Shown here: in pieces, positions 1-64,000 of the stretch
Layout of the letters: every line of letters begins with the position of its first letter
Numbering within the stretch: the stretch's first letter is position 1
Virus record (IMG/VR): IMGVR_UViG_3300042691_053605
Location: 32,001 to 96,000 of that record
Source of the DNA: a virus
Reading direction: 5' to 3' (one strand)
DNA: 64,000 nucleotides
The notes under the pieces: generated by a model
The model's database searches: none
What the model was told of the DNA's origin: nothing
Seen by the model: the letters and a program-made list of their open reading frames with translations, nothing else
Translations under genes and position numbers: made by a program

Positions 1-426
1 TTTACCTGCTGATGTTGCAATTTCACTGATGTTTCGGCGGTACTTTAAGATTGGTATGCACGCATCAATTTGATAATCGCGAGGCTTAATTTTTGGATGA
101 TCACTAAAGAAATCAGAGACCCATCCGCGAAAGTCGGCTTCATCAAATTCATGATCTATAACTTCATTGAATCCAGCAACTTCTAATTTGAAATGATATT
201 TATCACAGACCTGGTTGAGTTCATTCCATAGTCCTACGGGTATACGATTGTATCGGTCAATAAAAGATATGTAACCATCCCATACGCGTTTTTTCACTAG
301 CGGATGGAACCTCCAGTTACTGATGCGTTTTTTGAATGAATGACGGATTTGATCCATCTCCAACTCATTAGCATCAGTGATCTGAATAAACCTCTTATCC
401 GGCGTTATTTCAGCTTTCACTTGCAT
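1..426 (-). CDS. uvsW: UvsW-like SF2 DNA helicase, N-terminal part (runs off the window)
   Basis: Manual translation MQVKAEITPDKRF...WDGYISF...PRDYQIDACIPILKYRRNISEIATSAGK contains the Q-motif (PRDYQ) and the start of Walker A (TSAGK). It lies near a UvsY-like gene. Not in the ORF track. Confidence 0.85.
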   Translation of the reverse strand, partial: MQVKAEITPDKRFIQITDANELEMDQIRHSFKKRISNWRFHPLVKKRVWDGYISFIDRYNRIPVGLWNELNQVCDKYHFKLEVAGFNEVIDHEFDEADFRGWVSDFFSDHPKIKPRDYQIDACIPILKYRRNISEIATSAGK

Positions 427-1204
427 TAGAGTTATTTTTAAGAGTTTTAAGGTACTCGATTATTGGTTTTTTATTCCAATTTTTATGATAGTTTTCGCAA
501 AGTTCCGAAAATTGTTTCTTTGCTATTTCTAAGTCTTCATCTTCTAAAATAATTGCCTGAATTCCACCTGGGTGAGCAATCCAGACCTCGGCGCGCTTTA
601 CGTGTCTACCAGTTCTCTCCTCGTAGGCAATAGAATACGCGCCTAATTGTTTTTTGTACTTGGAAATTTGATCCTCTCCGCGAGGTGAACTTGCGCTCTT
701 AAAATCTCCAAGAATATCTCCAGTTGGAGTTTCCTCTGCATCAATATAACCAAAATCCGCAGTTCCTGCAAACCCAAACTGGTGAGACCATAAGAACTTT
801 TCAGAAAAGATTGGTTTTTTCATCTGTTCAAACAAGGAGGATTCCAACATATTGTAAAAGAGATCTCGCCCTTTTGCAATAGTTGCATCATCAAATTTTC
901 CTGCCAAATCTTTTGCAGTTTTTTTCTGTGCATAAAGCAAACACTCGTCAGACTTTCCTCGATAGCCTATACACACCAAATAGTTTTCCAAAAAAGTGTG
1001 CATAACAGTACCGCGGTCCGCGGCTTTTCTTGATATTTTTGCCAGTTCCTCTTCACCAATATCTGAGGCTAATTTTTCTAACCAAGGCGCGGGCTCGAAA
1101 GAGAGCACGGTTGTTACTGATGGATAGATGTTAATCTCATCTCCGGACTTTACCATGTAAACTCGACCGTGTGGAGTATCTACTCTTTTTATTTGTTGGT
1201 TCAT
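410..1204 (-). CDS. PD-(D/E)XK exonuclease (Cas4/lambda-exo-like phage nuclease)
   Basis: YPSVTTVL, RGTVMH, FAGTADF, GDFKS and QLGAY motifs. Confidence 0.85.
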   Translation of the reverse strand: MNQQIKRVDTPHGRVYMVKSGDEINIYPSVTTVLSFEPAPWLEKLASDIGEEELAKISRKAADRGTVMHTFLENYLVCIGYRGKSDECLLYAQKKTAKDLAGKFDDATIAKGRDLFYNMLESSLFEQMKKPIFSEKFLWSHQFGFAGTADFGYIDAEETPTGDILGDFKSASSPRGEDQISKYKKQLGAYSIAYEERTGRHVKRAEVWIAHPGGIQAIILEDEDLEIAKKQFSELCENYHKNWNKKPIIEYLKTLKNNSNASES

Positions 1205-1668
1205 CCTCTTCTGTATTCTTCCAGGGCTATTCGGTGTTTAACACCATAGGATATAGTATCAATGCTTCTAAGAGTTTCTCTCATAAATTCAAGGTGGTTC
1301 TGCAAGATTTCTCTTCGTTCCACTAAATCTGCAAGATCCACATCAATAAACAGCATTTTAGGATCCTTATCTAGCCGTAGATCGTAATTTTGAGTGTAGT
1401 GTAAAAATCGCTCGCGTTTCCGTTCCCGGTAAATTCGATTGACTTTTGAAGAATGAGCTACAAGTTCATGTACATATTCACCAGCGATTTGTCTCTGTGA
1501 ATAGAGGTCAGTTAGCATTTCTGCTACATCATATATGTTTCTCAGTCTTTCTGATAGAGACTGTACAACTTCTGACCACTTTTCTCGCTCTTTTGAAAAA
1601 CGTACGTATAACGCATCATTTTTAGAAGAGGTTTCCATTTCCTGTGTCCTTTCTTCTGACATACACAT
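1201..1668 (-). CDS. uvsY: UvsY-like recombination mediator
   Basis: Helical 155-aa protein ending ...LEFMRETLRSIDTISYGVKHRIALEEY, resembling the UvsY C-terminus. Clustered with UvsW and SSB. Confidence 0.65.
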   Translation of the reverse strand: MCMSEERTQEMETSSKNDALYVRFSKEREKWSEVVQSLSERLRNIYDVAEMLTDLYSQRQIAGEYVHELVAHSSKVNRIYRERKRERFLHYTQNYDLRLDKDPKMLFIDVDLADLVERREILQNHLEFMRETLRSIDTISYGVKHRIALEEYRRG

Positions 1669-1876
1669 TTATTTTAGTGTCTGACTTCTTCTTCGGGGCT
1701 GTCGCCTCAAATTGAGTCAGAGTATTTATTTCAGGCAAATCTGTGTTGAAACTAGCTATGCCTTTGAGTTTTTCTGGTACTTCTAACCATAAATCATCAG
1801 ATCCAATATGCGTCGTATCCGTTGGTTGAGAAGTAATCTCCGAATCTTGGTAGTTCAATTCCTTTTCTTTTTGCAT
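1622..1876 (-). CDS. Hypothetical protein overlapping the primase 3' end
   Basis: 84-aa ORF filling the gap between primase and UvsY on the coding strand. Confidence 0.5.
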   Translation of the reverse strand: MQKEKELNYQDSEITSQPTDTTHIGSDDLWLEVPEKLKGIASFNTDLPEINTLTQFEATAPKKKSDTKINVYVRRKDTGNGNLF

Positions 1877-2882
1877 ATATTAATAGGTCAGATAGGTCCA
1901 ATTTCTTATTAGGAGACTGTTCAATACCCGCGGCTTGCAGGTACTTTTTCCATAAGAAAACAGGATATCCTTCCTCAATTTTTTTCATAGCGGCCTCGCG
2001 ACCAGCAATATCATAATCATACATATACCGAAGCTTACCCATTTCCAGTGGAAAGTCATTTTTAGAGGAACATGTTGCAACCGCGTTCTTAAATAGGAAA
2101 CTATCAAGAGGTCCTTCGAACACCGTTATGGGCATCTTAAAGTCCAGATTAAGTATACCAAATGAAATTGATATCTTGTCAATCTCGATCACCTCTGCGG
2201 TTGGTTGTACACCTAAATCTTCATAGATACGGGAAAGTTTCCAGGTCATATATTTTGGCTTTGACTTGAAATTTCTAATTTGAAAGCCAAGAACCTTTTC
2301 TGTACCAGGAATGATATGATATATGTAGAGTTTTTCAGATTCTGCATCCCAAGAAAACTTGGTAAATTCCGGTTGTAGCCTTTTCTTTAGGTAACTGAAA
2401 ATACGGCTGTGATCAATTGGAGATGCGCCATAAAATTCATCCAGTTTTTGACGATCAAACGATACCCGTTCCAGGACACCGCGATCTAAAAAAACAAAAG
2501 GATCAATCTTTTTGGTAGTAAAAGAAGTTTCGGTTTGCTGACTGTTTACATATACAATTTCATCGGTATCAAGTCTTTTTGAAAAGTCTTTTAATATACC
2601 GTTAATTGTACGATGTTTTCCACAGTTATAGCAGTGATAACCGTAATTTTGTAAGTAGAGATTTCCGCGCTTTTTGTGAAGGTCACTATAAGAATCTCCG
2701 CAATACGGGCAGGCAAAATTAAACCTACCTATTTTTTCCGATATTCTCCTCTTCTCCTGCTCAGGAAAGCGCGAGTCCAGTATTTCTTGTAGAAGATTCT
2801 TAATCTTTTCATTCAGTTCCGCTGGAACGACTTCCTTTGATTCAAAAGAAAAGGAGAATGAGTCAAACCCATTCTCCTTCAT
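1797..2882 (-). CDS. DNA primase (T4 gp61-like)
   Basis: Zn finger CPYCGDS...CYNC; TOPRIM motifs VFEGPLDS and YDYD. Confidence 0.9.
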   Translation of the reverse strand: MKENGFDSFSFSFESKEVVPAELNEKIKNLLQEILDSRFPEQEKRRISEKIGRFNFACPYCGDSYSDLHKKRGNLYLQNYGYHCYNCGKHRTINGILKDFSKRLDTDEIVYVNSQQTETSFTTKKIDPFVFLDRGVLERVSFDRQKLDEFYGASPIDHSRIFSYLKKRLQPEFTKFSWDAESEKLYIYHIIPGTEKVLGFQIRNFKSKPKYMTWKLSRIYEDLGVQPTAEVIEIDKISISFGILNLDFKMPITVFEGPLDSFLFKNAVATCSSKNDFPLEMGKLRYMYDYDIAGREAAMKKIEEGYPVFLWKKYLQAAGIEQSPNKKLDLSDLLIYAKRKGIELPRFGDYFSTNGYDAYWI

Positions 2883-2894
2883 ATGTAGAAACGA

Positions 2895-3836
2895 TTAGAT
2901 TGAATCGAACAATTCGTCATCGAATGATTTAGAATCAAATTCATCAAGATTCAAATCATCCAATCCACCGCCAGATACTGTAGGTAGAGGATCATGCGAT
3001 ACCGCGGGTTTAGAAGCGGCTGGCGCAGGTGTAGAAGCAGGAGCAGCAGAAACCTGCTCGCGATTAGACTTTTCAGCAGAAGCCACCATTCTTCCACCAG
3101 GTACTGTGTTACGAATTACTTCGTTTACAAAATCCTCGGTGTTGTTATCCCACTCTTGGTAATCATACATTCCCAAATCAGGAGATTCTTCCAAGAAGGC
3201 CTTGATTTTACCCATGTCTTCTTGAGACTTTTGCATTTCAGTACCATTAATAGAGATTGGAACTCTTTCATCCAAGAAACGACAGTTGTCATAGTTATTG
3301 TAACCAGCAACTTTTGTAATGTGTACAAGGAATGGTTTTCCTTCAAACAAATCGAATGGAATGTGTGGTTTTCCAAACTCGGGCTTCATTTCAGCCTGCA
3401 ATTTGTTGAAGATTTTAATACCGTAAGGCCATACCATAATTTTGCCTACGTTCTCAGGAGCGTTATCATCCTTGATGATTTGTACAAGTGATGCGAAACG
3501 CTGACGGCGAGAGAAGTTTTCCGCCATTTTTTGTTCTGCCACTGAGTCGGATTTTTTGAACTTCCAGAACATGTCCTGAAGAACCGATTTTTTTCCAACA
3601 GTGGAAGGACAGTCGACCATTTTGGCCTCATCATTAGCAGGATTAACTAACCAGCAAGACCATTTTTTCATAATGGATTTCTTGGGATCTTTGTGATACG
3701 GTAAAAAGCGTACTACTGCTTTGTAAACACCGTCTCTACCGGAATTTGCATCAGGCTTAAAGATTGAGGTTGGTTTCCTTTCTTCTGCTTTGAAGTCGTC
3801 GACTGAAAGATTGAAGATGTCATTTAGATTTTCCAT
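2895..3836 (-). CDS. Single-stranded DNA-binding protein (T4 gp32-like)
   Basis: AVVRFLP, YGIKIFNK, PFDLFEGK and YNNYD motifs; Ala/Pro linker; acidic C-terminal tail LDDLNLDEFDSKSFDDELFDSI. Confidence 0.9.
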   Translation of the reverse strand: MENLNDIFNLSVDDFKAEERKPTSIFKPDANSGRDGVYKAVVRFLPYHKDPKKSIMKKWSCWLVNPANDEAKMVDCPSTVGKKSVLQDMFWKFKKSDSVAEQKMAENFSRRQRFASLVQIIKDDNAPENVGKIMVWPYGIKIFNKLQAEMKPEFGKPHIPFDLFEGKPFLVHITKVAGYNNYDNCRFLDERVPISINGTEMQKSQEDMGKIKAFLEESPDLGMYDYQEWDNNTEDFVNEVIRNTVPGGRMVASAEKSNREQVSAAPASTPAPAASKPAVSHDPLPTVSGGGLDDLNLDEFDSKSFDDELFDSI

Positions 3837-3840
3837 AAAC

Positions 3841-3881
3841 TTTTAGATTTTTTAGGTTGTTTTTAGGGTTTATTTTTAGGG
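3841..3881 (-). repeat. Four (C)CTAAAA(A) repeats in the SSB 5' leader
   Basis: The mRNA-sense leader reads CCCTAAAAATAAACCCTAAAAACAACCTAAAAAATCTAAAAGTTTATG. Confidence 0.75.
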
Positions 3882-3894
3882 ACTTAATTACAGC

Positions 3895-3920
3895 TTATAT
3901 ACTCTTTTAGGAAATAGTTT
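3895..3920 (-). promoter_or_regulatory. Bipartite promoter-like motif, class B (AAAC-N14-G-WATAWAA)
   Basis: AAACTATTTCCTAAAAGAG-TATATAA upstream of SSB; the same spacing occurs at four other sites. Confidence 0.6.
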
Positions 3921-4182
3921 TCTGAGATGTTACATCAGATGCATAGGACGTGGCGGCTCTTTTTAGATCAATAATGGATTCGCCGGTTTCCTCCGCTAGT
4001 TTTTCAAAAAATTGATTCTCTTTTTCACGAAGGCTGGTTAGCATTTCACTAAACATGCCTTGTCTTTTTAACATAGACTGAATTTCATTTTCTAGTTTTG
4101 AAACTTCAGCATACGCAAAATCGTACTTCTCCATGAAGTCACGAATTTTTTCTTTATCGATTGCTCTTAATTGGTAGCTCAT
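3907..4182 (-). CDS. Hypothetical coiled-coil protein (likely start MSYQL)
   Basis: Part of ORF 3907..4281; the upstream part overlaps another gene. Confidence 0.6.
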   Translation of the reverse strand: MSYQLRAIDKEKIRDFMEKYDFAYAEVSKLENEIQSMLKRQGMFSEMLTSLREKENQFFEKLAEETGESIIDLKRAATSYASDVTSQKTIS

Positions 4183-4333
4183 TGATTTCGTATATTTCGT
4201 TAAATTGTTCTGGTTCCAGATTTTTTTGCGTAATAAACAGCTTAAAAGCTTCATCATAGGAATGAGCTTTAAGTTTTCCAATAGGCTCCTTGATAGGATC
4301 TGACTTTGAATAAAAAAAGTAGGTTTTTTCCAT
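4154..4333 (-). CDS. Small hypothetical protein (59 aa, MEKTYFFYSK...)
   Basis: Manual translation; directly downstream of a class B motif; not in the ORF track. Confidence 0.55.
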   Translation of the reverse strand: MEKTYFFYSKSDPIKEPIGKLKAHSYDEAFKLFITQKNLEPEQFNEIYEINELPIKSNR

Positions 4334-4339
4334 TTGATT

Positions 4340-4365
4340 TTATATTCACGGTTTTATTAAAGTTT
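4340..4365 (-). promoter_or_regulatory. Class B promoter-like motif
   Basis: AAACTTTAATAAAACCGTG-AATATAA. Confidence 0.55.
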
Positions 4366-4987
4366 TCTCTAGAGTTTTTGCAATCCAATAAGAATCCACA
4401 ATATCGTCAACGGGTTTTAGCCAGGCTCCGCGTTTTGTTTGAAATTCTGCTGGATGGTTTCTTAAAGAAGTTGCAAATTCAGAGTCACAGTCAGAATCAA
4501 TAAACGCCTGAATCATTTGTTCCTTTTTGAAATTTCCTTTTCCCGCAGTTGCTTTAATAGTCATAGGCGAGAAGAACCATAATTGTTCTACACCTATTTC
4601 GCAGTCTTCTAATAAAAAAGATCTCAGCAACCATTGGTAGCCACTAATCTGTGCTAATCGGTTTCCACTAGATCCAAATGAAAAGCCTTCGATTGCAATA
4701 CGATCCTCTTCAGAAAAAGAGTATTCACTTAACATTTTTGAAACGCTACGTGTTTGCATTAAGGCATCGGTAATTGATGATCTCTCACGTTCGGTAAGCA
4801 GCGCTGTTTTTTTCAACGCGGGCTCATCGGGCAAGGCAATCACATTTACACCGTTATCTTTTAGTGTAAGAAAAAAGTCTTCTTTTGCAACGCTATTTCT
4901 GGCAAATGTATAAAAGCGCCATTCACCGGAATTGGTAAGTAGAGTAACCGCAGGAGACTTTATGCTAAAGTCAATTCCTACCGTCAT
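4346..4987 (-). CDS. RuvC-like Holliday junction resolvase
   Basis: RNase H-fold catalytic motifs VGIDFS, IAIEG, TIKATAGKGN and DDIVDSY. Confidence 0.8.
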   Translation of the reverse strand: MTVGIDFSIKSPAVTLLTNSGEWRFYTFARNSVAKEDFFLTLKDNGVNVIALPDEPALKKTALLTERERSSITDALMQTRSVSKMLSEYSFSEEDRIAIEGFSFGSSGNRLAQISGYQWLLRSFLLEDCEIGVEQLWFFSPMTIKATAGKGNFKKEQMIQAFIDSDCDSEFATSLRNHPAEFQTKRGAWLKPVDDIVDSYWIAKTLEKTLIKP

Positions 4988-5310
4988 TTTGTTATACTTT
5001 TAGCGACAGCGGCGCCTAATGCAGTAGATACAAGACGTGATGTAAACATATCATATAATATGCCTTTTTCCACACCCAGTGCATTGGCGATAATTTTTCC
5101 AATAGTAGGGCCGATAATAAAACCAGCAGCTCCACCAATAATAGAGGCAAGAATGCCTTCGTTAATTCCTTCAATACCGTGAATTTCCACAGCCTCTTTT
5201 AGTTCTCTGTAAATTCTTTCGGCTTCACTTTTTTCTGACTCGGTTAGGAATGTAAGATCTACGCTTTCTTCTAGTAGTTGTACGTTTTTTGCTTCGTTGA
5301 AAGTTTTCAT
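4984..5310 (-). CDS. Small virion/membrane protein with glycine-zipper hydrophobic segments
   Basis: MKTFNE start, several [LI]-x-E sites, hydrophobic GILASIIGGAAGFIIG; preceded by GATATATAG. Confidence 0.65.
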   Translation of the reverse strand: MKTFNEAKNVQLLEESVDLTFLTESEKSEAERIYRELKEAVEIHGIEGINEGILASIIGGAAGFIIGPTIGKIIANALGVEKGILYDMFTSRLVSTALGAAVAKSITK

Positions 5311-5331
5311 AGTTTCAATTTGTTTTCTAAT

Positions 5332-5340
5332 CTATATATC
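5332..5340 (-). promoter_or_regulatory. Late-promoter-like motif, class A (GATATATAG)
   Basis: Recurs just upstream of start codons; resembles the T4 late promoter TATAAATA. Confidence 0.6.
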
Positions 5341-5341
5341 T

Positions 5342-5887
5342 TTATTGTAATCTCTTCATTATACGGATGTAGTTGTACTTTAGATTAACTGAGAAATTTC
5401 TGAACTCAGCAGTATTTGAAGCGTAATTTAATTCCAATTCGGAAATTCCGGTCATGGTAATTTGTTGGAAATTAATAGCCACAAATTCAAACCCAGTTTG
5501 ATCTAAAAAAGAAACTGTAAGTTCTGGCAAATACTTCTCTTTGTTATCCAAGTCCCAATACGCAAACATCTGATCAAAGAAAATCCAGTAGTTAATCCAG
5601 CCTTCATATGATTTTAGACTAAGCGTAATTGAACGATCTAAATACCTCTCAATTCTTTTACCGCCTTTTGCAGTTACGGGTTCTTCATATAGTACCTGTT
5701 CTACCGTTTCTGCGTTTAGCGATGGAAAGGTTACCGCTTGAATACTTGCACTCATATAATCCGCTACACTTTCATAAGGCTGTGGCAAACGCTTCAAATA
5801 CGTGGTATACTTATCTACAATTGATGGATAAAAAAAGTTTTGCGGAAAGCGTATAACAAAATTGTTATTTTTACTATTGAGTATCAT
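5342..5887 (-). CDS. Tail tube-fold protein (T4 gp3/gp19-like)
   Basis: IQAVTFPSL, ITLSLK...NYWIF and ISELELNY...FSVNLKY pattern of tube/terminator proteins; 181 aa. Confidence 0.6.
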   Translation of the reverse strand: MILNSKNNNFVIRFPQNFFYPSIVDKYTTYLKRLPQPYESVADYMSASIQAVTFPSLNAETVEQVLYEEPVTAKGGKRIERYLDRSITLSLKSYEGWINYWIFFDQMFAYWDLDNKEKYLPELTVSFLDQTGFEFVAINFQQITMTGISELELNYASNTAEFRNFSVNLKYNYIRIMKRLQ

Positions 5888-5890
5888 GTA

Positions 5891-8134
5891 TTAAAGCATT
5901 TTTGTAAATCCTTGATTTGCTGGATTCTTATTTGAGGAATCCAGAGTAGAAGACGGGTTAACCACCGAGTTAGGCAATAAATTAGCCAAAAAGTTGCTTG
6001 GCATACTAAAGTTTGCAACTCCTGGAATTTCTACAATATTTACTACGGGTGTACCACCAGCCTGACCGGCTTGAGCCTGCGCTGCTTGCTGTATTGCTGC
6101 CTGTTGTGCAGCTTGGGCTTGCGTTAACACAGATTGTTGTGCCTGTATTTGTTCAGCCTGAGCCTGCAGTGAAGCCAACAGAGCCGCGTTTGCTGATGAC
6201 TGGTTGCTGATAGCCGCTACCGCTTGCGAGGCGGTTTGTTGAGCCTGCGAAATCTGTGCAGCTGCTATAGCGGAAGCATCAGCAGCGGCGGCTTTTGCCT
6301 GCTCTAATTGAGCATTTGCCTCATTAATTTTTTGGTTGATGCCGGCTAAAATTTCGTTTTTCCCGGTAATTTGTGAATCTATAGAACTAATAATTGAACT
6401 GCCTTCAGCAACAGTACCGGTACCTTTATTTTCAATACTGTCAAACTTTCCAACATAGAGAACAGTCTCAGGATCTGTTTTGTTTACCAGGTAATAGTTT
6501 TTATCAGCAGACGCAAGAATTTTGGTAGCAGTGTCTGGGTCAATTCGATATACAACTTCTCCCATTGATGGATCCGCTAAATTAATGTCAATATAGGGGT
6601 TTACATAGAGACGATTATTATCCGTGGTATTAAATGCAAGTGCAACATTTCCAATAAAGGAAGACATATCAAAAGAAACATTAGTTGTTTTGTCTGTTGA
6701 TAGCGTAAACACCTTAAATTTAATCATATTGTCAAACTTACCCAGATAAATTATGTTAAATCCTTGTGGCCATATAGTAGATCCAAGAGGCGTATTAATA
6801 TCTGCGGTACTAGAGAGACTAATCATATTGGTATCATAAAAAGTAGGTACTACCACTTTTTGTGTGATTACTTCTCTGGGAGTATTTAGACCAAGAACAC
6901 TTTCAGTATCGGAAGGCTCCATTTGAGTAATTTTATTAAACACTTTTACCGGTGTAAATCCTTGAAGCAGATTAATTTTCTCTAATTGCTTTCCGTATTT
7001 TTTTGCATCTGTTGAAGTGTATGAAGATTTTCTAACAACCTCGGTATTATCTACACGGTTAAAGAATCTCATGGTATAATCAACGGTATATGAATACGCT
7101 ATAGAGGCATTTAGAATTACCGGTCTAAAAATTGCAGGTTGATCAAAGTTATTGTCCTGTAACATTGTCATATTGGAAGTTCTCAGAGAAGAGGTTCCAA
7201 CCTGCTCGTACACATCAATTTGATTAATTACTACCCAGTCTCCACCAATTGAATTTAGATCGTTAATGTAGTTTTCAATAAACGCTCCGTTCCATGTAGG
7301 ATAAAATTCAATGTAATCATTTACCGCATTTTCTTGAATAACTACCGCTAGCTGTGAATAGTTATCCGCGGTATTAAATGCTGCGGTGTAGTCATTACCA
7401 GTATTAAGGTAGAGATTTCCATTTAGAACTTCCGACGAATCAATTTCATGTAGTACCGCATATATTTGCGAATTTTGCAAGAACCCTACATTGTTAAACG
7501 TGTAGTTATACCCGATAGTATTTGTAGCAGTCGGGCTGTTCCAAAAGTCTTGATTCACATCATATAGTGATGGAACTTTTACCTCAATATATCGGTCATA
7601 CATACGATCTCCTAAAAATAGAGGAGTCGAATTAAAATTGATCTGATCCTGGCCGCGCAAATATACATGATTGCATGCATCAAACCACTGAACCGAGGTA
7701 GATCCGGTTTGCTGCCATTGTTTCCAACGAAGCTGCAATATCAAACCGTCCAATCCAGGGAAATCAAACCCAGACAATATGTGTAAGCGAACCGTATCAT
7801 ATTTTCCTGCAATAGAAACCAGATTTGCTGTTTGATTTGTTACCTCAAAATTGGAATCAATATCGTAAATAGGCATTGGCGAATCAATATCAAAATACGC
7901 CCATCGGTTACTAATGGTTCCTGTTAATCCCGCACTTCTGTCTAAAACATTGCCTGTTAAATTTACAGATTGATTGGTATTCAAAAACTGATAAGACCCA
8001 ATATATTTGTTATAGAGGCGAAGAGCCCCGGCCGCTCCTGAAATAGAGGAGGACAGAGGAATACTTTCGCTGTTATATTGGTACTCAATTAATGCGTACC
8101 GGCTAATCTGAATATAGGCTGATGTTCCTGGCAT
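5891..8134 (-). CDS. Virion structural protein with C-terminal Ala/Gln-rich coiled coil
   Basis: 747 aa; beta-rich N-terminal part; AQ-rich helix; structural gene context. Confidence 0.6.
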   Translation of the reverse strand: MPGTSAYIQISRYALIEYQYNSESIPLSSSISGAAGALRLYNKYIGSYQFLNTNQSVNLTGNVLDRSAGLTGTISNRWAYFDIDSPMPIYDIDSNFEVTNQTANLVSIAGKYDTVRLHILSGFDFPGLDGLILQLRWKQWQQTGSTSVQWFDACNHVYLRGQDQINFNSTPLFLGDRMYDRYIEVKVPSLYDVNQDFWNSPTATNTIGYNYTFNNVGFLQNSQIYAVLHEIDSSEVLNGNLYLNTGNDYTAAFNTADNYSQLAVVIQENAVNDYIEFYPTWNGAFIENYINDLNSIGGDWVVINQIDVYEQVGTSSLRTSNMTMLQDNNFDQPAIFRPVILNASIAYSYTVDYTMRFFNRVDNTEVVRKSSYTSTDAKKYGKQLEKINLLQGFTPVKVFNKITQMEPSDTESVLGLNTPREVITQKVVVPTFYDTNMISLSSTADINTPLGSTIWPQGFNIIYLGKFDNMIKFKVFTLSTDKTTNVSFDMSSFIGNVALAFNTTDNNRLYVNPYIDINLADPSMGEVVYRIDPDTATKILASADKNYYLVNKTDPETVLYVGKFDSIENKGTGTVAEGSSIISSIDSQITGKNEILAGINQKINEANAQLEQAKAAAADASAIAAAQISQAQQTASQAVAAISNQSSANAALLASLQAQAEQIQAQQSVLTQAQAAQQAAIQQAAQAQAGQAGGTPVVNIVEIPGVANFSMPSNFLANLLPNSVVNPSSTLDSSNKNPANQGFTKML

Positions 8135-8136
8135 TC

Positions 8137-8937
8137 TTAGAACTTAATAATGTTATATGTAAGACCAAAAGTTACACCAAGTCCTACATAAATAGCAGGA
8201 CCCTGTAAGCCACGGCCAACACTGATATTAGGGCCAACGCTAAAACCCACGCCCCATTTTTGTGGTTTTCCTTGAAACAGTGGATTATTCTTTCCGGGAA
8301 TAACTGCACCTTGAATGTCGGTAACCGTAAACCCAGGATAATCGCTTTTTACAAAAATCTTATAGTCATCTCCTTCTTTTGTTAAGCCGGTTATGAGTTT
8401 GATTCCCATTGCGTCCTTTGTAATATCCGTAAGTCCTGGATAGAAAGTACTGTCATTTGTAAATCTTAAACGGGTAAACCCAGAAAGTTTGCGGTAATTT
8501 CCATCGCTAAACGTAGTATCATAATTCCATGAAAGCTTAAAGTTTTTAGGATAAGATCCTGCGGCTAAATCGCCTGCCGCCTCGATATCGCCTTCATCCT
8601 CAGATAATGCAGTTTCTAAACCAGCAATTTGCGAACTTAGTTCTGCATTAGCAGATGAAAGCATCATTACCTTACCTTTTTGTTTTTGAACCTCATCATA
8701 CAGATCTTTATTAAGCTCTTTTAATTGTTTTTCTGAAGCAATTAGTGTACTCTTTTGAAACTGTAGTTCTCCTGCTCGATTTTTTACCGCGGTAACCGTA
8801 TCAAGTAGCGCGCGCTGATTTTGGCCAGCCAGCGCAATTTCCTGTTTTAGCTCCGCAGTACTACTGCACTGTTTTAAGAAGAGCAACAGAAAAATTACCG
8901 TTGCCAAGAGTAGACCTATTATTAGTTTGTTTTTCAT
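8137..8937 (-). CDS. Membrane-anchored coiled-coil protein with C-terminal beta-hairpin (candidate spanin-like)
   Basis: N-terminal TM helix, coiled coil, C-terminal KWGVGFSVG...GVTFGLTYNIIKF. Confidence 0.55.
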   Translation of the reverse strand: MKNKLIIGLLLATVIFLLLFLKQCSSTAELKQEIALAGQNQRALLDTVTAVKNRAGELQFQKSTLIASEKQLKELNKDLYDEVQKQKGKVMMLSSANAELSSQIAGLETALSEDEGDIEAAGDLAAGSYPKNFKLSWNYDTTFSDGNYRKLSGFTRLRFTNDSTFYPGLTDITKDAMGIKLITGLTKEGDDYKIFVKSDYPGFTVTDIQGAVIPGKNNPLFQGKPQKWGVGFSVGPNISVGRGLQGPAIYVGLGVTFGLTYNIIKF

Positions 8938-8947
8938 ACTGTATTTA

Positions 8948-11900
8948 TTAAGTTCTTGGAGTTCCGTATACTTTTTGGTATTTTAGCATGGCTTGTCCAC
9001 GAAGTGTAATGTTACCAAACGGCTTAAATGTGGCGGGTCCAAATTCGCCTTTAACAGAATTTCCTGTATAAAAATTATTTTGCCCAGAAGAATGATCTGC
9101 AACTTCAGTAGGGGAGAGTGGTAAAATTTCACCGCCTGGTAAAGCTGGTTCAATTGAAAAATCATATATTGGTGTGCCCGGAGTTGTGTCATACGACGGT
9201 CGGTAATACAGATTTTGTATACTTACTGGCTCATAAAAGCCAGTTGTTGAAACATTTCTATGAGCCACTCTTCTTGCTCCTGAAACATAAATTGGTTGGT
9301 CAAACATAATTTCAATTACAAAAGAATTTATCAAGCCTTGCGGTTCTGCTACGGTATCACCTCCGTAATAATACGGGGTTGCTCTCCACTGAAAAGACGC
9401 GTTTCGATTCCATGCGTTTTCTCCAAATGTTCTCCACACTGCTGCATCATAGTAATCAGGTACTTCAATTTTTGTATAGATAAAATCTCCTCCGCTTATC
9501 CCTGCGGCACCTGCGCCATCTGGCGACCAAAGAGCCTGATACCACCCTTTTTGAAGATTTTTATATCCAATAGCATTGATATTTGATTTTCTAAATAAGC
9601 CTCGATCTATGGAAGCTTCCATCACATCTGGATCTGTAAAAATCCATGGATGGTTTCTTACATCAGCGGTAGTCAAACTTCCTAAAAGGCTATCATTTGT
9701 ATACGGTAAAAAATTACTTACGGTATTTGTATGTGTACTCCAGTACCAATCCTTAAAAGCTCCGTTCCAGCTTTTATTAAGGAATGAATTAGTAGAAGGA
9801 TCTGACGTGGCGGACGGTGTTGAAAATTTGGTGGATCCATCGATTGGAAACCTTGTGTATGGGGATCCATCTGTAGAAGCAATCCATCCTGGTGTATACG
9901 TAGTATCTATAAAGTTAGTCATATCATCTGTGGAATCGCCTACAACAGCAGTTCCAGGATACCAGGCTCTATAATCGTTCCAGTTGCCAAAGTTTGCTCC
10001 GCCTCCATATTGATATTCATAATAGTTTTCATCATTATCTTCATCGCCGGCAAATAAAACATCCTCTCCAATATCATATATAAATCTTACGTATTGAATC
10101 CATCGCCCGTCAATACCAAGCCAGGTATTTCCGCAAATGGAGCCTTTATTTATTAGTGAGTTCGCGTAAATTCCGGCAGAATACGGATTATGAACATAGT
10201 AATCAAGATCCTCATTTCCAGCTTCTCCCCAGTTTTCACCAAAATAACGGTCGCCCGGTGAATTCCATGGGCTTCCATCATTCATTTGCATATAATCAAG
10301 AGCCTCCAAATCAATATTAAAATCAAACAGTAGATAATTGCTGTTTAGCCTTCTGTATCTTACATCTGTTCTAGAATAGGTAATTGGATCTCCATTTTCA
10401 TCGTTCCATCGGCTACTGTATGTGCCAGTATTTAGTTCCCAATAAGCAGAAAGTTTTCTTCTCATTTCTACTGATGCTTGAGACCCTGTTGCTTCTGATG
10501 AAGTATTTGGATAATACAAAGATTCTACACCGTTGCCTGGATATTTAGGATCTGCTGGAGACAACCCATCATAATAATGAATTCCTACTAATTCATAGCC
10601 AAAACTTGCGGTGGTTATAGGAGTAAACGTTCCGCCACCAGCAGCACCCGGTGCTGTTCTTTGAACTTCGTATGCAATAATTCGGTCAACTTTTATTCGA
10701 CTTTTTGCAGTATTCTGGGGTACCGATGCCAACCCGGGATTATCCTGTTCACGATCACCCATGTGGTCAGTTACTACCAAGAATGTACCACCAGTATTAT
10801 CTGCCTTTGGAATAGTATAGGTTCTTAAAGAAGAATCCGTTTGCGCTGAATCAATAGCAGTAGTTACCTTCATTAACGGGGCTTTTCCCGTTGCTACGAG
10901 AGAGTTAATCTGTGTACTGCTAAGAAACATTGAATTCTCCATATTAAAATAATCCGGAGCTCCAAATGTTAACAATAATTTAGGTGAAGTTACTCGCGCA
11001 TCATAAATTGCTTTAGTTGCGGTTTCCGTTACATCTGTAATGTTTTGCCAAGCCAGTACATCATTTGTACTACGAATAAATTCATATCCATCGCCAAGAA
11101 CAAAGTTATTAAGACGAACATTTGCAGGAACCAAGTCTTCGGTAGCAAAAGTAGCGGTAGCGGTTGCTCCAATGTAGCCAGAAGGGATAGCAATTAGACT
11201 TCCTAATTTACCCGCAGCAGATCCGAGAGGCACAAGCACTTGTCCGCCCGTCCAAGAAGTTCCATTAAATGTTCTGGAAATAGTTAGATCCGCTATCCAT
11301 GGATGCGTAGTTGATGTTGCTCCTGGAGCAAATGGCCCACCTTCCCCAAATTCTGATGGATGCGGAAGGATTGCTTCAGGATAACTCTCTAACAAGTCTC
11401 CTGTCATTGTACCTAAACCGGTTATGACGTAGGAAACAAGTCTTCCAAGATTATCAAAAGTAAATGTATGAGTTGCAGTATTCCATCCGGAGGTTCCTGT
11501 AGGAACTCCAATATATCGATTAGCAAATTTTGCGTTGCTATCTGTAATTACTACAGTTGCACCCGATCCAGTAGGAAGACCCGTGGAGGCTACTGCCCAT
11601 CCAGGATATCCAAAACCTCGTGCCTCTATATGATGTCCTACTCTTGACTGCGCCTTTTCTCCTGCAACTTCTAAACGAATGTATTCTGGAGATGTAGCCC
11701 ATTTATTTACATCTTGTGGCGCCAATGCACTACCGTATGTATATGAATTTGGAAGAAATAACCCGTAATAATCTGATGTGCCTGGCGACCATGGGCCTGC
11801 TTTTACCTGGCCAGGCCCGGAAGAATATGAAGCTGGCGGATTTTCTGATGGATTTGGATTAGATCCTGCCGCATTTGGCAAATAATTAATTTCGCCAGTT

Positions 11901-14900
11901 GCAGAATTCCATTTTTGTGAAGCATACGCATTTTGATCGTATCCTGCCGCATTTCCAATACCAACGTTACCAGTTTCATCAAATACCACTTTAATGTTGT
12001 TAGTAACATCGCGAGTACCAAGACCGGTTTGTTCCCATTGTCCGTAATACGCTCCGCCATCTCTCCATTTTGGAATCATTGCAAAACCAATTCGACCATC
12101 AGTATCTGTTAAGATTGCAGATCCTCCGTTAGCGGCTTGTAATTCGTTAGCAGAATTGCTGTTATCGCGAGCCACGCTTTCAGTACCTAATCTCCATGCA
12201 GAAGCATCCACTGATTGCGAATACCCGGTCGTATCATTAATATAATCCCCATCATCAGATCCTCTATTATCTCCTATTCCTAAAAGATCGCGGAAAAGAT
12301 TAAAACCAACGTATCGAGAAGAAGTCCAAATTCCGTTGTTATATCCACCGTGCCATGAAGATTTTCCAAATTGGCCGGTTGTGCCTCTTTCAGAATTAAG
12401 TGATCCAACATTAAGTGTAGAATTTGATGTGTACAAAGTGTCGCCTACAATTAATGTAGTGGCATTGCTTCTGGCTGCTTCTTTATACGGATAGTTTACA
12501 CTATTAGGTGTAACTTTTGTAGTCCATGTAATAGAGGCAGAAGCTGGAGTAGTAAGTAAATCATATGAGTAATCAAAGATTGCCGCATTGTATGTATATG
12601 TGCTAAGTATTTGATCAATTACAATTTGGCCATCGCTAGGTAGAGCAGGCCAAGTACCGCGTGTAACATTTCCGATTGTATCTATTTCAACAGTACCAGG
12701 TGTACGTGCCTCATCAAATCTAAATTCCTGGTAAGAATTTTTACCGTACATATGAAAACGCGCTCTCGGATAGAGGTTATGAATACCAATACCAGAAACA
12801 GCAGAAATTCCTGCGTCAGCATCACGAGCACCTATATTAGCATATGGGCCAAACGATAACGGCACTAAATTAAATTGATAATCTACGTTTTGTAATGCAG
12901 CGTTGTCACCAATTGTATATGTGTCGCCTGAAGTTGCACTAGATCCGCCGCCATAAATTGGAGAAGCACCCAGCCTCAAGGCTCCTTTAAAGCCCCAGCC
13001 GCCGGATCTGTTATCCATAGAATACGGCCTACTTGGAGTTTGCGTATAATTAAATGATTCGTAACGAATACCGGTTGAAGGGGCAATCCTACTTAATTGA
13101 AATTGATCATCCGCGTTTTCTTTGTAATCAACATCAACCGCACCAAATAAAACGTCATTAAATACTCCACGATCATACCAATCAACCCACGCAGCATCAG
13201 GTGATCCAAATGGCGATTGATTCCAGGGGGCAAACCCACTGGTTGTGCCATAAATAAGTTCGGGAGAACTTCTTTCAATAGTAAACGCCGCAGTCTTCAT
13301 TCGGCGTTTTGGAATGTAATCTGTGTATGTTAACCAAGACTTGTCAATACCTGTATAAAAATTAATTCCAGTGGTTATCTCTTCTGTAAATGTTGTATTT
13401 GTATCCCATGTTTCAATTGCAGGTCTCCAGTCATTGTGGACTTGTAATTTTGCAAGAGGCTGGAATATACCAACTTTATCCATTGTAACTGTGCCAATAC
13501 CAAAGTTTCTTGATCCGTACACCGCAGAAACCGGAAGACTCCGCAAACCATTTGCGGCAGGATCATTTCCACTAGCATAATTAGTAGCGCCTCTCTGATT
13601 TGCGGAGTAAAATAAGACGTTATCTACCGAAATTGTTAATCCAGCAGTACCAGTTGAGGTACCACGAACCATCATACCCGCAGAACGTACAAGTTCTTTT
13701 GTGCCACCGCTATTTGCAAGAACAACTTCTTCTTCATATATAGAAGTACCATACCAAGATTGCCTTTTATCGTAAATCCAATCGGAAATACTTGTAATAT
13801 CTACCTGTGATCCTGAAGCAGATTGGTCAATAATTTTTTGACCGGTAAATAGTGAATGATAACCTTGAAATGCTAAATACTGATTGCTTGAACCTAATTC
13901 ATCATATACGTTTCCAGGATTTGTTGTATTAAATGGTGATGTATTGCCGCCTGGCGTAAGAGTTTGCAAAGAAGTAAACGCAGGCGTATCCTGCGGTAAC
14001 ATATTCAAATACTGATTAGAAGTAATAAATCTTCTAACATCAAACAGCATTTCTCCATAGTTTTCGGATGAAGTTACGCCGCCTTCAGAGGTAAAGAAAT
14101 CATCTATACCTTCTCGAGTTGAAAAGTTGTGTATTTTAATACTGTTATTTCCACTTGACCATTGGTAATAACCTAAAGAACCTGTAGTACCGCCTTCAGA
14201 TTCTAAGTCCCGATTTGATAAAAAGAGAAGAGGCGAATACGCATCAATTGAAATATCATATATTGGGCGTGCAAAATAATCGGAATTGCCTCCAACCGTT
14301 CCGGGAAAAGTGGAATAAGGTAGGCCTGTTGGTACATCAGTAGTACCTCCGTTTACCGTGTAAGGTGGGCCAACAATATCACCAGTATCAGTATTTCTCC
14401 AGCCTCTTGCTTTTAACCCATTGTAATAGGTGACGCCATCGATGCTCATCTTAAACAAAGATCTGTCAATACCTGAGTTAAGGCGTGTATTATTTACGTA
14501 ATCCCAGTAGTGAATTAAGCTGGTATCATTTGAAGATGTGTCTCCACCTGGGCCAGGCTGTCCTGTTGCTTTATCACCAGACGTTATCCATACATTACCA
14601 AATTTAGAACTCATACGTGCATTTGGTATACCGTATGGCGCGTAACTTGTTAAATTAGGGCTTGCTGACGGAGAGCCGTATGCTGCACCAATTAATCCCA
14701 AGTAATTGGTAGGATCAGAAGCCCATGTTGATTGTAAAGAACCTATAATACTTGAAAAATTCATGGGATAAAAATACCAGCCTGGACCAGTATATCCTCC
14801 TGATGAATACGGACCAGTTTCTAAAAAGTTTCCAACATTAGGATCACTAGTCGATGGGTCCGCTTGCATTAAATACTTCCACCACCCAAGCTGATTATTG

Positions 14901-15238
14901 TCAAACCATATTTGACCATCAAGTGGGTTATCAGGAGCCCAGCTGCTAGCGGTAGTTAGAAAATCGTATGAATCTTGTGGCTGGTCAATTCCGCCAACAG
15001 ATGATACCGATTGTATTAAATTGCTAAAAGGGATTAAACCCGGTCCAGGGCCAGTTTCTCCTATTGGACCAGATGGACCAGAAGGTCCCTGCTTCCCCGG
15101 AAGACCTGGAATACCTTGTTCACCGCGAATACCTTGTGGCCCGCCATTTGCTAATGCTATAGCCTGAAAATTCGCGTTCATCTTTGCAACTACCGTGGCA
15201 ATGCTGTCTGATTCTAAAATGTTTTGAAGTGTCAACAT
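8948..15238 (-). CDS. Giant tail fibre-like protein with collagen segment (2096 aa)
   Basis: N-terminal anchor ILESDSIATVVAKMNANF; about 11 G-X-Y triplets; GNVGIG / FGIGT..P.AKLQVH fibre motifs; Gly/Ser/Thr rich. Confidence 0.75.
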   Translation of the reverse strand: MLTLQNILESDSIATVVAKMNANFQAIALANGGPQGIRGEQGIPGLPGKQGPSGPSGPIGETGPGPGLIPFSNLIQSVSSVGGIDQPQDSYDFLTTASSWAPDNPLDGQIWFDNNQLGWWKYLMQADPSTSDPNVGNFLETGPYSSGGYTGPGWYFYPMNFSSIIGSLQSTWASDPTNYLGLIGAAYGSPSASPNLTSYAPYGIPNARMSSKFGNVWITSGDKATGQPGPGGDTSSNDTSLIHYWDYVNNTRLNSGIDRSLFKMSIDGVTYYNGLKARGWRNTDTGDIVGPPYTVNGGTTDVPTGLPYSTFPGTVGGNSDYFARPIYDISIDAYSPLLFLSNRDLESEGGTTGSLGYYQWSSGNNSIKIHNFSTREGIDDFFTSEGGVTSSENYGEMLFDVRRFITSNQYLNMLPQDTPAFTSLQTLTPGGNTSPFNTTNPGNVYDELGSSNQYLAFQGYHSLFTGQKIIDQSASGSQVDITSISDWIYDKRQSWYGTSIYEEEVVLANSGGTKELVRSAGMMVRGTSTGTAGLTISVDNVLFYSANQRGATNYASGNDPAANGLRSLPVSAVYGSRNFGIGTVTMDKVGIFQPLAKLQVHNDWRPAIETWDTNTTFTEEITTGINFYTGIDKSWLTYTDYIPKRRMKTAAFTIERSSPELIYGTTSGFAPWNQSPFGSPDAAWVDWYDRGVFNDVLFGAVDVDYKENADDQFQLSRIAPSTGIRYESFNYTQTPSRPYSMDNRSGGWGFKGALRLGASPIYGGGSSATSGDTYTIGDNAALQNVDYQFNLVPLSFGPYANIGARDADAGISAVSGIGIHNLYPRARFHMYGKNSYQEFRFDEARTPGTVEIDTIGNVTRGTWPALPSDGQIVIDQILSTYTYNAAIFDYSYDLLTTPASASITWTTKVTPNSVNYPYKEAARSNATTLIVGDTLYTSNSTLNVGSLNSERGTTGQFGKSSWHGGYNNGIWTSSRYVGFNLFRDLLGIGDNRGSDDGDYINDTTGYSQSVDASAWRLGTESVARDNSNSANELQAANGGSAILTDTDGRIGFAMIPKWRDGGAYYGQWEQTGLGTRDVTNNIKVVFDETGNVGIGNAAGYDQNAYASQKWNSATGEINYLPNAAGSNPNPSENPPASYSSGPGQVKAGPWSPGTSDYYGLFLPNSYTYGSALAPQDVNKWATSPEYIRLEVAGEKAQSRVGHHIEARGFGYPGWAVASTGLPTGSGATVVITDSNAKFANRYIGVPTGTSGWNTATHTFTFDNLGRLVSYVITGLGTMTGDLLESYPEAILPHPSEFGEGGPFAPGATSTTHPWIADLTISRTFNGTSWTGGQVLVPLGSAAGKLGSLIAIPSGYIGATATATFATEDLVPANVRLNNFVLGDGYEFIRSTNDVLAWQNITDVTETATKAIYDARVTSPKLLLTFGAPDYFNMENSMFLSSTQINSLVATGKAPLMKVTTAIDSAQTDSSLRTYTIPKADNTGGTFLVVTDHMGDREQDNPGLASVPQNTAKSRIKVDRIIAYEVQRTAPGAAGGGTFTPITTASFGYELVGIHYYDGLSPADPKYPGNGVESLYYPNTSSEATGSQASVEMRRKLSAYWELNTGTYSSRWNDENGDPITYSRTDVRYRRLNSNYLLFDFNIDLEALDYMQMNDGSPWNSPGDRYFGENWGEAGNEDLDYYVHNPYSAGIYANSLINKGSICGNTWLGIDGRWIQYVRFIYDIGEDVLFAGDEDNDENYYEYQYGGGANFGNWNDYRAWYPGTAVVGDSTDDMTNFIDTTYTPGWIASTDGSPYTRFPIDGSTKFSTPSATSDPSTNSFLNKSWNGAFKDWYWSTHTNTVSNFLPYTNDSLLGSLTTADVRNHPWIFTDPDVMEASIDRGLFRKSNINAIGYKNLQKGWYQALWSPDGAGAAGISGGDFIYTKIEVPDYYDAAVWRTFGENAWNRNASFQWRATPYYYGGDTVAEPQGLINSFVIEIMFDQPIYVSGARRVAHRNVSTTGFYEPVSIQNLYYRPSYDTTPGTPIYDFSIEPALPGGEILPLSPTEVADHSSGQNNFYTGNSVKGEFGPATFKPFGNITLRGQAMLKYQKVYGTPRT

Positions 15239-15262
15239 CTATTATTAGTTCTTTACTTTTTT

Positions 15263-15271
15263 CTATATATT
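15263..15271 (-). promoter_or_regulatory. Class A late-promoter-like motif (AATATATAG)
   Basis: About 25 nt upstream of the 2096-aa fibre start codon. Confidence 0.55.
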
Positions 15272-18200
15272 TAGATCCGTTTTAGAACTGCGCTTATGGA
15301 ATAAGAATTTGGCGCCTTTGTATCTAACACTTTTTCCAAAACATAGGTATAATCATTAATGGATGTATTTTTTACACCTTTATCTTCACGGTAACCTGCA
15401 GAAAGTTTTTCTGCTTCATCTAATACAATATCTAAAACAGGAAGCCCTTCATTATTATTTGCGTATAGCGTAATTGCTGAAACCTCGTATAACGGAATGA
15501 TATTTTTTTCCAAGTATTCAATTTTTAGAACTTCCAGCTCAGAAGGAGTATACGTAATAGCAGGGATCCCTAAAGAATTAAACCATGCAAAATCATCAAA
15601 ACTAGTAGATTCTAAAATTCCTTCAAGCAAGCCTCTTTTTAGACGTGTTTTAAGATCTAATGTAATTTTTAGAATAGGTTTGCTCTCAAGAGACGAATTT
15701 TCAACTGTTTTAACCTCATCTAAACTTGAAACCCCAATTGATTTTTTAGGCTCAATTATTTCATAAGAGACTTCCGTTTCTAGGAAAGTTTGAAAGTCAA
15801 ATGTGTTAGGAACAATCATAGCCTTTCCTGCTAAAAATACCTTGGTTTCTTGCATTTCTTCAGTTCCTGGAACCGCAAAATAATTTGTGGTAGAGGTGTA
15901 CTTTCTGTAAAAATCTGCATCCCATGTGCTATCAAGCGCATGTACATTCTTTTTGTCAATTGCAATTTCTCCAATTAAAGGATATAGACTTTTGTATGCG
16001 GAGGTCCTCGATATTTCTAAGACTTCTTGATCTGAAACTTTATTGTAAAAATAATTTCGCAATAAACCTGCAACCGCTGAGTTGCCATTAATATGAGTAT
16101 TGCGTAAAACATAATCCTTTTCAAAATGTCGTGTAAAACTTTCGTCCTCCCGAGCCCAAAAACTTACGATTTCTAGAGTTTTAGGCTCATAAAAACCACG
16201 ATGCCTAAATTCATATTCTTGTTCATTGGTAGTTACTAAATCATATCCAATAAATTCGGTATTTTCATACTCAAGAGGTTTATCCGTGTCATCTTTGTAG
16301 TAGTATTTGCTTAGCTTTTTAATTTTATCAAATGGCACAAATTCTAGTTCAAAATCAGGTGTTTCTTGTATAACAATTCCGGTTTGCGTAATTTTTTTGT
16401 GCAAAATGTATGCAGATTTTTCATTAAACATTTTGAAAATGCTGGCATAAGAAATAAAGTTTTTACGACTTTGATAAAATTGAGTTCCGCCTCGCAGATT
16501 AAATGTTTGCGTAACATCATAACTAGAAAATGGCATCATATTTTTTTGCGAACTCACATAATAGTATGGAGGATATGGAGAAAGAGTTCCTAGTACATCA
16601 AATGATGTATATTTATTTGCAATTGCACGAGATTTTTGATTTGTGGACGGATTTTGATAGCGAATGTAGGAAGAAACGCTACCAAAAGTTAGATAATCTA
16701 ATTTAATGTCCTCCAGTATATTACGGGAGTCGTACACAAAATATGTATACGGCAATGTTTGATTCAATCTTGAAGAGCTGCTTAATTCAGATAAAACTCC
16801 ATCCACTGTTAAAGTATTCTTTGGTAACGGTACGCCAGGAACAGAAGGCGCAGACGTAAATTTCGGAATACCGGTTAAATTTGATCCAATACGGCCTCCC
16901 ATGTAATAATCAATAAAGCCTTTATACAAATCAATAGTAGGAAAAACTTCCTTGTAAATTGGGAAATAATCAATGCTATTATTTGTATTAGGATATGCAA
17001 GAGTTGAGTCTGCCAAATTTTCTAAAGGCTGAAACAAAATTTTAATCTCATCATTAACAAAATTTGTATTTCCTACTAGCCAGGTCTTTCCTCCTAATTT
17101 AGTATCATCTAATTCAACCCGAGTAGACCCTAAAAATAATTGACGATACCTTGAAATTTTCAAGGCTTGCGGAATGTCTGCTGCATATTTACTATATGGC
17201 GCGGAGGACGCATTAAAATAATCCGCGGTTGTTAGGAAATTTTCATACGAACTAATTGAAGCCGTATAAGGCATTTCCATAGGATATTTTACGTCAGGCG
17301 TATTAAAACCATAGCCATTTGGTTTAGTCGTAAAAAACTTTGAATATGCGCCGTATCCGCCTGGCCATTGTGTTGACATGCTGGCTCTTAATTGATCAAT
17401 GGCGTAATAGAAAAATGAATAATCACCAAGACCCGCAGACAATCGATAATCCTGCACATATATTGTAATTATCATCAATATTGTTTTGAACTTTTCGTTA
17501 TCAATAAGTTCAATTTGTATAGGCTTTTCTTCTGCAAAATTATTATGAGTTACAAATCTAGCGATTGCAGCAAATCGGTATTGGTTAAATCTTTCAGATT
17601 CATTAATAGGAACTCGAGGTGTTACCGTTGTATCGTAATCAATTACATTAATTTTGGCGCCTCTAAATAGAGTTTGCGATTTTCCAAGTCCTGCTATGTA
17701 ATTAAAAAATGTGTATCTTTCTTCTCTTGATTTTGGTACTAGAATATTTGATGGCGATATTTCATTAGGATATCCAACAACAAAGTATTTTCCAAACCAA
17801 TCAAACGTATTATCAGTTGAAAGTAATTCATACCAGCTTTTTCCATTATATGCAATGTCACTTAACTTTTGGAAAAAATATGATCTAGATCCTTCTAAAG
17901 ATTCTTCAGGATAATCTTTTGGAACATTATCAAGGTACGGAAATTCATGTGTTAACAATAGTGGCTCAGTAAAGTCTACCTCAGAATCTGGCGAAAAATT
18001 TGTAATACCAAATGCTGAAGAGTTATTAAGCCTATAATAGTTATCACGTGCATCCGTTCCTTCCTGCACCCATTTCATAATGCTGGGTACAACTTTTGAT
18101 ACGACCGCCAAATCCTTTTGGCCATTTTCTCGTAAACGGTCATACTCAGAAAGCAGCATTTGATATGTAAATTTATCAAATGACTGTTCCTGCGTATATT

Positions 18201-21200
18201 GCTGGATCTGCTGCATATCGTTTTCCGTTAAGAAATCAGTTAATGAAGAAAACCCAGCAAAACTTTTGATGTTTTGGTCGTTATAGTAGGTAGAGCTCTG
18301 CAGTCTAAATTTGAAATCAAAATCGTAAGTCGGCGGATTAGTTGTCAGAACACTGTCAAATAATGTAATTTCTGAAATTCTTGCTTTTGTAAATCGCGCT
18401 TCTGTGTCCGCCTTTGTGTATAATTTTTTTCTTACATAATTTCGTGTACCTACAGCAGTATACTGTGGTCCAAAATTGGATTGATCGGTTGTGCCGGATC
18501 CTGGCTGTGGGTTAACATAATTGTAAGGGCCGGGATCCAAAACGGATCCGCGATCTTCTTGGTAATCATTCGGTACTTCCATTGTATCGTAAAAGTACAG
18601 AGGATAAAACGTATTTAGAAGAATACTTTGCAAACCTTTATGCTGCTGTGGATTTTCGGTAGGAAACGCGCTTGCTGCATCTAAATATGTTTTGTATACT
18701 ATGGTGTCAGCAAGTTTCCACTCCTTAACATTATTATCGTAAAGTTCAATTTTTATTTGAACATCACAAGTTTCAGTAGAAGGTCCTGCATAATTTTCTG
18801 TAGAAAAAGTTAATTCATAGTTTTCTCCCATATTCAAAAGAACGGGTTCGGAAACTACATTTGAATTTGCAACGCTAATTCTGTGTTCACCCAAAACATC
18901 CTCTCGATTGTAATAACGCAAAAGCTCTACCGCTGGTGAATATGAATACTCGGAAAAATACGTGTCAACATCAAAGTTTTTAATTGGATATACGGAAAAT
19001 ACTCCTAGAGTTGGACGGTATACTTGGTACGCGATAATTTTTTTGTCAAATGTTAAAAAGAACTCGCTGCGTTCTCTATCAATTTGAACAACTGAATACG
19101 CATCGTAACCTTGTATATTTGACTCATCCATAAACGGAAGTGAGTAAACATATTTTCCTTGAACATTCCAACCTTTTAATCGTGAATAATTTCCTTTTTG
19201 CACCTGAAACCATTGTTGGTATATGACGCTTGAATTAAGAATTGAAATTTCACCAATGCCAATTGCCTCGCCAACAAAATCTCCAGTAACTGGTTTGTCT
19301 ATTGTAATTTCATTAAAGGCAGCATTAATTTGTGTTACTCGTGAATTCGCAGCAATAAATTTTCCAGTAATAGGAGCTCCTACATATACATTTGTAACAT
19401 TTGAAAGATTTGTTAGCGTATACGAACCATTTAGAGCATCTCCTGTTACCTCTATTTTTCGGTCGGAATAATACCTTTTACCGTCCTGTAAACTTATCTT
19501 AGCCCGTGCTCTGTTCCTCTGGACGCCTCCTATAAAATACTGTGAACTTGATATATTTCCATAGGTAAATTCATAAAGGCGGGATTGCTCGACTACTACA
19601 TTTGCCAAATCCATTTCAAAATTAGGAGTTTGCAAAACTGTCGTGTTTGGCCCTACACCGTAATAGTTAACAGTTCCACTTGTGGTAGGACTTAGAGGAT
19701 CCGGATTTTCTCTTACCTCAACAGTCCATATATTTGTTCCGCTGAGATTGGCCTTAATATAATAGAGATCAGTTCTATAGTACGGAGAATTATTGTACAC
19801 GGTAATCGGCATATCAATAGATGAACTGCCAGTTATTACAATAAAGGTGGAAGAGGTTTCGCCAATTTCTACATTTGATTTTTCATAATATCCTAAATTG
19901 TGAGGGACGCTATAATCTTCTACGTAGTGGCGTGAAAACTCAATTTTGTTACCGTCTTCCCACCGCTCTTTTGACTTAAGATATATCGAGCTGCCTTTTA
20001 CGTATGCAGTAACTATTGAATTTTTGAAAGAATTTATACATGTACCAATTGCATTAGCAACTTGTTCAGGAGTTCCAACATTGCAAAAAGTATTTAGATT
20101 ATCTCTTCCTTGTGGATCGTAAACCGGATAATCCCAGGATTCTCCTGGGGCAAGCCCTACAGGATTTGCTTCCATTTTCCAACGGTAGGAACTGTAATTA
20201 GGCTGTCCAAAGAAATTAAGTTCACCCGCAGTACTTGTTGTAGTTACGTCAGTAACATTTCCGTCAAACACAGTAACGTCCCAAACATTGCCAGCAAAAA
20301 ATGTATTTGGTAAAGAATATCTTTCAAAAGCCAAATATGAATCAACATACAGAGTTTGAGGATTTGACAAATCCATTTCAACCTGCGTATAAAAAAGTGA
20401 AGGCGTGGTAGAAACTGTATAATCAGGAACTGTAACCTCAAATGTTACAATTTGGCCTACAATCGAAATAATTTCTAATTTGTAATAGTAGTCTCTTCTT
20501 TCGGTATTTAATTTCTTAAGTGCAATTTCCAAAACTTCGCCTTCTGCAATAGGAATTCCTGAATTTAATATGTCAGAAACCTCTAAAACTAATTGAGCGT
20601 TACCGCCATCCAGCAGATCGGCGTTAGACTGCGAAGATATTTGTGTAATTCCTCCGTAATCACTGATATTTTCGGAAGTATCAAAAAGACCTATTTGCGT
20701 AACTCTTCTAAAAGCGTCAGTTCCAGGATTTCCGTAATTTACTTCGGATAATGAGTTTGCTCTCTTAAACACCTCATTTCTATCCTTTACATAAAAAATT
20801 CGAAGAGGATCATCTACCATTGCAGATAGAGGAAACTTACCATTAACTAACCCTTGATAACCTGGTGTTGAAGACGTATTAATGGTTCCATTAGGATTAT
20901 TATGATAGTAGTGAACGGGAAGTTTAACACCATTTGGATTTGTTTGTATAAAAGGCTGTAAGTTAAAAGGCTCCCCATCTACTCCGGATTTAGGAGTAGG
21001 TGTTTGGCCTGAAATTGCGCCTAAAATTGTTGGCTCAATTTCAAATTCCGCTAATTGATTTTCAGAAACATACAGACCAAAATACCTATTTATGGAATAC
21101 GGTGTTGCCTCGGTATCGTCAAACAAAAATTCTAAATTGATTAGATTTGCAGAAATAATTTTGTTTCTTTCAAATCCTTGAGTAACGAAATTTTCAAAAT

Positions 21201-22941
21201 CAAGTATACGGTTATCGGACTTCCAAAAATCGTACAAAAATTCCCCTCGGCCTGTAATAGTGCCACTTGTATAATCTATTCCGTTCCAGGTGGTTTGCAC
21301 GTCAGAATCAAAAGACACCTCAAGAGGTCTTTCTAAAAATCTGCCGTCATTTACAGTCTTTCTTAAATACGTTCCAAGAGGCGAAGATTCACGCATATCA
21401 AATGTTTTGATAATTTGTGCATCTCTAAAAAATTCCTGGAACTTTCCTAAATTACTAGTGCCTGTATATGTTTCCGGATTGATTGGATGAGCCAATCTAA
21501 AAATTACAAAAAAATCTGGCAGCGTTTTTCGCATCCATAATGGAGCGAAAAAACTTAAACTTTCATCATAAAAACGGCTTTTAAGCTGTTCTACACCGTA
21601 ATTGTAAAAGTTGTCATACTGTTCGGAAAACTCTCGTTTGGTATTAAGATACTGATCATCTTTTTGGTATAATTGATAAACAGTGCTTGCAGGAGTTTTT
21701 CCTTGATCAAAAAAGTAAAACAAATCTCTTTGATACGATGTATTAGCACTAACCGGATACTTTTTGTATTTTGCATCTGACAGTTCTTCCGATGCATCAA
21801 TACTGTTTAGCCATAGAGATCCGTTTGAATCAACGGTAAGCTTAACATTGCCTGTTAATTTTGGATTTGTTTTAAGAAGAGAATACGAAGTTTTATCATC
21901 AAAAATTTCGGTAACTGTAGGAAATTCATTTTGATAGGTTGTTCTTGTAGTTTTAATATCAGTCTCTGGATATCCAAATAAATGAACCTCTTGGTAATCA
22001 ATATATCCGGTGCCCGTAGTAAGCGGAAGTACTTGTCCATAAACTTTTTCCGTTTCATCCAAATATCCTACAATAGTAGAGTTATATTCCCAGTTTTCTG
22101 GAGAAGGCCCATTATTTTTAATTATCGCAATTAAGAAATTAATTTTGAGATGAGAGTTAGAGACCCCATCATAATCAATTCTCCAAGTTAATCTTGGGTT
22201 TGCTCCAGAAGCTCCTTGGTATTTTGACCAAGGATTTGTAATACCCGATGATATTCGAGTATAATAGTTGGAAGCAGTTGGCCAATCATCTGCTAAATCC
22301 ATTCCGTTAAATTGGTTTGCCGCCAAAGGTGTGTTATCGTAATAAATTGGTGGCGTAGATTTAAGAGATGCTGTTGCAACTTCAGAAGTGCTTGTTTGGT
22401 TAATATACCAGTTATTGTCAACTGACCATTTTCCAATTTGAATTAAAAATTCCTGGCCACTTATTTGTATTGAGCCAGGATTTGAAATTGTAATGTAATA
22501 AACAAGTTCTCTGCCTGCACCAATTTGAACCAGTTTTGTTCCTTTATCTATAACGGTTGATCCAAATCTAACATTATCAATAGGGCCTGCACTACTTGTT
22601 GAAGTAGATTCGCCTTCAAGGGTTCTTCTGAACATGGTAACAGCTTTTACGTCGTCGCCAAGCTGTATTGATTCCCAAGAAGCCAGCGAAAAATCCCCGT
22701 TTGATAATGCAAAATCGCTTTCTCTAAACCAAAATTCTCCGGCAGGAGGAACCGTTGAGGGTATATATGTCCAACCTTCAAATTTTGATTCAAATGTTTG
22801 TGGCTGAATATAAGGAGCAACCCAAAGAGTATCCGTTGCCGGTAAATTTTCAGTAGGTTCTATACTTAGAAAAAGAGTGGTTCTGCCTTGAACCACTATC
22901 TCTTTTTCAAAATTTACTCTGTAAAAATCTGTGTTTGCCAT
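15271..22941 (-). CDS. Very large virion structural protein (2556 aa)
   Basis: Uninterrupted ORF, beta-rich, translationally coupled (TAATG) to the upstream gene. Confidence 0.65.
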   Translation of the reverse strand: MANTDFYRVNFEKEIVVQGRTTLFLSIEPTENLPATDTLWVAPYIQPQTFESKFEGWTYIPSTVPPAGEFWFRESDFALSNGDFSLASWESIQLGDDVKAVTMFRRTLEGESTSTSSAGPIDNVRFGSTVIDKGTKLVQIGAGRELVYYITISNPGSIQISGQEFLIQIGKWSVDNNWYINQTSTSEVATASLKSTPPIYYDNTPLAANQFNGMDLADDWPTASNYYTRISSGITNPWSKYQGASGANPRLTWRIDYDGVSNSHLKINFLIAIIKNNGPSPENWEYNSTIVGYLDETEKVYGQVLPLTTGTGYIDYQEVHLFGYPETDIKTTRTTYQNEFPTVTEIFDDKTSYSLLKTNPKLTGNVKLTVDSNGSLWLNSIDASEELSDAKYKKYPVSANTSYQRDLFYFFDQGKTPASTVYQLYQKDDQYLNTKREFSEQYDNFYNYGVEQLKSRFYDESLSFFAPLWMRKTLPDFFVIFRLAHPINPETYTGTSNLGKFQEFFRDAQIIKTFDMRESSPLGTYLRKTVNDGRFLERPLEVSFDSDVQTTWNGIDYTSGTITGRGEFLYDFWKSDNRILDFENFVTQGFERNKIISANLINLEFLFDDTEATPYSINRYFGLYVSENQLAEFEIEPTILGAISGQTPTPKSGVDGEPFNLQPFIQTNPNGVKLPVHYYHNNPNGTINTSSTPGYQGLVNGKFPLSAMVDDPLRIFYVKDRNEVFKRANSLSEVNYGNPGTDAFRRVTQIGLFDTSENISDYGGITQISSQSNADLLDGGNAQLVLEVSDILNSGIPIAEGEVLEIALKKLNTERRDYYYKLEIISIVGQIVTFEVTVPDYTVSTTPSLFYTQVEMDLSNPQTLYVDSYLAFERYSLPNTFFAGNVWDVTVFDGNVTDVTTTSTAGELNFFGQPNYSSYRWKMEANPVGLAPGESWDYPVYDPQGRDNLNTFCNVGTPEQVANAIGTCINSFKNSIVTAYVKGSSIYLKSKERWEDGNKIEFSRHYVEDYSVPHNLGYYEKSNVEIGETSSTFIVITGSSSIDMPITVYNNSPYYRTDLYYIKANLSGTNIWTVEVRENPDPLSPTTSGTVNYYGVGPNTTVLQTPNFEMDLANVVVEQSRLYEFTYGNISSSQYFIGGVQRNRARAKISLQDGKRYYSDRKIEVTGDALNGSYTLTNLSNVTNVYVGAPITGKFIAANSRVTQINAAFNEITIDKPVTGDFVGEAIGIGEISILNSSVIYQQWFQVQKGNYSRLKGWNVQGKYVYSLPFMDESNIQGYDAYSVVQIDRERSEFFLTFDKKIIAYQVYRPTLGVFSVYPIKNFDVDTYFSEYSYSPAVELLRYYNREDVLGEHRISVANSNVVSEPVLLNMGENYELTFSTENYAGPSTETCDVQIKIELYDNNVKEWKLADTIVYKTYLDAASAFPTENPQQHKGLQSILLNTFYPLYFYDTMEVPNDYQEDRGSVLDPGPYNYVNPQPGSGTTDQSNFGPQYTAVGTRNYVRKKLYTKADTEARFTKARISEITLFDSVLTTNPPTYDFDFKFRLQSSTYYNDQNIKSFAGFSSLTDFLTENDMQQIQQYTQEQSFDKFTYQMLLSEYDRLRENGQKDLAVVSKVVPSIMKWVQEGTDARDNYYRLNNSSAFGITNFSPDSEVDFTEPLLLTHEFPYLDNVPKDYPEESLEGSRSYFFQKLSDIAYNGKSWYELLSTDNTFDWFGKYFVVGYPNEISPSNILVPKSREERYTFFNYIAGLGKSQTLFRGAKINVIDYDTTVTPRVPINESERFNQYRFAAIARFVTHNNFAEEKPIQIELIDNEKFKTILMIITIYVQDYRLSAGLGDYSFFYYAIDQLRASMSTQWPGGYGAYSKFFTTKPNGYGFNTPDVKYPMEMPYTASISSYENFLTTADYFNASSAPYSKYAADIPQALKISRYRQLFLGSTRVELDDTKLGGKTWLVGNTNFVNDEIKILFQPLENLADSTLAYPNTNNSIDYFPIYKEVFPTIDLYKGFIDYYMGGRIGSNLTGIPKFTSAPSVPGVPLPKNTLTVDGVLSELSSSSRLNQTLPYTYFVYDSRNILEDIKLDYLTFGSVSSYIRYQNPSTNQKSRAIANKYTSFDVLGTLSPYPPYYYVSSQKNMMPFSSYDVTQTFNLRGGTQFYQSRKNFISYASIFKMFNEKSAYILHKKITQTGIVIQETPDFELEFVPFDKIKKLSKYYYKDDTDKPLEYENTEFIGYDLVTTNEQEYEFRHRGFYEPKTLEIVSFWAREDESFTRHFEKDYVLRNTHINGNSAVAGLLRNYFYNKVSDQEVLEISRTSAYKSLYPLIGEIAIDKKNVHALDSTWDADFYRKYTSTTNYFAVPGTEEMQETKVFLAGKAMIVPNTFDFQTFLETEVSYEIIEPKKSIGVSSLDEVKTVENSSLESKPILKITLDLKTRLKRGLLEGILESTSFDDFAWFNSLGIPAITYTPSELEVLKIEYLEKNIIPLYEVSAITLYANNNEGLPVLDIVLDEAEKLSAGYREDKGVKNTSINDYTYVLEKVLDTKAPNSYSISAVLKRI

Positions 22942-25900
22942 TAGCTAGTTAGAGACTTTATTGTATTTTTGCTGTAGGTAATGTTTTCTCGGGTTTTAAC
23001 TAGAGATGTTTGTATTTCATCTACTCGTTGTGCCAAAGATTCGCGTTTGTAAGTTGCTTTTACTGCTACATCAAAAGAAAATACAGTGGTGTCTTTTACA
23101 TAGATATCTATCCCGATCTTTTTTGAGTAATTCAATTGTGAAGGCGGTGTCCAACCAGGAGTTGAATCGTATCCACCAACATATCCGGTACCAGTTCCTG
23201 TGTTATCACCGGCAAAATCGGTCATTCTGAATTGGTAAATGATAGGCACCTGAATAGCATTTGATTCACCGGTACCTACATCCTTAACGGCTCGATAATC
23301 GGTTCCATCAACCAATAATTGGTCAAACGTTGCAGGCGCTACAAAAAGATATGATCCACAAGTGTTTTTTCCTATCAAATACCTGTCATTATCGGTAAAT
23401 CCAAATTTATCTGGCATCTCATTAATAAGAGGAGTATACGGAGCAACCATTGGGAACGGCCCGTTTACTGACCAGTTATTTTGGTATCTTAATTGTTGAT
23501 AGCCTTTTTCTCCTGCGTTAAAATTGTAGGAATGCCTAAATGCACTAACAGATTCCGGCGCCTCAGGATAACCTTCTGCATTTACCGTTGTGATGGTAGG
23601 CTGCTGAAGAGATGCCAAGGTAGGTGAACCTGATGAAATTGCAGGATGAGCAACGTGAATACAAAAATTAGAAAGAGTACCATTTCCATTAGGAACCCCC
23701 GCAGTATATCCTCCGCTCCATACGTAATTGGTAGTTCCAGCAGAAGGAGTATTTGGAGTTAAATGACGTGTATTTCCTGATGGAGGATCCATATACAGAG
23801 GATTTGCTAAACCAATATCTGTATAGCGGCTGTATAAAAATTGCGATTTTAATTGTCCACTTTGATAAAAAGCGGATGCAATTTTATTTGCATTATTAGT
23901 ATCAGCGTTTGCAACCGAGGTGTTTACTATTGGAACAATATCGTATCTTCTGCTGGTTTGATAATCGGTATCAGTAGAAGATAAACTCACTGGCAAATTA
24001 TCGCCAAGTCCACCCGGGAATCTTGAAACAAGTTCCAGCGTTGCAACAATTGGGTTTTCAATAGAGAGAGTATAAATCTTATTAATAACTGCGCCTCTTT
24101 GAGCGGATGCAGGTAGCAGGGCTACATAATCCACATAATATCCAGCAAAAAGGTTAATGGTAGAACCGGTTTGTATCTCAGTTTTTGATGATGTATCATT
24201 ATCAATCAAATAAACTTTTAGTTCGCCTTTAGCACTTGCGATAGCATTCTGTATCTCTTGAATAGCAGAATCCATAGCTTTTAATTTGTCATATAGAGAT
24301 ATGATCTGCCCGGCCGCATCATAAAAAGACGATGAAATAACATCTGCGCTATGAGCGTAATATTGTTCGCCAGCATTAAATGAGGAACTTAAATGTATGT
24401 CTAATCCTTTTGCATTTAAGTCTTCTTCTAATTGAACTTTTGTAATTTCCTGAGAAGCCTGGTTTAGAGCAATTACTGCTTCATCCTCACCAGTTAGCTC
24501 TTGTGGAAAATCAATAGTTACGATATTAGAGGGTACTGACGTAAGCGGTGATACCGGCCAGCCTGCTTCGGAAACTGATATTACATAAAATTCAACCTTT
24601 TCGCCTTTGCTGATAGGAATATCTACCTGATTGATATTAATAACATCCGGGTTTTCAATGTCTTCAGCGTCCCAAATGTATTTTCCAGTAGAAACATCAT
24701 AACTCTTTCTGCGAATTTCTGATTTGACTTGTACTAGATTTGAAAAACTTGCTCTACGAGTTTCTCCCGTATTTGAAGTGAAATCATACTGTTTGGTATC
24801 AGAAGCGTTTCCAGCTGGATTCACATATCGGTAATACACATAAAATTGTACAACTTCCTGGAACCCGGTCTTTTCCGTAAATTTAGGTGTAGGTATGTTA
24901 AAGAATCCACGAACTCTATACTTAGGACTATCAAGGGCAGCAGGCTTATCAGTGGTTGCAGTATTTAATTCTTTTACAATACTTGCATACAGTGAAGACT
25001 GGCTGGCTTTTTCACGGATAAGAGATTGCAACTCGTTTTGTACACCGCGTCTTTCAGTTGTTGATGAAAAATTGGTAGTGTTTAGCTGCTCTTTTTTCTT
25101 ATCAATAGATTCGGTTAACTTATTTATAGTGGACTCAATTCTAACTTTATCAGAAGCCTTTTTTCGAATTGATTCAATCTCTGCTTGATCTAATTTATGT
25201 TGATTAATTTGTACTACCTTAAAATTTGCAGGATCCAAAACGGGAGCATCCGGAGTTAAACCATCAAGTGCAGAAATTACTCCATTTTTTGTTGACGATA
25301 TAAGCTGATTGCCAAAATCCATAACACGAGTTCTATAAAACTCGCCAAGATTTAGTGAGCCTTCTGCCAAATCAATGGTTAAATTGTTCGAATAAAAAGC
25401 AGTTCCAGGCGACCATTTTGTAGAAATAAGATTTGCTTCGTCATTTACATTCTTAAAGAAAACAATCTGTCTTTCGTCAAATCCGACACCTACATTTGCA
25501 AGTTTAGGTGAAAACACTTCGGAATACACTGATACGGTTTCACCTGCTACAAATGGTTCATAGCCTCTTAATCTTTTAACACCTACATATTTTGTAGTAG
25601 GATCAACCTCGGTTACTTCATAAATACTTTCGCCTTTAATTAGTTGATCTCCAATTTTAAGTGTCATGGTATTTGCCTGTACAGACAAATTGTCATTATA
25701 TTGAATAGTGTTAAACAGGTATCTTCTTTTTGTAACCTCGGTTCCGTCCTGAAGAGTTACTTTTTGATCACGGTAGGAAACTACAATAAAATCGCCACTG
25801 TATCTAACAACTGATAGAGGTAAATCCATTATCTCTTCATCTACAAAATACGCATAATTTTTTCTTTGTAGATCAACCAACAAATTAACGTAATCAATAT

Positions 25901-26426
25901 CATTACGGCCAGACAAAGAGGTATCAAAGTAATCAATTATTTCTTGGGTAGAAGCATTTAAGATTAAACGCTTAACTCCAATTTTTGATTCGTTTTGAGC
26001 AATATACTTTGTAACATCAAAACTTACCTTCATGGCAGGTGACATTAGGTTTTCAAAAAACCAATTGTTTTCGGCGGTAAATTTAGATGGCACCGTAACC
26101 GTTCCAATTCGTGGAGGGTCTACCGGTGTTTTAGTCTGAATGATTCTCTTAAAAGTTCCGTCAGGCATTCTGATGTACGCATCAGAATCAAAACCCATTA
26201 AGCTTGTAAGAGTATTATCAATTCTTTGAATTGAACTTTTAATTCCAGAAAAAGAAGGAATTGTATAAGTGCTAGTAGTACCATCGGTATTTTGCGTGGT
26301 GACGGTTATTACGTCAGCGTCCGTGGTTACTGCTTGAGATTGCTTTGCAATAATCTCAAGCGCATTGTTTTGTAGGCGAATAAACTCCGCTAAAACTGTA
26401 GAAAAACTGTTGCTGGTCCCTGCCAT
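22941..26426 (-). CDS. Large virion structural protein with coiled coils (1161 aa)
   Basis: Long ORF in the structural operon, preceded by GATAAATAA. Confidence 0.6.
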   Translation of the reverse strand: MAGTSNSFSTVLAEFIRLQNNALEIIAKQSQAVTTDADVITVTTQNTDGTTSTYTIPSFSGIKSSIQRIDNTLTSLMGFDSDAYIRMPDGTFKRIIQTKTPVDPPRIGTVTVPSKFTAENNWFFENLMSPAMKVSFDVTKYIAQNESKIGVKRLILNASTQEIIDYFDTSLSGRNDIDYVNLLVDLQRKNYAYFVDEEIMDLPLSVVRYSGDFIVVSYRDQKVTLQDGTEVTKRRYLFNTIQYNDNLSVQANTMTLKIGDQLIKGESIYEVTEVDPTTKYVGVKRLRGYEPFVAGETVSVYSEVFSPKLANVGVGFDERQIVFFKNVNDEANLISTKWSPGTAFYSNNLTIDLAEGSLNLGEFYRTRVMDFGNQLISSTKNGVISALDGLTPDAPVLDPANFKVVQINQHKLDQAEIESIRKKASDKVRIESTINKLTESIDKKKEQLNTTNFSSTTERRGVQNELQSLIREKASQSSLYASIVKELNTATTDKPAALDSPKYRVRGFFNIPTPKFTEKTGFQEVVQFYVYYRYVNPAGNASDTKQYDFTSNTGETRRASFSNLVQVKSEIRRKSYDVSTGKYIWDAEDIENPDVININQVDIPISKGEKVEFYVISVSEAGWPVSPLTSVPSNIVTIDFPQELTGEDEAVIALNQASQEITKVQLEEDLNAKGLDIHLSSSFNAGEQYYAHSADVISSSFYDAAGQIISLYDKLKAMDSAIQEIQNAIASAKGELKVYLIDNDTSSKTEIQTGSTINLFAGYYVDYVALLPASAQRGAVINKIYTLSIENPIVATLELVSRFPGGLGDNLPVSLSSTDTDYQTSRRYDIVPIVNTSVANADTNNANKIASAFYQSGQLKSQFLYSRYTDIGLANPLYMDPPSGNTRHLTPNTPSAGTTNYVWSGGYTAGVPNGNGTLSNFCIHVAHPAISSGSPTLASLQQPTITTVNAEGYPEAPESVSAFRHSYNFNAGEKGYQQLRYQNNWSVNGPFPMVAPYTPLINEMPDKFGFTDNDRYLIGKNTCGSYLFVAPATFDQLLVDGTDYRAVKDVGTGESNAIQVPIIYQFRMTDFAGDNTGTGTGYVGGYDSTPGWTPPSQLNYSKKIGIDIYVKDTTVFSFDVAVKATYKRESLAQRVDEIQTSLVKTRENITYSKNTIKSLTS

Positions 26427-26441
26427 TTTGACCTTTTTGTT

Positions 26442-26450
26442 TTATTTATC
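26442..26450 (-). promoter_or_regulatory. Class A late-promoter-like motif (GATAAATAA)
   Basis: 15 nt upstream of the ATG at 26426. Confidence 0.55.
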
Positions 26451-26470
26451 CAAGTCAATGCAGAAATACC

Positions 26471-28639
26471 TTAGAAGATATCTACTGCAAACTGATAAGT
26501 TGCGGGGTCTAGACAGATGAGCTCGATGATAGGGTTATCTCCTTTTGCCGCAAATTGTGTGTAAGTAATAAATCCAATTTCTGCGGAGTACGGGAATCCT
26601 GTGTTAAGCGAGTCAAGAGCATCTGAATATATGATGAAATTGAAATTGCCGTTTGTATTTGACATATCGATTCCATTTTCAAAGGCTATTCTGAAAACCT
26701 GACCCTTTTGCCACTTATTGACTGTGTCGTTAACGTATAATATGATATCTCTATCGGTTGAAGGAGGGGCAGATGCCGTTCCGCCTTCGATCTTCAAATA
26801 ATTATTGTAGTCCAATAAGTTTCTTAAGAAGCTGTAACTTGTAGGATTAACCACAAAACTTGAAGGGAATGTAATAAGAGAGGTATCAGTAGTAGATGAC
26901 AATGTACCAATATTGTACATTTGTCGTGTATTAATTACCTTTGCACTTCCAGGACTGGATTTGTCAATGTTTATTCCCGCGCCTGGTTGTAAAAGATCTA
27001 AATTGTAAGAAACCTGAATGCTAGTAGTACCAGCATATATGTTGTTAATTTCCTGGTAAACATTTTCAATCATGTTTACCAAGTTTTGGTTATTTACAAA
27101 TACTTGTTGTGACTGCTCAATTAAGAGTTGCAAAGAATCCAAGCGTTGATTAATTTCAGCCGCGGATTGCGAATTAATGATTTGGTTATTGAGATCGTTT
27201 ACCTGGTTTTGTAGTGCTACCAATTGATTTTGATTTGCCTCAAGCAAATCTGAAGAATTCATCAACTGATTAAGAGCCTCCATAAACTGCTGTAATGAAT
27301 ACGGATTGTAGTCATTAATGCTGGTTTCAATTGAGGTATCTTGGCTGTTTACATCAAATTTGATATTTACACGGAAAGCGTAAGAGTTTCCGTTATCGCC
27401 GGTTAAAGAATTTGGTTTGTACTTGGTATACTGTGGAATAAACCCACCGCCGCCTGCCTGTGGATCTACGTTATCTAAAAATAGTATTCCAAATAGGTTT
27501 GTAGTAAAATTGGTAGAATCATTTGGATCATACAAATCATAATACAACATTACTGTATTGAAACTAAATGACTGCGAAACCGCTAATTCATTGTATTTAC
27601 CAAATTCCGTAATAGCGTTATTGACCATACCTGCATATGCAGTTTGATCATAAACAAGACTAATTCCGTCTAATCGGTTTCGTACAAATTCCGTTGTATA
27701 GTTTACACTTTCTATTTTTAGACGATCATTTGAAACGTCGCCAAACGAGGCATCCGTAAGATATGAATCCTGGTATGCATTAGTAAACCACCAATCATTT
27801 GCTACCCAGTTGCCTGCTACAATATCGTATTTGTAAAAAGTTCCATTTGCGCCTGACGGATCATTTACATCCAGAGTATTTAGAACCGAATCATAATATG
27901 CTTCTAAACTTAGTCCTGCAGGAGAAACTGTGTTTACATCTCTTCCAAAAAGATACGGAGCGTTTAACGGATTTGCTGGCGCATTCTGATATACTGTATT
28001 AGCCGCGTAATTGGCATCCGAAATAGAATCAAATAAGACTACCGGAGTATTACCGTGACTAGTAGGAACATAAATATAAACCTCAGAAAAAGCATTAAAA
28101 TTGTTTCTTACTGAATTGATAATGCTTACGTCACCAATGTACTTTATTACGCGGTTATAGAAAGAACTTGAATCTTCTTCAACATAAGCTTTTCCAGTTT
28201 GCCAGTTTTGAACTACTGAGGCAACGGCTTCTCCGCCATCCGCTTCACGGAAACGAATCGCTCCCATTTCCTTAAGCCACTTAAAGAAAACACGTTCAGA
28301 AACTGTGCGATTTAGATTAGGATCATAGCTGCTTTGACCAGTTAGTAGCGCTTCAAGATTTAAGCAATAGTTTTGAAAAGATTCACCAAAGTAATCGTTC
28401 CAAGATTTGCTACCATCAATTTGTTCATAGCCTCCTGGGATATTTTTTAAGCCAGTGGTATTACTTAAATCTGGTGAAGAATTTTGTAACGGAGGCAAGT
28501 CCAGCAAAGCAAATCGCGAAAAACGAAACTTTTTCTGTGAATCATTAAAAGTTAAGCCTAAATCTTCTGATGCAGAAGAAAAGGTATAAAAAGTTCCGCC
28601 TTGTAAGCGTATTGGTCTAATTAGTGGAGCTACTGCCAT
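26471..28639 (-). CDS. Virion structural protein (722 aa) with Asn/Gln coiled coil
   Basis: Long ORF with heptad region LEANQNQLVALQNQVNDLNNQI; structural context. Confidence 0.6.
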   Translation of the reverse strand: MAVAPLIRPIRLQGGTFYTFSSASEDLGLTFNDSQKKFRFSRFALLDLPPLQNSSPDLSNTTGLKNIPGGYEQIDGSKSWNDYFGESFQNYCLNLEALLTGQSSYDPNLNRTVSERVFFKWLKEMGAIRFREADGGEAVASVVQNWQTGKAYVEEDSSSFYNRVIKYIGDVSIINSVRNNFNAFSEVYIYVPTSHGNTPVVLFDSISDANYAANTVYQNAPANPLNAPYLFGRDVNTVSPAGLSLEAYYDSVLNTLDVNDPSGANGTFYKYDIVAGNWVANDWWFTNAYQDSYLTDASFGDVSNDRLKIESVNYTTEFVRNRLDGISLVYDQTAYAGMVNNAITEFGKYNELAVSQSFSFNTVMLYYDLYDPNDSTNFTTNLFGILFLDNVDPQAGGGGFIPQYTKYKPNSLTGDNGNSYAFRVNIKFDVNSQDTSIETSINDYNPYSLQQFMEALNQLMNSSDLLEANQNQLVALQNQVNDLNNQIINSQSAAEINQRLDSLQLLIEQSQQVFVNNQNLVNMIENVYQEINNIYAGTTSIQVSYNLDLLQPGAGINIDKSSPGSAKVINTRQMYNIGTLSSTTDTSLITFPSSFVVNPTSYSFLRNLLDYNNYLKIEGGTASAPPSTDRDIILYVNDTVNKWQKGQVFRIAFENGIDMSNTNGNFNFIIYSDALDSLNTGFPYSAEIGFITYTQFAAKGDNPIIELICLDPATYQFAVDIF

Positions 28640-28654
28640 CCCAAGAATCTATTT

Positions 28655-29476
28655 TTAGAAGTAGGTTACGTCTCCGTGCGCTCCTATAACAATCCAGCCA
28701 TTTGAAGTTACCGCAAGATCAATCCAAATACCTCTAAATTTGGCGGTTGTACTGTTAATATTGTCGTTCAAAATAATGTTTGCTGCAAGAGTTGTATTGC
28801 TGAACGCAGGAGCAAATCCTGCACTGTTATTAATTTCAAATTGCAAGTTTGTAGGCGCTACGCTATCAAAAAGAAGAGTGATAATTTGCCCGTCATTTAA
28901 AGCGCTAGGCAGAGGTAAGACCAAGATATTATTAGGTGCAGTAACTGTACTTACATCCAAATGAACATATCTTGTATTTACATCAATATCATTTGATAAA
29001 ACACCCGTAAGAGTTTGTACATTTAGAAGCGGAGATTTTGTGGTAAATCCATAAAGTTGCTCATGCGCGTAAGAATCATTTTCAATATTTTGCAAATAAT
29101 TGGTAAGTACGTTTGTACCTGCGGTGCCTGCGGTATTATTAAAAGTTACATCGCCATCCGCATCCAAATTAGCAGTAATATCAGCATTACCTGTTACTGT
29201 CAGGGTTGAACTATTGGTAGCGGTACCTAGCGAAAGATTACCATCAATCTGTGCAGATCCCTGATTAAGGAATGTCACAACGCTGGCCGCTCTGGTATAT
29301 TTCAAAACCTGAACATCGCCAACATTCAGTGCCCCGCCAGGAACGTATGAAGTGTTTAGGCGAGTTTCTAAGGTATTAACCGCGTTTTGTAAAAGTGTGA
29401 AATTGTTATTGATCACAACTCGTGAAGCTGCAATATTGTCTCCACCAAGAATTTCTGTGATTGTTATTGTTGCCAT
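28655..29476 (-). CDS. Short fibre/appendage protein
   Basis: N-terminus ITEILGGDNIAASRVVINNNF resembles the anchor of the 2096-aa fibre; beta-rich body. Confidence 0.6.
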   Translation of the reverse strand: MATITITEILGGDNIAASRVVINNNFTLLQNAVNTLETRLNTSYVPGGALNVGDVQVLKYTRAASVVTFLNQGSAQIDGNLSLGTATNSSTLTVTGNADITANLDADGDVTFNNTAGTAGTNVLTNYLQNIENDSYAHEQLYGFTTKSPLLNVQTLTGVLSNDIDVNTRYVHLDVSTVTAPNNILVLPLPSALNDGQIITLLFDSVAPTNLQFEINNSAGFAPAFSNTTLAANIILNDNINSTTAKFRGIWIDLAVTSNGWIVIGAHGDVTYF

Positions 29477-29504
29477 TTTCTAATGTTTTTTGAACTTTTC
29501 TAAA

Positions 29505-29513
29505 CTATATATC
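29505..29513 (-). promoter_or_regulatory. Class A late-promoter-like motif (GATATATAG)
   Basis: Overlaps the Nei stop codon and heads the large structural operon. Confidence 0.55.
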
Positions 29514-30371
29514 TTCGCCTTCTGTGTTAGGCTTTGATTCTCTATATGATTCTGGAACAAATTCTTCCCATTGTGGATCATACCAAAATCTTCTACCAGT
29601 TTTATCAATAACCGAATGGCCTTTTTGATATGTTTTCATCCAATCATTAAAACCATGTGCAGGAACGCCATTAGGGTTTATCCAATCTTTTAATTGGCCG
29701 CCCCCTAATGTATAGGCATCTCGTACACATAAGTGTGTGGTTTTAAGCAGCAGTTCCAATTGATCAACTGTTAGCTCGTTTGCTATAGTAAACGGCATAA
29801 TACCGGTTCTGTGCAATATTTCCGCGCGAAGGTAATTACCTACCCCGTTAAAGTAGCCTTGATTCATTAAGACTTCATTAATAGGAAATCTAAATGCTTT
29901 GGAAGTCTTAAAATTAGCACGGATATTTTGAGTAAATTCATTGTATTCCGTAAGAGGACAGGGACCACGATTATTTGCCCAGTTCCCCCATTTCCATTTT
30001 GCAAAACGACGGATATCATGTAAAACCAGCAAGTCTCCACGAGTAGTAATCAGCCGCAAATGAGAATGCTTAAGAACTCGGTCCCTTTCCGGACTGTCAT
30101 GCCGAACCATAGCCCAGGATCCACTCATACCTAAGGTCACCATTAAATTTCGAATGTCTTCTCCTGCAGGTCCACCTCCAATCAGCTCTAAAATAAGTTT
30201 TAACTCCTTTCCACGGCTTTCGGCTTTTACCGTAAAAACGGCTCCACCGAAAGGATCCAGCTCTGTCTTTACTTTTGACACTGTTGATTTTTCAATTTGT
30301 TCAAAAAACTGATTGGCGGCAACTGCATTAATAAAGTCGCCCATGATTTTAACCTCGGCTAATTCTGGCAT
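29505..30371 (-). CDS. nei: Fpg/Nei DNA glycosylase/AP lyase, NEIL1-like (zincless finger)
   Basis: N-terminal catalytic MPE; RGKEL, LGMSGS, DIRRF; H2TH FNGVGNYLRAEIL; C-terminal DKTGRRFWY without Zn-finger cysteines. Confidence 0.9.
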   Translation of the reverse strand: MPELAEVKIMGDFINAVAANQFFEQIEKSTVSKVKTELDPFGGAVFTVKAESRGKELKLILELIGGGPAGEDIRNLMVTLGMSGSWAMVRHDSPERDRVLKHSHLRLITTRGDLLVLHDIRRFAKWKWGNWANNRGPCPLTEYNEFTQNIRANFKTSKAFRFPINEVLMNQGYFNGVGNYLRAEILHRTGIMPFTIANELTVDQLELLLKTTHLCVRDAYTLGGGQLKDWINPNGVPAHGFNDWMKTYQKGHSVIDKTGRRFWYDPQWEEFVPESYRESKPNTEGEDI

Positions 30372-31090
30372 TACAAAATGTTTTCTTGAATTGTTTGTGG
30401 ATGATAAATGTAAAAAATCTTTTCGGCAAGTTGTATCATGGCCTTAACGTCCTTTTCACAGTAGGCGACAACTCGATCAACTTGGCCGTCCCAATATACT
30501 CCATGTACCACGCTGCCATCAATATCATCTTTAGGAGTAGGAATTCCCATGCCAAAACAGGCTTCCTCAAATGTTACATCAAGAGAAGAACCGCTTTTCC
30601 ACATTTCTTTCATATCAAAAATGTTCATTTCCCACGGCTTCTTCTCATAAGAACTTAAGCAATTAGGAACCTGAATTCCGTTCATTAAGAGACGACGAAC
30701 AATCCATGGAACGTCAAAGTTTTTAATGTTCCAACCGGTTGGTATTAGGCCAGCAGAATCTGCTTTATGAAAAAGATTTGCAACTTTTTTCAAGAGCACC
30801 GTTTCATTTTCATCAGCAATGCTTTGGATTTGAAAGTCGCCATCTTTCCAGATTCCATAAGAAACGCAAGCAATTCTACCAAATTCTGGAAAAAGCGCTA
30901 CATTTTCTAAGAAGTCATGGTCAGGATCTCCTTTCCAGCTTTTTCCGTTTTGAAGTCGGTTACTCTTTTTTGCGAAGATTTCTCGTGCAATTTCTCCGCG
31001 GTCTTCAACCAGCTGCGACATATGCTTGCGTTGACCGCATGTTTCGATATCGAAGAACAAGAATTTCTTAAATTTTTCCCGTGAATACAT
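30371..31090 (-). CDS. Stand-alone DnaQ/PolB-type 3'-5' exonuclease
   Basis: ExoI FFDIET, ExoII GWNIKNFDVPW, ExoIII YCEKDV. Confidence 0.85.
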   Translation of the reverse strand: MYSREKFKKFLFFDIETCGQRKHMSQLVEDRGEIAREIFAKKSNRLQNGKSWKGDPDHDFLENVALFPEFGRIACVSYGIWKDGDFQIQSIADENETVLLKKVANLFHKADSAGLIPTGWNIKNFDVPWIVRRLLMNGIQVPNCLSSYEKKPWEMNIFDMKEMWKSGSSLDVTFEEACFGMGIPTPKDDIDGSVVHGVYWDGQVDRVVAYCEKDVKAMIQLAEKIFYIYHPQTIQENIL

Positions 31091-31113
31091 ATTATGAATT
31101 TATTATTTAGTTC

Positions 31114-31139
31114 TTTTATACTGGGATTGTATAAAGTTT
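31114..31139 (-). promoter_or_regulatory. Class B promoter-like motif (leftward)
   Basis: AAACTTTATACAATCCCAG-TATAAAA upstream of the exonuclease. Confidence 0.6.
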
Positions 31140-31143
31140 TCCA

Positions 31144-31169
31144 AAACCTTTTTCCAGATGTGTATAAAA
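31144..31169 (+). promoter_or_regulatory. Class B promoter-like motif (rightward)
   Basis: AAACCTTTTTCCAGATGTG-TATAAAA upstream of the + strand operon, back-to-back with the leftward copy. Confidence 0.6.
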
Positions 31170-31226
31170 TAGATATCGGAAGAAGGTAGGAATGAACTAT
31201 ATTCTAAGCACTAACAACCAACTAAT

Positions 31227-31496
31227 ATGAACGATAAAGACTTAAGAGCTATGGCTCAAGCACAAAGCAGACTTGATTTGTCTGACGCCCCTTGGCACGC
31301 ATGTGAAAAAGGCAATCTATTATATGATTACTCTACTATGTTTAAGAGAGTATCTCCACTTATTTCGCCCACCGGTAATGAAGAATTTGCTGCCGCTGAA
31401 GTTATTCTTTGCAAAACTTGCGGAAAGATTCCTCCATTCTTTGCAGAAAAAATGGGTGAAGTTCCTGCCGAATTAAAGTCAGATTGCACAAAATAA
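31227..31496 (+). CDS. Small putative zinc-ribbon protein
   Basis: HACEKG...CKTCGK; SPLISPTG motif. Confidence 0.65.
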   Translation: MNDKDLRAMAQAQSRLDLSDAPWHACEKGNLLYDYSTMFKRVSPLISPTGNEEFAAAEVILCKTCGKIPPFFAEKMGEVPAELKSDCTK

Positions 31497-31500
31497 TTAA

Positions 31501-32247
31501 ATGGCGCAGACAAAAATTCTAGCCATATCTTTTGCCTTCAATGAAATTAATTTCATTAAGTTAAAAAAACAATGGTGCAAAAATGAAAATATTGATCTCT
31601 ATATTATAGACAATATTTCTAATGATGGCACATGGGAATGCTTATTGGAGCAAGGCATTTCATGCCATCAATTTGATACAAATGGCGAGTTTCACCTAAA
31701 TAAGCTCCAGGATGAACTCATTAAAACTGTTCATGCTATTAAGCCTGATTGGATAATTTATATGGGCGCTGATGAATTTCTTTTTTCTCCAAATGGAATT
31801 AGAAAAGATATAGAAGAAGCGGATCGGCAAGGCTATACTGTCATAAATAATAAAACTTTAAACTTTCACAATACCGGTGAAAACTCAGACTTACATATGT
31901 TTGAAAAGTTTTTTTATTATAGCGATTACGGAACTCAGGTCAGAATAAAAAAGTACTCACCTAACATATCTTTGTGGGCTGACTATTTTGTAGGCGATAC
32001 AAATATCAAAAAATCGTCGGGATTTTGTCTTGTAAACTATGGAGATACAAAAACCGCTGCCGAGAGAGAAGAAACTCTTAAACGCAGAGAAAAAGCCTGG
32101 GCAAATAATCTGGATAAAAATTTTGGAAATCACTACGTAAAAGGGAAAGCAAAAAACTGGATCTGGGATAAAACCGAGCTTATCGATATTCGAACTACTA
32201 ATTATTCATGGGTTTTGCAAAAACTTAAAGAACTGAAATCCCTTTAA
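31501..32247 (+). CDS. Glycosyltransferase family 2-like protein
   Basis: FAFNE, IIDNISNDGT and WIIYMGADEF (GT-A DxD-like). Confidence 0.75.
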   Translation: MAQTKILAISFAFNEINFIKLKKQWCKNENIDLYIIDNISNDGTWECLLEQGISCHQFDTNGEFHLNKLQDELIKTVHAIKPDWIIYMGADEFLFSPNGIRKDIEEADRQGYTVINNKTLNFHNTGENSDLHMFEKFFYYSDYGTQVRIKKYSPNISLWADYFVGDTNIKKSSGFCLVNYGDTKTAAEREETLKRREKAWANNLDKNFGNHYVKGKAKNWIWDKTELIDIRTTNYSWVLQKLKELKSL

Positions 32248-32663
32248 TGAAAATAGGTCAACACCAAAAGATCCGCGTAGACCGTTCCTCTATACATGGT
32301 TGGGGCGTTTACGCGGATGAAGATATACAGTTAGGAGTACTTATAGAATCCGCTCCTGGAATATCTGTCCCATTTGAAATACTCAAGCTATGCTATTACA
32401 TTTTAACATCAGATGGAATCCCACCAGAAGAATTGGTGCTGGATCAATACGGAATAGGTTGGCCAGGAGAACGGGTTCTCTTTCCGCTAGGATGGGTAGG
32501 CCTATACAACCATTCAGATTGCCCATCTGCGGAATTTGTGTTTCTGCCCGAACCCAATACCGTTGGAATACGGTCTCTAAGAGAAATCGCCGCAGGCGAA
32601 GAGATTACTGTTAACTATGGAGAGGAGTGGTGGGAGCGGAAGAGCTACCTCCAGAAATCTTGA
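32247..32663 (+). CDS. SET-domain protein-lysine methyltransferase (vSET-like)
   Basis: SIHGWGVYA, LYNHSDCPSA and GEEITVNYG SET motifs; no post-SET cysteines. Confidence 0.9.
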   Translation: MKIGQHQKIRVDRSSIHGWGVYADEDIQLGVLIESAPGISVPFEILKLCYYILTSDGIPPEELVLDQYGIGWPGERVLFPLGWVGLYNHSDCPSAEFVFLPEPNTVGIRSLREIAAGEEITVNYGEEWWERKSYLQKS

Positions 32664-33372
32664 GTTCGTATTCGTCAAAGGCGTCCTCGATTTCAATGAT
32701 GATGCTATTTCTTACAATATCCTCTTTTACAAAACTCATTACGCCAAATCGCGATTTTTCCTTAAATAAGTCCATCACCACTTCAAGAGATGACAACTTC
32801 TTATTTTTAAGATCAATCTGTTTGGTATCTCCAATAATAACCATTTTGCTGTCTTCACCGATACGGGTCATGGCAGTTCTCATGTTTTTTAAGGAAACAT
32901 TTTGAGCCTCATCTAAAATGATAATTGTATTATCAATGGATCTTCCGCGAATATAGGCTAATGGAAGTATCTGAATTACTTCTTTCTCCATTAACTTATT
33001 AGTAAGCTCTTTTCCAATGATCTTATGAAAGTTATCTAAAAAGGACTCCATCACTGGTTCCATTTTATCTTTCAATGTTCCTTTTAGAAATCCTACATCT
33101 TCTCCTTCGGTTACGGTAACGCTTTTTGCAATAATAATCTTTTTGTAAAAATTATTGTTGTCTGCTAAGAGTTTAAGAGACTCTGCGCAGGCTACATAGG
33201 TTTTACCGGTTCCGGCTGGTCCTCCACAAATTACGATATCCTTTTTGTGAATGAGTCTGCTTAGCAGCCTTTGGTTTTCAGTTTTTGCAAGGAAATTTAC
33301 CTTGACTGTTGCTGGCTGTTCGTACTGAACTGCCTCAGGCTTAGTAGCCTGCTTTGTTTTTCTTGCTGCCAT
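32611..33372 (-). CDS. phoH: PhoH-like ATPase
   Basis: GPAGTGKT, GFLKG, YIRGRSID, ILDEAQN, TRIGEDSK, GDTKQID, DIVRN. Confidence 0.95.
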   Translation of the reverse strand: MAARKTKQATKPEAVQYEQPATVKVNFLAKTENQRLLSRLIHKKDIVICGGPAGTGKTYVACAESLKLLADNNNFYKKIIIAKSVTVTEGEDVGFLKGTLKDKMEPVMESFLDNFHKIIGKELTNKLMEKEVIQILPLAYIRGRSIDNTIIILDEAQNVSLKNMRTAMTRIGEDSKMVIIGDTKQIDLKNKKLSSLEVVMDLFKEKSRFGVMSFVKEDIVRNSIIIEIEDAFDEYELKISGGSSSAPTTPLHS

Positions 33373-33927
33373 CTATACTTTTACTGTTTCCACTTTAACA
33401 TCAGACTCTTTCTCGAGTTCCTTTGCGTGGTCTAGGTTTTCTTGGTTATCGTCAAAAAAGATAAAATCGTGGTAGCCATCGGTTATCAGTCCACGAAGTG
33501 CCTCAGATTTTCTCTGAGCAATGCTGCCTTTGAATCCGTATTTAGGATCATTAACTGCAATAACTAGGTCCGGGTGAATATCAATACCATTTTCCAGGAA
33601 AAAAGTTCTAATCATACTCGAAGAAGACCGTGCTGTAAGTATACAAACATGTACGCCTTTTTTGTAATAGTCTTTCAATTTTTCCATTACATGCGTAATA
33701 AATTCTGCTTCACGGAGTACATCAATACTTTCAAAATCACTAAAAGAAAGCGAATGCTTTTTAGGATCCATCTTAAAGAAATTAAATTCCGCGGGAGTTA
33801 GCGATTTGATAACCGCGCCTTTACGATTAAGAACTTGAATTTTTGCAGAAGATATGATTAAGGTGTCATCCAAATCGAAAACGGCAAGTTTTCCTGCTTT
33901 GGTACCTTTGATATTGGCCTCGTTCAT
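33373..33927 (-). CDS. HAD-superfamily phosphatase-like protein
   Basis: VFDLDDTL, ILTAR, conserved Lys, FFDDNQENL. Confidence 0.8.
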   Translation of the reverse strand: MNEANIKGTKAGKLAVFDLDDTLIISSAKIQVLNRKGAVIKSLTPAEFNFFKMDPKKHSLSFSDFESIDVLREAEFITHVMEKLKDYYKKGVHVCILTARSSSSMIRTFFLENGIDIHPDLVIAVNDPKYGFKGSIAQRKSEALRGLITDGYHDFIFFDDNQENLDHAKELEKESDVKVETVKV

Positions 33928-33936
33928 AATTTTGTT

Positions 33937-33945
33937 TTATTTATC
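33937..33945 (-). promoter_or_regulatory. Class A late-promoter-like motif (GATAAATAA)
   Basis: 9 nt upstream of the HAD start codon. Confidence 0.5.
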
Positions 33946-36900
33946 TCAGTTTGCTAGGTAAACTTCTAGATAGTTTGGATTGTACTTAGTCTGAGTATTT
34001 CCATTACTATCGGTAATACTTAATTCTAAATCATACAAACCAGTTTCCATAAATGTCCAAAGGAATGACGGATCAATTACAGAACATACTTTAGTGCCAT
34101 CATGGTATAAATTCCATCGATAAGAAGTTTTGCCTGCAATATCCGACGCGTCAGAAGTAAAGAGCACCGAAGCGCCAGCAGGAATTTTCTTTTCCGCTAC
34201 ACCAATAGTGGAATCTTCCCATGTAAACGCAGAATTAATAGAATCTTCATACAAAAGTCTCATTGACTGCCATTGTTTAGTTCTGCTCCAAATTTTTGAA
34301 TTTGTAGGCTGAAACTTAAATGGAAGACTTAAAGGAACATACGCATAAAAAGTAGAACTGCTACCGGAACCGGCAATTTGAGGGCCGTTTGTATACAAAA
34401 TGTTATCATTTACAGAATTTATTGCGGTTCGGCTATTTTCAAAAAAGGTAGTTGTGCTGGTATTTCCAAGATACATTCCCTCATATAGGGTTCCACCTGA
34501 AGTTTGAACTACCACATTTGTCAACTCATATTTATTATAGTCATAAATTAATGCGGGATCTTCTGAGTAATCTGCGCTAAAATATACAGCGGTCTTTCCA
34601 AGTATTCCACGAGTTTTGTCCACTAAAACGCATTCAAAACTTTGGCTTTCTCCATCGCCATCGGTATCGGCAATATAAATTTTAAGATAATCTCCAGATG
34701 ATACTGCGGGAACCGTTGTTGTTAATGGAGTAATGAAACAAAAATCATCATACTCGGTAATTGTAATATCGGCAGACGGGCTGAAAAGTACTTCAACTCC
34801 TGCAGAATTGTATACCTTAACCAGGGCTTTAGGCCTAAACGTTTCAAAATTGTAAGAATTCCAGGAATTTCTTGCGTAAAAGCCGTAGTAGTCCTCGTCA
34901 TTTGTATAGTTTTCAAAAGACGGATTATACGGCTGACCGGATTCCTGTAAGAAAACCTGTGGAGCGCGATAAGGTGCAGCAAATTGTAGTAGACTACTAT
35001 CCAGGCTGCCGCCATAAAAACTATTCCAGTCTTTTACCCAGTTAAAGAAATTTCCTAACGGCAGAGTGTTACCACCATTGCTGTATTTGTTTTGTGTAAT
35101 AAATGCGTAGTTTTGATAGAAACTCATATCAATATTTGGAAGACCTAAATTGGTATATCCTAATAAATCTGTTCCTGGAGTTTTCCCCTGTACTGTAACA
35201 TAATAATTTGCATTAACAAGACCGCTATCACGTACAATTTTTACCAATGAACTTCTGTATGGATAAACCTCAAGACACATATAATTACTTGTTACGCCTG
35301 CTACTTGATCCAGAGTAATACTTTTAACAAATCCGTTTTCTCGTACAATCTGTCCAATGTTTGGCCCAAATTCGCCTATTACGCTGGAAGTATTTGGATC
35401 GTAAATATACCCTCCAAGAGGTAAACTGTCTCTATAACCTACAATATTAGTAATAACTCTGCTATTGGATTCAAGATTTCCGTGTATTACGCATGCCGGG
35501 ATCCATGGTCTAGATCCTACGGCGGCAGAGGTTGCTCCTATCAATATACTTGTAGGCGAACTATTAAAAACGTACCACCCAGGTTGAATGCCTTCTGCTT
35601 GTATTGAGCTTCCTTGTAATAAGCCTGTGAGTGAAGAAGTATCTCCAAACATAATATTGTTTGCAGGATTCCCCCAAGAAAACACACCGTAATATATGTG
35701 TTGGCCGTCTCGCTCTTCTACATTGTAATAAAATTTGGAAAGACCTGGGTTTTCATTTCTTTTTATGGTTCCGGTGGGATCATAAAAATTATTGTTTAAC
35801 AGGTCTGACATATATGTTGTTACGACAGAAGCGTCGGGCGGACACCCTGACAAATCAATTTCATACGGAATATCTTCATTAAATTGAATAGTCTGGCCTG
35901 CATAATTTGAATCATCATCTACCGCGATACGCGTGCTTGCAGGAAGCGTATAGTTCCAGTCAAGCGTGGTCCAGGTTTGTGAACATGAGTTTTCCCAATT
36001 CAGAGTAACTGCTTCATCCCAAGCAGTCTTTGTACCTAAATGTGTTTCTGCGTAGTCTTCATCAAAATCAGTAGCAGATTCTTCAAAAGTAGAGTCACAA
36101 CGATAAAGTTCTTGATCATCATCATTTAATGTTAATATGCTCCAACCGGTATTTCCTAATTGTCCTACATTTTCCACTCTTAAAGAAAAATCGCCTTCTG
36201 AAATTCCATGATCGTAATACCAGCCTTCCCCGGTTGAAGTATCTGCAGGGAATTGAGTTGAACTTTCAAATGCAGGATATATTGGATGCGTATTGAAATC
36301 CATTGTAATCTCTAAGTTACTCAAAGAATTTGCCGAAGAAAATGTTCTTGTTGGAAACACATCATATTTGTATTCAATCCAAGTTTTATATCCATTGCTT
36401 AAATAATCCTGCAAAAGGCCTTCTAGCTCATTCATTTCTTTCCCATCAATAGTTGCGGCTTCAATTGCCACAACACTTGAAGGAGAATCTGACCAAATAT
36501 CCCATGGATGCCCTTGGTTGCTGGTAACTTCGTACATATTAATTGTACGGAAATGTTGTTCGTATACTACACTTGTAGGAACAAATTCCGTAGAATTGGA
36601 AATTTCAATTACGCTTCTTTCACCTGTTGAAGATTTTACAGCTGCAGCATACACATTGCTTCCACAATAGGTTAAATCAGTTATCGGCATACCTGGAGAA
36701 ATTGTTGAAGGCTCATACTGTACAGGCGCAATTGGCGTTTGACCGGAAGAAGTGCTTGAAAGAGGAAATACTTCTATTTCACCGGTATTTTCATAAGAAA
36801 CATATAAAGAATTTGTATTTGCATTATACGCTAATTTTTTAGGAATTGGCCTATTTAATAAAGTAGTATTGATTGTCGCAGTTGACCATGCCAAATTCGG

Positions 36901-39900
36901 TCTTTTTGAAAGCCTCATTTGCATGGATGAATTGGCGGCCAAAAACCAAAAATTAACGGTAGACTCCGCGTAATCTTTTAATGTGCCTGGCCCGTATAAA
37001 GGAAAGCTCGCTGAAGACACGTTAGAAACGTTTGAGGTCGTTGGATCCAAGTTAATCGCATAATAGCCTGGCAAAACGTTATTACCTATGATTAATCTAG
37101 AAGCGCTTAGATTTGCGGTACCAAAAAAGTTTACGTAATTTGTAGCATTGTAAAAAGGTCCTGTTGCGGTTCCAGTGTAAGTCCTTTCATATGTTTGTAA
37201 ATTTGTTGATGGATTAATTACGGACAAACCAGCAATACCAGGTCCAGACGTAAATGCAGGATCAAAATAAAACACATATATTTTATTTACCGTTCCACCA
37301 ATATAACTAACATTTCTAATCATAAGAGGATTAGCTCCGGTACTTGCCGGTTGGGCATTGGAGATTACCACCAGGCTGATAGCTAAACTTGCACAGTTAA
37401 TCCGTGTTAGCCTATTTGACCCAAATTCCCAGCAATACATACAATCAGCACCTGGAACGTACACCATACCATCAATAGTGCCAGGTCCAGCCACCGTAAA
37501 ACTAGTGGTTGTCATAGTAACGGTATTGACAATATCCACGGTTACCCCATTTCCGTAAACCCAAAGTTCTTTATTTGAAGGAGTATCACGAGCTACCATT
37601 TTTGCCTCTTGCGTACTATTGCTTAGAGATGCTGAACGAAGCTCTGTATAGTATTCATTAGCCTCGCCCACAATTAGAGAAATTTCAGTAAACCCTGGAC
37701 GAATTTCAGTTAACGGATCTGCTGTTGTAACATAGGTTCCGCTTCCAGATGTATTAATGTAAAACATTGCCCGGTTACCCCAGTTAAATTCTGTAGGGCT
37801 TTCTAACTTTTCTAGAGTTACCGCTGTAGTTACTGCGGAATTTGTAGGCCATGGAGTTACTAACAAATTTCCGTTAGGCCCGGTCAAATTTCGATATTTG
37901 TAAATTTGGCCGTTTACCCATTCTCTACCTACAAAAGAGTCATTTGCAAAATTAAGTAGTTCTATTCCCGAGTCATCTCCAGAAATTGGATCTGCAATTT
38001 TACTATTAATTGGAATTCCCCATTTGTACGGAGGCTGAGACTTAAGAGTTCTGCTGTTATTTAGAGGAGTATCATTGTTTCCTTGTAATCTTACATATTG
38101 TCCAGGAGTTAAAGTTTTTCCATTGTCTGGTGTATAGAGATCATCCTTAATAATCACAGTATTTCCAATTTCACGAAGGCATTCCCAAGAAGTTGGACTC
38201 ACCTCAAAATTCTGTGGCCATGTAAATCCAGAGTCTAAAACAATTGTAATGTTGGTTCCGGTAATAGAAGAGCTAACAACCTCTCCTTGAAAAGTATTTC
38301 CGTCTCTTCTAAAGAAAATCCATTCGCCTGCTTGTGGAAGAGGCCGTGCTTGTTCATCCGTTAAAGCAATTATTACCGAAGGCGTTGCAGAATTAAATGA
38401 AGAAACATTTCCTATTTTATTATCATACGCACTTACGCGATACACTTCCTTTAGAGGATTCACTGGAAAATTCCAATTGTTTTCTCGTGAAAGCGGAGAA
38501 ACATATAGGCTGTCCCAGAGTATATCACAGTCATCCCATGCGGTCCAGGTTTTGATAGGGTTTACCCATCTTCCCCAGAATTCATCCCACATAAAAATTC
38601 CTTCATCCCAAGTATCAACGCAATTTTGTTCCAGCTGCAATATATTTGAATCCGAACCCGCGTTTCCATCTTTGTGTGGAAGACCTGGTTTGTATGATGG
38701 ACCTATAAATCTGGTGGCATAAGAAGAAATTGCCTCGGGCATATAAACCTCAATGTAGTTTCTTTTTATCTCATTAACCCAGTTATTATCGGTGTCATAT
38801 ACTATAAGTTCTACACGGTAAAACCCTTTGTACGGAAGAGCAACCCTATGATTTAAGTGGTTATCAATACTGCTTCTGCCTGAAGTATATGTAAATGTAG
38901 GAGTTCCGTATTCGGAATCCACTTTCCATTCCATTTCGTAAAAATTACCACGGCCAATTTCATCCCATGTATACAAAACAGAAGTGTGCCCGCCGTAAAT
39001 TTTTGCTCCCGGAGAGTACAAATACCCGTTTCCGCCAGCGGTTAATCTAGCACCTTCATGCACATATATTGTTTGAGGACTTGGATTTGAAAAATTTGTG
39101 GTAAAAGAAGTAACATCAATGTAGGCTCCTACAGGATCTACATTCGTAATAACAGTTGGCTTTGGAATACCATCACCTACTACCATTGAACCCACATTGT
39201 ACGGCTGTGTTTGTGGAGCAACGTTAAATGTAGTAAAAATTCTTGAAGTTGTAGGACTAAGCACGCTGATGCTTGTAGCAGTTGCCTCTATTATTTGTAA
39301 TTTACCGTTTTCTAATTTAGTTACCGCGGTGGCTCCTATACCATCACCTCCTACAAATTCAATTGAAGGCGTTAATGAATAGCCGCTTCCTTGCGATACA
39401 ATTTCCACCGCAAGCACTGCCCCTGAAGTTATAGGATCATCATCAATGTATACATTTAGGCTGCCATCTTCCGCGCTCCATAAATCGTTCCAGCTAAACG
39501 CCATTTCATCCCAGGTAACCTCAAATCCTAAAGCAGTCAGATCCACAAATGCCGCAACCGGTGCTCCACTTTCATTGGTATTTCCTGTTTCTGGAACGCC
39601 ATCAAAATAGCCAACCTTTGGTCCTGGTACCAGTGTTTTTGCAATGTCATATGTTATTGCAGGTGTAGCAGAGGTTACCGGATCTATTGCAGTTAGTGTA
39701 TAATTTGAAAGAACTGGATATCCTTTACCAATGGTAGTAGTTTTTACGCCTTCCAAGGAATAATTAATATCATCATATGCAAGCTTAAACCCGGTTCCAG
39801 AACCTGATACATAAGCAGCATTTCCGTATAGCGTTGTATATGTTAAGCTACTTAACTGTGAAAATGCTTGAGGTAATTGCAAATATCGGCTATCCTGATT

Positions 39901-42339
39901 AAGATTATTTAGCACCGTAACTGATGTAACGCTTCCTCCGGTAACCGCAGCAACTCTAAGTCGAATAGGATTTGAAAATACTCCACCATTTAATACGATA
40001 ATGTCATTTACCGCATAACCAGATCCTCCTACTGAATTTCCACTTAAAGTATACGTACCGGGAAACGCTGTAACGTACGCAGATCCTTGCCATATCTGTG
40101 AAGGACTTGCTGAGGTAGAAGATGAAAGTATTATGTTTGGTATACGATCAAATGCAGCGGATGAATTTATAGTAATTCCTGTGATGTTGTATGTAGAATA
40201 AAAGCTACCAATTGTGTTTTGCCCAGGAACCATTACCTTTGCTGACGCCGTAGAATCGTATTCCCGCGCATCAATAAGTTTTACTCGATCTTCATCAGCA
40301 GTAAAATCTACGTTTCGTGTAGCAATAAATTCAAAACCCTGTACTCGGTCATTCCAGGTATTAGCAGCATATCTTTCATAATATACGCCTTCTCCTACAA
40401 TATCTACAATTCTTGCGCTTAGAGGCAAAAAGTTATTTGACAAATACTGCTTAAGAGCAAAGAGCTTAATTAAAACTTCTTCATTGCTGTACTGAAACGC
40501 ATCAATTGTAAGAGGAACTCCGTTTTCATCAAGTACTCCGTTTTCTTTATTTAGATCATAAAAAAGACCAAATTTATTTGTCTTTTTGTAAACCTTGTTA
40601 GGCAGCATTCCAATACTTGAATACGGAACACCTCTTTCCTGTAGTTGAAACGGGATTTGTATCTGTTTGTATTTTCCATAGTAAACATCATCTTTGTTTA
40701 CATTTAGCCAATACTCTTTAATTCGCAAATCATAATAGCCAAACCAGTTAACAATGTTTACGATACCTTTATACGAACCCATGTAAGGCCATATTTCATC
40801 GCCTTGCAAAAGCATTTCCTTTCTCTTCTTATTCAATAAAGAATAGTCGGGAAGATCTTCATACACATTACTGTCACGCATAATTAATTCTTGCGTTTCA
40901 GTAACATCCCTTCCAAAATTTTGTAGCAGTCTTCCAAGCCTTGCGTCTTCTCCTTCTGCCTCGCCTATCATAAATACCTGTGCAAGCAAAATCGGATTGT
41001 ACGGAAAGGTTACATCCTGCAAAACAAAAAGTTTATTGTATACTCCTTCGGTTCCTGCAGAAAAACCAAAATGATATTGCATCATTTTCTCCTCCACATT
41101 CATTGCAGCAATACGATACTGCAATTCATTATCATTAACCGGAGAACCGCTTGAACCTAAAGTATAAAAATCTGCTATTTGATTGGTAAAGTTTACATCA
41201 TAATCTCCATCCACTGGTGGAATCATTAGTGATTCCGACTTTGTTATGTACGGATAATCTTCTCCATAAGTGACTGTAAAAAGAAAAATTTCAGGTTCAA
41301 CGCCAAGAACAGATCCTTTCCATTGCGGAACCGCTCTAAAATAAGTTTCCTCGGTGGCAAAAATTGTATTAGCAATAATACCAATATCAGAATTTGTTTG
41401 AAAAAATACCGATGTGTCTGACACCTGAGTTACATCAAATACGCCATTAATTGCAATAGGATTTGTGTCATTTGCAATACGTATTTTCATTCCTGCAACA
41501 AACCCGTGCTTTTTATACGCTTGAAGAGAAGCTATCGGTCCGTTTGCGGTAAATGTATGTGAAGTTCTTATTGTGGTTGAATTGATAATTTCTAAAATTG
41601 TAGTACCTGCTGGAACATTTGTTCCTTCAAGAACCATACCCACTTCTAGAGTAATTACAGGAGAAGTTACAGATACTGCATAAATTTTATCATCGCCCGC
41701 AGAGGAATTAGCAGTAAAAGAATACTTCATTACTGTAACTCTTCCTGAGTAAGAATCTGAATTGTTAGGAATTACATTGTTACGAGTACTGCTAAAAGAA
41801 CCTACCCAATTTTTTGGTCCTTCGTCTGCTCTAGGATACGAATACAGAGGAGCACCTGTGGATTCTCCTATTAGAGGAATCATTTTCTCGGTAATGAAAA
41901 TTGATTGGTTTTCGACCAATCCTGTAGATACTCTATCAAAATAAGTTTCGCCTTTCCAAGAAGTTGCAGGATATTGAAACCCGGAATTACCAGTTTTCCA
42001 ATCAGAAAACCCGGTGTAGGTTAAACCATCAAATCCGGTAATTGTACCCGTAGCCAAATCAATACTTAAATCTGCAGGATCACTATCCCATACATAACCA
42101 TTAATGTTTGTAAATCGCAAAAAGGTTTGGCCACTTGGATCATAATTAAAACCGCCGCTCTGTATTTCAAGTGCTGCAATATGGCCTTCTCTATTAGTAA
42201 AAACTTCAAAGCTTGCGCCATACCCATTTGTTGCTGCTGTTGCAGGTTCTACAACAGTAACTGTTACCGCTAAATCCGGTTGTAAATTTAGCTCGTTTCC
42301 TTTTTTGTCAAAGAAATTTAGTCTGGAAGTAAGTATCAT
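33946..42339 (-). CDS. Giant baseplate wedge protein (gp7-like core with GSGY repeats, propeller-like and PKD-like domains; 2797 aa)
   Basis: Wedge motif LGRLLQNFG...YMGSYKGIVNIVNWFGY; (S/Q)GSGY repeats; C-terminal PKD-like GLYDLELSITDSNGN; downstream of gp6. Confidence 0.7.
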   Translation of the reverse strand: MILTSRLNFFDKKGNELNLQPDLAVTVTVVEPATAATNGYGASFEVFTNREGHIAALEIQSGGFNYDPSGQTFLRFTNINGYVWDSDPADLSIDLATGTITGFDGLTYTGFSDWKTGNSGFQYPATSWKGETYFDRVSTGLVENQSIFITEKMIPLIGESTGAPLYSYPRADEGPKNWVGSFSSTRNNVIPNNSDSYSGRVTVMKYSFTANSSAGDDKIYAVSVTSPVITLEVGMVLEGTNVPAGTTILEIINSTTIRTSHTFTANGPIASLQAYKKHGFVAGMKIRIANDTNPIAINGVFDVTQVSDTSVFFQTNSDIGIIANTIFATEETYFRAVPQWKGSVLGVEPEIFLFTVTYGEDYPYITKSESLMIPPVDGDYDVNFTNQIADFYTLGSSGSPVNDNELQYRIAAMNVEEKMMQYHFGFSAGTEGVYNKLFVLQDVTFPYNPILLAQVFMIGEAEGEDARLGRLLQNFGRDVTETQELIMRDSNVYEDLPDYSLLNKKRKEMLLQGDEIWPYMGSYKGIVNIVNWFGYYDLRIKEYWLNVNKDDVYYGKYKQIQIPFQLQERGVPYSSIGMLPNKVYKKTNKFGLFYDLNKENGVLDENGVPLTIDAFQYSNEEVLIKLFALKQYLSNNFLPLSARIVDIVGEGVYYERYAANTWNDRVQGFEFIATRNVDFTADEDRVKLIDAREYDSTASAKVMVPGQNTIGSFYSTYNITGITINSSAAFDRIPNIILSSSTSASPSQIWQGSAYVTAFPGTYTLSGNSVGGSGYAVNDIIVLNGGVFSNPIRLRVAAVTGGSVTSVTVLNNLNQDSRYLQLPQAFSQLSSLTYTTLYGNAAYVSGSGTGFKLAYDDINYSLEGVKTTTIGKGYPVLSNYTLTAIDPVTSATPAITYDIAKTLVPGPKVGYFDGVPETGNTNESGAPVAAFVDLTALGFEVTWDEMAFSWNDLWSAEDGSLNVYIDDDPITSGAVLAVEIVSQGSGYSLTPSIEFVGGDGIGATAVTKLENGKLQIIEATATSISVLSPTTSRIFTTFNVAPQTQPYNVGSMVVGDGIPKPTVITNVDPVGAYIDVTSFTTNFSNPSPQTIYVHEGARLTAGGNGYLYSPGAKIYGGHTSVLYTWDEIGRGNFYEMEWKVDSEYGTPTFTYTSGRSSIDNHLNHRVALPYKGFYRVELIVYDTDNNWVNEIKRNYIEVYMPEAISSYATRFIGPSYKPGLPHKDGNAGSDSNILQLEQNCVDTWDEGIFMWDEFWGRWVNPIKTWTAWDDCDILWDSLYVSPLSRENNWNFPVNPLKEVYRVSAYDNKIGNVSSFNSATPSVIIALTDEQARPLPQAGEWIFFRRDGNTFQGEVVSSSITGTNITIVLDSGFTWPQNFEVSPTSWECLREIGNTVIIKDDLYTPDNGKTLTPGQYVRLQGNNDTPLNNSRTLKSQPPYKWGIPINSKIADPISGDDSGIELLNFANDSFVGREWVNGQIYKYRNLTGPNGNLLVTPWPTNSAVTTAVTLEKLESPTEFNWGNRAMFYINTSGSGTYVTTADPLTEIRPGFTEISLIVGEANEYYTELRSASLSNSTQEAKMVARDTPSNKELWVYGNGVTVDIVNTVTMTTTSFTVAGPGTIDGMVYVPGADCMYCWEFGSNRLTRINCASLAISLVVISNAQPASTGANPLMIRNVSYIGGTVNKIYVFYFDPAFTSGPGIAGLSVINPSTNLQTYERTYTGTATGPFYNATNYVNFFGTANLSASRLIIGNNVLPGYYAINLDPTTSNVSNVSSASFPLYGPGTLKDYAESTVNFWFLAANSSMQMRLSKRPNLAWSTATINTTLLNRPIPKKLAYNANTNSLYVSYENTGEIEVFPLSSTSSGQTPIAPVQYEPSTISPGMPITDLTYCGSNVYAAAVKSSTGERSVIEISNSTEFVPTSVVYEQHFRTINMYEVTSNQGHPWDIWSDSPSSVVAIEAATIDGKEMNELEGLLQDYLSNGYKTWIEYKYDVFPTRTFSSANSLSNLEITMDFNTHPIYPAFESSTQFPADTSTGEGWYYDHGISEGDFSLRVENVGQLGNTGWSILTLNDDDQELYRCDSTFEESATDFDEDYAETHLGTKTAWDEAVTLNWENSCSQTWTTLDWNYTLPASTRIAVDDDSNYAGQTIQFNEDIPYEIDLSGCPPDASVVTTYMSDLLNNNFYDPTGTIKRNENPGLSKFYYNVEERDGQHIYYGVFSWGNPANNIMFGDTSSLTGLLQGSSIQAEGIQPGWYVFNSSPTSILIGATSAAVGSRPWIPACVIHGNLESNSRVITNIVGYRDSLPLGGYIYDPNTSSVIGEFGPNIGQIVRENGFVKSITLDQVAGVTSNYMCLEVYPYRSSLVKIVRDSGLVNANYYVTVQGKTPGTDLLGYTNLGLPNIDMSFYQNYAFITQNKYSNGGNTLPLGNFFNWVKDWNSFYGGSLDSSLLQFAAPYRAPQVFLQESGQPYNPSFENYTNDEDYYGFYARNSWNSYNFETFRPKALVKVYNSAGVEVLFSPSADITITEYDDFCFITPLTTTVPAVSSGDYLKIYIADTDGDGESQSFECVLVDKTRGILGKTAVYFSADYSEDPALIYDYNKYELTNVVVQTSGGTLYEGMYLGNTSTTTFFENSRTAINSVNDNILYTNGPQIAGSGSSSTFYAYVPLSLPFKFQPTNSKIWSRTKQWQSMRLLYEDSINSAFTWEDSTIGVAEKKIPAGASVLFTSDASDIAGKTSYRWNLYHDGTKVCSVIDPSFLWTFMETGLYDLELSITDSNGNTQTKYNPNYLEVYLAN

Positions 42340-42617
42340 TAGGTACGCATTCTATGGTTTTTTGGCACTGTATAATTAAACGCCTTTTTAATGCTTCCAA
42401 CAGCATCAATAAGATAAACTAAAAGAGTCTGAAACCGTAAAAAAGTGTATTCTTTACGCGGATCAACTAACATATATTTTGAAATTATCTTTCCCATTAA
42501 ACGATTTTCATAGTCAAATCCTTGGTTTTTTAGCGAGTCCTGCTGATGTATCATCCAATTGTAATAGCTTGGACGATCTAAATGAGGACCGGATTTAGGA
42601 GTTTCTTCTATAATCAT
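42339..42617 (-). CDS. Hypothetical baseplate-associated protein
   Basis: 92 aa, overlapping both gp6-like and gp7-like genes. Confidence 0.6.
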   Translation of the reverse strand: MIIEETPKSGPHLDRPSYYNWMIHQQDSLKNQGFDYENRLMGKIISKYMLVDPRKEYTFLRFQTLLVYLIDAVGSIKKAFNYTVPKNHRMRT

Positions 42618-44314
42618 AAGTTCTTCTTAATGTTAGTTACCTCAGATCTATGAAATTCCATATTAAGATTTCTTGGAGTATCTTTTTTGGAAAATGTAAT
42701 GTTTAGAGTACTGTATTTGCCTGCTTCAATTCCCGGTGAAAAGTATGAGCCAAAACGATTTGCCCAGCCACCTCTAACAATTGCAATTTCACCTTTGCCT
42801 ATAATGATGTCACCAAAATCGTCAAGACCAATATCTGGCTTATTTGAATTGTCAGGGTTCTTTTTGAACTCTTCATTTTTTTCCGACACAAAATATACGT
42901 TTACCGAATCAACGCCTTCTACCGATTCAATTACGGAAATAAGATCCGATTTTGGTATACGATCTCTTCTTCTGCTAGCTAAAAAATAGTCAGAAGTTTT
43001 TGTTATGATTTGCTGCCTAATAACATCTTTATTAAAGCCTTCGTATGCCGTGATATTTGTAAACATTACGTATCTACTAAATATAGGATCAATAATTTTG
43101 TTAACTACAGTCATAAGTTTTTGACCGCTTTTTTCGATCAAATCATATATCTTTGTTTTTTCAATATTGCTGAGCTTAAACAAATCCAGAGGAATGGTGT
43201 AATAATCATCGGAAGATTTTTTTCGCTTGTTTACGTCAGGAATTAAGAAGAGATACACCACATTGTCATCAGTAATATCATCATCATTTAGTGTGGTAAA
43301 CGCATCTATAACTGAAAAGAAATTAAACTTTTGCAAAAAGTAAACATAATTATCAACATTTGCTAAAATGTAGGCTTTACTTGTTTTTGGCGCCAACAGC
43401 TTTGTTAAGAAAATAGGTTCTGCATCAGTTCCAAAATTAATTGGAACCTCCATTTGGATATTTAACGCTTTATTAAGATCTACTTCAGATCCTGCAATAT
43501 CAAACCCTTCATCTAAAAATTTGAAACTTGGAGAGTCGTCCACAATAATGTTTCCAGAGTTTCCGGAGGTAGTTAAGTATTCCACCCGTATTACGGCTCC
43601 TAACGGAGGATTTTTCCCAAAGTAGCCGTTTCCAAAGTAAACGTCGATTCCGGAGTCTATTCCGGTTTTGATGATAACGCCAGGTGTTTCGTACACCATA
43701 TCGTACAGGGACTCGTATTTTGGCCATTCCTCGTTATTTACATATACTTTTACAAAATTGTTGTCAATATTGAAATTCTTTTTTGGCAGTGTTGTAAATG
43801 ATTGCAAAGCCTCACCAGTTCCAGTATACGACTGCGCTTCAATAACGCCTTGTATTACTGATACCTCTATGGAGTTTTTGCCAGATAACTCAAGAGTAAC
43901 TACGTCCTGATCTAAAACTACTGTATAGGTTAAACCGTTTGTTTTACATTGCAACGAAGTATAATTAGGTATGATAACCGAATTACCGTACATATCAAGT
44001 TTTGCTCCACTGTAAGTTAACTTTAATGTACCAGACGCTCCAATAGGTCGGGTAGGATTGTGACCAGCAATACGTGCAAGTCCTCGGATAGAATTGGGAC
44101 GCTGCGCGGTATAAATGTTTAACTCATTTATGCTGTCTTCTATATAGTAAAAAAGAAGTCTTCCAAGATCTAGAATTACTTGTAAAAGCTGACCGTAAGG
44201 ACTTGCAGTGCTGAATACCTGATCTGCTTGTTCATACTTTGCCTGTAAAAAAGTTCTAGCGTCCTGATAGAGTTGCTCAAACGTTATTCTCGTAAGCTTA
44301 AAAATCTCTAACAT
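42614..44314 (-). CDS. Baseplate wedge subunit (T4 gp6-like)
   Basis: TAQRPNSIRGLARIAGHNP, VYFGNGYFGKNP and VEYLTTSGNSGN. Confidence 0.85.
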   Translation of the reverse strand: MLEIFKLTRITFEQLYQDARTFLQAKYEQADQVFSTASPYGQLLQVILDLGRLLFYYIEDSINELNIYTAQRPNSIRGLARIAGHNPTRPIGASGTLKLTYSGAKLDMYGNSVIIPNYTSLQCKTNGLTYTVVLDQDVVTLELSGKNSIEVSVIQGVIEAQSYTGTGEALQSFTTLPKKNFNIDNNFVKVYVNNEEWPKYESLYDMVYETPGVIIKTGIDSGIDVYFGNGYFGKNPPLGAVIRVEYLTTSGNSGNIIVDDSPSFKFLDEGFDIAGSEVDLNKALNIQMEVPINFGTDAEPIFLTKLLAPKTSKAYILANVDNYVYFLQKFNFFSVIDAFTTLNDDDITDDNVVYLFLIPDVNKRKKSSDDYYTIPLDLFKLSNIEKTKIYDLIEKSGQKLMTVVNKIIDPIFSRYVMFTNITAYEGFNKDVIRQQIITKTSDYFLASRRRDRIPKSDLISVIESVEGVDSVNVYFVSEKNEEFKKNPDNSNKPDIGLDDFGDIIIGKGEIAIVRGGWANRFGSYFSPGIEAGKYSTLNITFSKKDTPRNLNMEFHRSEVTNIKKNL

Positions 44315-44328
44315 TGATAGTGTTTATG

Positions 44329-44691
44329 TTATTTTGCAACCAGGCCAAAGGCCTTGGATCCATTAACATATATATCAATGTAGGCTAAATCCCTGACAGT
44401 TCCCGGGACAAAATTTACTTCAATCTTTAAGTCAAAATAACCCGCCTCTGTGACATAAGCGGCTACTTGTTCATCAAATTTTCTCTTTAACTCATTTGCG
44501 CTAAACCCAAATTCAAAAAGCAAGTCCTCTAAACTTAAACCAAAATTAGGATCACCTAAAATATCCCCTTTTCTGGTAAAGAGAATCATTTTAATTTTTT
44601 GCAAAAGAGTTTTAACCGAATCGCGCTCATCAATTTTATTCGGTTCATAACCAGGTTCAAGCTGGTTAATTATGTAGAGTTCTTTAAGCAT
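44329..44691 (-). CDS. Baseplate/sheath initiator (T4 gp25-like)
   Basis: ILFTRKGDILGDPNFGLSLEDLLFE. Confidence 0.85.
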   Translation of the reverse strand: MLKELYIINQLEPGYEPNKIDERDSVKTLLQKIKMILFTRKGDILGDPNFGLSLEDLLFEFGFSANELKRKFDEQVAAYVTEAGYFDLKIEVNFVPGTVRDLAYIDIYVNGSKAFGLVAK

Positions 44692-45422
44692 TAATGGAAT
44701 ATGTAGAACCAGTCTGGGCTGTTTTCGTCATCAATCTTTTGTTTGATTTCTTCTAGTTCCTCTTTACCTTCTTCTTTTATGGTATCAGCATTTACCTGTA
44801 CTCCTCCTGGAAGATTATATGTAAAAAAGCCTAAAATTCTACCCAAAGATATCTTTGCTTGCGCGGTTACCCAACGTTGAAAAAACCAGTCATCATAAAG
44901 TTTGTTTTCTTCAATCTTGGCATAGGTTTGCACAGAACAATTTCGTTTTGGATTTCTACCAATAATTTTTAGCCTTTTGGTATTGCGATTAAAGTCATAA
45001 GATACACGTTCAAGAATAAAGGCTTGCGTAAGATCCCAATATGAATACTGTGCTGCTCTGAGAACTAAATCATCAGAGGCAAATGGAGACAAAAACAATT
45101 CAGCGGCAAGCAGACGATTATCATAAAAGTCAGCATCTATGGTTCCTAAACGGCCAGCTCCTTGTATTTCACGGATTTCAAAAACAGAAACTACGCAATC
45201 TGGCATAAGAATTGAACGGGTTGCCTTAAATTCTGGAGTTTGAAACCAGTCCTTTGTTATTACATAATACTGTGTTTCTACCGCCGGCCCGTAATTAACA
45301 TAAAACCAATTTAGAGCCTGGTCTATAATACGGTTCATCTCACGCTCAGGCACAGAATACGGCAAAGAACAAGATCCTGTGATCTCGTTATTTACAATTT
45401 CTATTAGTTCGCCTCTAGTCAT
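44691..45422 (-). CDS. Neck protein (T4 gp13-like)
   Basis: IIDQALNWF, WFFQRWVTAQAK and LPGGVQVNADTIKEEGKEELEEI. Confidence 0.75.
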   Translation of the reverse strand: MTRGELIEIVNNEITGSCSLPYSVPEREMNRIIDQALNWFYVNYGPAVETQYYVITKDWFQTPEFKATRSILMPDCVVSVFEIREIQGAGRLGTIDADFYDNRLLAAELFLSPFASDDLVLRAAQYSYWDLTQAFILERVSYDFNRNTKRLKIIGRNPKRNCSVQTYAKIEENKLYDDWFFQRWVTAQAKISLGRILGFFTYNLPGGVQVNADTIKEEGKEELEEIKQKIDDENSPDWFYIFH

Positions 45423-45436
45423 TTATTAAACTTTTT

Positions 45437-45775
45437 TTATAGCTCGGGAATAAACCCAAGACTATTCATGCAATCCTGGTCAAAATAGTTTTTCTGACTT
45501 CTTGGATATTTATGACTCCACAAAACAGTTTCGTTTTCTACAATTTCAATATAAAAAAACCCTCCGCCTTCTCCTACAGTAATAACCCATTCCGATCCAG
45601 CGCGTTTGTCATTTCCAACATAAACCTCAGCAAAATCAAAACGATTATCAGTATTTTCTTCTGTGCGTTCTTCATCAAGTTCAAAAGTTATTCCATTAAG
45701 CCTAAGCTTTTTTTCAATATCAAATGGAAGAGACGCCTCATTTAAGAAGGACTCAAATGTTTTAACGTGTTTCAT
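45437..45775 (-). CDS. Hypothetical protein with capsid-targeting-like N-terminus
   Basis: MKHVKTFESFLNEA. Confidence 0.65.
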   Translation of the reverse strand: MKHVKTFESFLNEASLPFDIEKKLRLNGITFELDEERTEENTDNRFDFAEVYVGNDKRAGSEWVITVGEGGGFFYIEIVENETVLWSHKYPRSQKNYFDQDCMNSLGFIPEL

Positions 45776-45881
45776 TTTTCAAAGCTTTCAAAATTTCAAG
45801 ATTTGCCTGCATTTGCTTTCTTTTTTTAGATGCATTTGCACGATTTCTCCATTTAGGATGCGCCTTATGAGACTTAGCCAT
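45762..45881 (-). CDS. 39-aa highly basic peptide
   Basis: Manual translation MAKSHKAHPKWRNRANASKKRKQMQANLEILKALKNETR; its ATG overlaps the amidoligase stop (TAATG); not in the ORF track. Confidence 0.55.
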   Translation of the reverse strand: MAKSHKAHPKWRNRANASKKRKQMQANLEILKALKNETR

Positions 45882-47302
45882 TATTTCTTTTCTTTCTTTT
45901 TATCCTCCTTGTCGGATTCTTTAGCACCTTTTTCAGCATTTTTATAGCTTCCAGATGCTTCGGTTGGTTCAATTTGTTCAACAATAAGAGTTTCTTTTGA
46001 TACCTTTGCAAGCTTTCCAACTTCTCCGTTACGAATAACACCACGGTTAACTTCACAATTGATAATGTTTGTTTTGTTTTCAATAAAACAATCATTTAGA
46101 ACATTTCCTACGTGTAACGGGCATTCTGCAACTTTTGAAAAGTTAACGGTATTTCCTTTTGAAAATGTACAAAAGGTTAGTCGGCTATTTTTTATTTCGC
46201 AGTTGTAAAAAGTTCCTCTTTCAACTACACCTTCAATTTCACAGTTAACAAATTCCATGTCAATTAAACGGCAATTTCTAAGTTTGCTATCTTTTAACTG
46301 AAATGTACCAATTTCAGAATCATAATTAAATTCGCCTTTTTCCATTCCGCCGGTCATAATAACCTCAAAGAGTTTATCTCTTAAATTTGCCCAAACACTT
46401 TCAATGACTTCATTATCATCATTCATATCAAGTGTTACCTTAATCTTTGGGAACGCTTGTTTGAAATGGCAGTACTTTACAAACCCTTCAGCAATTTTAT
46501 TTTGCTTCTTTACCAGTTTTTCCAATTCACGTTTTTCACCGCTAGTATATTCTACAAAATTAAGAGTAGCGTGCATATGCTGAATAAAATACTCAATCAA
46601 ATCCAAAATTTTCTTGGTTTTCTTTTCATAGTCAGCGCCTCCCATATAACGGTATTCCAAATAGCCTTTTTCTAATTTGGTAAAGTTAACACCGTAATAC
46701 TTTTCGGCAGGGGTTGCAAATGTTTGTTTGCTGTAAACTGAGCTGTTAGGTGAAACAAAGAAATTTGCTTTATTGGCACGAATTTCACGAATACTTCTTG
46801 CATATACAGAGTCTTTTCTTTTTGGAAAAACACTGTATACACGGTCCTCGTCAAATGAAAGTATAAATTTTAGAACATTTGTATCTTTAATGTCAAATAA
46901 TGTAGGTAATTTAACCGGATCAATAGAAACATTGGCATGTATTGAGCATCTCTCGTTTGTATAACCATTGTTACTTATCCATTCAAACATTTTTATGATA
47001 ATGTTACGGGCTTCCGTATATTTCATAGGACCGGTTACCAACTCACACATGGTAAGTCCACCGGAATAATCTGGCTCCAATTTGAAAACGCTATCAGTTG
47101 GCTGGATTGGCGAATGATAAAGAGGCTTTGGCTTATTAATATCACCAAGCGCGTACGGTACAACTACGCGTTTTCCAATAAACTTGGAAATTGAACGTGC
47201 AGTTTCCTGTACATCTTTAAAGTTTGAATAGAATTCAAATTCAATTCCAACTTTACCGGCTTCCAGAACCTCTTCTGGGCGATAGCTTTTCTTAATCTTC
47301 AT
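45881..47302 (-). CDS. Putative amidoligase (COOH-NH2 ligase) with C-terminal beta-helix
   Basis: VGIEFEF, EPDYSGG..CELVTGP, CSIHANVS, KYYGVNF and LEYRY motifs; C-terminal NC(E/R)(I/L/V)-type short repeats. Confidence 0.75.
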   Translation of the reverse strand: MKIKKSYRPEEVLEAGKVGIEFEFYSNFKDVQETARSISKFIGKRVVVPYALGDINKPKPLYHSPIQPTDSVFKLEPDYSGGLTMCELVTGPMKYTEARNIIIKMFEWISNNGYTNERCSIHANVSIDPVKLPTLFDIKDTNVLKFILSFDEDRVYSVFPKRKDSVYARSIREIRANKANFFVSPNSSVYSKQTFATPAEKYYGVNFTKLEKGYLEYRYMGGADYEKKTKKILDLIEYFIQHMHATLNFVEYTSGEKRELEKLVKKQNKIAEGFVKYCHFKQAFPKIKVTLDMNDDNEVIESVWANLRDKLFEVIMTGGMEKGEFNYDSEIGTFQLKDSKLRNCRLIDMEFVNCEIEGVVERGTFYNCEIKNSRLTFCTFSKGNTVNFSKVAECPLHVGNVLNDCFIENKTNIINCEVNRGVIRNGEVGKLAKVSKETLIVEQIEPTEASGSYKNAEKGAKESDKEDKKKEKK

Positions 47303-48506
47303 TTGGGATGGTCAAGAAAATTTTATCGTTGTGTACTCTGTCTACAGTTACCATAACCTTCTCACCTACAACGTATTTTTTCTTTTTATTTTTTGTTTCT
47401 TTTTGTGAAATAAGTCCTACAATATCTTTTTGAAGTTTTACCAATGTACCGAACGGCTGAATTGATACAACTTCACCACCTGTAATTACTCCAAGATTCT
47501 TTTCTTTGAAATCCTCAATTTCTTTCATGCGAATACTGGGATCTTCATCGGTAAGTATAATCTTTTTGTCAGCAGTAATTTCTTTAATCCAGAAAGAGAT
47601 TTCTTCGCCGGCTTTGAATTTGCCTTCTTTGAATTCTTCACGCATTGCGGGTGTCATCTTACTTGTATGAATCAATCCTGTGAAGATTTCGCTAAATTCA
47701 ACAAAAATACCAAACTTAGCAGTTCCAGTAATAGTACCTACATATTTTTCAGTAGTACTAAGGCTTTCAATTTTTGAAGGTAAAATGTAGTTCAAATACT
47801 TTTTATGGCTAAATACAAAGGCACCTAAATCTTTTAGGTAATCTTCTACCATTACAGCAACTTCTTTGCCTAACATGGAATCAAAATCCCTAACTACGTT
47901 GGCAGCAGCAAGCGAACCTGGTAAGAACCCTTCTACGCCATTTACGTTTACAAGGAATCCACCTCCGTTTCTGCTAATTATTTTTGCATAATAAGCATTT
48001 GTAGGTTTTGCAATTTGTTCAAAGAATTCTCTGCGAATACCATCAGCATATCCTTTACTTAAGGAGGCAATAGTAAACGGCTTAATAGTTTCAATTGTAG
48101 CTTTTCTGTTAGCGTTTGCTACAAAAGCGTCGCGTGAACCTTCCTGTTGCATCCATTCGTAAAAAGAATGCTGGTCCATTTCGATATTTCTGAAAAATGG
48201 CTTTTCCTTTTCTAATTGAATAACCGCTTCCACCATTCCTGAGAGGGTAACTACCATCTCTTTTTCATTGATACTTACAACAGATACAATGGATCTGCAT
48301 TCACCAATTTGAGGTTCTTTTGCGTTTTGCGGTAAGGCTTTTTCGTACGCTAAAAACGCGTCCTCCGCGCCAGCGTCGTGTCTCCATACACTAGCACTGT
48401 ATTTTGCTAGTATATCTTTGTTTGGAACTCTCTTCATTCGAAGATCCTCAGCAACTGCCAGGTCCCAATCAAAGTCTACAATTTCTGTGTTATTTTTTAT
48501 TTGCAT
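47292..48506 (-). CDS. Ribosomal protein S1-like multi-S1-domain protein
   Basis: S1 repeats GGFLVNVNGVEGFLPGS, GTITGTAKFGIFVEF...GLIHTS and GEVVSIQPFGTLVKL...GLIS. Confidence 0.85.
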   Translation of the reverse strand: MQIKNNTEIVDFDWDLAVAEDLRMKRVPNKDILAKYSASVWRHDAGAEDAFLAYEKALPQNAKEPQIGECRSIVSVVSINEKEMVVTLSGMVEAVIQLEKEKPFFRNIEMDQHSFYEWMQQEGSRDAFVANANRKATIETIKPFTIASLSKGYADGIRREFFEQIAKPTNAYYAKIISRNGGGFLVNVNGVEGFLPGSLAAANVVRDFDSMLGKEVAVMVEDYLKDLGAFVFSHKKYLNYILPSKIESLSTTEKYVGTITGTAKFGIFVEFSEIFTGLIHTSKMTPAMREEFKEGKFKAGEEISFWIKEITADKKIILTDEDPSIRMKEIEDFKEKNLGVITGGEVVSIQPFGTLVKLQKDIVGLISQKETKNKKKKYVVGEKVMVTVDRVHNDKIFLTIPNED

Positions 48507-48525
48507 ATTGATTTGTGTTTCTAAG

Positions 48526-48534
48526 CTATATATC
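48526..48534 (-). promoter_or_regulatory. Class A late-promoter-like motif (GATATATAG)
   Basis: 19 nt upstream of the S1 start codon. Confidence 0.6.
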
Positions 48535-48538
48535 CATT

Positions 48539-49108
48539 CTACTTAATGCCACCAATAAATACTACTGGTATTTTTGCGGCAGCAATCGCATCGGGAACGG
48601 AAAACGTAGGTGAAAGCGTAAGTTCAATAGGAACCGGATTTAGAATAGCGGAAGCTCCGACTCCAACTGTAAGAGTTCCCGGTGGTATCGTTACCACTAA
48701 ATCCGCGCGTTTTATATTTGTAACTATAATATCGGCTAATAGAGGTGAAAGCTGCGCAACCAGTGCTTTTACAATATCAGAAGAAATATGTGCGGATAGG
48801 CAATCTGCCCACTCGGCAGCAACAACAGTCCACAGCTGATTCTTAAAGTCTACACGTTTTTGGACAGTGTCAAGATTTCCCGGTGCATTTTCAATTGCCC
48901 ACTTATCAATGGCTTCTTGCACCGAAAACACGCTGTTTTTTGTATTTTCTACAACTCCGCCTAAACGTTCGTCTTCGTCAACGCCTAATGCGGTATGTAA
49001 AGGTAGCGGATCTGCAAAGTGTGCAAGAAGAGAAGCCTTTATTGTTGGCTCCAGTGACTGAAACGCTGCTGCTAATTCAGTAGCTAACAGAGGTGTGTTT
49101 AATGGCAT
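48539..49108 (-). CDS. Hypothetical protein downstream of the spike gene
   Basis: 189-aa ORF in the baseplate operon. Confidence 0.6.
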   Translation of the reverse strand: MPLNTPLLATELAAAFQSLEPTIKASLLAHFADPLPLHTALGVDEDERLGGVVENTKNSVFSVQEAIDKWAIENAPGNLDTVQKRVDFKNQLWTVVAAEWADCLSAHISSDIVKALVAQLSPLLADIIVTNIKRADLVVTIPPGTLTVGVGASAILNPVPIELTLSPTFSVPDAIAAAKIPVVFIGGIK

Positions 49109-49118
49109 ATTTTATTTT

Positions 49119-49859
49119 TTAGATTGTTTTAACTACAGGCAAACCAGTTTTGCCACTTAAATGTTGTACAGGAGTCATGGGTATAACTGGTGGAGACGTG
49201 GGAGCTCCCATATTTCCAATATGTGTATGAGAATTAAAAAGAGCCAGAAATGAATCCCCTAATACCACTCTTTCAATTGCTCCTGCACCTAATTCGACGG
49301 TATTTGTATGATCAATTATTACGTTTTTTGTAGTAACATTAACAGAGTCTTCTGCATATATGTTAATTCGCGGCCCGATTAACTCAATTACGCTTTTACT
49401 CTCTTTGTGTTCAATTGTAATACTGCTATCTGGGTTAACTATAATTTGCGATTCCTTATGAAATAAATTAAGACCTTTTCCTGGAGTGTAAAAGATTTTT
49501 ACCTGCTCATCCTCATCATAGAGCAATACATGGCTTCCTAAATAACTATCAGAAATTTCTGATTGCATTGCTCGATTAATTGTTTGAATGCCATAATACT
49601 CGGGAGAGTATAAATTTCCTTCTGAAAATTGTATTCTTACAATTGCTCCTATTTTAGGAATCGATAGTGATCCAAATCCGCCTTCGCCTCCTGCAAATAC
49701 GGTATTTGTGACAGGAAAAGCCCACGGAATTGCATCATTTTCAAGCTCATCAAATAAACTAAATACTTTTATTCGGCATCTACCAAGCTGTTCAGGATCG
49801 TTGTTTTCTACAACTTCGCCTAACCAAATTCGATCTCTTAGTTCTTGTGTTGATGGCAT
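49119..49859 (-). CDS. Baseplate central spike (gp5/gpV-like OB-fold, no lysozyme domain)
   Basis: WLGEVVENNDPEQLGRCRIKV, IPKIGAIV; C-terminal HTH(IGNMG) metal-binding tip motif. Confidence 0.85.
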   Translation of the reverse strand: MPSTQELRDRIWLGEVVENNDPEQLGRCRIKVFSLFDELENDAIPWAFPVTNTVFAGGEGGFGSLSIPKIGAIVRIQFSEGNLYSPEYYGIQTINRAMQSEISDSYLGSHVLLYDEDEQVKIFYTPGKGLNLFHKESQIIVNPDSSITIEHKESKSVIELIGPRINIYAEDSVNVTTKNVIIDHTNTVELGAGAIERVVLGDSFLALFNSHTHIGNMGAPTSPPVIPMTPVQHLSGKTGLPVVKTI

Positions 49860-49860
49860 A

Positions 49861-52371
49861 TTATTCTAAATCTACGTTTCCTAAATTTGCTTTAACTTCG
49901 TCGGTTGGCGGTGCGGTTAAATCTACAGATCCTTCGGAAGCCTTTGGTTTAATCGGTCCTGTTAGAGGAACTTCTACCGATGATATTTTTTCTGGCGCGG
50001 GAGGCGCAACCAATTTAACTGGTGCTAACGGCTTTTTACTTGTTTCAGGGCTTTCAAAATTAACTTCACCTAATTTTGGGTTTGCTGGATTTGACGCCTC
50101 CAAATCAGTACGGCCAGGATCTTTATCACTTGGCTGATAACCGGCTAAAACAGTTTTTCCAGGCGTTACTGCTGCTGGGCCAGCTCCTTCAAGATTTGTA
50201 GATCCTGGTTTAGCCGAAGAAATTCCTGCACTTTGAAACTCGGTGGACCCAGGATTAATTGCAGATACTGAAGCTCCTGACAAGTTAACAACCATTGGTT
50301 TATCCGAAGAAACTGTTGGTTCTACCAATTCAACTTTTGTAGAACCTGACTGGCCAGGCGCTGCTCCTTCTAAATCTGAACTTCCAAGAGTTGCATCTTT
50401 CTTTGGCGCAGAATTCAAATCAACCGTAGTACCAGAGATATTACCTGGGTTTGCTCCGGTTAATTGAACACTAGTTGCAGAAGAATTTCCTGTTGGTGGA
50501 GCACTTAAATCAACCTTTGTACCTGATACTGATACCAAATTTGGTGCGGATAATTCTACACCAGAAAGAGCTCTTGGAGCAATTGCCGGTCCGGAGAGTT
50601 CAACAGCCGATGGGCTGCTAGGCGGAGTATTATCAGGACCAAAATCAACTTTAGAAGACGAAGCAGCGCCTACAGGAGGCGATTGCAAATTTACAGTGGA
50701 AGACTGCGCTGGAGATACGGTAGGTCCACTCAATTGAACTTTTCCACCACCGCCTGACGGTGCAGCTGCACCTTCTAACTGAACTGCAGAAGAACTTGCC
50801 GCATTTATAGTAGGGGCGGACAGAGTAACTGGTGAAACATTTGATGAATTTTCTGGTGGAGCCTGAAGTTCTACGCTTGAAGATGAAGCGGAACCTATAT
50901 TAGGACCACTTAATTCCGTATTTGTAGGACTTACCACAGAAGAAATTGCGCTCTGAACCGAGGTTAATTCAACTTGTGCAAGCGATTGAGTAAGTATTTC
51001 AGGCGCTTGTAAAACTACTTGTTTTGCAATGTTTTGTGAAACCTTTGGCTCAAATGCGTTTGAAAATACTCTTCCAATAACCCGTGCTGCTAAATCGGCT
51101 GCTAAATTGTTTGCTGCGCCAACTGCTATATTTTCAGCCTGTTCTGCAAGTCTACCCAATAAGCTAGAATTTCTTTCATTTTCTGCTTTTAACAAATCCT
51201 GATGTTTTGTTTGATCACGCAAATTGTTAAAAGAAGAATTCTTAATTCCTAAGAGATAACCAATTTCACTTGAAGGAATTCCTGCGTCATTTGCATCATT
51301 ACCAGTCTTTTTCCAAAACAGCGAATCCACTTTTGAATCATTTCTTTCTGACGCAGTTGGCGTATCTTGTAATATTGCTCCAAGAAGGCCATACGTATTT
51401 GATTCCCGGATAATCGGAGTTGTAATTGTAATTTTGTTGGTCGCCTCTTTTTCCGGAGTTTTTGCAATTGAGTCAAAATAACTCGGTGAATCCTCTTCTA
51501 TTGAAAACTGACATCCTGAAAAAGAAAACACCATAAAAGTAGCCAATGAATCAAAATTTTGCATTAACGTAGGGAACGACGAAAACTTTCCAGGGTCTCT
51601 TTGTAAAGCATCGGTTAATGTATTACTTAGAGCAGTTGTTGCCTGACTTGTTGGTAGCACCGCGTTAACTGCTGCCTGAATTCCTTGTTCAGCCAGCCCA
51701 GGTATGTTTATATTACCAAATAGACCAGTATCAAGAGGATTCTTATATGAATTCATCGACTGCGCAATATTTCGGTCATTCGTAGGAACCACTAGATCTG
51801 CAGGTCTTTGCATACTCCTAATTTCGGTAATTACAAGATCCATATCAAACCACCTTAAGTTTTCTGGCAAAATCCATCGCATATGAACAGAATCAAAGGT
51901 TGCCTTTCGGTATAAATCCATCAAATATGTAATCTTTAAGTCAATGGATTCAAGGGTTTCAAATGAAAGCTTTTTATCTTTACCGCGAAAGCTATTTCCT
52001 GGAGCAATTTTCCAAATTTCAGCAAGACCACTTACCTTTGTAAAAAACCAAGGAGTTTTTTCAGAAATATCTTTTAGCCCGGCAATAAATTCCCTAACCA
52101 TCTGTGCTCGAGTGTATTCGCCAATTCTTTTCAAATAACTAATAGCAGAATCAGGATGATCTTCAGAATATAAAAGTCCTCCTGGCCAGGTATCAAGACT
52201 TGGCTGTCCGGTAGGTAATTCGTTAAACCCATAAAATTTTAGGTAGAACCCAATATATGTAGGATCTTCATAATCCGCAAATTTTGAAGGGCGCTGTGTT
52301 GCATACGCGGATCGCCATGCTGGTGATGACTGCTCTAAAAATGACCGTGTAAGTGAATCAGCAAATTTCAT
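49861..52371 (-). CDS. Tail tube initiator-like (gp54/gp19 fold) protein with a C-terminal 15-aa repeat array
   Basis: N-terminal LSFETLESIDLKITYLMDLYRK and FSFSGCQF tube-like pattern; about 26 V-x-L-x-[GAS]-[PA] repeats. Confidence 0.55.
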   Translation of the reverse strand: MKFADSLTRSFLEQSSPAWRSAYATQRPSKFADYEDPTYIGFYLKFYGFNELPTGQPSLDTWPGGLLYSEDHPDSAISYLKRIGEYTRAQMVREFIAGLKDISEKTPWFFTKVSGLAEIWKIAPGNSFRGKDKKLSFETLESIDLKITYLMDLYRKATFDSVHMRWILPENLRWFDMDLVITEIRSMQRPADLVVPTNDRNIAQSMNSYKNPLDTGLFGNINIPGLAEQGIQAAVNAVLPTSQATTALSNTLTDALQRDPGKFSSFPTLMQNFDSLATFMVFSFSGCQFSIEEDSPSYFDSIAKTPEKEATNKITITTPIIRESNTYGLLGAILQDTPTASERNDSKVDSLFWKKTGNDANDAGIPSSEIGYLLGIKNSSFNNLRDQTKHQDLLKAENERNSSLLGRLAEQAENIAVGAANNLAADLAARVIGRVFSNAFEPKVSQNIAKQVVLQAPEILTQSLAQVELTSVQSAISSVVSPTNTELSGPNIGSASSSSVELQAPPENSSNVSPVTLSAPTINAASSSAVQLEGAAAPSGGGGKVQLSGPTVSPAQSSTVNLQSPPVGAASSSKVDFGPDNTPPSSPSAVELSGPAIAPRALSGVELSAPNLVSVSGTKVDLSAPPTGNSSATSVQLTGANPGNISGTTVDLNSAPKKDATLGSSDLEGAAPGQSGSTKVELVEPTVSSDKPMVVNLSGASVSAINPGSTEFQSAGISSAKPGSTNLEGAGPAAVTPGKTVLAGYQPSDKDPGRTDLEASNPANPKLGEVNFESPETSKKPLAPVKLVAPPAPEKISSVEVPLTGPIKPKASEGSVDLTAPPTDEVKANLGNVDLE
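49864..51020 (-). repeat. Protein-level tandem repeat with 15-residue period
   Basis: VELQAP/VTLSAP/VQLEGA/VQLSGP/VNLQSP/VELSGP/VELSAP/VDLSAP..., mostly spaced exactly 15 aa apart. Confidence 0.85.
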
Positions 52372-52376
52372 GTAAT

Positions 52377-52385
52377 CTATATATT
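52377..52385 (-). promoter_or_regulatory. Class A late-promoter-like motif (AATATATAG)
   Basis: 5 nt upstream of the ATG at 52371. Confidence 0.5.
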
Positions 52386-52386
52386 T

Positions 52387-53910
52387 TTATACCGGTGTCG
52401 GCCATTCTCTACGTGTTAAGTAAACCTTATGTATAAAACCTGGCGGATTTCTTGGATTTTCTTCTGTAGGCATACCCATTGATGAAATAGGACTATCTTG
52501 CGAATATGAAAACGACATTCCAGCTATCATATAATAGCCACTGTAGAATCTATCCAATATCATGCTAGGGTACATTGCATCAGGTTGTTCCTGTTCAGGC
52601 GAATTAAGTATTGTTTGGTGACGAATGTCATTCATTACAAATAATATCAATGGAATACGTTCACCCCGGTAGAGATTAAAATTGCCTCTTTCAAGATCAA
52701 TATTAATTGTAATTTTTTCCAATTCTACATTATTTCGATCATTCCAAAGCTTTGCATAATTGTATTTTTCATGTGCATTGCCTTCGGGCGCGGTATATTG
52801 AATTCCCATCCACACATGACGAGCCTGTGTTTTCCAATAGTCTTCAGACGGCGTTCCGGGTTTTGTAGTACGGCCTTTTAGAATAATTTTGTTCCCACCA
52901 GCGCCTTCAGTATTTAGAGGATCCACATAGATTGACCAGTATTGTTCAGAGTTTTGCTCAAAAAACTGTGTGTATGTTTTATACCCATAAGCCTGACTTA
53001 CCTGGTTACTCTTATTACTTACGTTGTACCGGTGTATAAACCCAGGAGTTCCTTTATAGTCGGGCCAGTTTGTTAAAATTTTGGAAGTTTGTCCCGTAAG
53101 TTCGGTTAGCTGTTTTTCTGTAGTTTCGCCTCCCATTGTATCGGTAATTCTTAAATTGGTTAAAAGCGCCAAATCTACATTAGTGTCTTCGCTAAATTGA
53201 TTATTGATATTTACAAAATTTAGATTGTAATACACATCAATAAATACGTCAAAGAAGCTTTGCTCGTCCTTCCAGGCATGATCCGCAATAGATAATATGT
53301 ACTCACGGTAATCTGTTCTTGGACTTATCCAGGTTTGCTCATCCGCTGTTGCAGTATCGTTGGAGGCAAAACCTAATTTAAGTTCTCTAGCAATTTCTTT
53401 TAGAACATTATAGCTGGTTCCTTTATAGGAAACTACAACCTCATCATATAAATGAGGAACAAACAATTCACCGTTAATTGTATAAGCTCCGTACATACCT
53501 TCGGAATCTGCGCCTTTACTCGTTACGCTTGTAATTCGATAATCATTTCGTATTGGCTTAAAGGTGTCATTTAATGCACGAATAAAAACAGAGGCAAGAT
53601 CACCATCTTTGGGAATTGCTCCAGACGGAAAAGTTTTCCCTTTTACAAATACCTTAAAACTTACTTTTGGCAAAAACCCAGTATAATCAATGCTGAAATT
53701 CAAAATTTCATCCTGATTAAAGACATAGTTATTAATTTCAATATACGGAAAGTTGGTACCTACGTTCTTTGTCTCTTTGTAATCCCGCGGTTCCCCTTCC
53801 ATTGAGGAATTCTTATTTGTACCATAGTCAGCATCGTATATTTCAATACTGTCCAACGGTATTGCTGGATCCATCAAAGACCGTATAATTGCCTTTTCGT
53901 TTTGTGGCAT
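52387..53910 (-). CDS. Baseplate hub protein (gp27-like)
   Basis: SYNVLKEIARELKLGFASN and LDRFYSGYYMIAGMSFSY hub-like motifs; position between gp53-like and gp5-like genes. Confidence 0.6.
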   Translation of the reverse strand: MPQNEKAIIRSLMDPAIPLDSIEIYDADYGTNKNSSMEGEPRDYKETKNVGTNFPYIEINNYVFNQDEILNFSIDYTGFLPKVSFKVFVKGKTFPSGAIPKDGDLASVFIRALNDTFKPIRNDYRITSVTSKGADSEGMYGAYTINGELFVPHLYDEVVVSYKGTSYNVLKEIARELKLGFASNDTATADEQTWISPRTDYREYILSIADHAWKDEQSFFDVFIDVYYNLNFVNINNQFSEDTNVDLALLTNLRITDTMGGETTEKQLTELTGQTSKILTNWPDYKGTPGFIHRYNVSNKSNQVSQAYGYKTYTQFFEQNSEQYWSIYVDPLNTEGAGGNKIILKGRTTKPGTPSEDYWKTQARHVWMGIQYTAPEGNAHEKYNYAKLWNDRNNVELEKITINIDLERGNFNLYRGERIPLILFVMNDIRHQTILNSPEQEQPDAMYPSMILDRFYSGYYMIAGMSFSYSQDSPISSMGMPTEENPRNPPGFIHKVYLTRREWPTPV

Positions 53911-54527
53911 TAAGAATTAGATTTTTGATTGTTCTTTAAGAGCTTTGATAAAAATTCAGTTTTTGATAGAGGAGCATTTACCTCATTTGAATTTTTACTT
54001 ACCGCACTTCCAAAATAAATTTTGCCTCCTTTGATTTCAATTTCCTTATCACCAAAATTAGCAAAGTTTGGTGGTAACGGAGGCGTGGTTTTACTGGGAT
54101 CTGCTTTTTTAGGCTTATTACGATTATCAAATTTACCTAGCGTTGGATCCAGTTTTGAAATTTTCTCAGGATCAATATACTGGTTACGGATATCAAATTT
54201 TTGCTTTTCTGCGGCAGTACCAAACTTCATATTTATGTTTGCGTAAATTGGATCCGGCACAAACAGCAAATCACCCGTGTCAATTGTAAACGGATTGCTT
54301 ATATCGTTAAACTTTAGCATCTTTTCAGTTTGTGCGGTGGATCCCATTGAAATTTTAGTAATGGAATCAATACGCATAGCCAAATCTTCTGTTACTAGCA
54401 CATAATTGATCATTGGTTGATCCACCGTAATGTTCATTGATTGTTGTGTCAAATCTACAATCTGATCACCGTTTTCTAGCTGAATAATCGGCTTATTGTC
54501 AATTGTTGCAGGAAATTCTATTGGCAT
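53910..54527 (-). CDS. Baseplate wedge LysM-like protein (gp53-like)
   Basis: RIDSITKISMG...MLKFNDISNPFTIDTGDLLFVP. Confidence 0.7.
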   Translation of the reverse strand: MPIEFPATIDNKPIIQLENGDQIVDLTQQSMNITVDQPMINYVLVTEDLAMRIDSITKISMGSTAQTEKMLKFNDISNPFTIDTGDLLFVPDPIYANINMKFGTAAEKQKFDIRNQYIDPEKISKLDPTLGKFDNRNKPKKADPSKTTPPLPPNFANFGDKEIEIKGGKIYFGSAVSKNSNEVNAPLSKTEFLSKLLKNNQKSNS

Positions 54528-54531
54528 TTAA

Positions 54532-56571
54532 TTAGGCTTTTTTGTTATATCCAAGTCCCCATTTAGCAGCAGTACTGCTATATGTCTTGGTTGCGGTTTG
54601 CGTTACTGTATTAATTGCATTATCCACAGCAGCAGGATCTCCAAGTAGCGCAGATCTTCTATAAAATTTACCTCCAGGTTTGCGAGTTCCAGTATTGCCT
54701 TCTCCACCGCTTCCTTTGTTTTTTCCGGTATACGCATCCACTTTTGTCATACTTGCTGACGAAATGTTTTGCTCATACCCAGGAGGCAAAGAATATAAAC
54801 GGCCGCCACCTGCGTTAAACATGGATTCAATTGCATCGCGATCTCGTGGTCTTCCATGTGCCAATGTTATTGTTGCTTTGATTTCTGTAGGAAAATCATC
54901 AGGCCCAAGCTCATCATTAAATTCAATTTTTGCATTTTCACAAATAAGATTGCCGATCATCATCATTGGATTAAACGGATTGCCTACCATTAAATGCCAT
55001 TCACCAACAGGTTCTCCAGTTAAAATTGCTTTAATTCCGGTTACAAATCCTGGTTGTGAAGTCACGGTTGATTTCATATAGTTGCTTCCCATTCCAGCAG
55101 CAAGAGACTTAATTGCGTCAATAGGATTTTGAACCGCGGAAAACAAAAAATCACTTACCGCGCTTGCTGCCTTTGAAAATTGTGAAGCTACTGAATTCAT
55201 AAAGGCCCCGGGATCACCTCGTAACCAGGCAGCACGTCCCGCTTTCCCTCCAAGAAACGGAGCAGCATTTCCAGGCGCTCCTGGCCTAAAACGGTTAGCC
55301 CCGCCCCAGAATGTTGCGGACGCAGAAGTCAATAAGAGTAAATTTGACATAATATCAAGCATTGCTGCTTTAGCGTTTATACCTCCAATACTTCGAGCAG
55401 AATACTCAAAAACCAGGGTAATTTTATGATCAAATTTAAGTCCGCGCTCTCTCATTTTTACCGAGTCAATAACATTTATTGGCCCGATAATTTTATTTTG
55501 CCAAGGCCCATCGGTATACGGATCAGGGGGCGCACCTCTTTGAGCCTGTTGTTCATCTCCACCACGATAATCTCCCGAAATAAGTCCTAACCACTTTGCA
55601 ACTCCAGGAACTGGACCAGCGCCTGCATCACCAGGCTCTGCAGGTGATACCACATTCATTTCTGATTTGAGGTCTTTCCAATTTAATCCTGTTTCAATAG
55701 GACCAAGAATGGTAGATATTTTATTTCCAGTATCTTCTCCAAGCCAGGTAACAGCGGTAGCCACTGGACGAAGCTTTGTAGTATCAAAAGGATTGTCTCC
55801 CTTTGGATTTTTTTCGCCATCGGCCTCTAAATTATCTGCAGTAGGAAACGGATATCTTCTAAGAGTTACTAAATAATTGTTAGGAATTAATTGCCACCAT
55901 TTGCAATAAGCAAAATCCTGAAACCTATAAGGCATTCTATCACGATTCTTTTCTTCCTGGCTCCACTCTACTAATTGAGTTACTGTAGGCGATTTGTACC
56001 TATGTCCTCTTTCAGCGTTATATTGATCAACTTCGTACCACCTTGGCTGGTTTTCCTGATCCATTAAAAGTGACATGGCATTTGCATCCTTGGTAGCAGT
56101 AAATTGCTGAAAACTTATATACGCATTAGGGTTCATAATTGACGGAACCCCGCCAAATTCTTTTAACTCTGAATACGCCGACAGATCTTTTATGTTTTGC
56201 GCGGACACCTTTTGCGAATCGCTTTGATTAGGATCCTCGGGAAGAACAAAGCCTTCAACAAGAGGCTCAACGGCTTCTGCGCTAAAGCTTAAAAGTGTTG
56301 AATTTTTTGAATCCGAAATAAAAATAAGTCTTGGATCATGCGGCCCCATCATTAAAGGTGGTTGCCCAGGAGTTGCTTCTTGCGTTACCGACGTATTGTT
56401 TTGTGGTTCCAGCGGTTTTGGAACATACAATGCTACGTTATCAATAAGAAAATCTACATTTGAATCCTCTATCACAAATTGATCAGGTACTCCGACTCTT
56501 TGAAGCGGATCCAGATAATTGTAATAAACAAACGGGTCTTCTCTCTTAATAAAAATGTAAACTAATGCCAT
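54532..56571 (-). CDS. Baseplate/tail tube cap protein (gp48-like); likely start MALVYIF
   Basis: ITLVFEY and VGNPFNPMMMIGNLICENAKIEF...GPDDFPTEIKATITL tube-fold C-terminal motif. Confidence 0.55.
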   Translation of the reverse strand: MALVYIFIKREDPFVYYNYLDPLQRVGVPDQFVIEDSNVDFLIDNVALYVPKPLEPQNNTSVTQEATPGQPPLMMGPHDPRLIFISDSKNSTLLSFSAEAVEPLVEGFVLPEDPNQSDSQKVSAQNIKDLSAYSELKEFGGVPSIMNPNAYISFQQFTATKDANAMSLLMDQENQPRWYEVDQYNAERGHRYKSPTVTQLVEWSQEEKNRDRMPYRFQDFAYCKWWQLIPNNYLVTLRRYPFPTADNLEADGEKNPKGDNPFDTTKLRPVATAVTWLGEDTGNKISTILGPIETGLNWKDLKSEMNVVSPAEPGDAGAGPVPGVAKWLGLISGDYRGGDEQQAQRGAPPDPYTDGPWQNKIIGPINVIDSVKMRERGLKFDHKITLVFEYSARSIGGINAKAAMLDIMSNLLLLTSASATFWGGANRFRPGAPGNAAPFLGGKAGRAAWLRGDPGAFMNSVASQFSKAASAVSDFLFSAVQNPIDAIKSLAAGMGSNYMKSTVTSQPGFVTGIKAILTGEPVGEWHLMVGNPFNPMMMIGNLICENAKIEFNDELGPDDFPTEIKATITLAHGRPRDRDAIESMFNAGGGRLYSLPPGYEQNISSASMTKVDAYTGKNKGSGGEGNTGTRKPGGKFYRRSALLGDPAAVDNAINTVTQTATKTYSSTAAKWGLGYNKKA

Positions 56572-56587
56572 GCAAACATTTATTTTA

Positions 56588-56632
56588 CTATATATCAAAG
56601 GTTATCCCAAAATGATTCTCTTAGATATATAG
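56588..56632. promoter_or_regulatory. Divergent pair of class A motifs (GATATATAG on both strands)
   Basis: CTATATATC at 56588-56596 and GATATATAG at 56624-56632, each about 17 nt from a start codon. Confidence 0.65.
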
Positions 56633-56649
56633 AAGAAAATACATTAAGT

Positions 56650-56919
56650 ATGTCTATAGCATCATTTGGCGAATTCAAAAAGACTCTTAACGAAGAAGAG
56701 GAAGGAAAAATGTACTTGCAGGATTTGCAAGAAATTGCTACTTTAGCCACTAAACTTCGTGAAATGATAGATCCTAAAGAAGATCTTGAAGCCTGGATCC
56801 AGGACAAAATAACCATTGCTCATCACAATATGGAAGCAATTCATGGTTATTACAAATCCGAAGAAAAAGGTGGAACCAATTCCACTGCAACTGGCGACGT
56901 CTCAACAACTAGTTTGTAA
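56650..56919 (+). CDS. Small protein with capsid-targeting-like N-terminus
   Basis: MSIASFGEFKKTLNEEEE; DLEAWIQDKIT motif; preceded by a class A motif. Confidence 0.65.
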   Translation: MSIASFGEFKKTLNEEEEGKMYLQDLQEIATLATKLREMIDPKEDLEAWIQDKITIAHHNMEAIHGYYKSEEKGGTNSTATGDVSTTSL

Positions 56920-56920
56920 T

Positions 56921-57079
56921 ATGAAACGGGTTTTGCGTTTTGGCAGAGATATGATGCCTTCTGTAAAAAAGGAAAAAACAACCTTTTCAAAGAAGCCACG
57001 GCTGTTTAGACGGCTGAAAAAAATTGCAATAAAAATGGAAACTTTAAGAATGCAAAAAGATCTTGAAGACGGTGCTTAA
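56921..57079 (+). CDS. Small basic hypothetical protein (52 aa)
   Basis: ATG immediately after the upstream stop: MKRVLRFGRD... Confidence 0.45.
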   Translation: MKRVLRFGRDMMPSVKKEKTTFSKKPRLFRRLKKIAIKMETLRMQKDLEDGA

Positions 57080-57525
57080 TCCTCAAGCGGTATATTATGA
57101 ATCCACTTAAACAGGGAACTCTCTAGCATTCTACACTCTACAATATGAATTTTTTTTACAACAGGGAATATTGCAACGCCATTAAATAATTCATAGTAAT
57201 CCTCATCTGCTCCTTCCTCTGTTAAAAATAAGACATCTTGAATGTCTGTATTTTCATTTACGTAAAACACAATAAATCGAATGATATCCTCATTTAGATC
57301 CGGGTTAGAATAGATTATTGAATGCGCGCGATTTGCTTTCGATACGGTTTTAATCTGCTTCTTTATTTCCTCATTTATTAGGAAGCTGGAATACTCGTCA
57401 AGTTCTGACGGGTTATACCCAAGAGATTGTATAATTTCGCTAACTGAAATTACATGTTGCTTCCTCATATTTAAGAAAGCCTTCTTTAACTTATCGCGTT
57501 CTTCCCGAGTGATGTAGAGATTCAT
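57076..57525 (-). CDS. Hypothetical protein
   Basis: 149-aa ORF on the coding strand. Confidence 0.6.
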   Translation of the reverse strand: MNLYITREERDKLKKAFLNMRKQHVISVSEIIQSLGYNPSELDEYSSFLINEEIKKQIKTVSKANRAHSIIYSNPDLNEDIIRFIVFYVNENTDIQDVLFLTEEGADEDYYELFNGVAIFPVVKKIHIVECRMLESSLFKWIHNIPLED

Positions 57526-57546
57526 CCTATTGTTTTCTTAATATAT

Positions 57547-57867
57547 TCACGCTTTTCTGCGTGCCTCTCTTTTAGCGAGTTTTTCTGCTCGGGCCTCTTC
57601 TATTTGTTTGTTCTTTTGCAAAATCTCTTCGGCCTGTTCACGAGTGTGCCCAGATTCCATTAAGCTTGCTAATTGTTTTGACCAATTTTCTGCCTCATCA
57701 TTAATTCTTTGATTTTCGGCTTCCTGGATATTTTGCAAATATGTTTGTTTAACATATTCTTTTTTGCGGGCTTTGATAGCCTCGCGTTGTTCAAAAGTCA
57801 TTTGTTTTTCAATTTTGTGAAAACCAAATTGTTTTTCCATCTGACGACGTTCTCTTCTATTTTGCAT
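57547..57867 (-). CDS. Hypothetical charged helical protein (NRRERR motif)
   Basis: 106-aa ORF. Confidence 0.6.
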   Translation of the reverse strand: MQNRRERRQMEKQFGFHKIEKQMTFEQREAIKARKKEYVKQTYLQNIQEAENQRINDEAENWSKQLASLMESGHTREQAEEILQKNKQIEEARAEKLAKREARRKA

Positions 57868-58393
57868 TGTTAAAGGATTTTTGATACATAACGTTAAACA
57901 ATCTTAAAAAGGCTCCTAATAGTAGAGTTTCCGAAGACTGTAAAGCCTCCGATACATCTACCATAGTAAGTTCTGAATTGGCCTCTTGATGAGATCCATC
58001 AGGTTGATTATTGCCTTTTTGAATTCCAGTTACATCAACCGCAAAAGCAGGATATTGACGGTCACTATCTTTGCTATCGTGAAAATTTCCAAGGAACACC
58101 CAACGATTTGTATCCGCGGGATCCAATTTGTATCCGCCTTCCTCGTAGAGTTCTCTTACCGCAGCCTCATAGGCATCCGCATCGGAATTATCAATAGTTC
58201 CGGTAATTAGCGTATCTGCGTAATTGGTTTCTCTAAGTGGATTCCACTCTTTCAAAACTCCAATTTTTTCAATAATTCCGCCTTTGCTTACGGTAAACGG
58301 AAGAACTGCAACCGATACCGTTTTTGTGTGTACTCCGTACTTACCGTTTACTTCTACAATATCGAAGTACGGCGTTTCAAATAATTTATTCAT
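57857..58393 (-). CDS. NUDIX hydrolase (likely start MNKLF)
   Basis: Nudix box variant GTIDNSDADAYEAAVRELYEEGGY. Confidence 0.8.
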   Translation of the reverse strand: MNKLFETPYFDIVEVNGKYGVHTKTVSVAVLPFTVSKGGIIEKIGVLKEWNPLRETNYADTLITGTIDNSDADAYEAAVRELYEEGGYKLDPADTNRWVFLGNFHDSKDSDRQYPAFAVDVTGIQKGNNQPDGSHQEANSELTMVDVSEALQSSETLLLGAFLRLFNVMYQKSFNNAK

Positions 58394-58901
58394 TTTTTCC
58401 TCTTTTTTTCTTGGTGACTGCATCCACTTTTTGTTTAACTATTAATCTGATTTGATCCATTACGGAATCATTGTTTACCGAGCGTACCAAATAATTTGCG
58501 ATATGAGTGTCGCCTCCATTATATGAATCCACAATAACTTTTATGAGTTCGTCAGATGGCATATCTAAATCCAGAGTAATCTGCATTTTGGTCTTCTTTT
58601 TCTTACTCATTTCCAATAAGTCATATACCGGATTGAGTTCAGCTGGCGGCTGTGTTTTTGCTTCTTTCTTTACCACTTCTTCCTGACGAGGAGCTTTAAC
58701 GGGTTCAGGTTCCGGCAGATACGGTGCTTCCGCTGGATTACTAATAGGAAGAATCCATTCTCCTACTAATTGAGTATTACATTGGCTGCCATCTTCAAAT
58801 ACAAAAAACTCCATGTTATCATCGTTAATTGTAGTCACGGCTGTAACAATTTTCCCCATTTGGTCGCCGCGAACCCATTGGAACATTTGTGGTTTATCCA
58901 T
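58386..58901 (-). CDS. Hypothetical protein (likely start MDKPQ)
   Basis: 3' part of ORF 58386..59213; the start lies just after the stop of the upstream gene. Confidence 0.6.
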   Translation of the reverse strand: MDKPQMFQWVRGDQMGKIVTAVTTINDDNMEFFVFEDGSQCNTQLVGEWILPISNPAEAPYLPEPEPVKAPRQEEVVKKEAKTQPPAELNPVYDLLEMSKKKKTKMQITLDLDMPSDELIKVIVDSYNGGDTHIANYLVRSVNNDSVMDQIRLIVKQKVDAVTKKKRGKNE

Positions 58902-58905
58902 CTTA

Positions 58906-59232
58906 TTATAGTTTAACATAACTGTTGTATTCTTTCGTGTACTCATATACCCATTCAGCCGTAATGCCTTGCACAGTCCAACCCAGCATTTCTTCGCGAA
59001 AGTTTTCCAAAAACTCTCTGAAATACTTTCCTGGATCGCCGTTTGACTGATAGGTAAATTGGGAAACTGGGAGCTTAAAGGTGTGCCTGGTGCCTTTAAC
59101 CCGCCAGAATAGGTACTGAGCATTTCCAATGTTTTCATACCCAAATTCGATTGTGAGTGGTTCCCATCCATCGGGTTCAACATGGTATTCTCCTGTGTAA
59201 TCAAGTTCATCAAAATTCTTATGAAACGGCAT
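58906..59232 (-). CDS. Hypothetical protein (likely start MPFHK)
   Basis: Globular-looking composition; tiles between its neighbours. Confidence 0.55.
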   Translation of the reverse strand: MPFHKNFDELDYTGEYHVEPDGWEPLTIEFGYENIGNAQYLFWRVKGTRHTFKLPVSQFTYQSNGDPGKYFREFLENFREEMLGWTVQGITAEWVYEYTKEYNSYVKL

Positions 59233-59491
59233 TTTCTTCTGAAGATTTCTTAACGTGTTCTTCCTCAAGTGCTTTTAGCATCATTTCCATAATATCACCG
59301 ATTCCTGAATTGTGGTTTTCTGCCATTGCCTCGATATCCTGTCTCATCATTCGGATGTTTGCAAGACCTTTTTCTCCGTGATTAATTTGAATAATCACAC
59401 TATCCCAATCGGAATACGCTTTGTTTTTAAGTGCTTCTTGTTTAAGATCAAACTCAGCCTTTTCCTCTTCGAATGTTTTCTTTTTAGCCAT
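59219..59491 (-). CDS. Hypothetical protein (likely start MAKKK)
   Basis: Downstream of a class B motif. Confidence 0.55.
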   Translation of the reverse strand: MAKKKTFEEEKAEFDLKQEALKNKAYSDWDSVIIQINHGEKGLANIRMMRQDIEAMAENHNSGIGDIMEMMLKALEEEHVKKSSEENAVS

Positions 59492-59510
59492 AGTAGTATG
59501 TTTACTATAT

Positions 59511-59536
59511 TTATATTCGCTCATAGAAAAAAGTTT
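59511..59536 (-). promoter_or_regulatory. Class B promoter-like motif
   Basis: AAACTTTTTTCTATGAGCG-AATATAA. Confidence 0.6.
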
Positions 59537-59544
59537 CAGGGCAT

Positions 59545-59579
59545 AAAAAAGCCTTGAACACTGGTAAAAGTTCAAGGCT
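59545..59579 (-). terminator. Rho-independent terminator
   Basis: 10-bp stem AGCCTTGAAC / GTTCAAGGCT with a 10-nt loop, followed by a T-run on the minus strand. Confidence 0.75.
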
Positions 59580-59599
59580 AAGATTAGTGACCTTAGTTT

Positions 59600-60427
59600 T
59601 TATAGCTTTACTTCTGGCTTAATAACCCCACTTGTATATGCGCCAATAAAAATTTCATTTTTTTGCACATTTTTAATTGCAATAATTTCGCCATCTTTAG
59701 CAGGCTGTTGGTTATTTCGTATGAATATAATCGGATGATTTTTGAAGTAGTTTTCGTATGCGACTTCTTGAAACTTTGCTTCAAGATTAGACCATCCTTG
59801 AGGATCATTTCTTTTAATAACATCAATATCGCCTTTATTAAATTCTTTGGTCTTTTTAATACCGTTTTTGTCAAGTAGATCTGCAAATTCTTGAATAATT
59901 GGCATCACCTTATCGGGAAATGTTCCGCCCATCTTAAAATTTGAAGCAACATTAGCGGAAGAAACATATACCGCTTTCAGCTCATAAGTAGTACCGCCTG
60001 ATGAAATATCAGCGCCTGCACTACTGCCACCGCCGATAACAGCATCATTAACCAAAAAGTAAATTAAAACTTCGCCAGGACCAATTCCACCAACTTTATA
60101 TTTGAAAAGATTTGTAAATCCTTGCGCGTTCTCAGATCTCAATTCCCCGATTAATTTATTTATGCCAGCCATATCTACTGATCCCAATGTTGTACTTAAA
60201 TCAAACTTTGGAAAAAAGTACTTTTTGAAAAGATACTGAATTGCTTTTTTGTAAGTAACAGTTTTGAAGTCTGCCTCTGTAAGATTAAATCCAGAAACTT
60301 TTTCTGCTCGCGCTAAAAATTTCATATCCTCTTCACCAAGTTCAAGATTTTCAAGAATACCGCGAAAGTACTCTTCACGATTTGCTTCTTCGGTAATAAT
60401 GAAATTTTTGTAATCAAGTAAGCTCAT
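59600..60427 (-). CDS. Putative PD-(D/E)XK-fold protein with capsid-targeting-like N-terminus
   Basis: MSLLDYKNFIITEE start; GIGPGE...GADI...YELKA resembles the E...D...ExK nuclease signature. Confidence 0.5.
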   Translation of the reverse strand: MSLLDYKNFIITEEANREEYFRGILENLELGEEDMKFLARAEKVSGFNLTEADFKTVTYKKAIQYLFKKYFFPKFDLSTTLGSVDMAGINKLIGELRSENAQGFTNLFKYKVGGIGPGEVLIYFLVNDAVIGGGSSAGADISSGGTTYELKAVYVSSANVASNFKMGGTFPDKVMPIIQEFADLLDKNGIKKTKEFNKGDIDVIKRNDPQGWSNLEAKFQEVAYENYFKNHPIIFIRNNQQPAKDGEIIAIKNVQKNEIFIGAYTSGVIKPEVKL

Positions 60428-60490
60428 TCTGCGGTTGTCTTTTTTTCTTTTTATATTATCCTTAACACAAATAAAGAGTGATCACTACGA

Positions 60491-60709
60491 TCACTCTATA
60501 ACTATCTCGGGTCCACCGATGTACTCTACAATACCGCTTTTTGAAACGGATCTAATTTCATAATCAAAGGTGGTTCCTCTAAATTTTTCTCGTACTTTTG
60601 CCTGAGACTCTTCAATTGTCTCTGCATTTACAAGATAAGTTTCTGTAATGGTACGAACTTTACCATCATCATCGTAACTTGTTTTTACTCTTACTGTCCA
60701 GTGAGCCAT
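60491..60709 (-). CDS. DUF4494-like protein
   Basis: W.VRVK..DDDGKVRTITETYLVNAETIEESQAKV matches the Bacteroidota DUF4494 pattern as recalled. Confidence 0.7.
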   Translation of the reverse strand: MAHWTVRVKTSYDDDGKVRTITETYLVNAETIEESQAKVREKFRGTTFDYEIRSVSKSGIVEYIGGPEIVIE

Positions 60710-60735
60710 ATTATTGTGTTTTAAGGGTTGTCTGT

Positions 60736-60744
60736 TTATTTATC
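60736..60744 (-). promoter_or_regulatory. Class A motif (GATAAATAA)
   Basis: Overlaps the PAP2 stop codon, upstream of the DUF4494-like gene. Confidence 0.4.
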
Positions 60745-61609
60745 CTTGCAAGAGATTGTTTTCAAAAATGATATTGCAAATTTCTCGTGATATCTGTGTA
60801 TCGGAAGGATAATGAATTCCGGTAACTTCTCGGCTGCGTGCTACTCTTTCTCCCAAATCTTTTAATTCCTTTTTAATCTTGGGATATTTTCTTGAGTAAT
60901 ACTCACTCATTACAAATCCGGTTAGCGCATGACCGCTGGGATACGCCGCAGTCATTGCATCTGTTCTGATTAGCGGATAAAGAGGATAGTTGCAACATTT
61001 TGCTAATTGATAAGGCCTTGGGCGATTGATTATGTCTTTTAGAAAATAGAGAATTCCATCTGGCTGAGAGTCAATTCGGAAATACCCACCCATATCTTCC
61101 TCATAGCCGTTTTCTTTTAAGAGATCAATAAAAGACTGCGCTAAATTACTCACATCATCTACATATCTTGCAAAAGTTATCTCCTCAGCGGTGGCTTCTG
61201 CTGTAAGTTTAACCAGGGTTTCTAAATCCTTTTTTGTGGTTTCACTATCATTGGCAGGAGCGGTTGCACGCATTCTTTCGCAAATACCTTTTTCAATAAA
61301 CCAGTTCTTAATCGGATCGTCAGCCTTTTGTGAAATTTCAAAAAGTTCCATTGGAGGATTTCCGTATTGCACAGAATTAACATCGATACCCTCATCAGTA
61401 ACTCCCATTTGAGCCTCATAGAGATCGGTTTTCTTCTTCTTGCCTTTATCCGGCCCACCCTCATGCGGAATCATACCTTGTGCAATTAGAGAAGTTCTAA
61501 CGCCAAACGGTATTTCCTTTCCGTCCTCGTATTCTTTTTTGTACTTTTGTAAAGTTTCATCTGAATACGGAGATTCTTTCTCTGTTATGAATTCTTTGTA
61601 GTTTTTCAT
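60740..61609 (-). CDS. PAP2-superfamily phosphatase with capsid-targeting-like N-terminus
   Basis: C1 KDIINRPRP, C2 YPSGH, C3 SREVTGIHYPSD; start MKNYKEFITE. Confidence 0.85.
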   Translation of the reverse strand: MKNYKEFITEKESPYSDETLQKYKKEYEDGKEIPFGVRTSLIAQGMIPHEGGPDKGKKKKTDLYEAQMGVTDEGIDVNSVQYGNPPMELFEISQKADDPIKNWFIEKGICERMRATAPANDSETTKKDLETLVKLTAEATAEEITFARYVDDVSNLAQSFIDLLKENGYEEDMGGYFRIDSQPDGILYFLKDIINRPRPYQLAKCCNYPLYPLIRTDAMTAAYPSGHALTGFVMSEYYSRKYPKIKKELKDLGERVARSREVTGIHYPSDTQISREICNIIFENNLLQG

Positions 61610-61902
61610 TTATCAAGTAGGTCTTCTCTACCAAGTTGTTTGTAAACCTCTTGGCGGGTTTTTTCCATTTTTTCTGCGTACTCGGGATCGGATTTGCGGT
61701 TAAACACAATTTGTTGTGTAAGACTTCCGCTAATCTTTTTTAAGTCTTTTTTGCGTGTTTTAATCAGCCAGGCTGCAAGATCTTTAATACTTAAATCACG
61801 AAAACGGCCTTCTGCATCCGGAGCATCACTGTCTTTCCAATCTGGAGCGTTAGCAGGTTTTTTCTCTGCTAACCAACTTTCATATAGTTTTACGTACATC
61901 AT
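61606..61902 (-). CDS. Small protein with capsid-targeting-like N-terminus
   Basis: MMYVKLYESWLAE. Confidence 0.65.
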   Translation of the reverse strand: MMYVKLYESWLAEKKPANAPDWKDSDAPDAEGRFRDLSIKDLAAWLIKTRKKDLKKISGSLTQQIVFNRKSDPEYAEKMEKTRQEVYKQLGREDLLDK

Positions 61903-62444
61903 TTAGGTATTCCGATAAGAACTTTTGTTTTCATTGGACCGCCGGTGAGTTTTCTGTCGTAACTGCCATCAGGATTCATTTTGATATCCTTGTTTAGCAC
62001 TTTACGAATTTCTTTCTCATCTTTGATATGGGTCAACCCAAATTTTTGTGCAAGATCTGGATCAACCTCGGCGTAAAAGCCTCTGGTTTTCATCAGTTCA
62101 ATCATTTTTAGTACTGCATCCTTCTTTGCCTGTGTACCACCGTCCTGACCCATTACAGTCATTTTTACTCCATGCGGTGTTGGTTTACCACCAAGTACTA
62201 CATCCGCGTCAGGATCGGTATCAACATCTTTTGCAATCCAATAAGTAACATCAGAACCTTTAAGATCTGAACCTTTTTTGAATTCCACGTTTCCGCCTTT
62301 ACCTGCATACGCCTTATTAATAAGATCCACAATTTCATCAGCGTAATCCAGCAGCTCTGATTGCGGTATATCCACAAATATTTGTTTAGGATGTGCATCC
62401 GCAAAACTTTCAGCTAGCCAAGAGGCATAATTTAGAATTTTCAT
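61899..62444 (-). CDS. Hypothetical protein with capsid-targeting-like N-terminus (possibly GNAT-like fold)
   Basis: MKILNYASWLAES; DLINKAYAGKGG and MGQDGG..AKK. Confidence 0.6.
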   Translation of the reverse strand: MKILNYASWLAESFADAHPKQIFVDIPQSELLDYADEIVDLINKAYAGKGGNVEFKKGSDLKGSDVTYWIAKDVDTDPDADVVLGGKPTPHGVKMTVMGQDGGTQAKKDAVLKMIELMKTRGFYAEVDPDLAQKFGLTHIKDEKEIRKVLNKDIKMNPDGSYDRKLTGGPMKTKVLIGIPK

Positions 62445-62447
62445 ACC

Positions 62448-62456
62448 TTATTTATC
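62448..62456 (-). promoter_or_regulatory. Class A motif (GATAAATAA)
   Basis: 3 nt upstream of the ATG at 62444; heads the capsid-targeting-like gene cluster. Confidence 0.45.
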
Positions 62457-63060
62457 TTGGAGTAGTAATGTCCTTAGACTCTAGCAGAGTATATGTAAAT
62501 GAGTTGCCCCACAGATTTTTTGCGGATCTGCAAATTTCCATAAAGGTGTAAAAGTCTTTTTTCCTCTTAAACACTTGGCAGCCTTCTGACCAGTTTTCTA
62601 CATAGGTTGAATCTTCACCAGCATGATGGATATTAATTCCAAACCCGGTTCCTTCGTCATATAAAGTGCCATCAAATACCATATCGCGGTCAGAATCCCG
62701 GTAAACTTTAAGAAGACCTTTTTGACGCAGGGCTTCATAGTTTTTATGTGGACCTATCATATGAGAGCCAGGGTACTGACCCGGAATTAACCGGGCCACA
62801 CCTTGACGATTTCCATATTCCATGACACCTTTTTTCCCAGGATCTGTGGTAATAATCCACTCATGGTATTTCCACACTTCATTAATTTTGTACACAAGAC
62901 ACATTCTGTCGTCAAACAAATTCGTTACCGCATTTCCTACATCACTATTCCGAACTCCTACTATATTAAGATTGTAATTTCCTTCGTCAAACCAACGGTA
63001 GCCTTTTGACTTTACCGTGGCCTCAATTTGCCCGTGTGTCCAATTCATTGAAGTTTCCAT
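62452..63060 (-). CDS. YkuD/L,D-transpeptidase-like cysteine enzyme
   Basis: INIHHAGEDSTYVENWSEGCQV resembles H-x(n)-S-x-G-C; coupled to the endolysin gene. Confidence 0.6.
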   Translation of the reverse strand: METSMNWTHGQIEATVKSKGYRWFDEGNYNLNIVGVRNSDVGNAVTNLFDDRMCLVYKINEVWKYHEWIITTDPGKKGVMEYGNRQGVARLIPGQYPGSHMIGPHKNYEALRQKGLLKVYRDSDRDMVFDGTLYDEGTGFGINIHHAGEDSTYVENWSEGCQVFKRKKDFYTFMEICRSAKNLWGNSFTYTLLESKDITTPR

Positions 63061-63896
63061 TATTTTAGAAGCGCGTAATACTCTTTGAAATGCTTAATGC
63101 GGTCAGCCAATCCAATGGTTCCACCGTTAACTCTTTTAGTTACCGCTGTTACTGTTGCGTCATCCGCGCCTTTATCACAAATACTCCACAATTTGTTGGA
63201 ATCAAAGAAAAAAGCAGCAGAAGCCAGCGCATATTTAGAAGCAACTAAATCAGGAGCGGCTACGCAGTCTTCTCCAATAAACTTAGTAAAGGCAGTATAG
63301 TTACTTTTACCAGTCAATTGGATATATCCACGACCGCGGTAGTTCCAACCATCTTTGGAAGCCTCGTCTCCGTTACCCATACGGCTTGCGTATACTCGAG
63401 CGGCAATTTTTTCCGGTTGACGAGCATAAGAGGCGGAAAGATCTCCAGGAAAGTATTTTCCAAAAATCTTCTTTAGCCCATCTGCACTGTAATTAAGATT
63501 TTCAGCAACCGCCTTAAATCCTCCACTTTCATGTCCACACTGGGCTAAGAAATGTGCAAGTCTAAGACTGTTAGTGATATTAAATTTTGCAGCAGTGTCA
63601 GGAATTTGAGCAAGTACAGCGTCAGGAATATGTCCTTTTAATTTGTCTAACTTAAATCCGGAAGCTGATGGAGCAGCCGCAACTGGAGCCGCTGTTTCAG
63701 CAACATGAACTGCGCCAAGACCCATACGTTCCCATGTGGCGTTACCAACAATACCGTCAGCAGACAATCCGTGTTTTTCTTGCCATATCTTTACAGCAGC
63801 CTCGGTGCCAGGACCGAAAGCTCCATCATCAGCAAGTCCTAAAAATCTTTGAAGAGACTTTACCTCTTCGCCAGATGATCCTTTTTTCAATAACAT
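63060..63896 (-). CDS. Endolysin: peptidoglycan-binding domain plus GH19 domain
   Basis: LKKGSSGEEVKSLQ...DGIVGNATW PG-binding domain; FLAQCGHESGGF, YRGRGYIQLTGKSNY, VTKRVNGG. Confidence 0.93.
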   Translation of the reverse strand: MLLKKGSSGEEVKSLQRFLGLADDGAFGPGTEAAVKIWQEKHGLSADGIVGNATWERMGLGAVHVAETAAPVAAAPSASGFKLDKLKGHIPDAVLAQIPDTAAKFNITNSLRLAHFLAQCGHESGGFKAVAENLNYSADGLKKIFGKYFPGDLSASYARQPEKIAARVYASRMGNGDEASKDGWNYRGRGYIQLTGKSNYTAFTKFIGEDCVAAPDLVASKYALASAAFFFDSNKLWSICDKGADDATVTAVTKRVNGGTIGLADRIKHFKEYYALLK

Positions 63897-63911
63897 ATTT
63901 GATTGTTTATT

Positions 63912-64000
63912 TTAGCATTCACAAGGTTCTTGACCACAATTAGGGCAAGTAGAATCAACAGAAACCACTTCAGCAGCCTCCTCCTTTTTTACCGGTGTGG
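63912..64000 (-). CDS. C-terminus of an upstream gene (partial) ending in CPNCGQEPCEC
   Basis: Manual translation ...TPVKKEEAAEVVSVDSTCPNCGQEPCEC*. Confidence 0.5.
   Translation of the reverse strand, partial: TPVKKEEAAEVVSVDSTCPNCGQEPCEC

Follow-up and report, generated by a model that had tools for sequence, protein, structure and literature searches.

An S1-like gene and a neighbouring ligase-like gene in the baseplate block of jumbo phages, and a microprotein gene that roams between genomic sites

Homologues of ribosomal protein S1 are already known from phages and are cited as evidence that huge phages redirect the translation of their hosts. Al-Shayeb et al. 2020 (PMC7162821) described rpS1-like genes in huge phages without Shine-Dalgarno sites; the same study supplied the public genomes closest to the locus analysed here, those of huge phages LR7565xx and LR745206. 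In our literature search we did not find described an S1 gene that is fixed in a baseplate block beside a ligase-like gene, and a search on S1 domain, jumbo phage and virion retrieved no paper. Cases in which a carboxylate-amine ligase is encoded beside a small or a ribosomal protein include Pup-PafA tagging and RimK tailing of bS6, although RimK has an ATP-grasp fold and not the glutamine synthetase (GS) fold. The window analysed here (64,000 nucleotides of an uncultured jumbo phage, positions 32,001 to 96,000 of IMG/VR virus record IMGVR_UViG_3300042691_053605) contains an S1-like gene, a ligase-like gene and a 39-aa open reading frame that an initial annotation had taken to be a single late translation-hijack module. 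We tentatively favour a different reading, in which there is no single enzymatic module and three separate genes are inherited together: an S1 that serves phage translation, a binding protein derived from a ligase, and a microgene that hitchhikes.

Table 1. Features of the locus, listed in the direction of transcription; positions are those of the window.
Feature	Position	Strand	Product length	Remarks
gp5-like central spike gene	49119..49859	-		Phage_base_V E 5e-8; phrog_37871 and phrog_430
Promoter-like motif GATATATA(G)	48527..48534	-		20 nt upstream of the S1 start (ATG)
bS1-like RNA-binding protein gene	47292..48506	-	404 aa	N-terminal helices and four S1/OB domains (predicted)
GS-fold carboxylate-amine ligase domain and beta-helix gene	45881..47302	-	473 aa	
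39-aa basic microprotein gene	45762..45881	-	39 aa	start overlaps ligase stop (TAATG)
112-aa neighbour gene	45437..45775	-	112 aa	MKHVKTFESFLNE-type leader; overlaps peptide stop by 14 nt
243-aa conserved gene, gp25-like and gp6-like wedge genes	42614..45422	-	243, 120 and 566 aa	assigned by PHROG/Pfam

The three reading frames are real genes, and the layout described for them is found in the sequence (Table 1), including an 11-nt overlap, CCAAATGAAGATTAA, that contains both the S1 stop and the ligase ATG. They had been placed between spike and neck genes; a spike gene does lie upstream of S1, but downstream, beyond the 243-aa gene, come the gp25-like and gp6-like wedge genes, and since the 243-aa gene precedes these, "baseplate block" fits the setting better than "neck". 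The 243-aa gene itself matched the C-terminal part alone of a PHROG labelled head-tail adaptor. A DNA search of the phage collection gave no cultured relative, and the protein-level matches were to six uncultured huge-phage records only.

The motif ahead of S1, which reads GATATATAG in the window, is found as GATATATA followed by G or C, 17-27 nt from the S1 start, in 12 distinct relatives whose flanking sequences have diverged. GATA(A/T)ATA occurs 10 times on the coding strand vs once on the other, mostly 4-29 nt ahead of start codons, and an extended form of the motif, GATATATAGnTTAGAAA, is also present at 29506 and 5333. No terminator signal above shuffle expectation was found in the 42-50 kb region. 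Thus the "late-type motif" of the initial annotation is upheld as a conserved motif, whereas late timing is suggested by position and motif only. Promoters of the GATA(A/T)ATA type probably drive the three genes in common transcripts with the baseplate genes, and the S1-like protein would then most likely be made alongside the structural proteins.

That protein was correctly described as carrying multiple S1 domains: Pfam S1 matches three stretches (E 4.6e-16), S1_RRP5 covers a fourth, and the AF2 model (pLDDT 83.6) has four OB domains, at about residues 70-148, 172-233, 254-319 and 341-399. Like bS1 and the rpS1-like proteins of huge phages it has its S1 domains in tandem, and its best sequence and fold matches, including those in the PDB, are bS1. 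Residues 74-395 align with 24-340 of 391 in the NCBIfam model NF005208, and residues 178-304 with 111-239 of E. coli S1; the bS1 D2 motif GGF...G..F(L/M)PGSL is present, and the D2 block G182-F208, the best-conserved region of the protein, is invariant in 21 diverse homologues. In contrast to bS1 and its huge-phage relatives, the window protein has only four domains and a distinct helical N-terminus, and its matches to the NCBIfam rpsA models, although collinear and reaching E 1e-20, fall far under the cut-offs (73.9 bits vs 368 for NF005208, 71.6 vs 577 for TIGR00717), below the level of an equivalog. Judged from these alignments, the 404-aa protein is a descendant of ribosomal protein bS1. 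Homology and the huge-phage literature suggest that its most likely targets are the leaders of phage mRNAs, which are A-rich and have no Shine-Dalgarno sequence, and that it would bind them at the host 30S subunit or next to it.

The ligase-like gene had been annotated as an amidoligase plus beta-helix, and both parts appear in its AF2 model (pLDDT 90.1, pTM 0.86), although both Pfam scores are under the cut-off (17 bits vs 22 for Amidoligase_2, PF12224; 19.5 vs 38 for Pentapeptide_4). The model consists of a GS domain (residues ~7-265), a helical linker, a single-chain beta-helix (~323-445) and a disordered tail rich in Lys and Glu. The fold aligns with glutamine synthetases at Z 10.6 (rmsd 3.8 over 188 residues) and with Dop (Z 8.9), PafA (Z 8.3), GCS and YbdK-like proteins in the range Z 8.1-8.9; Foldseek returned GS, GCS and YbdK with a probability of 1.0, many phage "amidoligase" models in BFVD match the protein, and 13 of 51 diverse orthologues match PF12224 (best E 8.2e-8). 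PHROGs and NCBIfam contained no match for either this protein or the 39-aa peptide. With E21, E23, E76, D78, E87, H122, R162, E216 and R218 the window protein has the ExE, E, E, H, R and ExR-type residues of Amidoligase_2 and other GS-fold ligases, which, by motif analogy with GS, would bind metal, ATP and carboxylate. It differs from these ligases in its fused C-terminal beta-helix and in being encoded in a structural block.

For the beta-helix, the profile of the ligase family matches MfpA (E 2.6e-7) and an McbG-like protein (E 2e-5) over residues about 315-400, and structural alignments were obtained with NP275/276 (Z 8.0, rmsd 4.0) and with the upper tail of phage Andhra (Z 7.9), whereas left-handed-helix matches had an rmsd >10. 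In its profile match and predicted fold it resembles the pentapeptide-repeat proteins (MfpA, Qnr, McbG), from which it differs in scoring under the Pfam cut-offs and in being a domain of a larger enzyme-like protein and not a free DNA mimic. DNA mimicry was rejected as a function, the helix being just mildly acidic (pI 5.3).

In a large clade of jumbo and huge phages, S1 and the ligase-like gene belong to the core genes and are present in single copy; five complete genomes of 462-735 kb have exactly one orthologue of each. In about 120 loci retrieved from three deep subclades the two stand next to each other, with spike genes on one side and wedge genes on the other. The order spike...S1-ligase-243aa-gp25-gp6 was found in 66 IMG/VR, 52 metagenome and 35 third-subclade loci, and about 11 distinct relatives share the 11-nt overlap. 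In many loci of subclades B and C, S1 is separated from the ligase-like gene by 1-3 kb of other genes; the two are not linked in locus L119 and lie far apart in four huge-phage genomes of 635-735 kb, where each gene is still near homologues of large structural-region genes. Identity is 27-41% for S1 and the ligase vs 29-46% for their structural neighbours. The synteny that the initial annotation proposed to check thus holds for S1 and the ligase in most relatives, but the peptide follows the ligase in only part of the window's own subclade. The recurrent overlap and the adjacency over three deep subclades could also reflect a physical S1-ligase complex. The deep embedding in the baseplate block and the structural neighbours retained after separation would be explained by a function in the virion or its assembly no less well than by one in translation.

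The catalytic Glu, His and Arg residues, whose conservation was likewise expected, are kept in the window and in all 63 distinct orthologues of subclades A and B and the huge phages, bar a few cases of H122Q and one of E76L, but most are replaced in subclade C. Across the 34 loci of that subclade E21 has become V, I, T or K (gapped in two loci), E76 L, V, I or F, E87 Q, S, K or R, H122 K, R, S, Q or I, R162 Q, M, S or F (kept in locus L209), and R218 N. A whole orthologous subclade is therefore catalytically dead, another difference from the known GS-fold ligases, and it nevertheless retains the gene, its length and its place. Conservation of the N-domain remains good in the dead proteins, whose invariant residues are scattered over its length; E152, Y219, G222, N326 and D328 stay invariant in subclade C too. 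Because subclade C keeps the gene with its active site replaced, the role that is conserved family-wide must, on the evidence of these alignments, be something other than catalysis, with the ligase-like fold and the helix serving to bind or to scaffold. The window's ligase may itself still join an amine to a carboxylate, since its presumed metal, ATP and carboxylate residues are kept and it is translationally coupled to S1.

The peptide is strongly basic (K or R at 12 of 39 residues, pI 11.6). Eleven distinct orthologues stand directly after a ligase stop and start with ATG, GTG or TTG; with a pN/pS of 0.16-0.6, at saturated pS, the gene is, by codon comparison, under purifying selection. It matches more than 120 database clusters, 35-45 aa in length (E down to 1e-17), by which it is assigned to a widespread phage microprotein family; matches in the Atlas were to unnamed clusters only, at scores <0.9. 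Among 58 peptide-anchored loci, 57 are without a ligase and have the peptide behind unrelated genes (e.g. tail tube, nuclease-region), and about 17 distinct loci of the window's subclade lack the peptide, as do all loci of subclades B and C. Since the gene roams between genomic sites in this way, the three genes do not look like one enzyme-substrate machine, and the three-gene unit of the initial annotation is given up. None of the peptides has a Pup-like GG[QE] end, their C-termini being variable, and a search of the peptide profile against the PDB gave chance coiled-coil matches only (E >1) and no ribosomal protein. As read from the sequence, the peptide lies in frame -1 relative to the ligase, and this frame is also open further upstream; a ligase-peptide frameshift fusion was set aside because a start-capable first codon (ATG, GTG or TTG) is conserved and the peptide follows unrelated genes. 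The microgene lands directly behind the stop codons of many unrelated genes and would be translated by coupling, its position after the ligase being one of many and implying no enzyme-substrate tie.

One may still consider the hijack module, with S1, a ribosomal protein, the peptide or a virion protein as the covalently modified substrate of the ligase and with a peptide that binds ribosomes or RNA. This would account for the catalytic-type residues all being kept in the window, for the translational coupling of the ligase to S1 and to the peptide and for the widespread S1-ligase linkage, and PafA and Dop, ligases of small-protein tags, share the fold (Z 8.3-8.9). Nonetheless we regard it as very unlikely. 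The S1-ligase synteny persists where the active site is dead, and a search for an acceptor site, that is, an S1 residue conserved only where the ligase is active, found none, since sites conserved in the active subclades are conserved in subclade C as well. Unlike in the RimK-bS6 case, no conserved acidic S1 C-terminus was found: an end of the form ...PNE[DEGSAN] is confined to the window's subclade, in which the ligase overlap constrains it, and elsewhere the protein finishes in ...KVFLKL or ...FLKMP. The C-termini of subclades B and C vary and are not acidic. Modification of the peptide fares no better, as the peptide is missing from so many loci that have the ligase, is generally unlinked from it and, unlike Pup, does not end in GG[QE]; nor did it match a ribosomal protein.

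There are two further explanations, and we consider both unlikely, if less so than covalent modification. The S1-like and ligase-like proteins could be virion-associated, either as baseplate or tail components or as cargo of the tail that is ejected along with the DNA, in which case the beta-helix and OB domains would act as structural or host-contact modules. In all three deep subclades their genes are flanked by spike and wedge genes; they diverge much like their structural neighbours, stay near structural-region homologues even when separated, and include a pseudoenzyme subclade with a conserved non-catalytic role; beta-helices are common in tail proteins, and the Andhra upper tail is among the structural matches. 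However, the four domains of the S1-like protein align collinearly with cellular bS1 and retain the FG.FV...GL.H motifs of RNA-binding type, which argues for RNA binding; neither protein matches any PHROG structural family, and the beta-helix, of pentapeptide type, is complete within a single chain and not a trimeric fibre. That a bS1-derived protein and a GS-derived (pseudo)enzyme with a beta-helix were recruited as baseplate or tail-lumen proteins across a large jumbo-phage clade is accordingly something we hold to be improbable; if true, the two would be either parts of the baseplate or passengers that leave the particle together with the genome and take over host ribosomes at the very start of infection. 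It is similarly doubtful that they form a stable non-covalent complex, with the ligase-derived protein as an adaptor or regulator that targets S1 to particular mRNAs, ribosomes or assembly sites and with catalysis dispensable. Adjacency does outlast catalytic death, the overlapping stop and start favour equimolar synthesis, and the dead N-domain is well conserved along its length, but the pair is split by other genes in many B and C loci and unlinked in the four huge genomes and L119, and adjacency by itself is weak evidence because the whole block is syntenic.

Phage S1 homologues were known before; what is new, to a modest degree, is the pairing of S1 with the ligase-like gene, a subclade of dead enzymes and a family of microproteins. 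Here S1 is a single-copy core gene, fixed in the baseplate block with its own conserved promoter motif and with a ligase-derived partner that survives as a pseudoenzyme, which gives handles for testing in the expression timing, virion presence and complex formation of the two proteins. To this is added a widespread and unnamed family of 35-45-aa phage microproteins, for which we propose translation by coupling to any upstream gene. As for the 112-aa gene that follows the peptide, its slot is filled by different genes with the same leader in relatives, and at least 10 genes of the 143-kb record carry this leader.

The region is densely coded, with every gene on the minus strand (see table). The sequence features described by the initial annotation, i.e. 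an S1-type gene, the overlap, a ligase-like gene, a TAATG junction and a 39-aa ORF, are confirmed: CCAAATGAAGATTAA contains both the S1 stop and the ATG of the 473-aa ORF, giving an 11-nt overlap, and the 39-aa ORF shares its last 14 nt with the beginning of a 112-aa gene. The source record, a 142.9-kb IMG/VR virus rated about half complete, has no S1 gene other than the window's.

Features at and around the S1/ligase-like locus (window coordinates)
Feature	Position	Strand	Remarks
gp5-like spike			upstream of S1; Phage_base_V
836-aa gene			upstream of S1; putative hub/tube-initiator-like, read from sequence alone
189-aa gene	48539-49108		spike-S1 interval
S1-like ORF, 404 aa	47292-48506	minus	Pfam S1 E 4.6e-16, three stretches
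Ligase-like ORF, 473 aa	45881-47302	minus	ends in TAATG
39-aa basic ORF	45762-45881	minus	begins at TAATG of the 473-aa ORF
Conserved 243-aa gene			downstream
gp25-like gene			downstream
gp6-like wedge gene			downstream
2797-aa giant ORF	33946-42339		downstream, directly after the wedge genes

The order spike...S1-ligase-243aa-gp25-gp6 is seen in ligase-anchored loci (66 from IMG/VR and 52 from metagenomes) and persists to 27-38% identity. About 11 distinct relatives have the 11-nt overlap of S1 and ligase (gap -11 nt); the other gaps measure 14-133 nt, or about 950 nt where one gene has been inserted. Exactly one S1 orthologue is present in each of five complete huge-phage genomes (E 1e-57 to 1e-93); in four genomes of 635-735 kb the record coordinates put it some 50-440 kb away from the ligase gene. 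S1 and its ligase-like neighbour form a long-lived pair.

Residues 74-395 of the S1-like protein are collinear with the NCBIfam rpsA models (E 1e-20), though scoring 72-74 bits where the cut-offs are 368-577. Domains 2-3 of bS1 are its top sequence matches in the PDB, and its AF2 model (pLDDT 83.6; N-terminal helices followed by four OB domains) has E. coli bS1 as best Foldseek match (E 2e-20). The most conserved block among 21 diverse homologues, the D2-like GG[FY]...G..F[LM]PGSLA..N...DF, is shared with D2 of cellular bS1. Collinearity with sub-cut-off scores, the bS1 matches and the D2 block together indicate a bS1 derivative rather than an equivalog. Genes resembling rpS1 are already known from huge phages without Shine-Dalgarno sites, and their status as true rpS1 is hard to confirm (PMC7162821).

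The window's 473-aa protein alone falls below Pfam cut-offs, but its family is large (555 matches in one database, 701 representative clusters in another), and 13 of 51 diverse members match Amidoligase_2 (best E 8e-8). Only six public phage records carry a homologue, all of them genomes of uncultured huge phages (462-735 kb) from Al-Shayeb et al. 2020 (PMC7162821). In a confident AF2 model (pLDDT 90.1, pTM 0.86), residues 7-260 align with glutamine synthetases (Z 10.6, rmsd 3.8, 188 residues) and with Dop, PafA and gamma-GCS (Z 8-9); Foldseek is concordant, and the BFVD matches include many phage "amidoligase" models. Residues from about 323 to 445 are modelled as a single-chain beta-helix, a part tied to MfpA by the family profile (E 2.6e-7). 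Residues E21, E23, E76, D78, E87, H122, R162, E216 and R218 are all there and, by analogy with glutamine synthetase motifs, would make up a metal-, ATP- and carboxylate-binding set.

In about 14 distant family members this catalytic set is missing, its residues being lost in a correlated manner, and 35 further IMG/VR loci were anchored on such members. In this subclade E21 is replaced by V/I/T/K (gapped in two loci), E76 by L/V/I/F, E87 by Q/S/K/R, H122 by K/R/S/Q/I, R162 by Q/M/S/F (locus L209 retains R162) and R218 by N, while E152, Y219, G222, N326 and D328 remain and the proteins are still 440-485 aa long. In contrast, the set is intact in all 63 distinct orthologues from the huge phages and the two remaining subclades, barring a few H122Q and one E76L. 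S1 nevertheless lies upstream of the dead ligase-like gene in 30 of the 35 loci, and the 243-aa, gp25-like and gp6-like genes follow it as in the window; S1 (34-41% identity) and the 243-aa protein (39-46%) are nearer to the window's than are those of the other distant subclade. The same synteny and the kept length, with the catalytic residues replaced, argue that the conserved function of the family at the S1 locus is not catalysis.

The initial annotation had proposed that the ligase modifies, among other candidates, S1 or the peptide, and the tests made gave no sign of this. When S1 proteins of the ligase-active subclades (19 and 35 distinct) were compared with those of the dead subclade (24), the sites conserved in both active groups were all conserved in the dead group too, except V269 (a conservative change), and an acidic S1 C-terminus occurred only where the ligase-start overlap forces it, other ends being hydrophobic or basic. 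Thus no acceptor-site signature was found across these S1 proteins, which weakens the ligase-modifies-S1 model.

Lys and Arg account for 12 residues of the 39-aa product, whose pI is 11.6. Standard tblastn settings picked up no orthologues; with sensitive settings they appeared in 18 loci, of which 11 are distinct, directly after the end of the ligase gene. Their start codon is ATG, GTG or TTG and lies 2-15 nt from the first base of the ligase stop codon. They share an N-terminal MA[KR]AKK, a core KPKRNRxNL and a C-terminal amphipathic helix; synonymous sites are saturated, pN is 0.07-0.5, and pN/pS of the closest pairs is 0.16-0.21. A profile search returned 121 clusters (35-45 aa, E down to 1e-17, contigs up to 591 kb). 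By these comparisons the ORF is indeed a gene, of a real microprotein family. No PDB chain, ribosomal proteins included, matched the peptide. Behind the ligase it is missing from about 17 distinct loci within the window's subclade and from every locus of the other two. Among 58 peptide-anchored IMG/VR loci the ligase is upstream in one; the genes in that place elsewhere include a tail-tube gene, a 77-aa gene preceding a PD-(D/E)XK nuclease, a zinc-finger/HNH-like gene and a gene before a gp32-like SSB, the peptide usually starting 0-13 nt past the upstream stop. Since 14 of the 58 share proteins with the window's record, related phages have the peptide at other sites, and on a single contig (loci L067 and L164) the ligase lacks it and the peptide is 17 kb off. 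Its recurrence (loci L134-L191) suggests a mobile, translationally coupled microgene.

The 32-nt spacer 5' of S1 contains GATATATAG, and GATATATA[GC] stands 17-27 nt 5' of the S1 ATG in 12 distinct relatives with differing flanks. GATA[AT]ATA has 10 coding-strand copies in the window against one opposite, most of them 4-29 nt ahead of a start codon; counted by itself, the exact 8-mer shows no significant enrichment (6 observed, 3 expected), and a terminator scan of 42-50 kb gave no excess (6 sites, 5.2 expected from shuffled sequence). We infer the "late" class of the motif from the genes downstream of it. The extended form GATATATAGnTTAGAAA, at 48527, 29506 and 5333 (minus), precedes S1, a 273-aa gene and a 108-aa gene, and a sister form, GATAAATAA, stands ahead of five other genes. 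A possible internal promoter is the copy of GATATATA at 44369-44376, which falls within the 3' end of the gp25-like gene, 54 nt upstream of where the gp6-like gene starts.

Of the late translation-hijack module proposed initially, the long-lived S1-ligase pair and the reality of the peptide gene stand, whereas the three do not form one unit, the peptide mostly following unrelated genes. We favour co-inherited late genes: the phage S1 would serve translation of phage mRNAs without Shine-Dalgarno sites, the ligase-derived protein would have a binding role, possibly still being active in the window's phage, and the 39-aa gene would be a hitchhiking microgene. A live alternative is that S1 and the ligase-like protein are virion-associated, as would fit the 635-735 kb genomes, where the separated genes each still adjoin homologues of large genes of the window's structural region.

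In these 635-735 kb genomes, LR745206.1, LR756501.1, LR756502.1 and LR756504.1 (loci L002-L005, L127-L133), the baseplate block is scattered, the ligase-like, S1, 243-aa and gp25-like genes differing in place and orientation. The 2797-aa ORF keeps its N-terminus in relatives (53% in locus L148). Distant relatives hold, in the spike-S1 interval, a 574-642-aa gene unrelated to the window's 189-aa gene and with no family match (L030:2849-4573, L037:1838-3766). The gene at 45437-45775 and at least nine others in the 143-kb record form a paralogous set with the leader MK[HY][IV]xTFExF[LV]xE, and such genes occupy variable slots, e.g. the interval between the ligase-like and 243-aa genes in relatives (loci L001-L024).

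Follow-up and report, generated by a model that had tools for sequence, protein, structure and literature searches.

A predicted gp54-type tail-tube initiator with a periodic C-terminal array in an uncultured jumbo phage

The tube initiator of a baseplate hub is a tube-fold ring on which the tail tube polymerises, and such initiators have so far been treated as compact adaptor rings. What would a protein of this kind do with a long, strictly periodic C-terminal tail, and does the number of repeats in it set the length of the phage tail? These questions are raised by a gene in a 64,000-nucleotide stretch of viral DNA (positions 32,001 to 96,000 of IMG/VR record IMGVR_UViG_3300042691_053605), which we call the window and to which all coordinates below refer. 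The gene (P0001; 49861-52371) lies on the minus strand, as do all features of its module described here, and encodes 836 residues; the plus strand has no open frame over this interval. It belongs to an uncultured jumbo myophage whose lineage also contains Chryseobacterium phage MA9V, Sphingomonas phage PAU, Tenacibaculum phage PTm1, and the Lak phages.

We consider it very likely that P0001 is a gp54-type tail-tube initiator and that its tail is not the tail-length ruler, the two statements being taken jointly. Our best explanation as a whole, in which an initiator bears an array amplified from a docking motif and this array is not a ruler, has in our judgment a probability of about 0.6.

The periodic array and its distribution

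The array occupies 49864-51018 and comprises 26 units with a period of 15 residues (residues 452-836, 385 residues in total), each recognised by an anchor of the form V-[EDNQ]-L-x-[GAS]-[PA]. The consensus of the whole unit is s-[PSL]-[SG]-[SK]-V-[EDNQ]-L-[SEQ]-[GAS]-[PA]-P-x-x-x-x. Anchors of the form [VT]-x-[LF] stand at residues 452, 467, and 485, then follow at every 15th residue from 500 to 785 (20 units), and end with 801, 816, and 833. Twenty anchor pairs are separated by 15 residues and 17 by 30, and lags of 5 to 14 are not represented. When these 385 residues were shuffled 5000 times, an average of 0.07 pairs fell at +15 and no shuffle gave more than 2, against the 20 observed. The hydrophobic autocorrelation of the array peaks at 15 and 30 and has no peak at 5. 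A preliminary description, which had reported a C-terminal tail of about 385 residues with about 26 anchors spaced every 15 residues, is borne out by this count and by the shuffle test.

By composition the array is 17% Ser, 12% Pro, 11% Ala, and 9% Gly, with 1% aromatic residues, and its net charge is -15, against -17 to -46 in close relatives. In the DNA the array shows no tandem repetition, which indicates that it is old and has been maintained at the level of the protein. Among anchor spacings in 20 homologues (36-45% identity), 432 are of 15 residues, 46 of 16, 14 of 18, and eight of 14. The tails of one sub-clade, 468-472 residues long, are almost free of indels despite an identity of 36-44%. 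Because the 15-residue period is kept and the tails of this sub-clade are nearly without indels, these alignments support selection on both the spacing and the length of the array, as the preliminary description had suggested for length.

A set of 5.8 billion proteins yielded 67 homologues of P0001, and related viral loci number 396, in jumbo phages of Bacteroidota and relatives. Across this widespread family the initiator tail is strictly periodic and evolvable: members carry between 0 and ~40 repeats in the same syntenic module, the repeat-free forms being ~400-520 residues long, and the unit of a sister clade has 16 residues. Long arrays are not known from any cultured phage. When all fetched loci were scanned with a PSSM, arrays turned up in genes of the P0001 family only, and a phmmer search with the array against 1.8 billion representatives returned nothing beyond family members and canonical pentapeptide-repeat proteins. 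No tube initiator with a repeat tail is described in the literature that we searched. The periodic array is thus real, so far undescribed, and exclusive to this family.

A tube-type fold in the hub module

The N-terminal domain (51322-52299, residues ~25-350) has confident cores in the AlphaFold2 model at residues 40-190 and 280-350 (pLDDT 85-98). Its top structural match by VIA-align is 9f4a_BQ (Z 9.6; rmsd 3.6 Å over 180 residues), the Klebsiella phage KP1 homologue of T4 gp54 (phmmer E 1.5e-129). Further matches are 5iv5_BG, a T4 baseplate chain (Z 9.4), and the tail tubes of jumbo phages phiKp24 (Z 9.1) and phiKZ (Z 8.3), below which come dozens of Hcp and tube proteins with Z of 6-7.5. 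A BFVD search returned only uncharacterised family members, followed by a "baseplate tail tube protein" and tail-tube proteins. At the level of sequence, P0001 matched no Pfam or PHROG family, the PDB sequence search came back empty, and hhalign of the family profile with T4 gp54 and gp48 gave a probability of <1%; the comparison with gp29 was also negative. Membership of the gp54 family is thus proposed from the predicted fold, with Z scores of 9-10 that lie modestly above those of ordinary tube proteins. To this extent the fold supports the earlier label "tube-initiator-like".

With T4 gp54 and its KP1 homologue (PDB 5iv5, 9f4a, and 9f4b), P0001 shares a tube-type fold and a place in the hub module beside hub and spike genes. 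T4 gp54 likewise has a low-complexity end, of ~66 residues, which is rich in Ser, Gly, and Asn and contains hydrophobic anchors. The two differ in that they have no detectable sequence similarity, that P0001 has 836 residues against 320, and that its tail has grown to 385 residues in 26 strictly phased units. Gene order also differs: T4 has 27-28-29-48-54, whereas here it runs 48-like, p205, 27-like, 54-like, 5-like.

The immediate upstream neighbour (52387-53910) encodes a 507-residue candidate for a hub protein of the gp27/gpD/Mu gp44 type. This protein scores 0.95 in the ESM Atlas to clusters with Phage_GPD in 26-28% of members or GpP-like in 94%, matches phrog_35886 (function unknown), and keeps its place in all relatives; neither T4 gp27 nor PDB sequences gave a match in profile comparisons. 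Next comes a 205-residue protein (53910-54527), recognised as a conserved part of the hub module by its synteny in relatives, for which neither Pfam nor PHROG gave a family match. Beyond it lies a candidate gp48-like tube cap (54532-56598; 679-688 residues), also a language-model lead, whose globular core is conserved. It scores 0.88 in the ESM Atlas to a cluster with PF11091 (T4_tail_cap) in 22% of members, and comparisons with T4 gp48 (hhalign) and PDB sequences were negative.

On the downstream side, the neighbouring gene (49119-49859) encodes a 246-residue spike OB protein of the gp5/VgrG type, with matches to PF04717 (E 5.3e-8, above cut-off), phrog_37871, and phrog_430 (baseplate hub and tail lysozyme). 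Two more genes of the same module lie downstream of P0001: a candidate gp25-like baseplate wedge protein or sheath initiator (44329-44691; phrog_261 and phrog_43, baseplate wedge subunit) and a gp6-like baseplate wedge protein (42614-44314; phrog_219, E 1.2e-31). The order gp48-like, p205, hub-like, P0001, gp5 OB is seen in nine relatives. The preliminary description had placed the gene between hub and spike, and this is largely right: the spike is identified by its OB domain (PF04717), and the hub call is a language-model lead.

Tail length and the tape measure

The same description had proposed a segmented ruler, in which one 15-residue unit corresponds to one ring of ~4 nm, so that the number of repeats sets the length of the tail and the array replaces a helical tape measure. 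By geometry alone, 15 extended residues can span ~40 Å, and the period and total length of the array are conserved within sub-clades. A further argument for the ruler is that the hub module has no tape-measure gene. In the contig that contains the window, PHROG scans of all large ORFs, a crude screen for helices and hydrophobic segments, and a search with the tape-measure-like protein of the closest large relative (G001) all failed to find one. However, the contig is ~50% complete, and its left end aligns with ~70 kb of G001, where the tape-measure-like gene lies at 30-37 kb. Since the contig ends before the module of sheath, tube, and tape measure, the absence of a tape measure from it says nothing about the phage. 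Searches of five relatives with phrog_1283 (T4 gp29) and PF10145 also detected no tape measure, even though two of them, the cultured phages MA9V-2 and PAU, have complete genomes. These families fail to recognise the tape measure of the lineage, and a negative result of this kind carries no weight. The earlier remark that the module lacks a classical tape measure therefore holds for the window but is explained by the fragmentary contig, and the relatives do carry the tape-measure module.

Two large ORFs of the window were considered and set aside. The 1161-residue ORF at 22941-26426 was dropped as a tape measure; it has a mixed alpha/beta character and is homologous to PAU gp264 and MA9V2_184. 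The 747-residue ORF at 5891-8134 was rejected as a sheath, having no family match, and the true sheath of the relatives is 1260-1316 residues long and lies outside the contig. With this ORF not a sheath, the 181-residue gp19-like ORF beside it (5342-5887) is a second tube-fold protein and not clearly the main tube.

In G001 the missing part is present: a sheath (phrog_34521, E 8e-99), a 187-residue tube protein (phrog_3629), a 315-residue protein, and a 2234-residue tape-measure-like protein with coiled coil and many hydrophobic segments. The corresponding slot in G001, G002, and MA9V-2 holds a separate helical, hydrophobic protein of 1082-2234 residues. The 1082-residue candidate of MA9V-2, which is annotated as hypothetical, matches phrog_4372, "tail length tape measure protein" (E 9.6e-7), and the G002 protein by BLAST (E 2e-36). 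Cultured MA9V-2 has a contractile tail of 166 nm (PMC13414440), and the tail of MA9V-1 measures 170 nm (PMC10537231). For MA9V-2, 1082 residues over 166 nm correspond to 1.53 Å per residue, close to the ~1.5 Å per residue of tape measures, and the candidate thereby accounts for the tail length measured in this phage. These proteins are probably the tape measures of the lineage, and this corrects the argument from a missing one. On the basis of the relatives, tail length would be set by a conventional hydrophobic, helical tape measure whose gene follows those of the sheath and tube, beyond the end of the contig. Because the relatives have an ordinary tape-measure gene elsewhere, the tail of P0001 is very probably not the ruler. 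A tape measure elsewhere that accounts for tail length is an outcome that the preliminary description had itself named as speaking against its proposal.

Repeat number tells the same story. The preliminary description had called for a comparison of repeat number with tail length, and the repeat-free members occupy the same module, among them MA9V-2, whose gp54-like protein of 417 residues has no repeats and whose tail nevertheless measures 166 nm. G001 has ~31 repeats against ~85 tube rings predicted from its 2234-residue tape measure, and G004 combines a 1942-residue tape measure with no repeats at all. There is a weak rise of gp54-like length with tape-measure length over 10 genomes (Spearman 0.69, P = 0.026), which falls to 0.58 (P = 0.10) when G001 is left out, both values being uncorrected for phylogeny. 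Taken together, these data do not support a ruler that counts repeats, and we regard it as highly improbable.

The array does share several features with tape measures (T4 gp29 and lambda gpH; phrog_4372 and phrog_1283): it is long, conserved in length, non-globular, and attached where the tail meets the hub, with sizes that change stepwise from clade to clade. Unlike them, it has no predicted helix and no hydrophobic or transmembrane stretches, contains 12% Pro, lies outside the slot of sheath, tube, and tape measure, and forms one polypeptide with a tube-fold domain; its length and that of the tail do not vary together, and relatives have a separate tape-measure-like protein. YscP and FliK, the rulers of the injectisome and the flagellum, are extended, partly repetitive proteins whose length could be read by a growing tube. 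The parallel is conceptual only: the systems are unrelated, and length control is here accounted for by the separate tape measure. We also considered, and rejected, a tether that would keep the tip of the tube joined to the baseplate throughout the contraction stroke: the tail has a suitable length in G001 alone, and the short forms do not fit.

Conformation and possible partners of the array

Between the tube-fold domain and the array lies an Ala-rich, helical linker (50977-51294, residues ~360-465), with helices predicted by AlphaFold2 at residues 367-415, 424-436, 442-454, and 458-464. It contains an internal motif, with the family consensus LLGNVYGFSP (IGRVF in P0001, residues 432-436), that is kept in all clades, including the short forms of PAU and of metagenomic relatives. 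The C-terminal end of P0001, KANLGNVDLE-COOH (49864-49893), has its counterpart at the ends of other family members: in ~80 C-termini, most clades end in LGN[VI][YF]xx-COOH or LGK[AT][DN]L(E)-COOH, and in the short forms of cultured phages the ends are NIYGQS and NIYRQ. We propose that the array may have originated by amplification of a short, putative C-terminal docking motif of this kind into a multivalent array.

Folded alone by AlphaFold2 with an alignment of 24 sequences, the array is modelled as disordered, with a mean pLDDT of 41.6 and no secondary structure. The full-length run instead gives one strand of five residues per unit, stacked upon each other at a pLDDT of 55-70. The acidic array is accordingly predicted to be disordered when folded alone; the full-length model raises the alternative of a folded beta-solenoid or beta-helical rod, formed either by the chain itself or after assembly into a trimer or hexamer. 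Such a rod would make one coil per 15-16 residues and extend for ~12 nm as a plug, needle, or fibre, akin to the helices of pentapeptide-repeat proteins.

Besides the stacked strands, a strict period combined with freedom of indels is typical of solenoids, and the anchor V-[DE]-L-S-[GA] is similar to a single A(D/N)LxG pentapeptide. The array has weak matches, significant across the whole library, to canonical pentapeptide proteins (phmmer E 1.3e-8 to 1e-3; tblastn 7e-7), of which Caulobacter phage RW gp016 is an example; these E-values are inflated because the alignments repeat a single short motif in register. Only one third of the pentapeptides are recognisable, the AlphaFold2 model of the array alone contains no quadrilateral beta-helix, and Pfam pentapeptide models matched none of 66 family members at E values up to 0.01. 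Moreover, a unit has two conserved hydrophobic residues per 15, in a sequence with the high Pro and low aromatic content given above, and the 16-residue unit of the sister clade is not a multiple of five. Together with the complete disorder predicted for the array alone, these observations make a folded rod unlikely.

The explanation that we prefer, an initiator with an amplified docking array, would operate as follows. A hexameric initiator, which in a gp54-type protein would be the ring between the tube cap (gp48) and the first tube ring, would project six multivalent tails. Their units, repeated at a fixed pitch, would each serve as a "sticker" in the form of a short beta-strand (V-x-L, then Gly/Ala-Pro). 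Their most probable partner would be a repeating lattice beside the initiator, either the first tube rings or the contents of the lumen, and the tail could then serve as a nucleating clamp or a liner of the baseplate-proximal tube. Binding to a lattice is a possibility that we put forward tentatively. If the units do engage the lattice of the tube, they would represent a new way to nucleate or stabilise long contractile tails, and a natural multivalent peptide matched to a helical polymer.

More specifically, and more doubtfully, each of the six tails might follow one protofilament of the tube, on its inside or its outside, contributing one V-x-L strand to each successive subunit over the first ~26 rings. 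The C-termini of tube-fold proteins are usually on the outer surface. Were this arrangement correct, the baseplate-proximal tube would be templated or stapled by a second length-registered element that acts alongside the tape measure; no such component is known from any contractile tail.

The period could also be a trace of array growth and nothing else, the tail being a polyanion that resides in the lumen and makes no site-specific periodic contacts. Six acidic, floppy chains would then fill the baseplate end of the tube beside the tape measure, as a plug, a lubricant, or a leash extruded at infection. Net charge and predicted disorder are as expected from such a tail. The C-terminal ~66 residues of T4 gp54 are of low complexity as well, and the model of the matching T4 baseplate chain stops at residue 254. 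The C-termini of the T4 tape measure, located at the hub and the distal tube (PMC12929629; bioRxiv 10.64898/2026.03.06.709160), also count in favour of a tail in the lumen. We nonetheless judge such a tail decidedly unlikely: a period of exactly 15 in 432 of ~520 short spacings at ~25-45% identity, and the near absence of indels from the tails, point to selection on spacing and not just on bulk.

A tube-initiator-type domain with a periodic tail

A single minus-strand ORF (49861-52371) encodes the 836-aa protein. The C-terminal 385 residues (452-836) are rich in Ser (17%), Pro (12%), Ala (11%), and Gly (9%), contain 1% aromatics, and carry a net charge of -15. [VT]-x-[LF] anchors occur at residues 452, 467, and 485, then as an unbroken series of twenty, exactly 15 residues apart, from 500 to 785, and finally at 801, 816, and 833, for a total of 26 units with the consensus s-[PSL]-[SG]-[SK]-V-[EDNQ]-L-x-[GAS]-[PA]-P-x4. 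Twenty anchor pairs lie at +15 and seventeen at +30, with none at lags 5-14; 5000 shuffles of the same 385 residues gave a mean of 0.07 and a maximum of two +15 pairs, compared with the twenty observed. The preliminary description had counted about 26 strictly periodic 15-aa repeats at the C terminus, and the count and the period both hold. Since Tandem Repeats Finder detects no DNA-level tandem repeat in the array, we take it to be an old array that is kept up at the protein level.

Pfam and PHROG searches with the protein returned no family match, while a search of a 5.8-billion-protein set found 67 relatives and a scan of viral contigs found 396 related loci. By tblastn, the N-terminal ~190 residues match cultured jumbo myophages: Sphingomonas phage PAU; Tenacibaculum phages PTm1, PTm5, and pT24; Chryseobacterium phages MA9V-1 and MA9V-2; Flavobacterium phage MaF61; and the Lak phages. 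An AlphaFold2 model built with a 66-sequence alignment shows two confidently predicted cores (residues 40-190 and 280-350), followed by helices at 367-464. Foldseek matches to this model were weak on their own. VIA-align matched it to PDB chain 9f4a_BQ (Z = 9.6; rmsd 3.6 Å over 180 residues), to 5iv5_BG of the T4 baseplate-tube complex (Z = 9.4), to the tail tubes of phiKp24 (Z = 9.1) and phiKZ (Z = 8.3), and to dozens of chains of T4 gp19, Hcp, and CIS tube proteins (Z = 6-7.5). By phmmer, 9f4a_BQ is the homologue of T4 gp54 from Klebsiella phage KP1 (E = 1.5e-129), and the BFVD matches comprise only uncharacterised family members, followed by a "baseplate tail tube protein" and tail-tube proteins. 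Judged by its modeled fold, the N-terminal part is a tube-fold protein nearest to the gp54 tube initiator. The earlier label of tube-initiator-like protein is thus borne out by fold, though not by profile comparison, which was negative for T4 gp54, gp48, and gp29.

The modeled fold suggests that the protein would also work like T4 gp54, which itself has a low-complexity C-terminal tail of about 66 aa; the model of the matched T4 baseplate chain extends only to residue 254. We found no described counterpart of the 385-aa phased array in the literature.

The full-length AlphaFold2 model gives each unit of the tail a single 5-residue strand (pLDDT 55-70). When the tail is modeled by itself, with a 24-sequence alignment, it is predicted to be disordered throughout: the mean pLDDT is 41.6 and secondary structure is absent. 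Queried against 1.84 billion representatives with phmmer, the tail returned 47 proteins, comprising family members and canonical pentapeptide-repeat proteins (the latter at E = 1e-8 to 1e-3), and a tblastn match in Caulobacter phages is a pure (A[DN]LSG)n protein. However, only one of the three pentapeptides in each unit is recognisable, none of the 66 family members matches the Pfam pentapeptide models, the hydrophobic period is 15 and 30 rather than 5, and the 16-aa unit of a sister clade is incompatible with a pentapeptide helix. We therefore treat the resemblance as similarity at the level of sequence motifs, and a stable monomeric solenoid seems unlikely. A rival reading is that the tail is a rod that folds on oligomerisation.

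Variation of the tail across the family

A PSSM built from the units detects arrays in this gene family only, and in no other ORF of any fetched locus. Copy number is clade-specific. Units are absent from the homologues in PAU (413 aa), MA9V-2 (417 aa), MaF61 (435 aa), a Lak-size (482 kb) uncultured relative (443-444 aa), and many further relatives of 400-520 aa. Intermediate forms of about 650-700 aa have 7-14 units, long forms of 800-990 aa have 21-34, and the sister clade (1022-1285 aa) has about 27-40. Spacings in the 20 closest homologues are 15 (432 times), 16 (46), 18 (14), and 14 (8). The sister clade's 16-aa unit, PSNADLTGAQPLKDLV, is present in runs of many near-identical copies (L081:8553-12191, L053:9998-13831, and L065:3522-6587), which points to recent duplication of units, unlike the window's 15-aa array, which is old and has diverged.

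In one sub-clade the tail measures 468-472 aa and is almost free of indels even as tail identity falls to 36-44%. Selection thus acts on both spacing and total length, as had been proposed from the diverging spacers of the single array. Two motifs are common to all clades: an internal LLGNVYGFSP (IGRVF in our protein) and an extreme C-terminal LGN[VI][YF]xx-COOH or LGK[AT][DN]L(E)-COOH (here ANLGNVDLE-COOH). The array probably derives from these motifs, present in every family member; from the likeness of the repeat anchor to both, it looks like an amplified docking motif.

A hexameric initiator ring would then project six multivalent tails, whose V-x-L/Gly-Pro units would bind a repeating neighbor. 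Most economically, that neighbor would be the tube lattice, or else the contents of the lumen, beside the initiator; the tail may then nucleate, clamp, or line the baseplate-proximal tube. A competing account makes the acidic tail a non-specific polyanionic filler of the lumen.

A probable separate tape-measure family

The preliminary description suggested that the repeats form a counting ruler for the tail, and cited the apparent absence of a tape-measure gene. That argument fails. Searches with phrog_1283 and PF10145 are uninformative, because they likewise find nothing in the complete MA9V-2 and PAU genomes, whose homologues have no repeats. Moreover, the window covers bases 32001-96000 of a 142.9-kb IMG/VR contig (rated about 50% complete), and this contig stops short of the relevant module: the genes at its start align with about 70 kb of the relative G001, where a tape-measure-like gene lies at 30-37 kb.

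We compared two large collinear relatives, G001 (202 kb), with a gp54-like protein of 949 aa and about 31 repeats, and G002 (238 kb), with one of 521 aa and no repeats. Both have a canonical tail module: a sheath (1316 or 1260 aa; phrog_34521, E = 8e-99), a tube (187 aa; phrog_3629, E = 5e-4), a protein of 315 or 333 aa, and a long protein (2234 aa in G001, L113:11073-17777; 1136 aa in G002, L099:7608-11018). The MA9V-2 counterpart, MA9V2_061 (1082 aa; L130:10401-13649), holds the equivalent slot, following the annotated sheath gene, and matches the G002 protein (BLAST, E = 2e-36) and phrog_4372, "tail length tape measure protein" (E = 9.6e-7). The long proteins have an N-terminal coiled coil, 10-25 hydrophobic Ala/Gly/Leu-rich segments, and internal repeats of ~100 aa. 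The contractile tails of MA9V-1 and MA9V-2 measure 170 nm (PMC10537231) and 166 nm (PMC13414440), and for MA9V2_061 the latter corresponds to the canonical ratio of 1.53 Å per residue. These proteins (1082-2234 aa), annotated as hypothetical, probably form the lineage's tape-measure family among these jumbo phages.

A ruler of one unit per ring is at odds with the numbers: from the G001 tape measure about 85 rings would be expected, compared with about 31 units, and a further relative, G004, combines a 1942-aa tape measure with no units. Given also the contractile tail of the repeat-less MA9V-2 and the separate tape-measure module, we consider such a ruler very improbable (roughly one chance in twenty). 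Across ten genomes, gp54-like length rises weakly with tape-measure length (Spearman 0.69, P = 0.026, without phylogenetic correction; 0.58, P = 0.10 without G001), a hint to follow rather than support for a ruler.

The hub module and other virion genes

The gene has a conserved place in the hub module. In local order on the minus strand there are a 688-aa protein (ESM Atlas lead to T4_tail_cap, score 0.88), a 205-aa protein, a 507-aa protein (Atlas lead to the Phage_GPD and GpP hub families, score 0.95, for which we sought sequence-level support for hub identity and found none), the gp54-like gene, and a 246-aa gp5/VgrG OB spike protein (PF04717). Beyond the spike gene lie a small ORF, an S1-domain protein, an amidoligase-like protein, a gp13-like protein of 243 aa, and gp25-like and gp6-like genes. 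The same order is found on other contigs in nine relatives.

The ORF directly after the spike gene (48539-49108 in the window) is the sole wildly variable slot in this order, at 96 to 1626 aa: syntenic relatives have 96, 121-137, 189, 896, 1114, or about 1625 aa (among them L013:13620-18491, L028:12730-15420, and L081:13010-16354). It may be an exchangeable spike tip, central fiber, or effector. The multi-S1-domain protein (47292-48506; PF00575, E = 5e-16) and the amidoligase-like protein, which has a weak pentapeptide match (45881-47302), are conserved in the baseplate module at seven of the nine loci examined, an odd site for such domains.

Elsewhere in the window, a 181-aa gp19-like tube-fold protein (5342-5887; PF06841, 17.6 bits, below cut-off) is 80% identical in G001. 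Its gene is distant from the true sheath-tube module and adjoins genes for an unassigned 747-aa protein (5891-8134) and a RuvC-like protein; the product may be a gp3-like tube terminator or a second tube-fold component. A candidate large conserved virion protein of 1161 aa (22941-26426; phrog_29329, E = 3e-144) has homologues in PAU (gp264) and MA9V-2 (MA9V2_184), each encoded next to the neck-protein gene. In G001, a 1466-aa collagen-like tail-fiber protein (L114:14711-19111; phrog_6320, E = 1e-151) is encoded between the portal and head-closure genes.

Follow-up and report, generated by a model that had tools for sequence, protein, structure and literature searches.

Probable T4-style capsid-targeting leaders on a cassette of probably packaged enzyme-like proteins in an uncultured T4-related phage

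[quoted passage not shown] The tag is MKTYQEFIAE (10.1101/2021.01.19.427310), in which residues 4 and 7 (Y4, F7) direct targeting and residues 8 and 10 (I8, E10) direct processing (PMC9026906). The internal-protein genes of T-even phages encode diverse defence-countering proteins in which only the CTS is conserved (PMC3012670, PMC9026906), and in the giant phages phiKZ, 201phi2-1 and SPN3US the ejection and inner-body proteins are processed by S80 proteases, which cleave at [SAG]-x-Glu (PMC5694885, PMC7411985). Mass use of CTS-like tags outside the T-even phages, P1 and giant phiKZ-like phages was not found in a literature search of incomplete coverage, and a search for a PTm1 virion proteome yielded nothing usable.

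A run of tagged genes and its likeness to T4

The phage studied here is uncultured and T4-related, and its record (143 kb, approximately 50% complete, 162 ORFs) contains the window, by which we mean the whole stretch of 64,000 nucleotides that was analysed. An earlier note on this DNA had claimed that four of five consecutive genes begin with one kind of leader, and this was borne out: on the minus strand, aromatic-x-x-aromatic-[LIV]-x-Glu was found at the N-terminus of four of the five genes (Table 1), with all four tags fitting aromatic-x-x-aromatic-[LI]-x(1-2)-E and each starting at the earliest possible start codon of its own ORF. The pattern proposed in that note was N-terminal in 24 of the 162 ORFs and internal only 5 times in 45,844 residues, and the core [FYW]xx[FWYH][LIV]xE gave 19 N-terminal copies versus 0.5 +/- 0.7 in shuffles, with 26 internal copies (10 of them in one protein, the head protease). 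Given a tagged fraction of 0.15, the chance of four tagged genes among five neighbours is, by our arithmetic, approximately 0.002.

Table 1. Position and character of the cassette genes, further tagged genes and flanking signals in the window
Feature	Position	Strand	Details
Cassette	59600-62444	minus	five consecutive genes, 4/5 tagged
Tagged gene 1, 181 aa	61899-62444	minus	tag MKILNYASWLAE at 62409-62444; GNAT-like fold
Tagged gene 2, 98 aa	61606-61902	minus	tag MMYVKLYESWLAE at 61864-61902; mature part small, basic
Tagged gene 3, 289 aa	60740-61609	minus	tag MKNYKEFITE at 61580-61609; soluble PAP2 phosphatase
Untagged DUF4494 gene, 72 aa	60491-60709	minus	Pfam DUF4494 6.8e-8; position conserved in relatives
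Tagged gene 4, 275 aa	59600-60427	minus	starts MSLLDYKNFIITEE; tag MSLLDYKNFIITE at 60389-60427; cargo-swap slot
Canonical tagged gene, MKHVKTFESFLNE, 112 aa	45437..45775	minus	between baseplate and neck genes
Possible diverged tag MSIASFGEFKKTLNE	56650..56919	plus	behind TATATAG; divergent from neighbouring 679-aa gene
Possible diverged tag MKTFNEAKNVQLLEE	4984..5310	minus	behind TATATAG at 5338
GATAAATAA motif, cassette head	62448..62456	minus	holds TAA stop of upstream endolysin-like gene; ends 3 nt before ATG
Second GATAAATAA motif	60736..60744	minus	PAP2 gene end; 35 nt before DUF4494 gene
Intrinsic terminator closing cassette	59540..59579	minus	10-bp stem (59579-59546), 10-nt loop, U6
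Hairpin over DUF4494 stop codon	60475..60497	minus	z = -5.0; possible internal terminator
Two endolysin-like genes directly upstream	62452..63896	minus	phrog_181 endolysin 6e-71, GH19, PG_binding_1; phrog_3000

In the 19 ORFs picked by their core motif, conservation extended to positions that the selecting pattern does not specify, and this signal stopped sharply at the Glu, after which the next residue was S, A or G in 15 of the 19. As the tag Leu is written with six different codons and the DNA upstream of tagged genes is not conserved, selection on the tag acts at the protein level; an origin of the common N-termini in a DNA-level repeat or promoter cassette was rejected for the same differences in upstream regions and codons. 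With the tags removed, no BLAST similarity was found among the tagged proteins, so the cargos are unrelated and paralogy is out. An AT-rich genome readily yields short K-, E-, F- and L-rich motifs, but that the tags resemble one another by chance, or because the four genes are paralogues, is extremely improbable when set against the excess of N-terminal copies over shuffles, the lack of similarity beyond the tag, and the conservation of the tag across hundreds of homologues from three different cargo families. Of the further leaders that had been listed as related, the one at 45775 is canonical, whereas those at 56650 and 5310 have diverged and are only possible members of the group; Pfam gave no informative match for the 4984..5310 gene.

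The positions kept in these tags are the four functional positions 4, 7, 8 and 10 of the T4 tag, and the tag of gene 3 is identical to that of T4 at 7 of 10 residues. We consider it likely that the leaders, of 10-13 residues, are this phage's version of the T4 CTS, and the four enzyme-like cassette proteins would then probably be packed in the capsid with the DNA. The likeness to T4 comprises an N-terminal tag of approximately ten residues with aromatics at 4 and 7 and [LI]-x-Glu at 8-10, an S77 protease together with a gp23-family capsid protein, cargos that are unrelated except for the tag, and a locus adjoining a lysozyme gene, as ipIII and ipII come after the lysozyme gene e in T4; the succession of lysozyme, tagged genes and Nudix here matches nudE, e, ipIII, ipII in T4, where Alt is a precedent for an enzyme as cargo. 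The cassette is a variant of the already known T4 system, on a much larger scale. It differs in scale, as half a genome already has at least 19-24 genes with the tag, known from sequence alone, whereas the same pattern applied to 226 T4 ORFs returned ipII, ipIII, gp61.1 and two likely chance matches. Most of the cargo here is enzyme-like, acidic or close to neutral, and does not consist of small basic proteins, several tag subtypes occur within this one phage, and the host is probably a member of the Bacteroidota. Two features count against the capsid-tag reading: many tagged genes adjoin replication genes, which is where T4 has early genes, and at least 24 cargo species, some of 30-50 kDa, would be far above the known load of T4.

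Head protease, scaffold tail and a proposed route into the capsid

The head protease of the phage was matched to Peptidase_S77, the T4 gp21 family (7.2e-12, score 45.7, cut-off 27 bits), scoring higher as S77 than as S80, and the capsid protein was matched to Pfam Gp23 (1.4e-37), with further matches to phrog_207 and phrog_138. The protease ends in a C-terminal scaffold-like tail with ten copies of Y[AS][EN][YH][LIV]AE at 14-residue spacing, which is the core heptad of the tag; T4 differs in that gp21 and gp22 are separate proteins. The known cut site of T4 gp23, FGSFLTE, fits the tag pattern, but the cut predicted for the capsid protein here, between the Glu of ..YAHYHSLNE and a G, is only a loose fit, which counts against the leaders being a CTS.

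By the route that we propose, the two aromatics of the tag would dock a new protein on the prohead scaffolding core, which would consist of protease-scaffold tails with their ten tag heptads. Once the shell had closed, the gp21-type serine protease would cut after the Glu of [LIV]-x-Glu, giving scaffold peptides of about 14 residues and removing the tag from each cargo. The mature cargo, which for the cassette would be a GNAT-like protein, a small basic protein, a PAP2 phosphatase and a restriction-endonuclease-like protein, would remain beside the DNA inside the head and most probably exit together with it at infection. We infer all five steps, namely core binding, cleavage, virion retention, injection and enzyme action in the host, and the cassette would be an internal-protein locus which, like that of T4, comes directly behind the lysis genes. 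In phiKZ, 201phi2-1 and SPN3US, similarly, a protease related to gp21 cleaves many proteins of the head interior after Glu, and propeptides have been proposed as targeting signals; however, those propeptides are long with no uniform short tag, whereas the site here prefers [LIV] with upstream aromatics, not small residues.

The same evidence would also fit a tag that serves as a head-protease site and scaffold-association signal for proteins that are not injected effectors, the cargo acting in the prohead or capsid (in assembly, DNA condensing or as core, like T4 gp67 and gp68) or being activated or cleared by the cut. One tagged protein, acidic and 196 aa long, has the motif a second time internally and does look like such a core or scaffold component. 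We nevertheless regard this as rather unlikely for the cassette, where the proteins combine a single, extreme N-terminal site with folded enzyme domains and intact catalytic motifs, a pattern seen in the retained and injected IPI-III and Alt of T4 and not in its degraded core proteins (PMC5694885), and where the turnover of cargo at a fixed slot is more in keeping with genes of a host-directed arms race than with parts for assembly.

Should the tag act as it does in T4, sequence alone would be enough to read which proteins an uncultured phage packages and probably injects; this cassette would by itself name four of them, and injected cargo could then be a large exchangeable enzyme set and not a few small basic proteins. 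The scaffold repeats would give a handle on the co-evolution of targeting and cleavage specificity with the head, and for engineering the tags are natural candidates with which foreign proteins could be brought into phage heads.

Cargo proteins, tag classes and the swap slot

The earlier note had guessed at three cargos, a possible GNAT-like protein, a PAP2 phosphatase and a nuclease-like protein. For gene 1 the guess held tentatively, at the level of fold and not beyond it. All 50 of the 50 best VIA rows and every Foldseek match with E < 0.001 to its AF2 model (pLDDT 76) were GNATs, the match covering residues 18-122 only (Z 8.9, TM about 0.4, in that model of pLDDT 76), and no Pfam match was found. 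Its conserved stretch G-Q-D-G-[SG]-x-x-A-K, with Q100, D101 and G102 invariant or nearly so, resembles the Q/R-x-x-G-x-G/A that binds the pyrophosphate of acetyl-CoA but is non-canonical. A cultured-phage search with this 181-aa protein matched only two uncultured megaphage records.

The predicted mature protein of gene 2 has a pI of 9.4, and the gene 2 protein is 83% identical to residues 1-99 of a fused protein, P0012, which is one of several forms in relatives that join the 98-aa protein to the PAP2 protein. In these fusions ...EDLLDE is followed directly by KESPY..., such that the joint itself is L-D-E and the fusion point, KESPY, is the predicted mature N-terminus of the PAP2 protein here; relative to the fused forms, the tag is an insertion at this junction. 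Gene 3 confirmed the phosphatase guess with a match to Pfam PAP2 (PF01569) of 1.4e-8, above the cut-off, and with intact signatures Kx6RP (KDIINRPRP, 191), PSGH (224) and SRx5Hx3D (SREVTGIHYPSD, 259); no membrane segment was found in it. The tag pattern fits at least 65 of the best 120 of its 560 homologues, many others having variant leaders, and many of the homologues sit on contigs of 100-300 kb. Cultured-phage searches with the cassette DNA and with the PAP2 protein returned nothing.

The nuclease-like guess for gene 4 gained support from residues D140, E149 and K151, which are invariant in 44 homologues, and from a model (AF2 pLDDT 90.7) that places this region in strands 141-143 and 146-155, so that a conserved acidic residue and a (D/E)-x-K triad are present on the core sheet. 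The top fold matches, all of them weak, were to the restriction enzymes DpnI (E 0.06), PvuII, MspI (Z 4.6), HhaI (3.7) and NaeI, with ThaI at Z 4.2, and the Atlas search (score 0.81, TM 0.41-0.44) likewise pointed to restriction enzymes. These data support a restriction-endonuclease-like (PD-(D/E)xK) cargo at the level of the model. The tag is absent in 36 of 62 members of this family, so the nuclease-like cargo can work without packaging, a point against the capsid-tag reading. A cultured-phage search with the protein found Vibrio phages with a copy lacking the tag; among cultured phages, the closest homologue to any of the cargos belongs to Vibrio phage Va1 and is untagged, which also counts against that reading.

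Relatives, obtained by a search for related loci, encode unrelated proteins of 514, 381 and 596 aa behind the same tag at the gene 4 locus, giving four unrelated cargos with one conserved tag, and DNA homology stops at the tag's GAA. DUF4494 homologues beginning MAHWTVRV... were found in three relatives (L006, L027 and L030). The gene 4 position, the last of the cassette, is a swap slot, in which recombination in the conserved upstream sequence and the tag would exchange the cargo. As in the variable internal-protein loci of T-even phages, a fixed tag accompanies exchangeable cargo at one locus and homology between relatives ends at the tag; here, however, the swapped cargos are of 275-596 aa and the slot follows the conserved untagged DUF4494 gene.

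In the 181-aa family, the tag is of the MK..TFESFLNE / ..LYEEWLAE type in some phages and of the MIKLKSLLPE type in others, the two classes switching exactly at E12, which is invariant in 44 homologues. The tagged neighbours in each phage all use that phage's class (8:0 in L006, 0:5 in L007 and 0:6 in L010), and tag type, as judged from these loci, goes with phage lineage and not with cargo. For the second class, the match between tag and scaffold was limited to one scaffold site and lay within shuffle noise, which counts against the capsid-tag reading. The claim of a modular T4-style tag on unrelated cargo, read by the head protease of the phage itself, was backed by every sequence test run: the S77 protease, the gp23-type capsid protein, the scaffold heptads, the agreement with the functional T4 positions (PMC9026906), a tag that follows the phage, and a fusion junction and DNA homology breakpoint that both fall at the tag's Glu.

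Alternatively, the leader would have no relation to the capsid: it would be a shared N-terminal helix that, in a host poor in Shine-Dalgarno sites, serves expression, folding, oligomerisation or localisation, or merely the scar of a junction at which genes are shuffled. Since DNA homology between relatives ends at the leader, it does act as a recombination boundary; highly expressed genes often have Lys at position 2 and an A-rich start, and some family members lack the leader. All of this suits the explanation, but we judge it improbable because selection is on amino acids and not on DNA, the invariant residue is the last Glu, with a small residue after it, the tag heptad is present ten times in the head protease-scaffold protein, the pattern agrees with the T4 tag at its functional positions (PMC9026906), and leader class is set by phage lineage.

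Taking the leaders as capsid targeting tags, a wider reading is conceivable, which we offer tentatively: a portable tag would load dozens of interchangeable enzymes into the capsids of large environmental T4-related phages, and the tagged PAP2 and nuclease-like proteins would be injected. The payload would be exchanged at dedicated swap slots, by recombination within the sequence that codes for the tag. Before phage gene expression, PAP2 might act on host envelope or signalling molecules and the nuclease-like protein might hit unmodified host DNA, to which the glycosylated hydroxymethyl-pyrimidine DNA of the phage would be immune. The swap slot and the lineage-specific tag classes are material for finding counter-defence or host-takeover functions.

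Signals flanking the cassette

The late-type motif that had been placed at the head of the cassette proved real as a strand-specific motif, but not as the main late-type motif of this phage. Copies of the 8-mer GATAAATA occur on one strand only (9:0 here, 10:0 in relatives) and lie mostly 12-35 nt before a start codon, and the second GATAAATAA is kept at the same junction in L027 and L030; the idea that GATAAATAA is a chance by-product of the TAA stop was dropped for this strand specificity and conservation. The T4-type late promoter consensus at -10, read by gp55, is TATAAATA, versus GATAAATAA here, and a gp55-type late sigma factor was not found in the record, which is only approximately 50% complete, so that this negative is uninformative. 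Before the head and tail genes of this phage the motif is TATATAG, not GATAAATAA: it precedes the head protease and genes of the tail and baseplate region, and stands directly before five tag-bearing genes, of which four have a clear tag and one has a diverged tag. It was also found upstream of the homologues of the 56650..56919 gene in L027 and L030. The PHROG annotation of genes behind TATATAG is mostly empty, so the label 'late' rests on the head protease, the one gene among them of known function, together with unannotated genes of the tail and baseplate region.

The pairing of the hairpin over the DUF4494 stop codon was not kept in relatives. The terminator said to close the cassette is real, with its stem and U-run folding at -19.2 kcal/mol (z = -3.9).

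N-terminal tags and their likeness to T4

The linear record (142,917 bp; 162 ORFs, 45,844 residues) was scanned with the leader pattern proposed in the earlier note, which was found at the N-terminus of 24 of the 162 ORFs and internally only five times in the 45,844 residues. The bare core, [FYW]xx[FWYH][LIV]xE, was N-terminal 19 times, versus 0.5 ± 0.7 times in shuffled proteins. As the record is only about 50% complete (CheckV), these tagged-gene counts are lower bounds, and genes that seem to be absent, a late sigma factor among them, may lie off-record. Four of the five consecutive cassette genes had been said to carry the leader; this was confirmed, and in every case the tag begins at the earliest start codon that the ORF allows. 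Cleavage after the Glu would leave SFADAHPK, KKPANAPD, KESPYSDE and EANREEYF as mature N-termini.

With tags removed, the tagged proteins showed no similarity to each other by BLAST, except for one marginal pair outside the cassette. No conservation between tagged genes was found in the DNA upstream of the tags, and within them the conserved Leu was encoded by six different codons and Phe and Glu by two each; selection therefore acts on the tag peptide. Across 19 aligned tags the information content was 3.9 bits at the Glu and below 1.6 bits after it. In 15 of the 19 a small residue (S, A or G) comes next, which is also the case where T4 proteins are cut, at IAE↓A and LTE↓A.

In T4 the tag reads MKTYQEFIAE (10.1101/2021.01.19.427310), and amber-suppressor mutagenesis assigned its residues 4 and 7 to targeting and residues 8 and 10 to processing (PMC9026906). 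Asp in place of the Glu prevents cleavage of the T4 tag and leaves targeting intact. These mapped positions, two aromatics, an aliphatic and a Glu, are the same four that are conserved in the tags of this phage, and the PAP2 tag is identical to that of T4 at 7 of 10 residues. As a control, the same patterns were run on 140 kb of T4 (226 ORFs), where they matched ipII, ipIII and, within gp23, its known cleavage site FGSFLTE; in total 5 of the 226 ORFs were flagged, namely ipII, ipIII, gp61.1 and two likely chance matches. At its start, MKTFKEFIKE, the 54-aa hypothetical protein gp61.1 closely resembles the T4 capsid targeting sequence.

These leaders are best explained, with fair probability, as tags for T4-type capsid targeting and cleavage. 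That the cargo is injected and counters host defence is plausible by extension from T4 but is not a finding. The concept of loading by tag is already known, reviews having suggested that T4-like phages load varied proteins in this way (PMC9026906). New for this cassette are the scaffold-repeat control, the match to mapped T4 positions, the tracking of phage lineage by tag class, the fusion-junction test, the swap slot, the cargo assignments and a correction of the promoter motif.

Head machinery and host

Genes for baseplate wedge and hub proteins are present in the genome, as is one for a capsid protein matching the T4 Gp23 family (1.4e-37); the head maturation protease matches the T4 gp21 family (Peptidase_S77, 7.2e-12). 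The nearest database phages of a neighbouring 679-aa protein were Prevotella Lak megaphages and Flavobacterium and Tenacibaculum phages (about 33-35% identity), so a host in the Bacteroidota is likely. One gene cluster, encoding a thymidylate-synthase-family enzyme, a DNA alpha-glucosyltransferase-like protein, further glycosyltransferases and a sugar nucleotidyltransferase, fits a phage with glycosylated hydroxymethyl-pyrimidine DNA.

Unlike T4, where protease (gp21) and scaffold (gp22) are separate proteins, this phage has a single chain in which the protease is followed by a scaffold-like tail bearing about ten repeats. Within this tail Y-[AS]-[EN]-[YH]-[LIV]-A-E recurs at 14-residue spacing over residues 268-406, with another copy at 481. 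This protein alone held 10 of the 26 internal core-motif matches in the whole record, the other 16 being close to the chance expectation of 8 ± 3. A scaffold with ten evenly spaced predicted sites is what such a protease needs, and two cassette tags (YESWLAE and YASWLAE) are the variants nearest to the scaffold repeats. Elsewhere in the record, a tagged 196-aa protein, acidic and of low complexity, contains the motif a second time internally (FESFLAE at residue 141) and looks like a head-core component; both it and a tagged 355-aa protein are conserved in the relative L030.

Features of the cassette, its surroundings and the head region (window coordinates unless marked)
Feature	Coordinates	Strand	Remarks
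Endolysin-like gene	63060-63896	minus	upstream of cassette
Endolysin-like gene	62452-63060	minus	directly upstream of cassette
GATAAATAA	62456-62448		
181-aa gene	61899-62444	minus	protein start MKILNYASWLAE
98-aa gene	61606-61902	minus	protein start MMYVKLYESWLAE
289-aa gene (PAP2)	60740-61609	minus	protein start MKNYKEFITE
72-aa gene (DUF4494)	60491-60709	minus	no tag
275-aa gene	59600-60427	minus	protein start MSLLDYKNFIITEE
Terminator hairpin	59579-59540		10 bp, U-run
Nudix gene	57857-58423		near cassette
(G/A)ATATATAG(T/A)	56594, 52383, 48532, 29511, 15269, 5338	minus	more outside window
(G/A)ATATATAG pair	between 56571 and 56650		divergent
Head protease-scaffold protein, 631 aa	genome 137092-138987 (L005:12092-13987)	minus	outside window; S77 domain in first ~170 residues, then long helical tail
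Tagged 196-aa protein	genome 101621-102211		outside window
Tagged 355-aa protein	genome 100554-101621		outside window; behind TATATAG motif
T4 gene 61.1	L023:18966-19130		T4 locus

Cassette layout, promoter motifs and cargo

All genes of the cassette region lie on the minus strand, and the five cassette genes are tightly packed. In T4 the lysozyme gene e is followed by ipIII and ipII with nudE adjoining; here the endolysin genes are followed by the tagged cassette, near which a Nudix gene was found. The terminator proposed to close the run was recovered as a hairpin with a U-run (-19.2 kcal/mol, z = -3.9). A second hairpin, not conserved in relatives, lies directly 3' of the DUF4494 gene, which has its own GATAAATA motif upstream and is the sole fixed, untagged cassette member across all syntenic relatives.

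The GATAAATAA motif, which the earlier note took to be a late-type signal, takes in the upstream gene's stop codon, and 3 nt separate its end from the ATG. The 8-mer GATAAATA is strand-specific (9:0 here and 10:0 in six relatives), lies mostly 12-35 nt ahead of a start codon and also occurs at the PAP2-to-next-gene junction in the relatives L027 and L030; judged from these patterns it is a real signal, of unassigned class. The head protease gene and genes in the tail/baseplate region are preceded by a different motif. This second motif, (G/A)ATATATAG(T/A), occurred 18 times on the coding strand versus 8 on the other, 16 of the 18 being intergenic, and (G/A)ATATATAG copies lie 12-48 nt before the head protease gene, tail/baseplate-region genes and five tagged genes (one with a diverged tag only). 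It is a candidate late promoter. Its nearest copies upstream of the cassette lie beyond the window end, so a long transcript through the lysis genes is possible, though unproven.

The suggestion that one cargo is a PAP2 phosphatase was borne out by the presence of all three catalytic motifs; neither a hydrophobic segment nor a signal peptide was found in this protein. For the 275-aa protein a confident model (pLDDT 90.7) was obtained, and D140, E149 and K151 are invariant among its homologues. Structure searches ranked type II restriction enzymes first, though with weak matches (DpnI E 0.06; MspI Z 4.6), and the protein appears restriction-endonuclease-like without this being proven. A packaged nuclease, if that is its role, would be compatible with the probable DNA modification of this phage, and a foreign nuclease packaged in T4 provides a laboratory precedent (PMC3012670). 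An Atlas cluster of viral proteins, 875 aa long and containing an RNA-ligase domain, aligned structurally to the 275-aa protein (TM 0.55 by query), so fused forms of the nuclease-like protein may exist. In the 181-aa protein, residues 18-122 matched GNAT acetyltransferases only (Z ≤ 8.9), but the cofactor motif is not canonical and the model was poorer (pLDDT 76). T4 internal proteins are basic, and among the cassette cargos only the 98-aa protein, whose mature part is small and basic (pI 9.4), resembles them.

Tag classes, fusion and cargo exchange in relatives

All three cargo families are abundant in metagenomes, where matches numbered 560 for the PAP2 family, 62 for the nuclease-like family and 104 for the 181-aa family. 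Among the 120 best PAP2 matches the tag pattern fits at least 65, and many others had variant leaders, the linker after the tag being variable and in some cases including a zinc-ribbon insert. The tag was present in 26 of the 62 nuclease-like homologues and the remaining 36 begin directly at the conserved core, so the tag is a removable module.

The 181-aa family carries two tag classes, class 1 (MK..TFESFLNE or ..LYEEWLAE type) and class 2 (MIKLKSLLPE type), and in both an invariant Glu forms the join to the cargo. Across 13 fetched loci, tagged genes near the 181-aa gene were always of its class and never mixed (class 1 to class 2: 8:0 in L006, 0:5 in L007, 0:6 in L010 and 0:4 in L015). The tag type therefore belongs to the phage, as would be the case if the head machinery of each phage reads it. 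In a class-2 phage N-terminal enrichment was again seen, 10 times versus 0.4 expected, and its scaffold has a single motif site, which is within shuffle noise.

Several relatives encode the 98-aa and PAP2 proteins as one chain. In one such fused protein, P0012, EDLLDE runs directly into KESPY, and in the split form in the window the 98-aa gene ends in EDLLDK and the PAP2 gene opens with the tag and then KESPY; the predicted mature PAP2 N-terminus is therefore the fusion point. As the fused joint is itself an L-x-E site, the same pair of mature proteins could arise from either gene arrangement.

Downstream of the conserved DUF4494 gene, L027, L030 and L006 encode proteins of 514, 381 and 596 aa respectively, which are similar neither to the 275-aa protein nor to one another, and all of which start M[SG]LL[DN]Y..[FW][IV]..E. 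In the DNA alignment an A-rich leader region and the tag codons are conserved, and conservation collapses right after the GAA of the tag. We read this position, from the alignments, as a cargo-swap slot.

A zinc-ribbon module (..DGV[IV]TCDNCGW.WD..GG.DPY.CHKC) was seen right after the tag in two different cargo families (P0005, P0007, P0008, P0039 and P0047 of the PAP2 family; P0269 and P0276 of the 181-aa family), and may be a second portable element.
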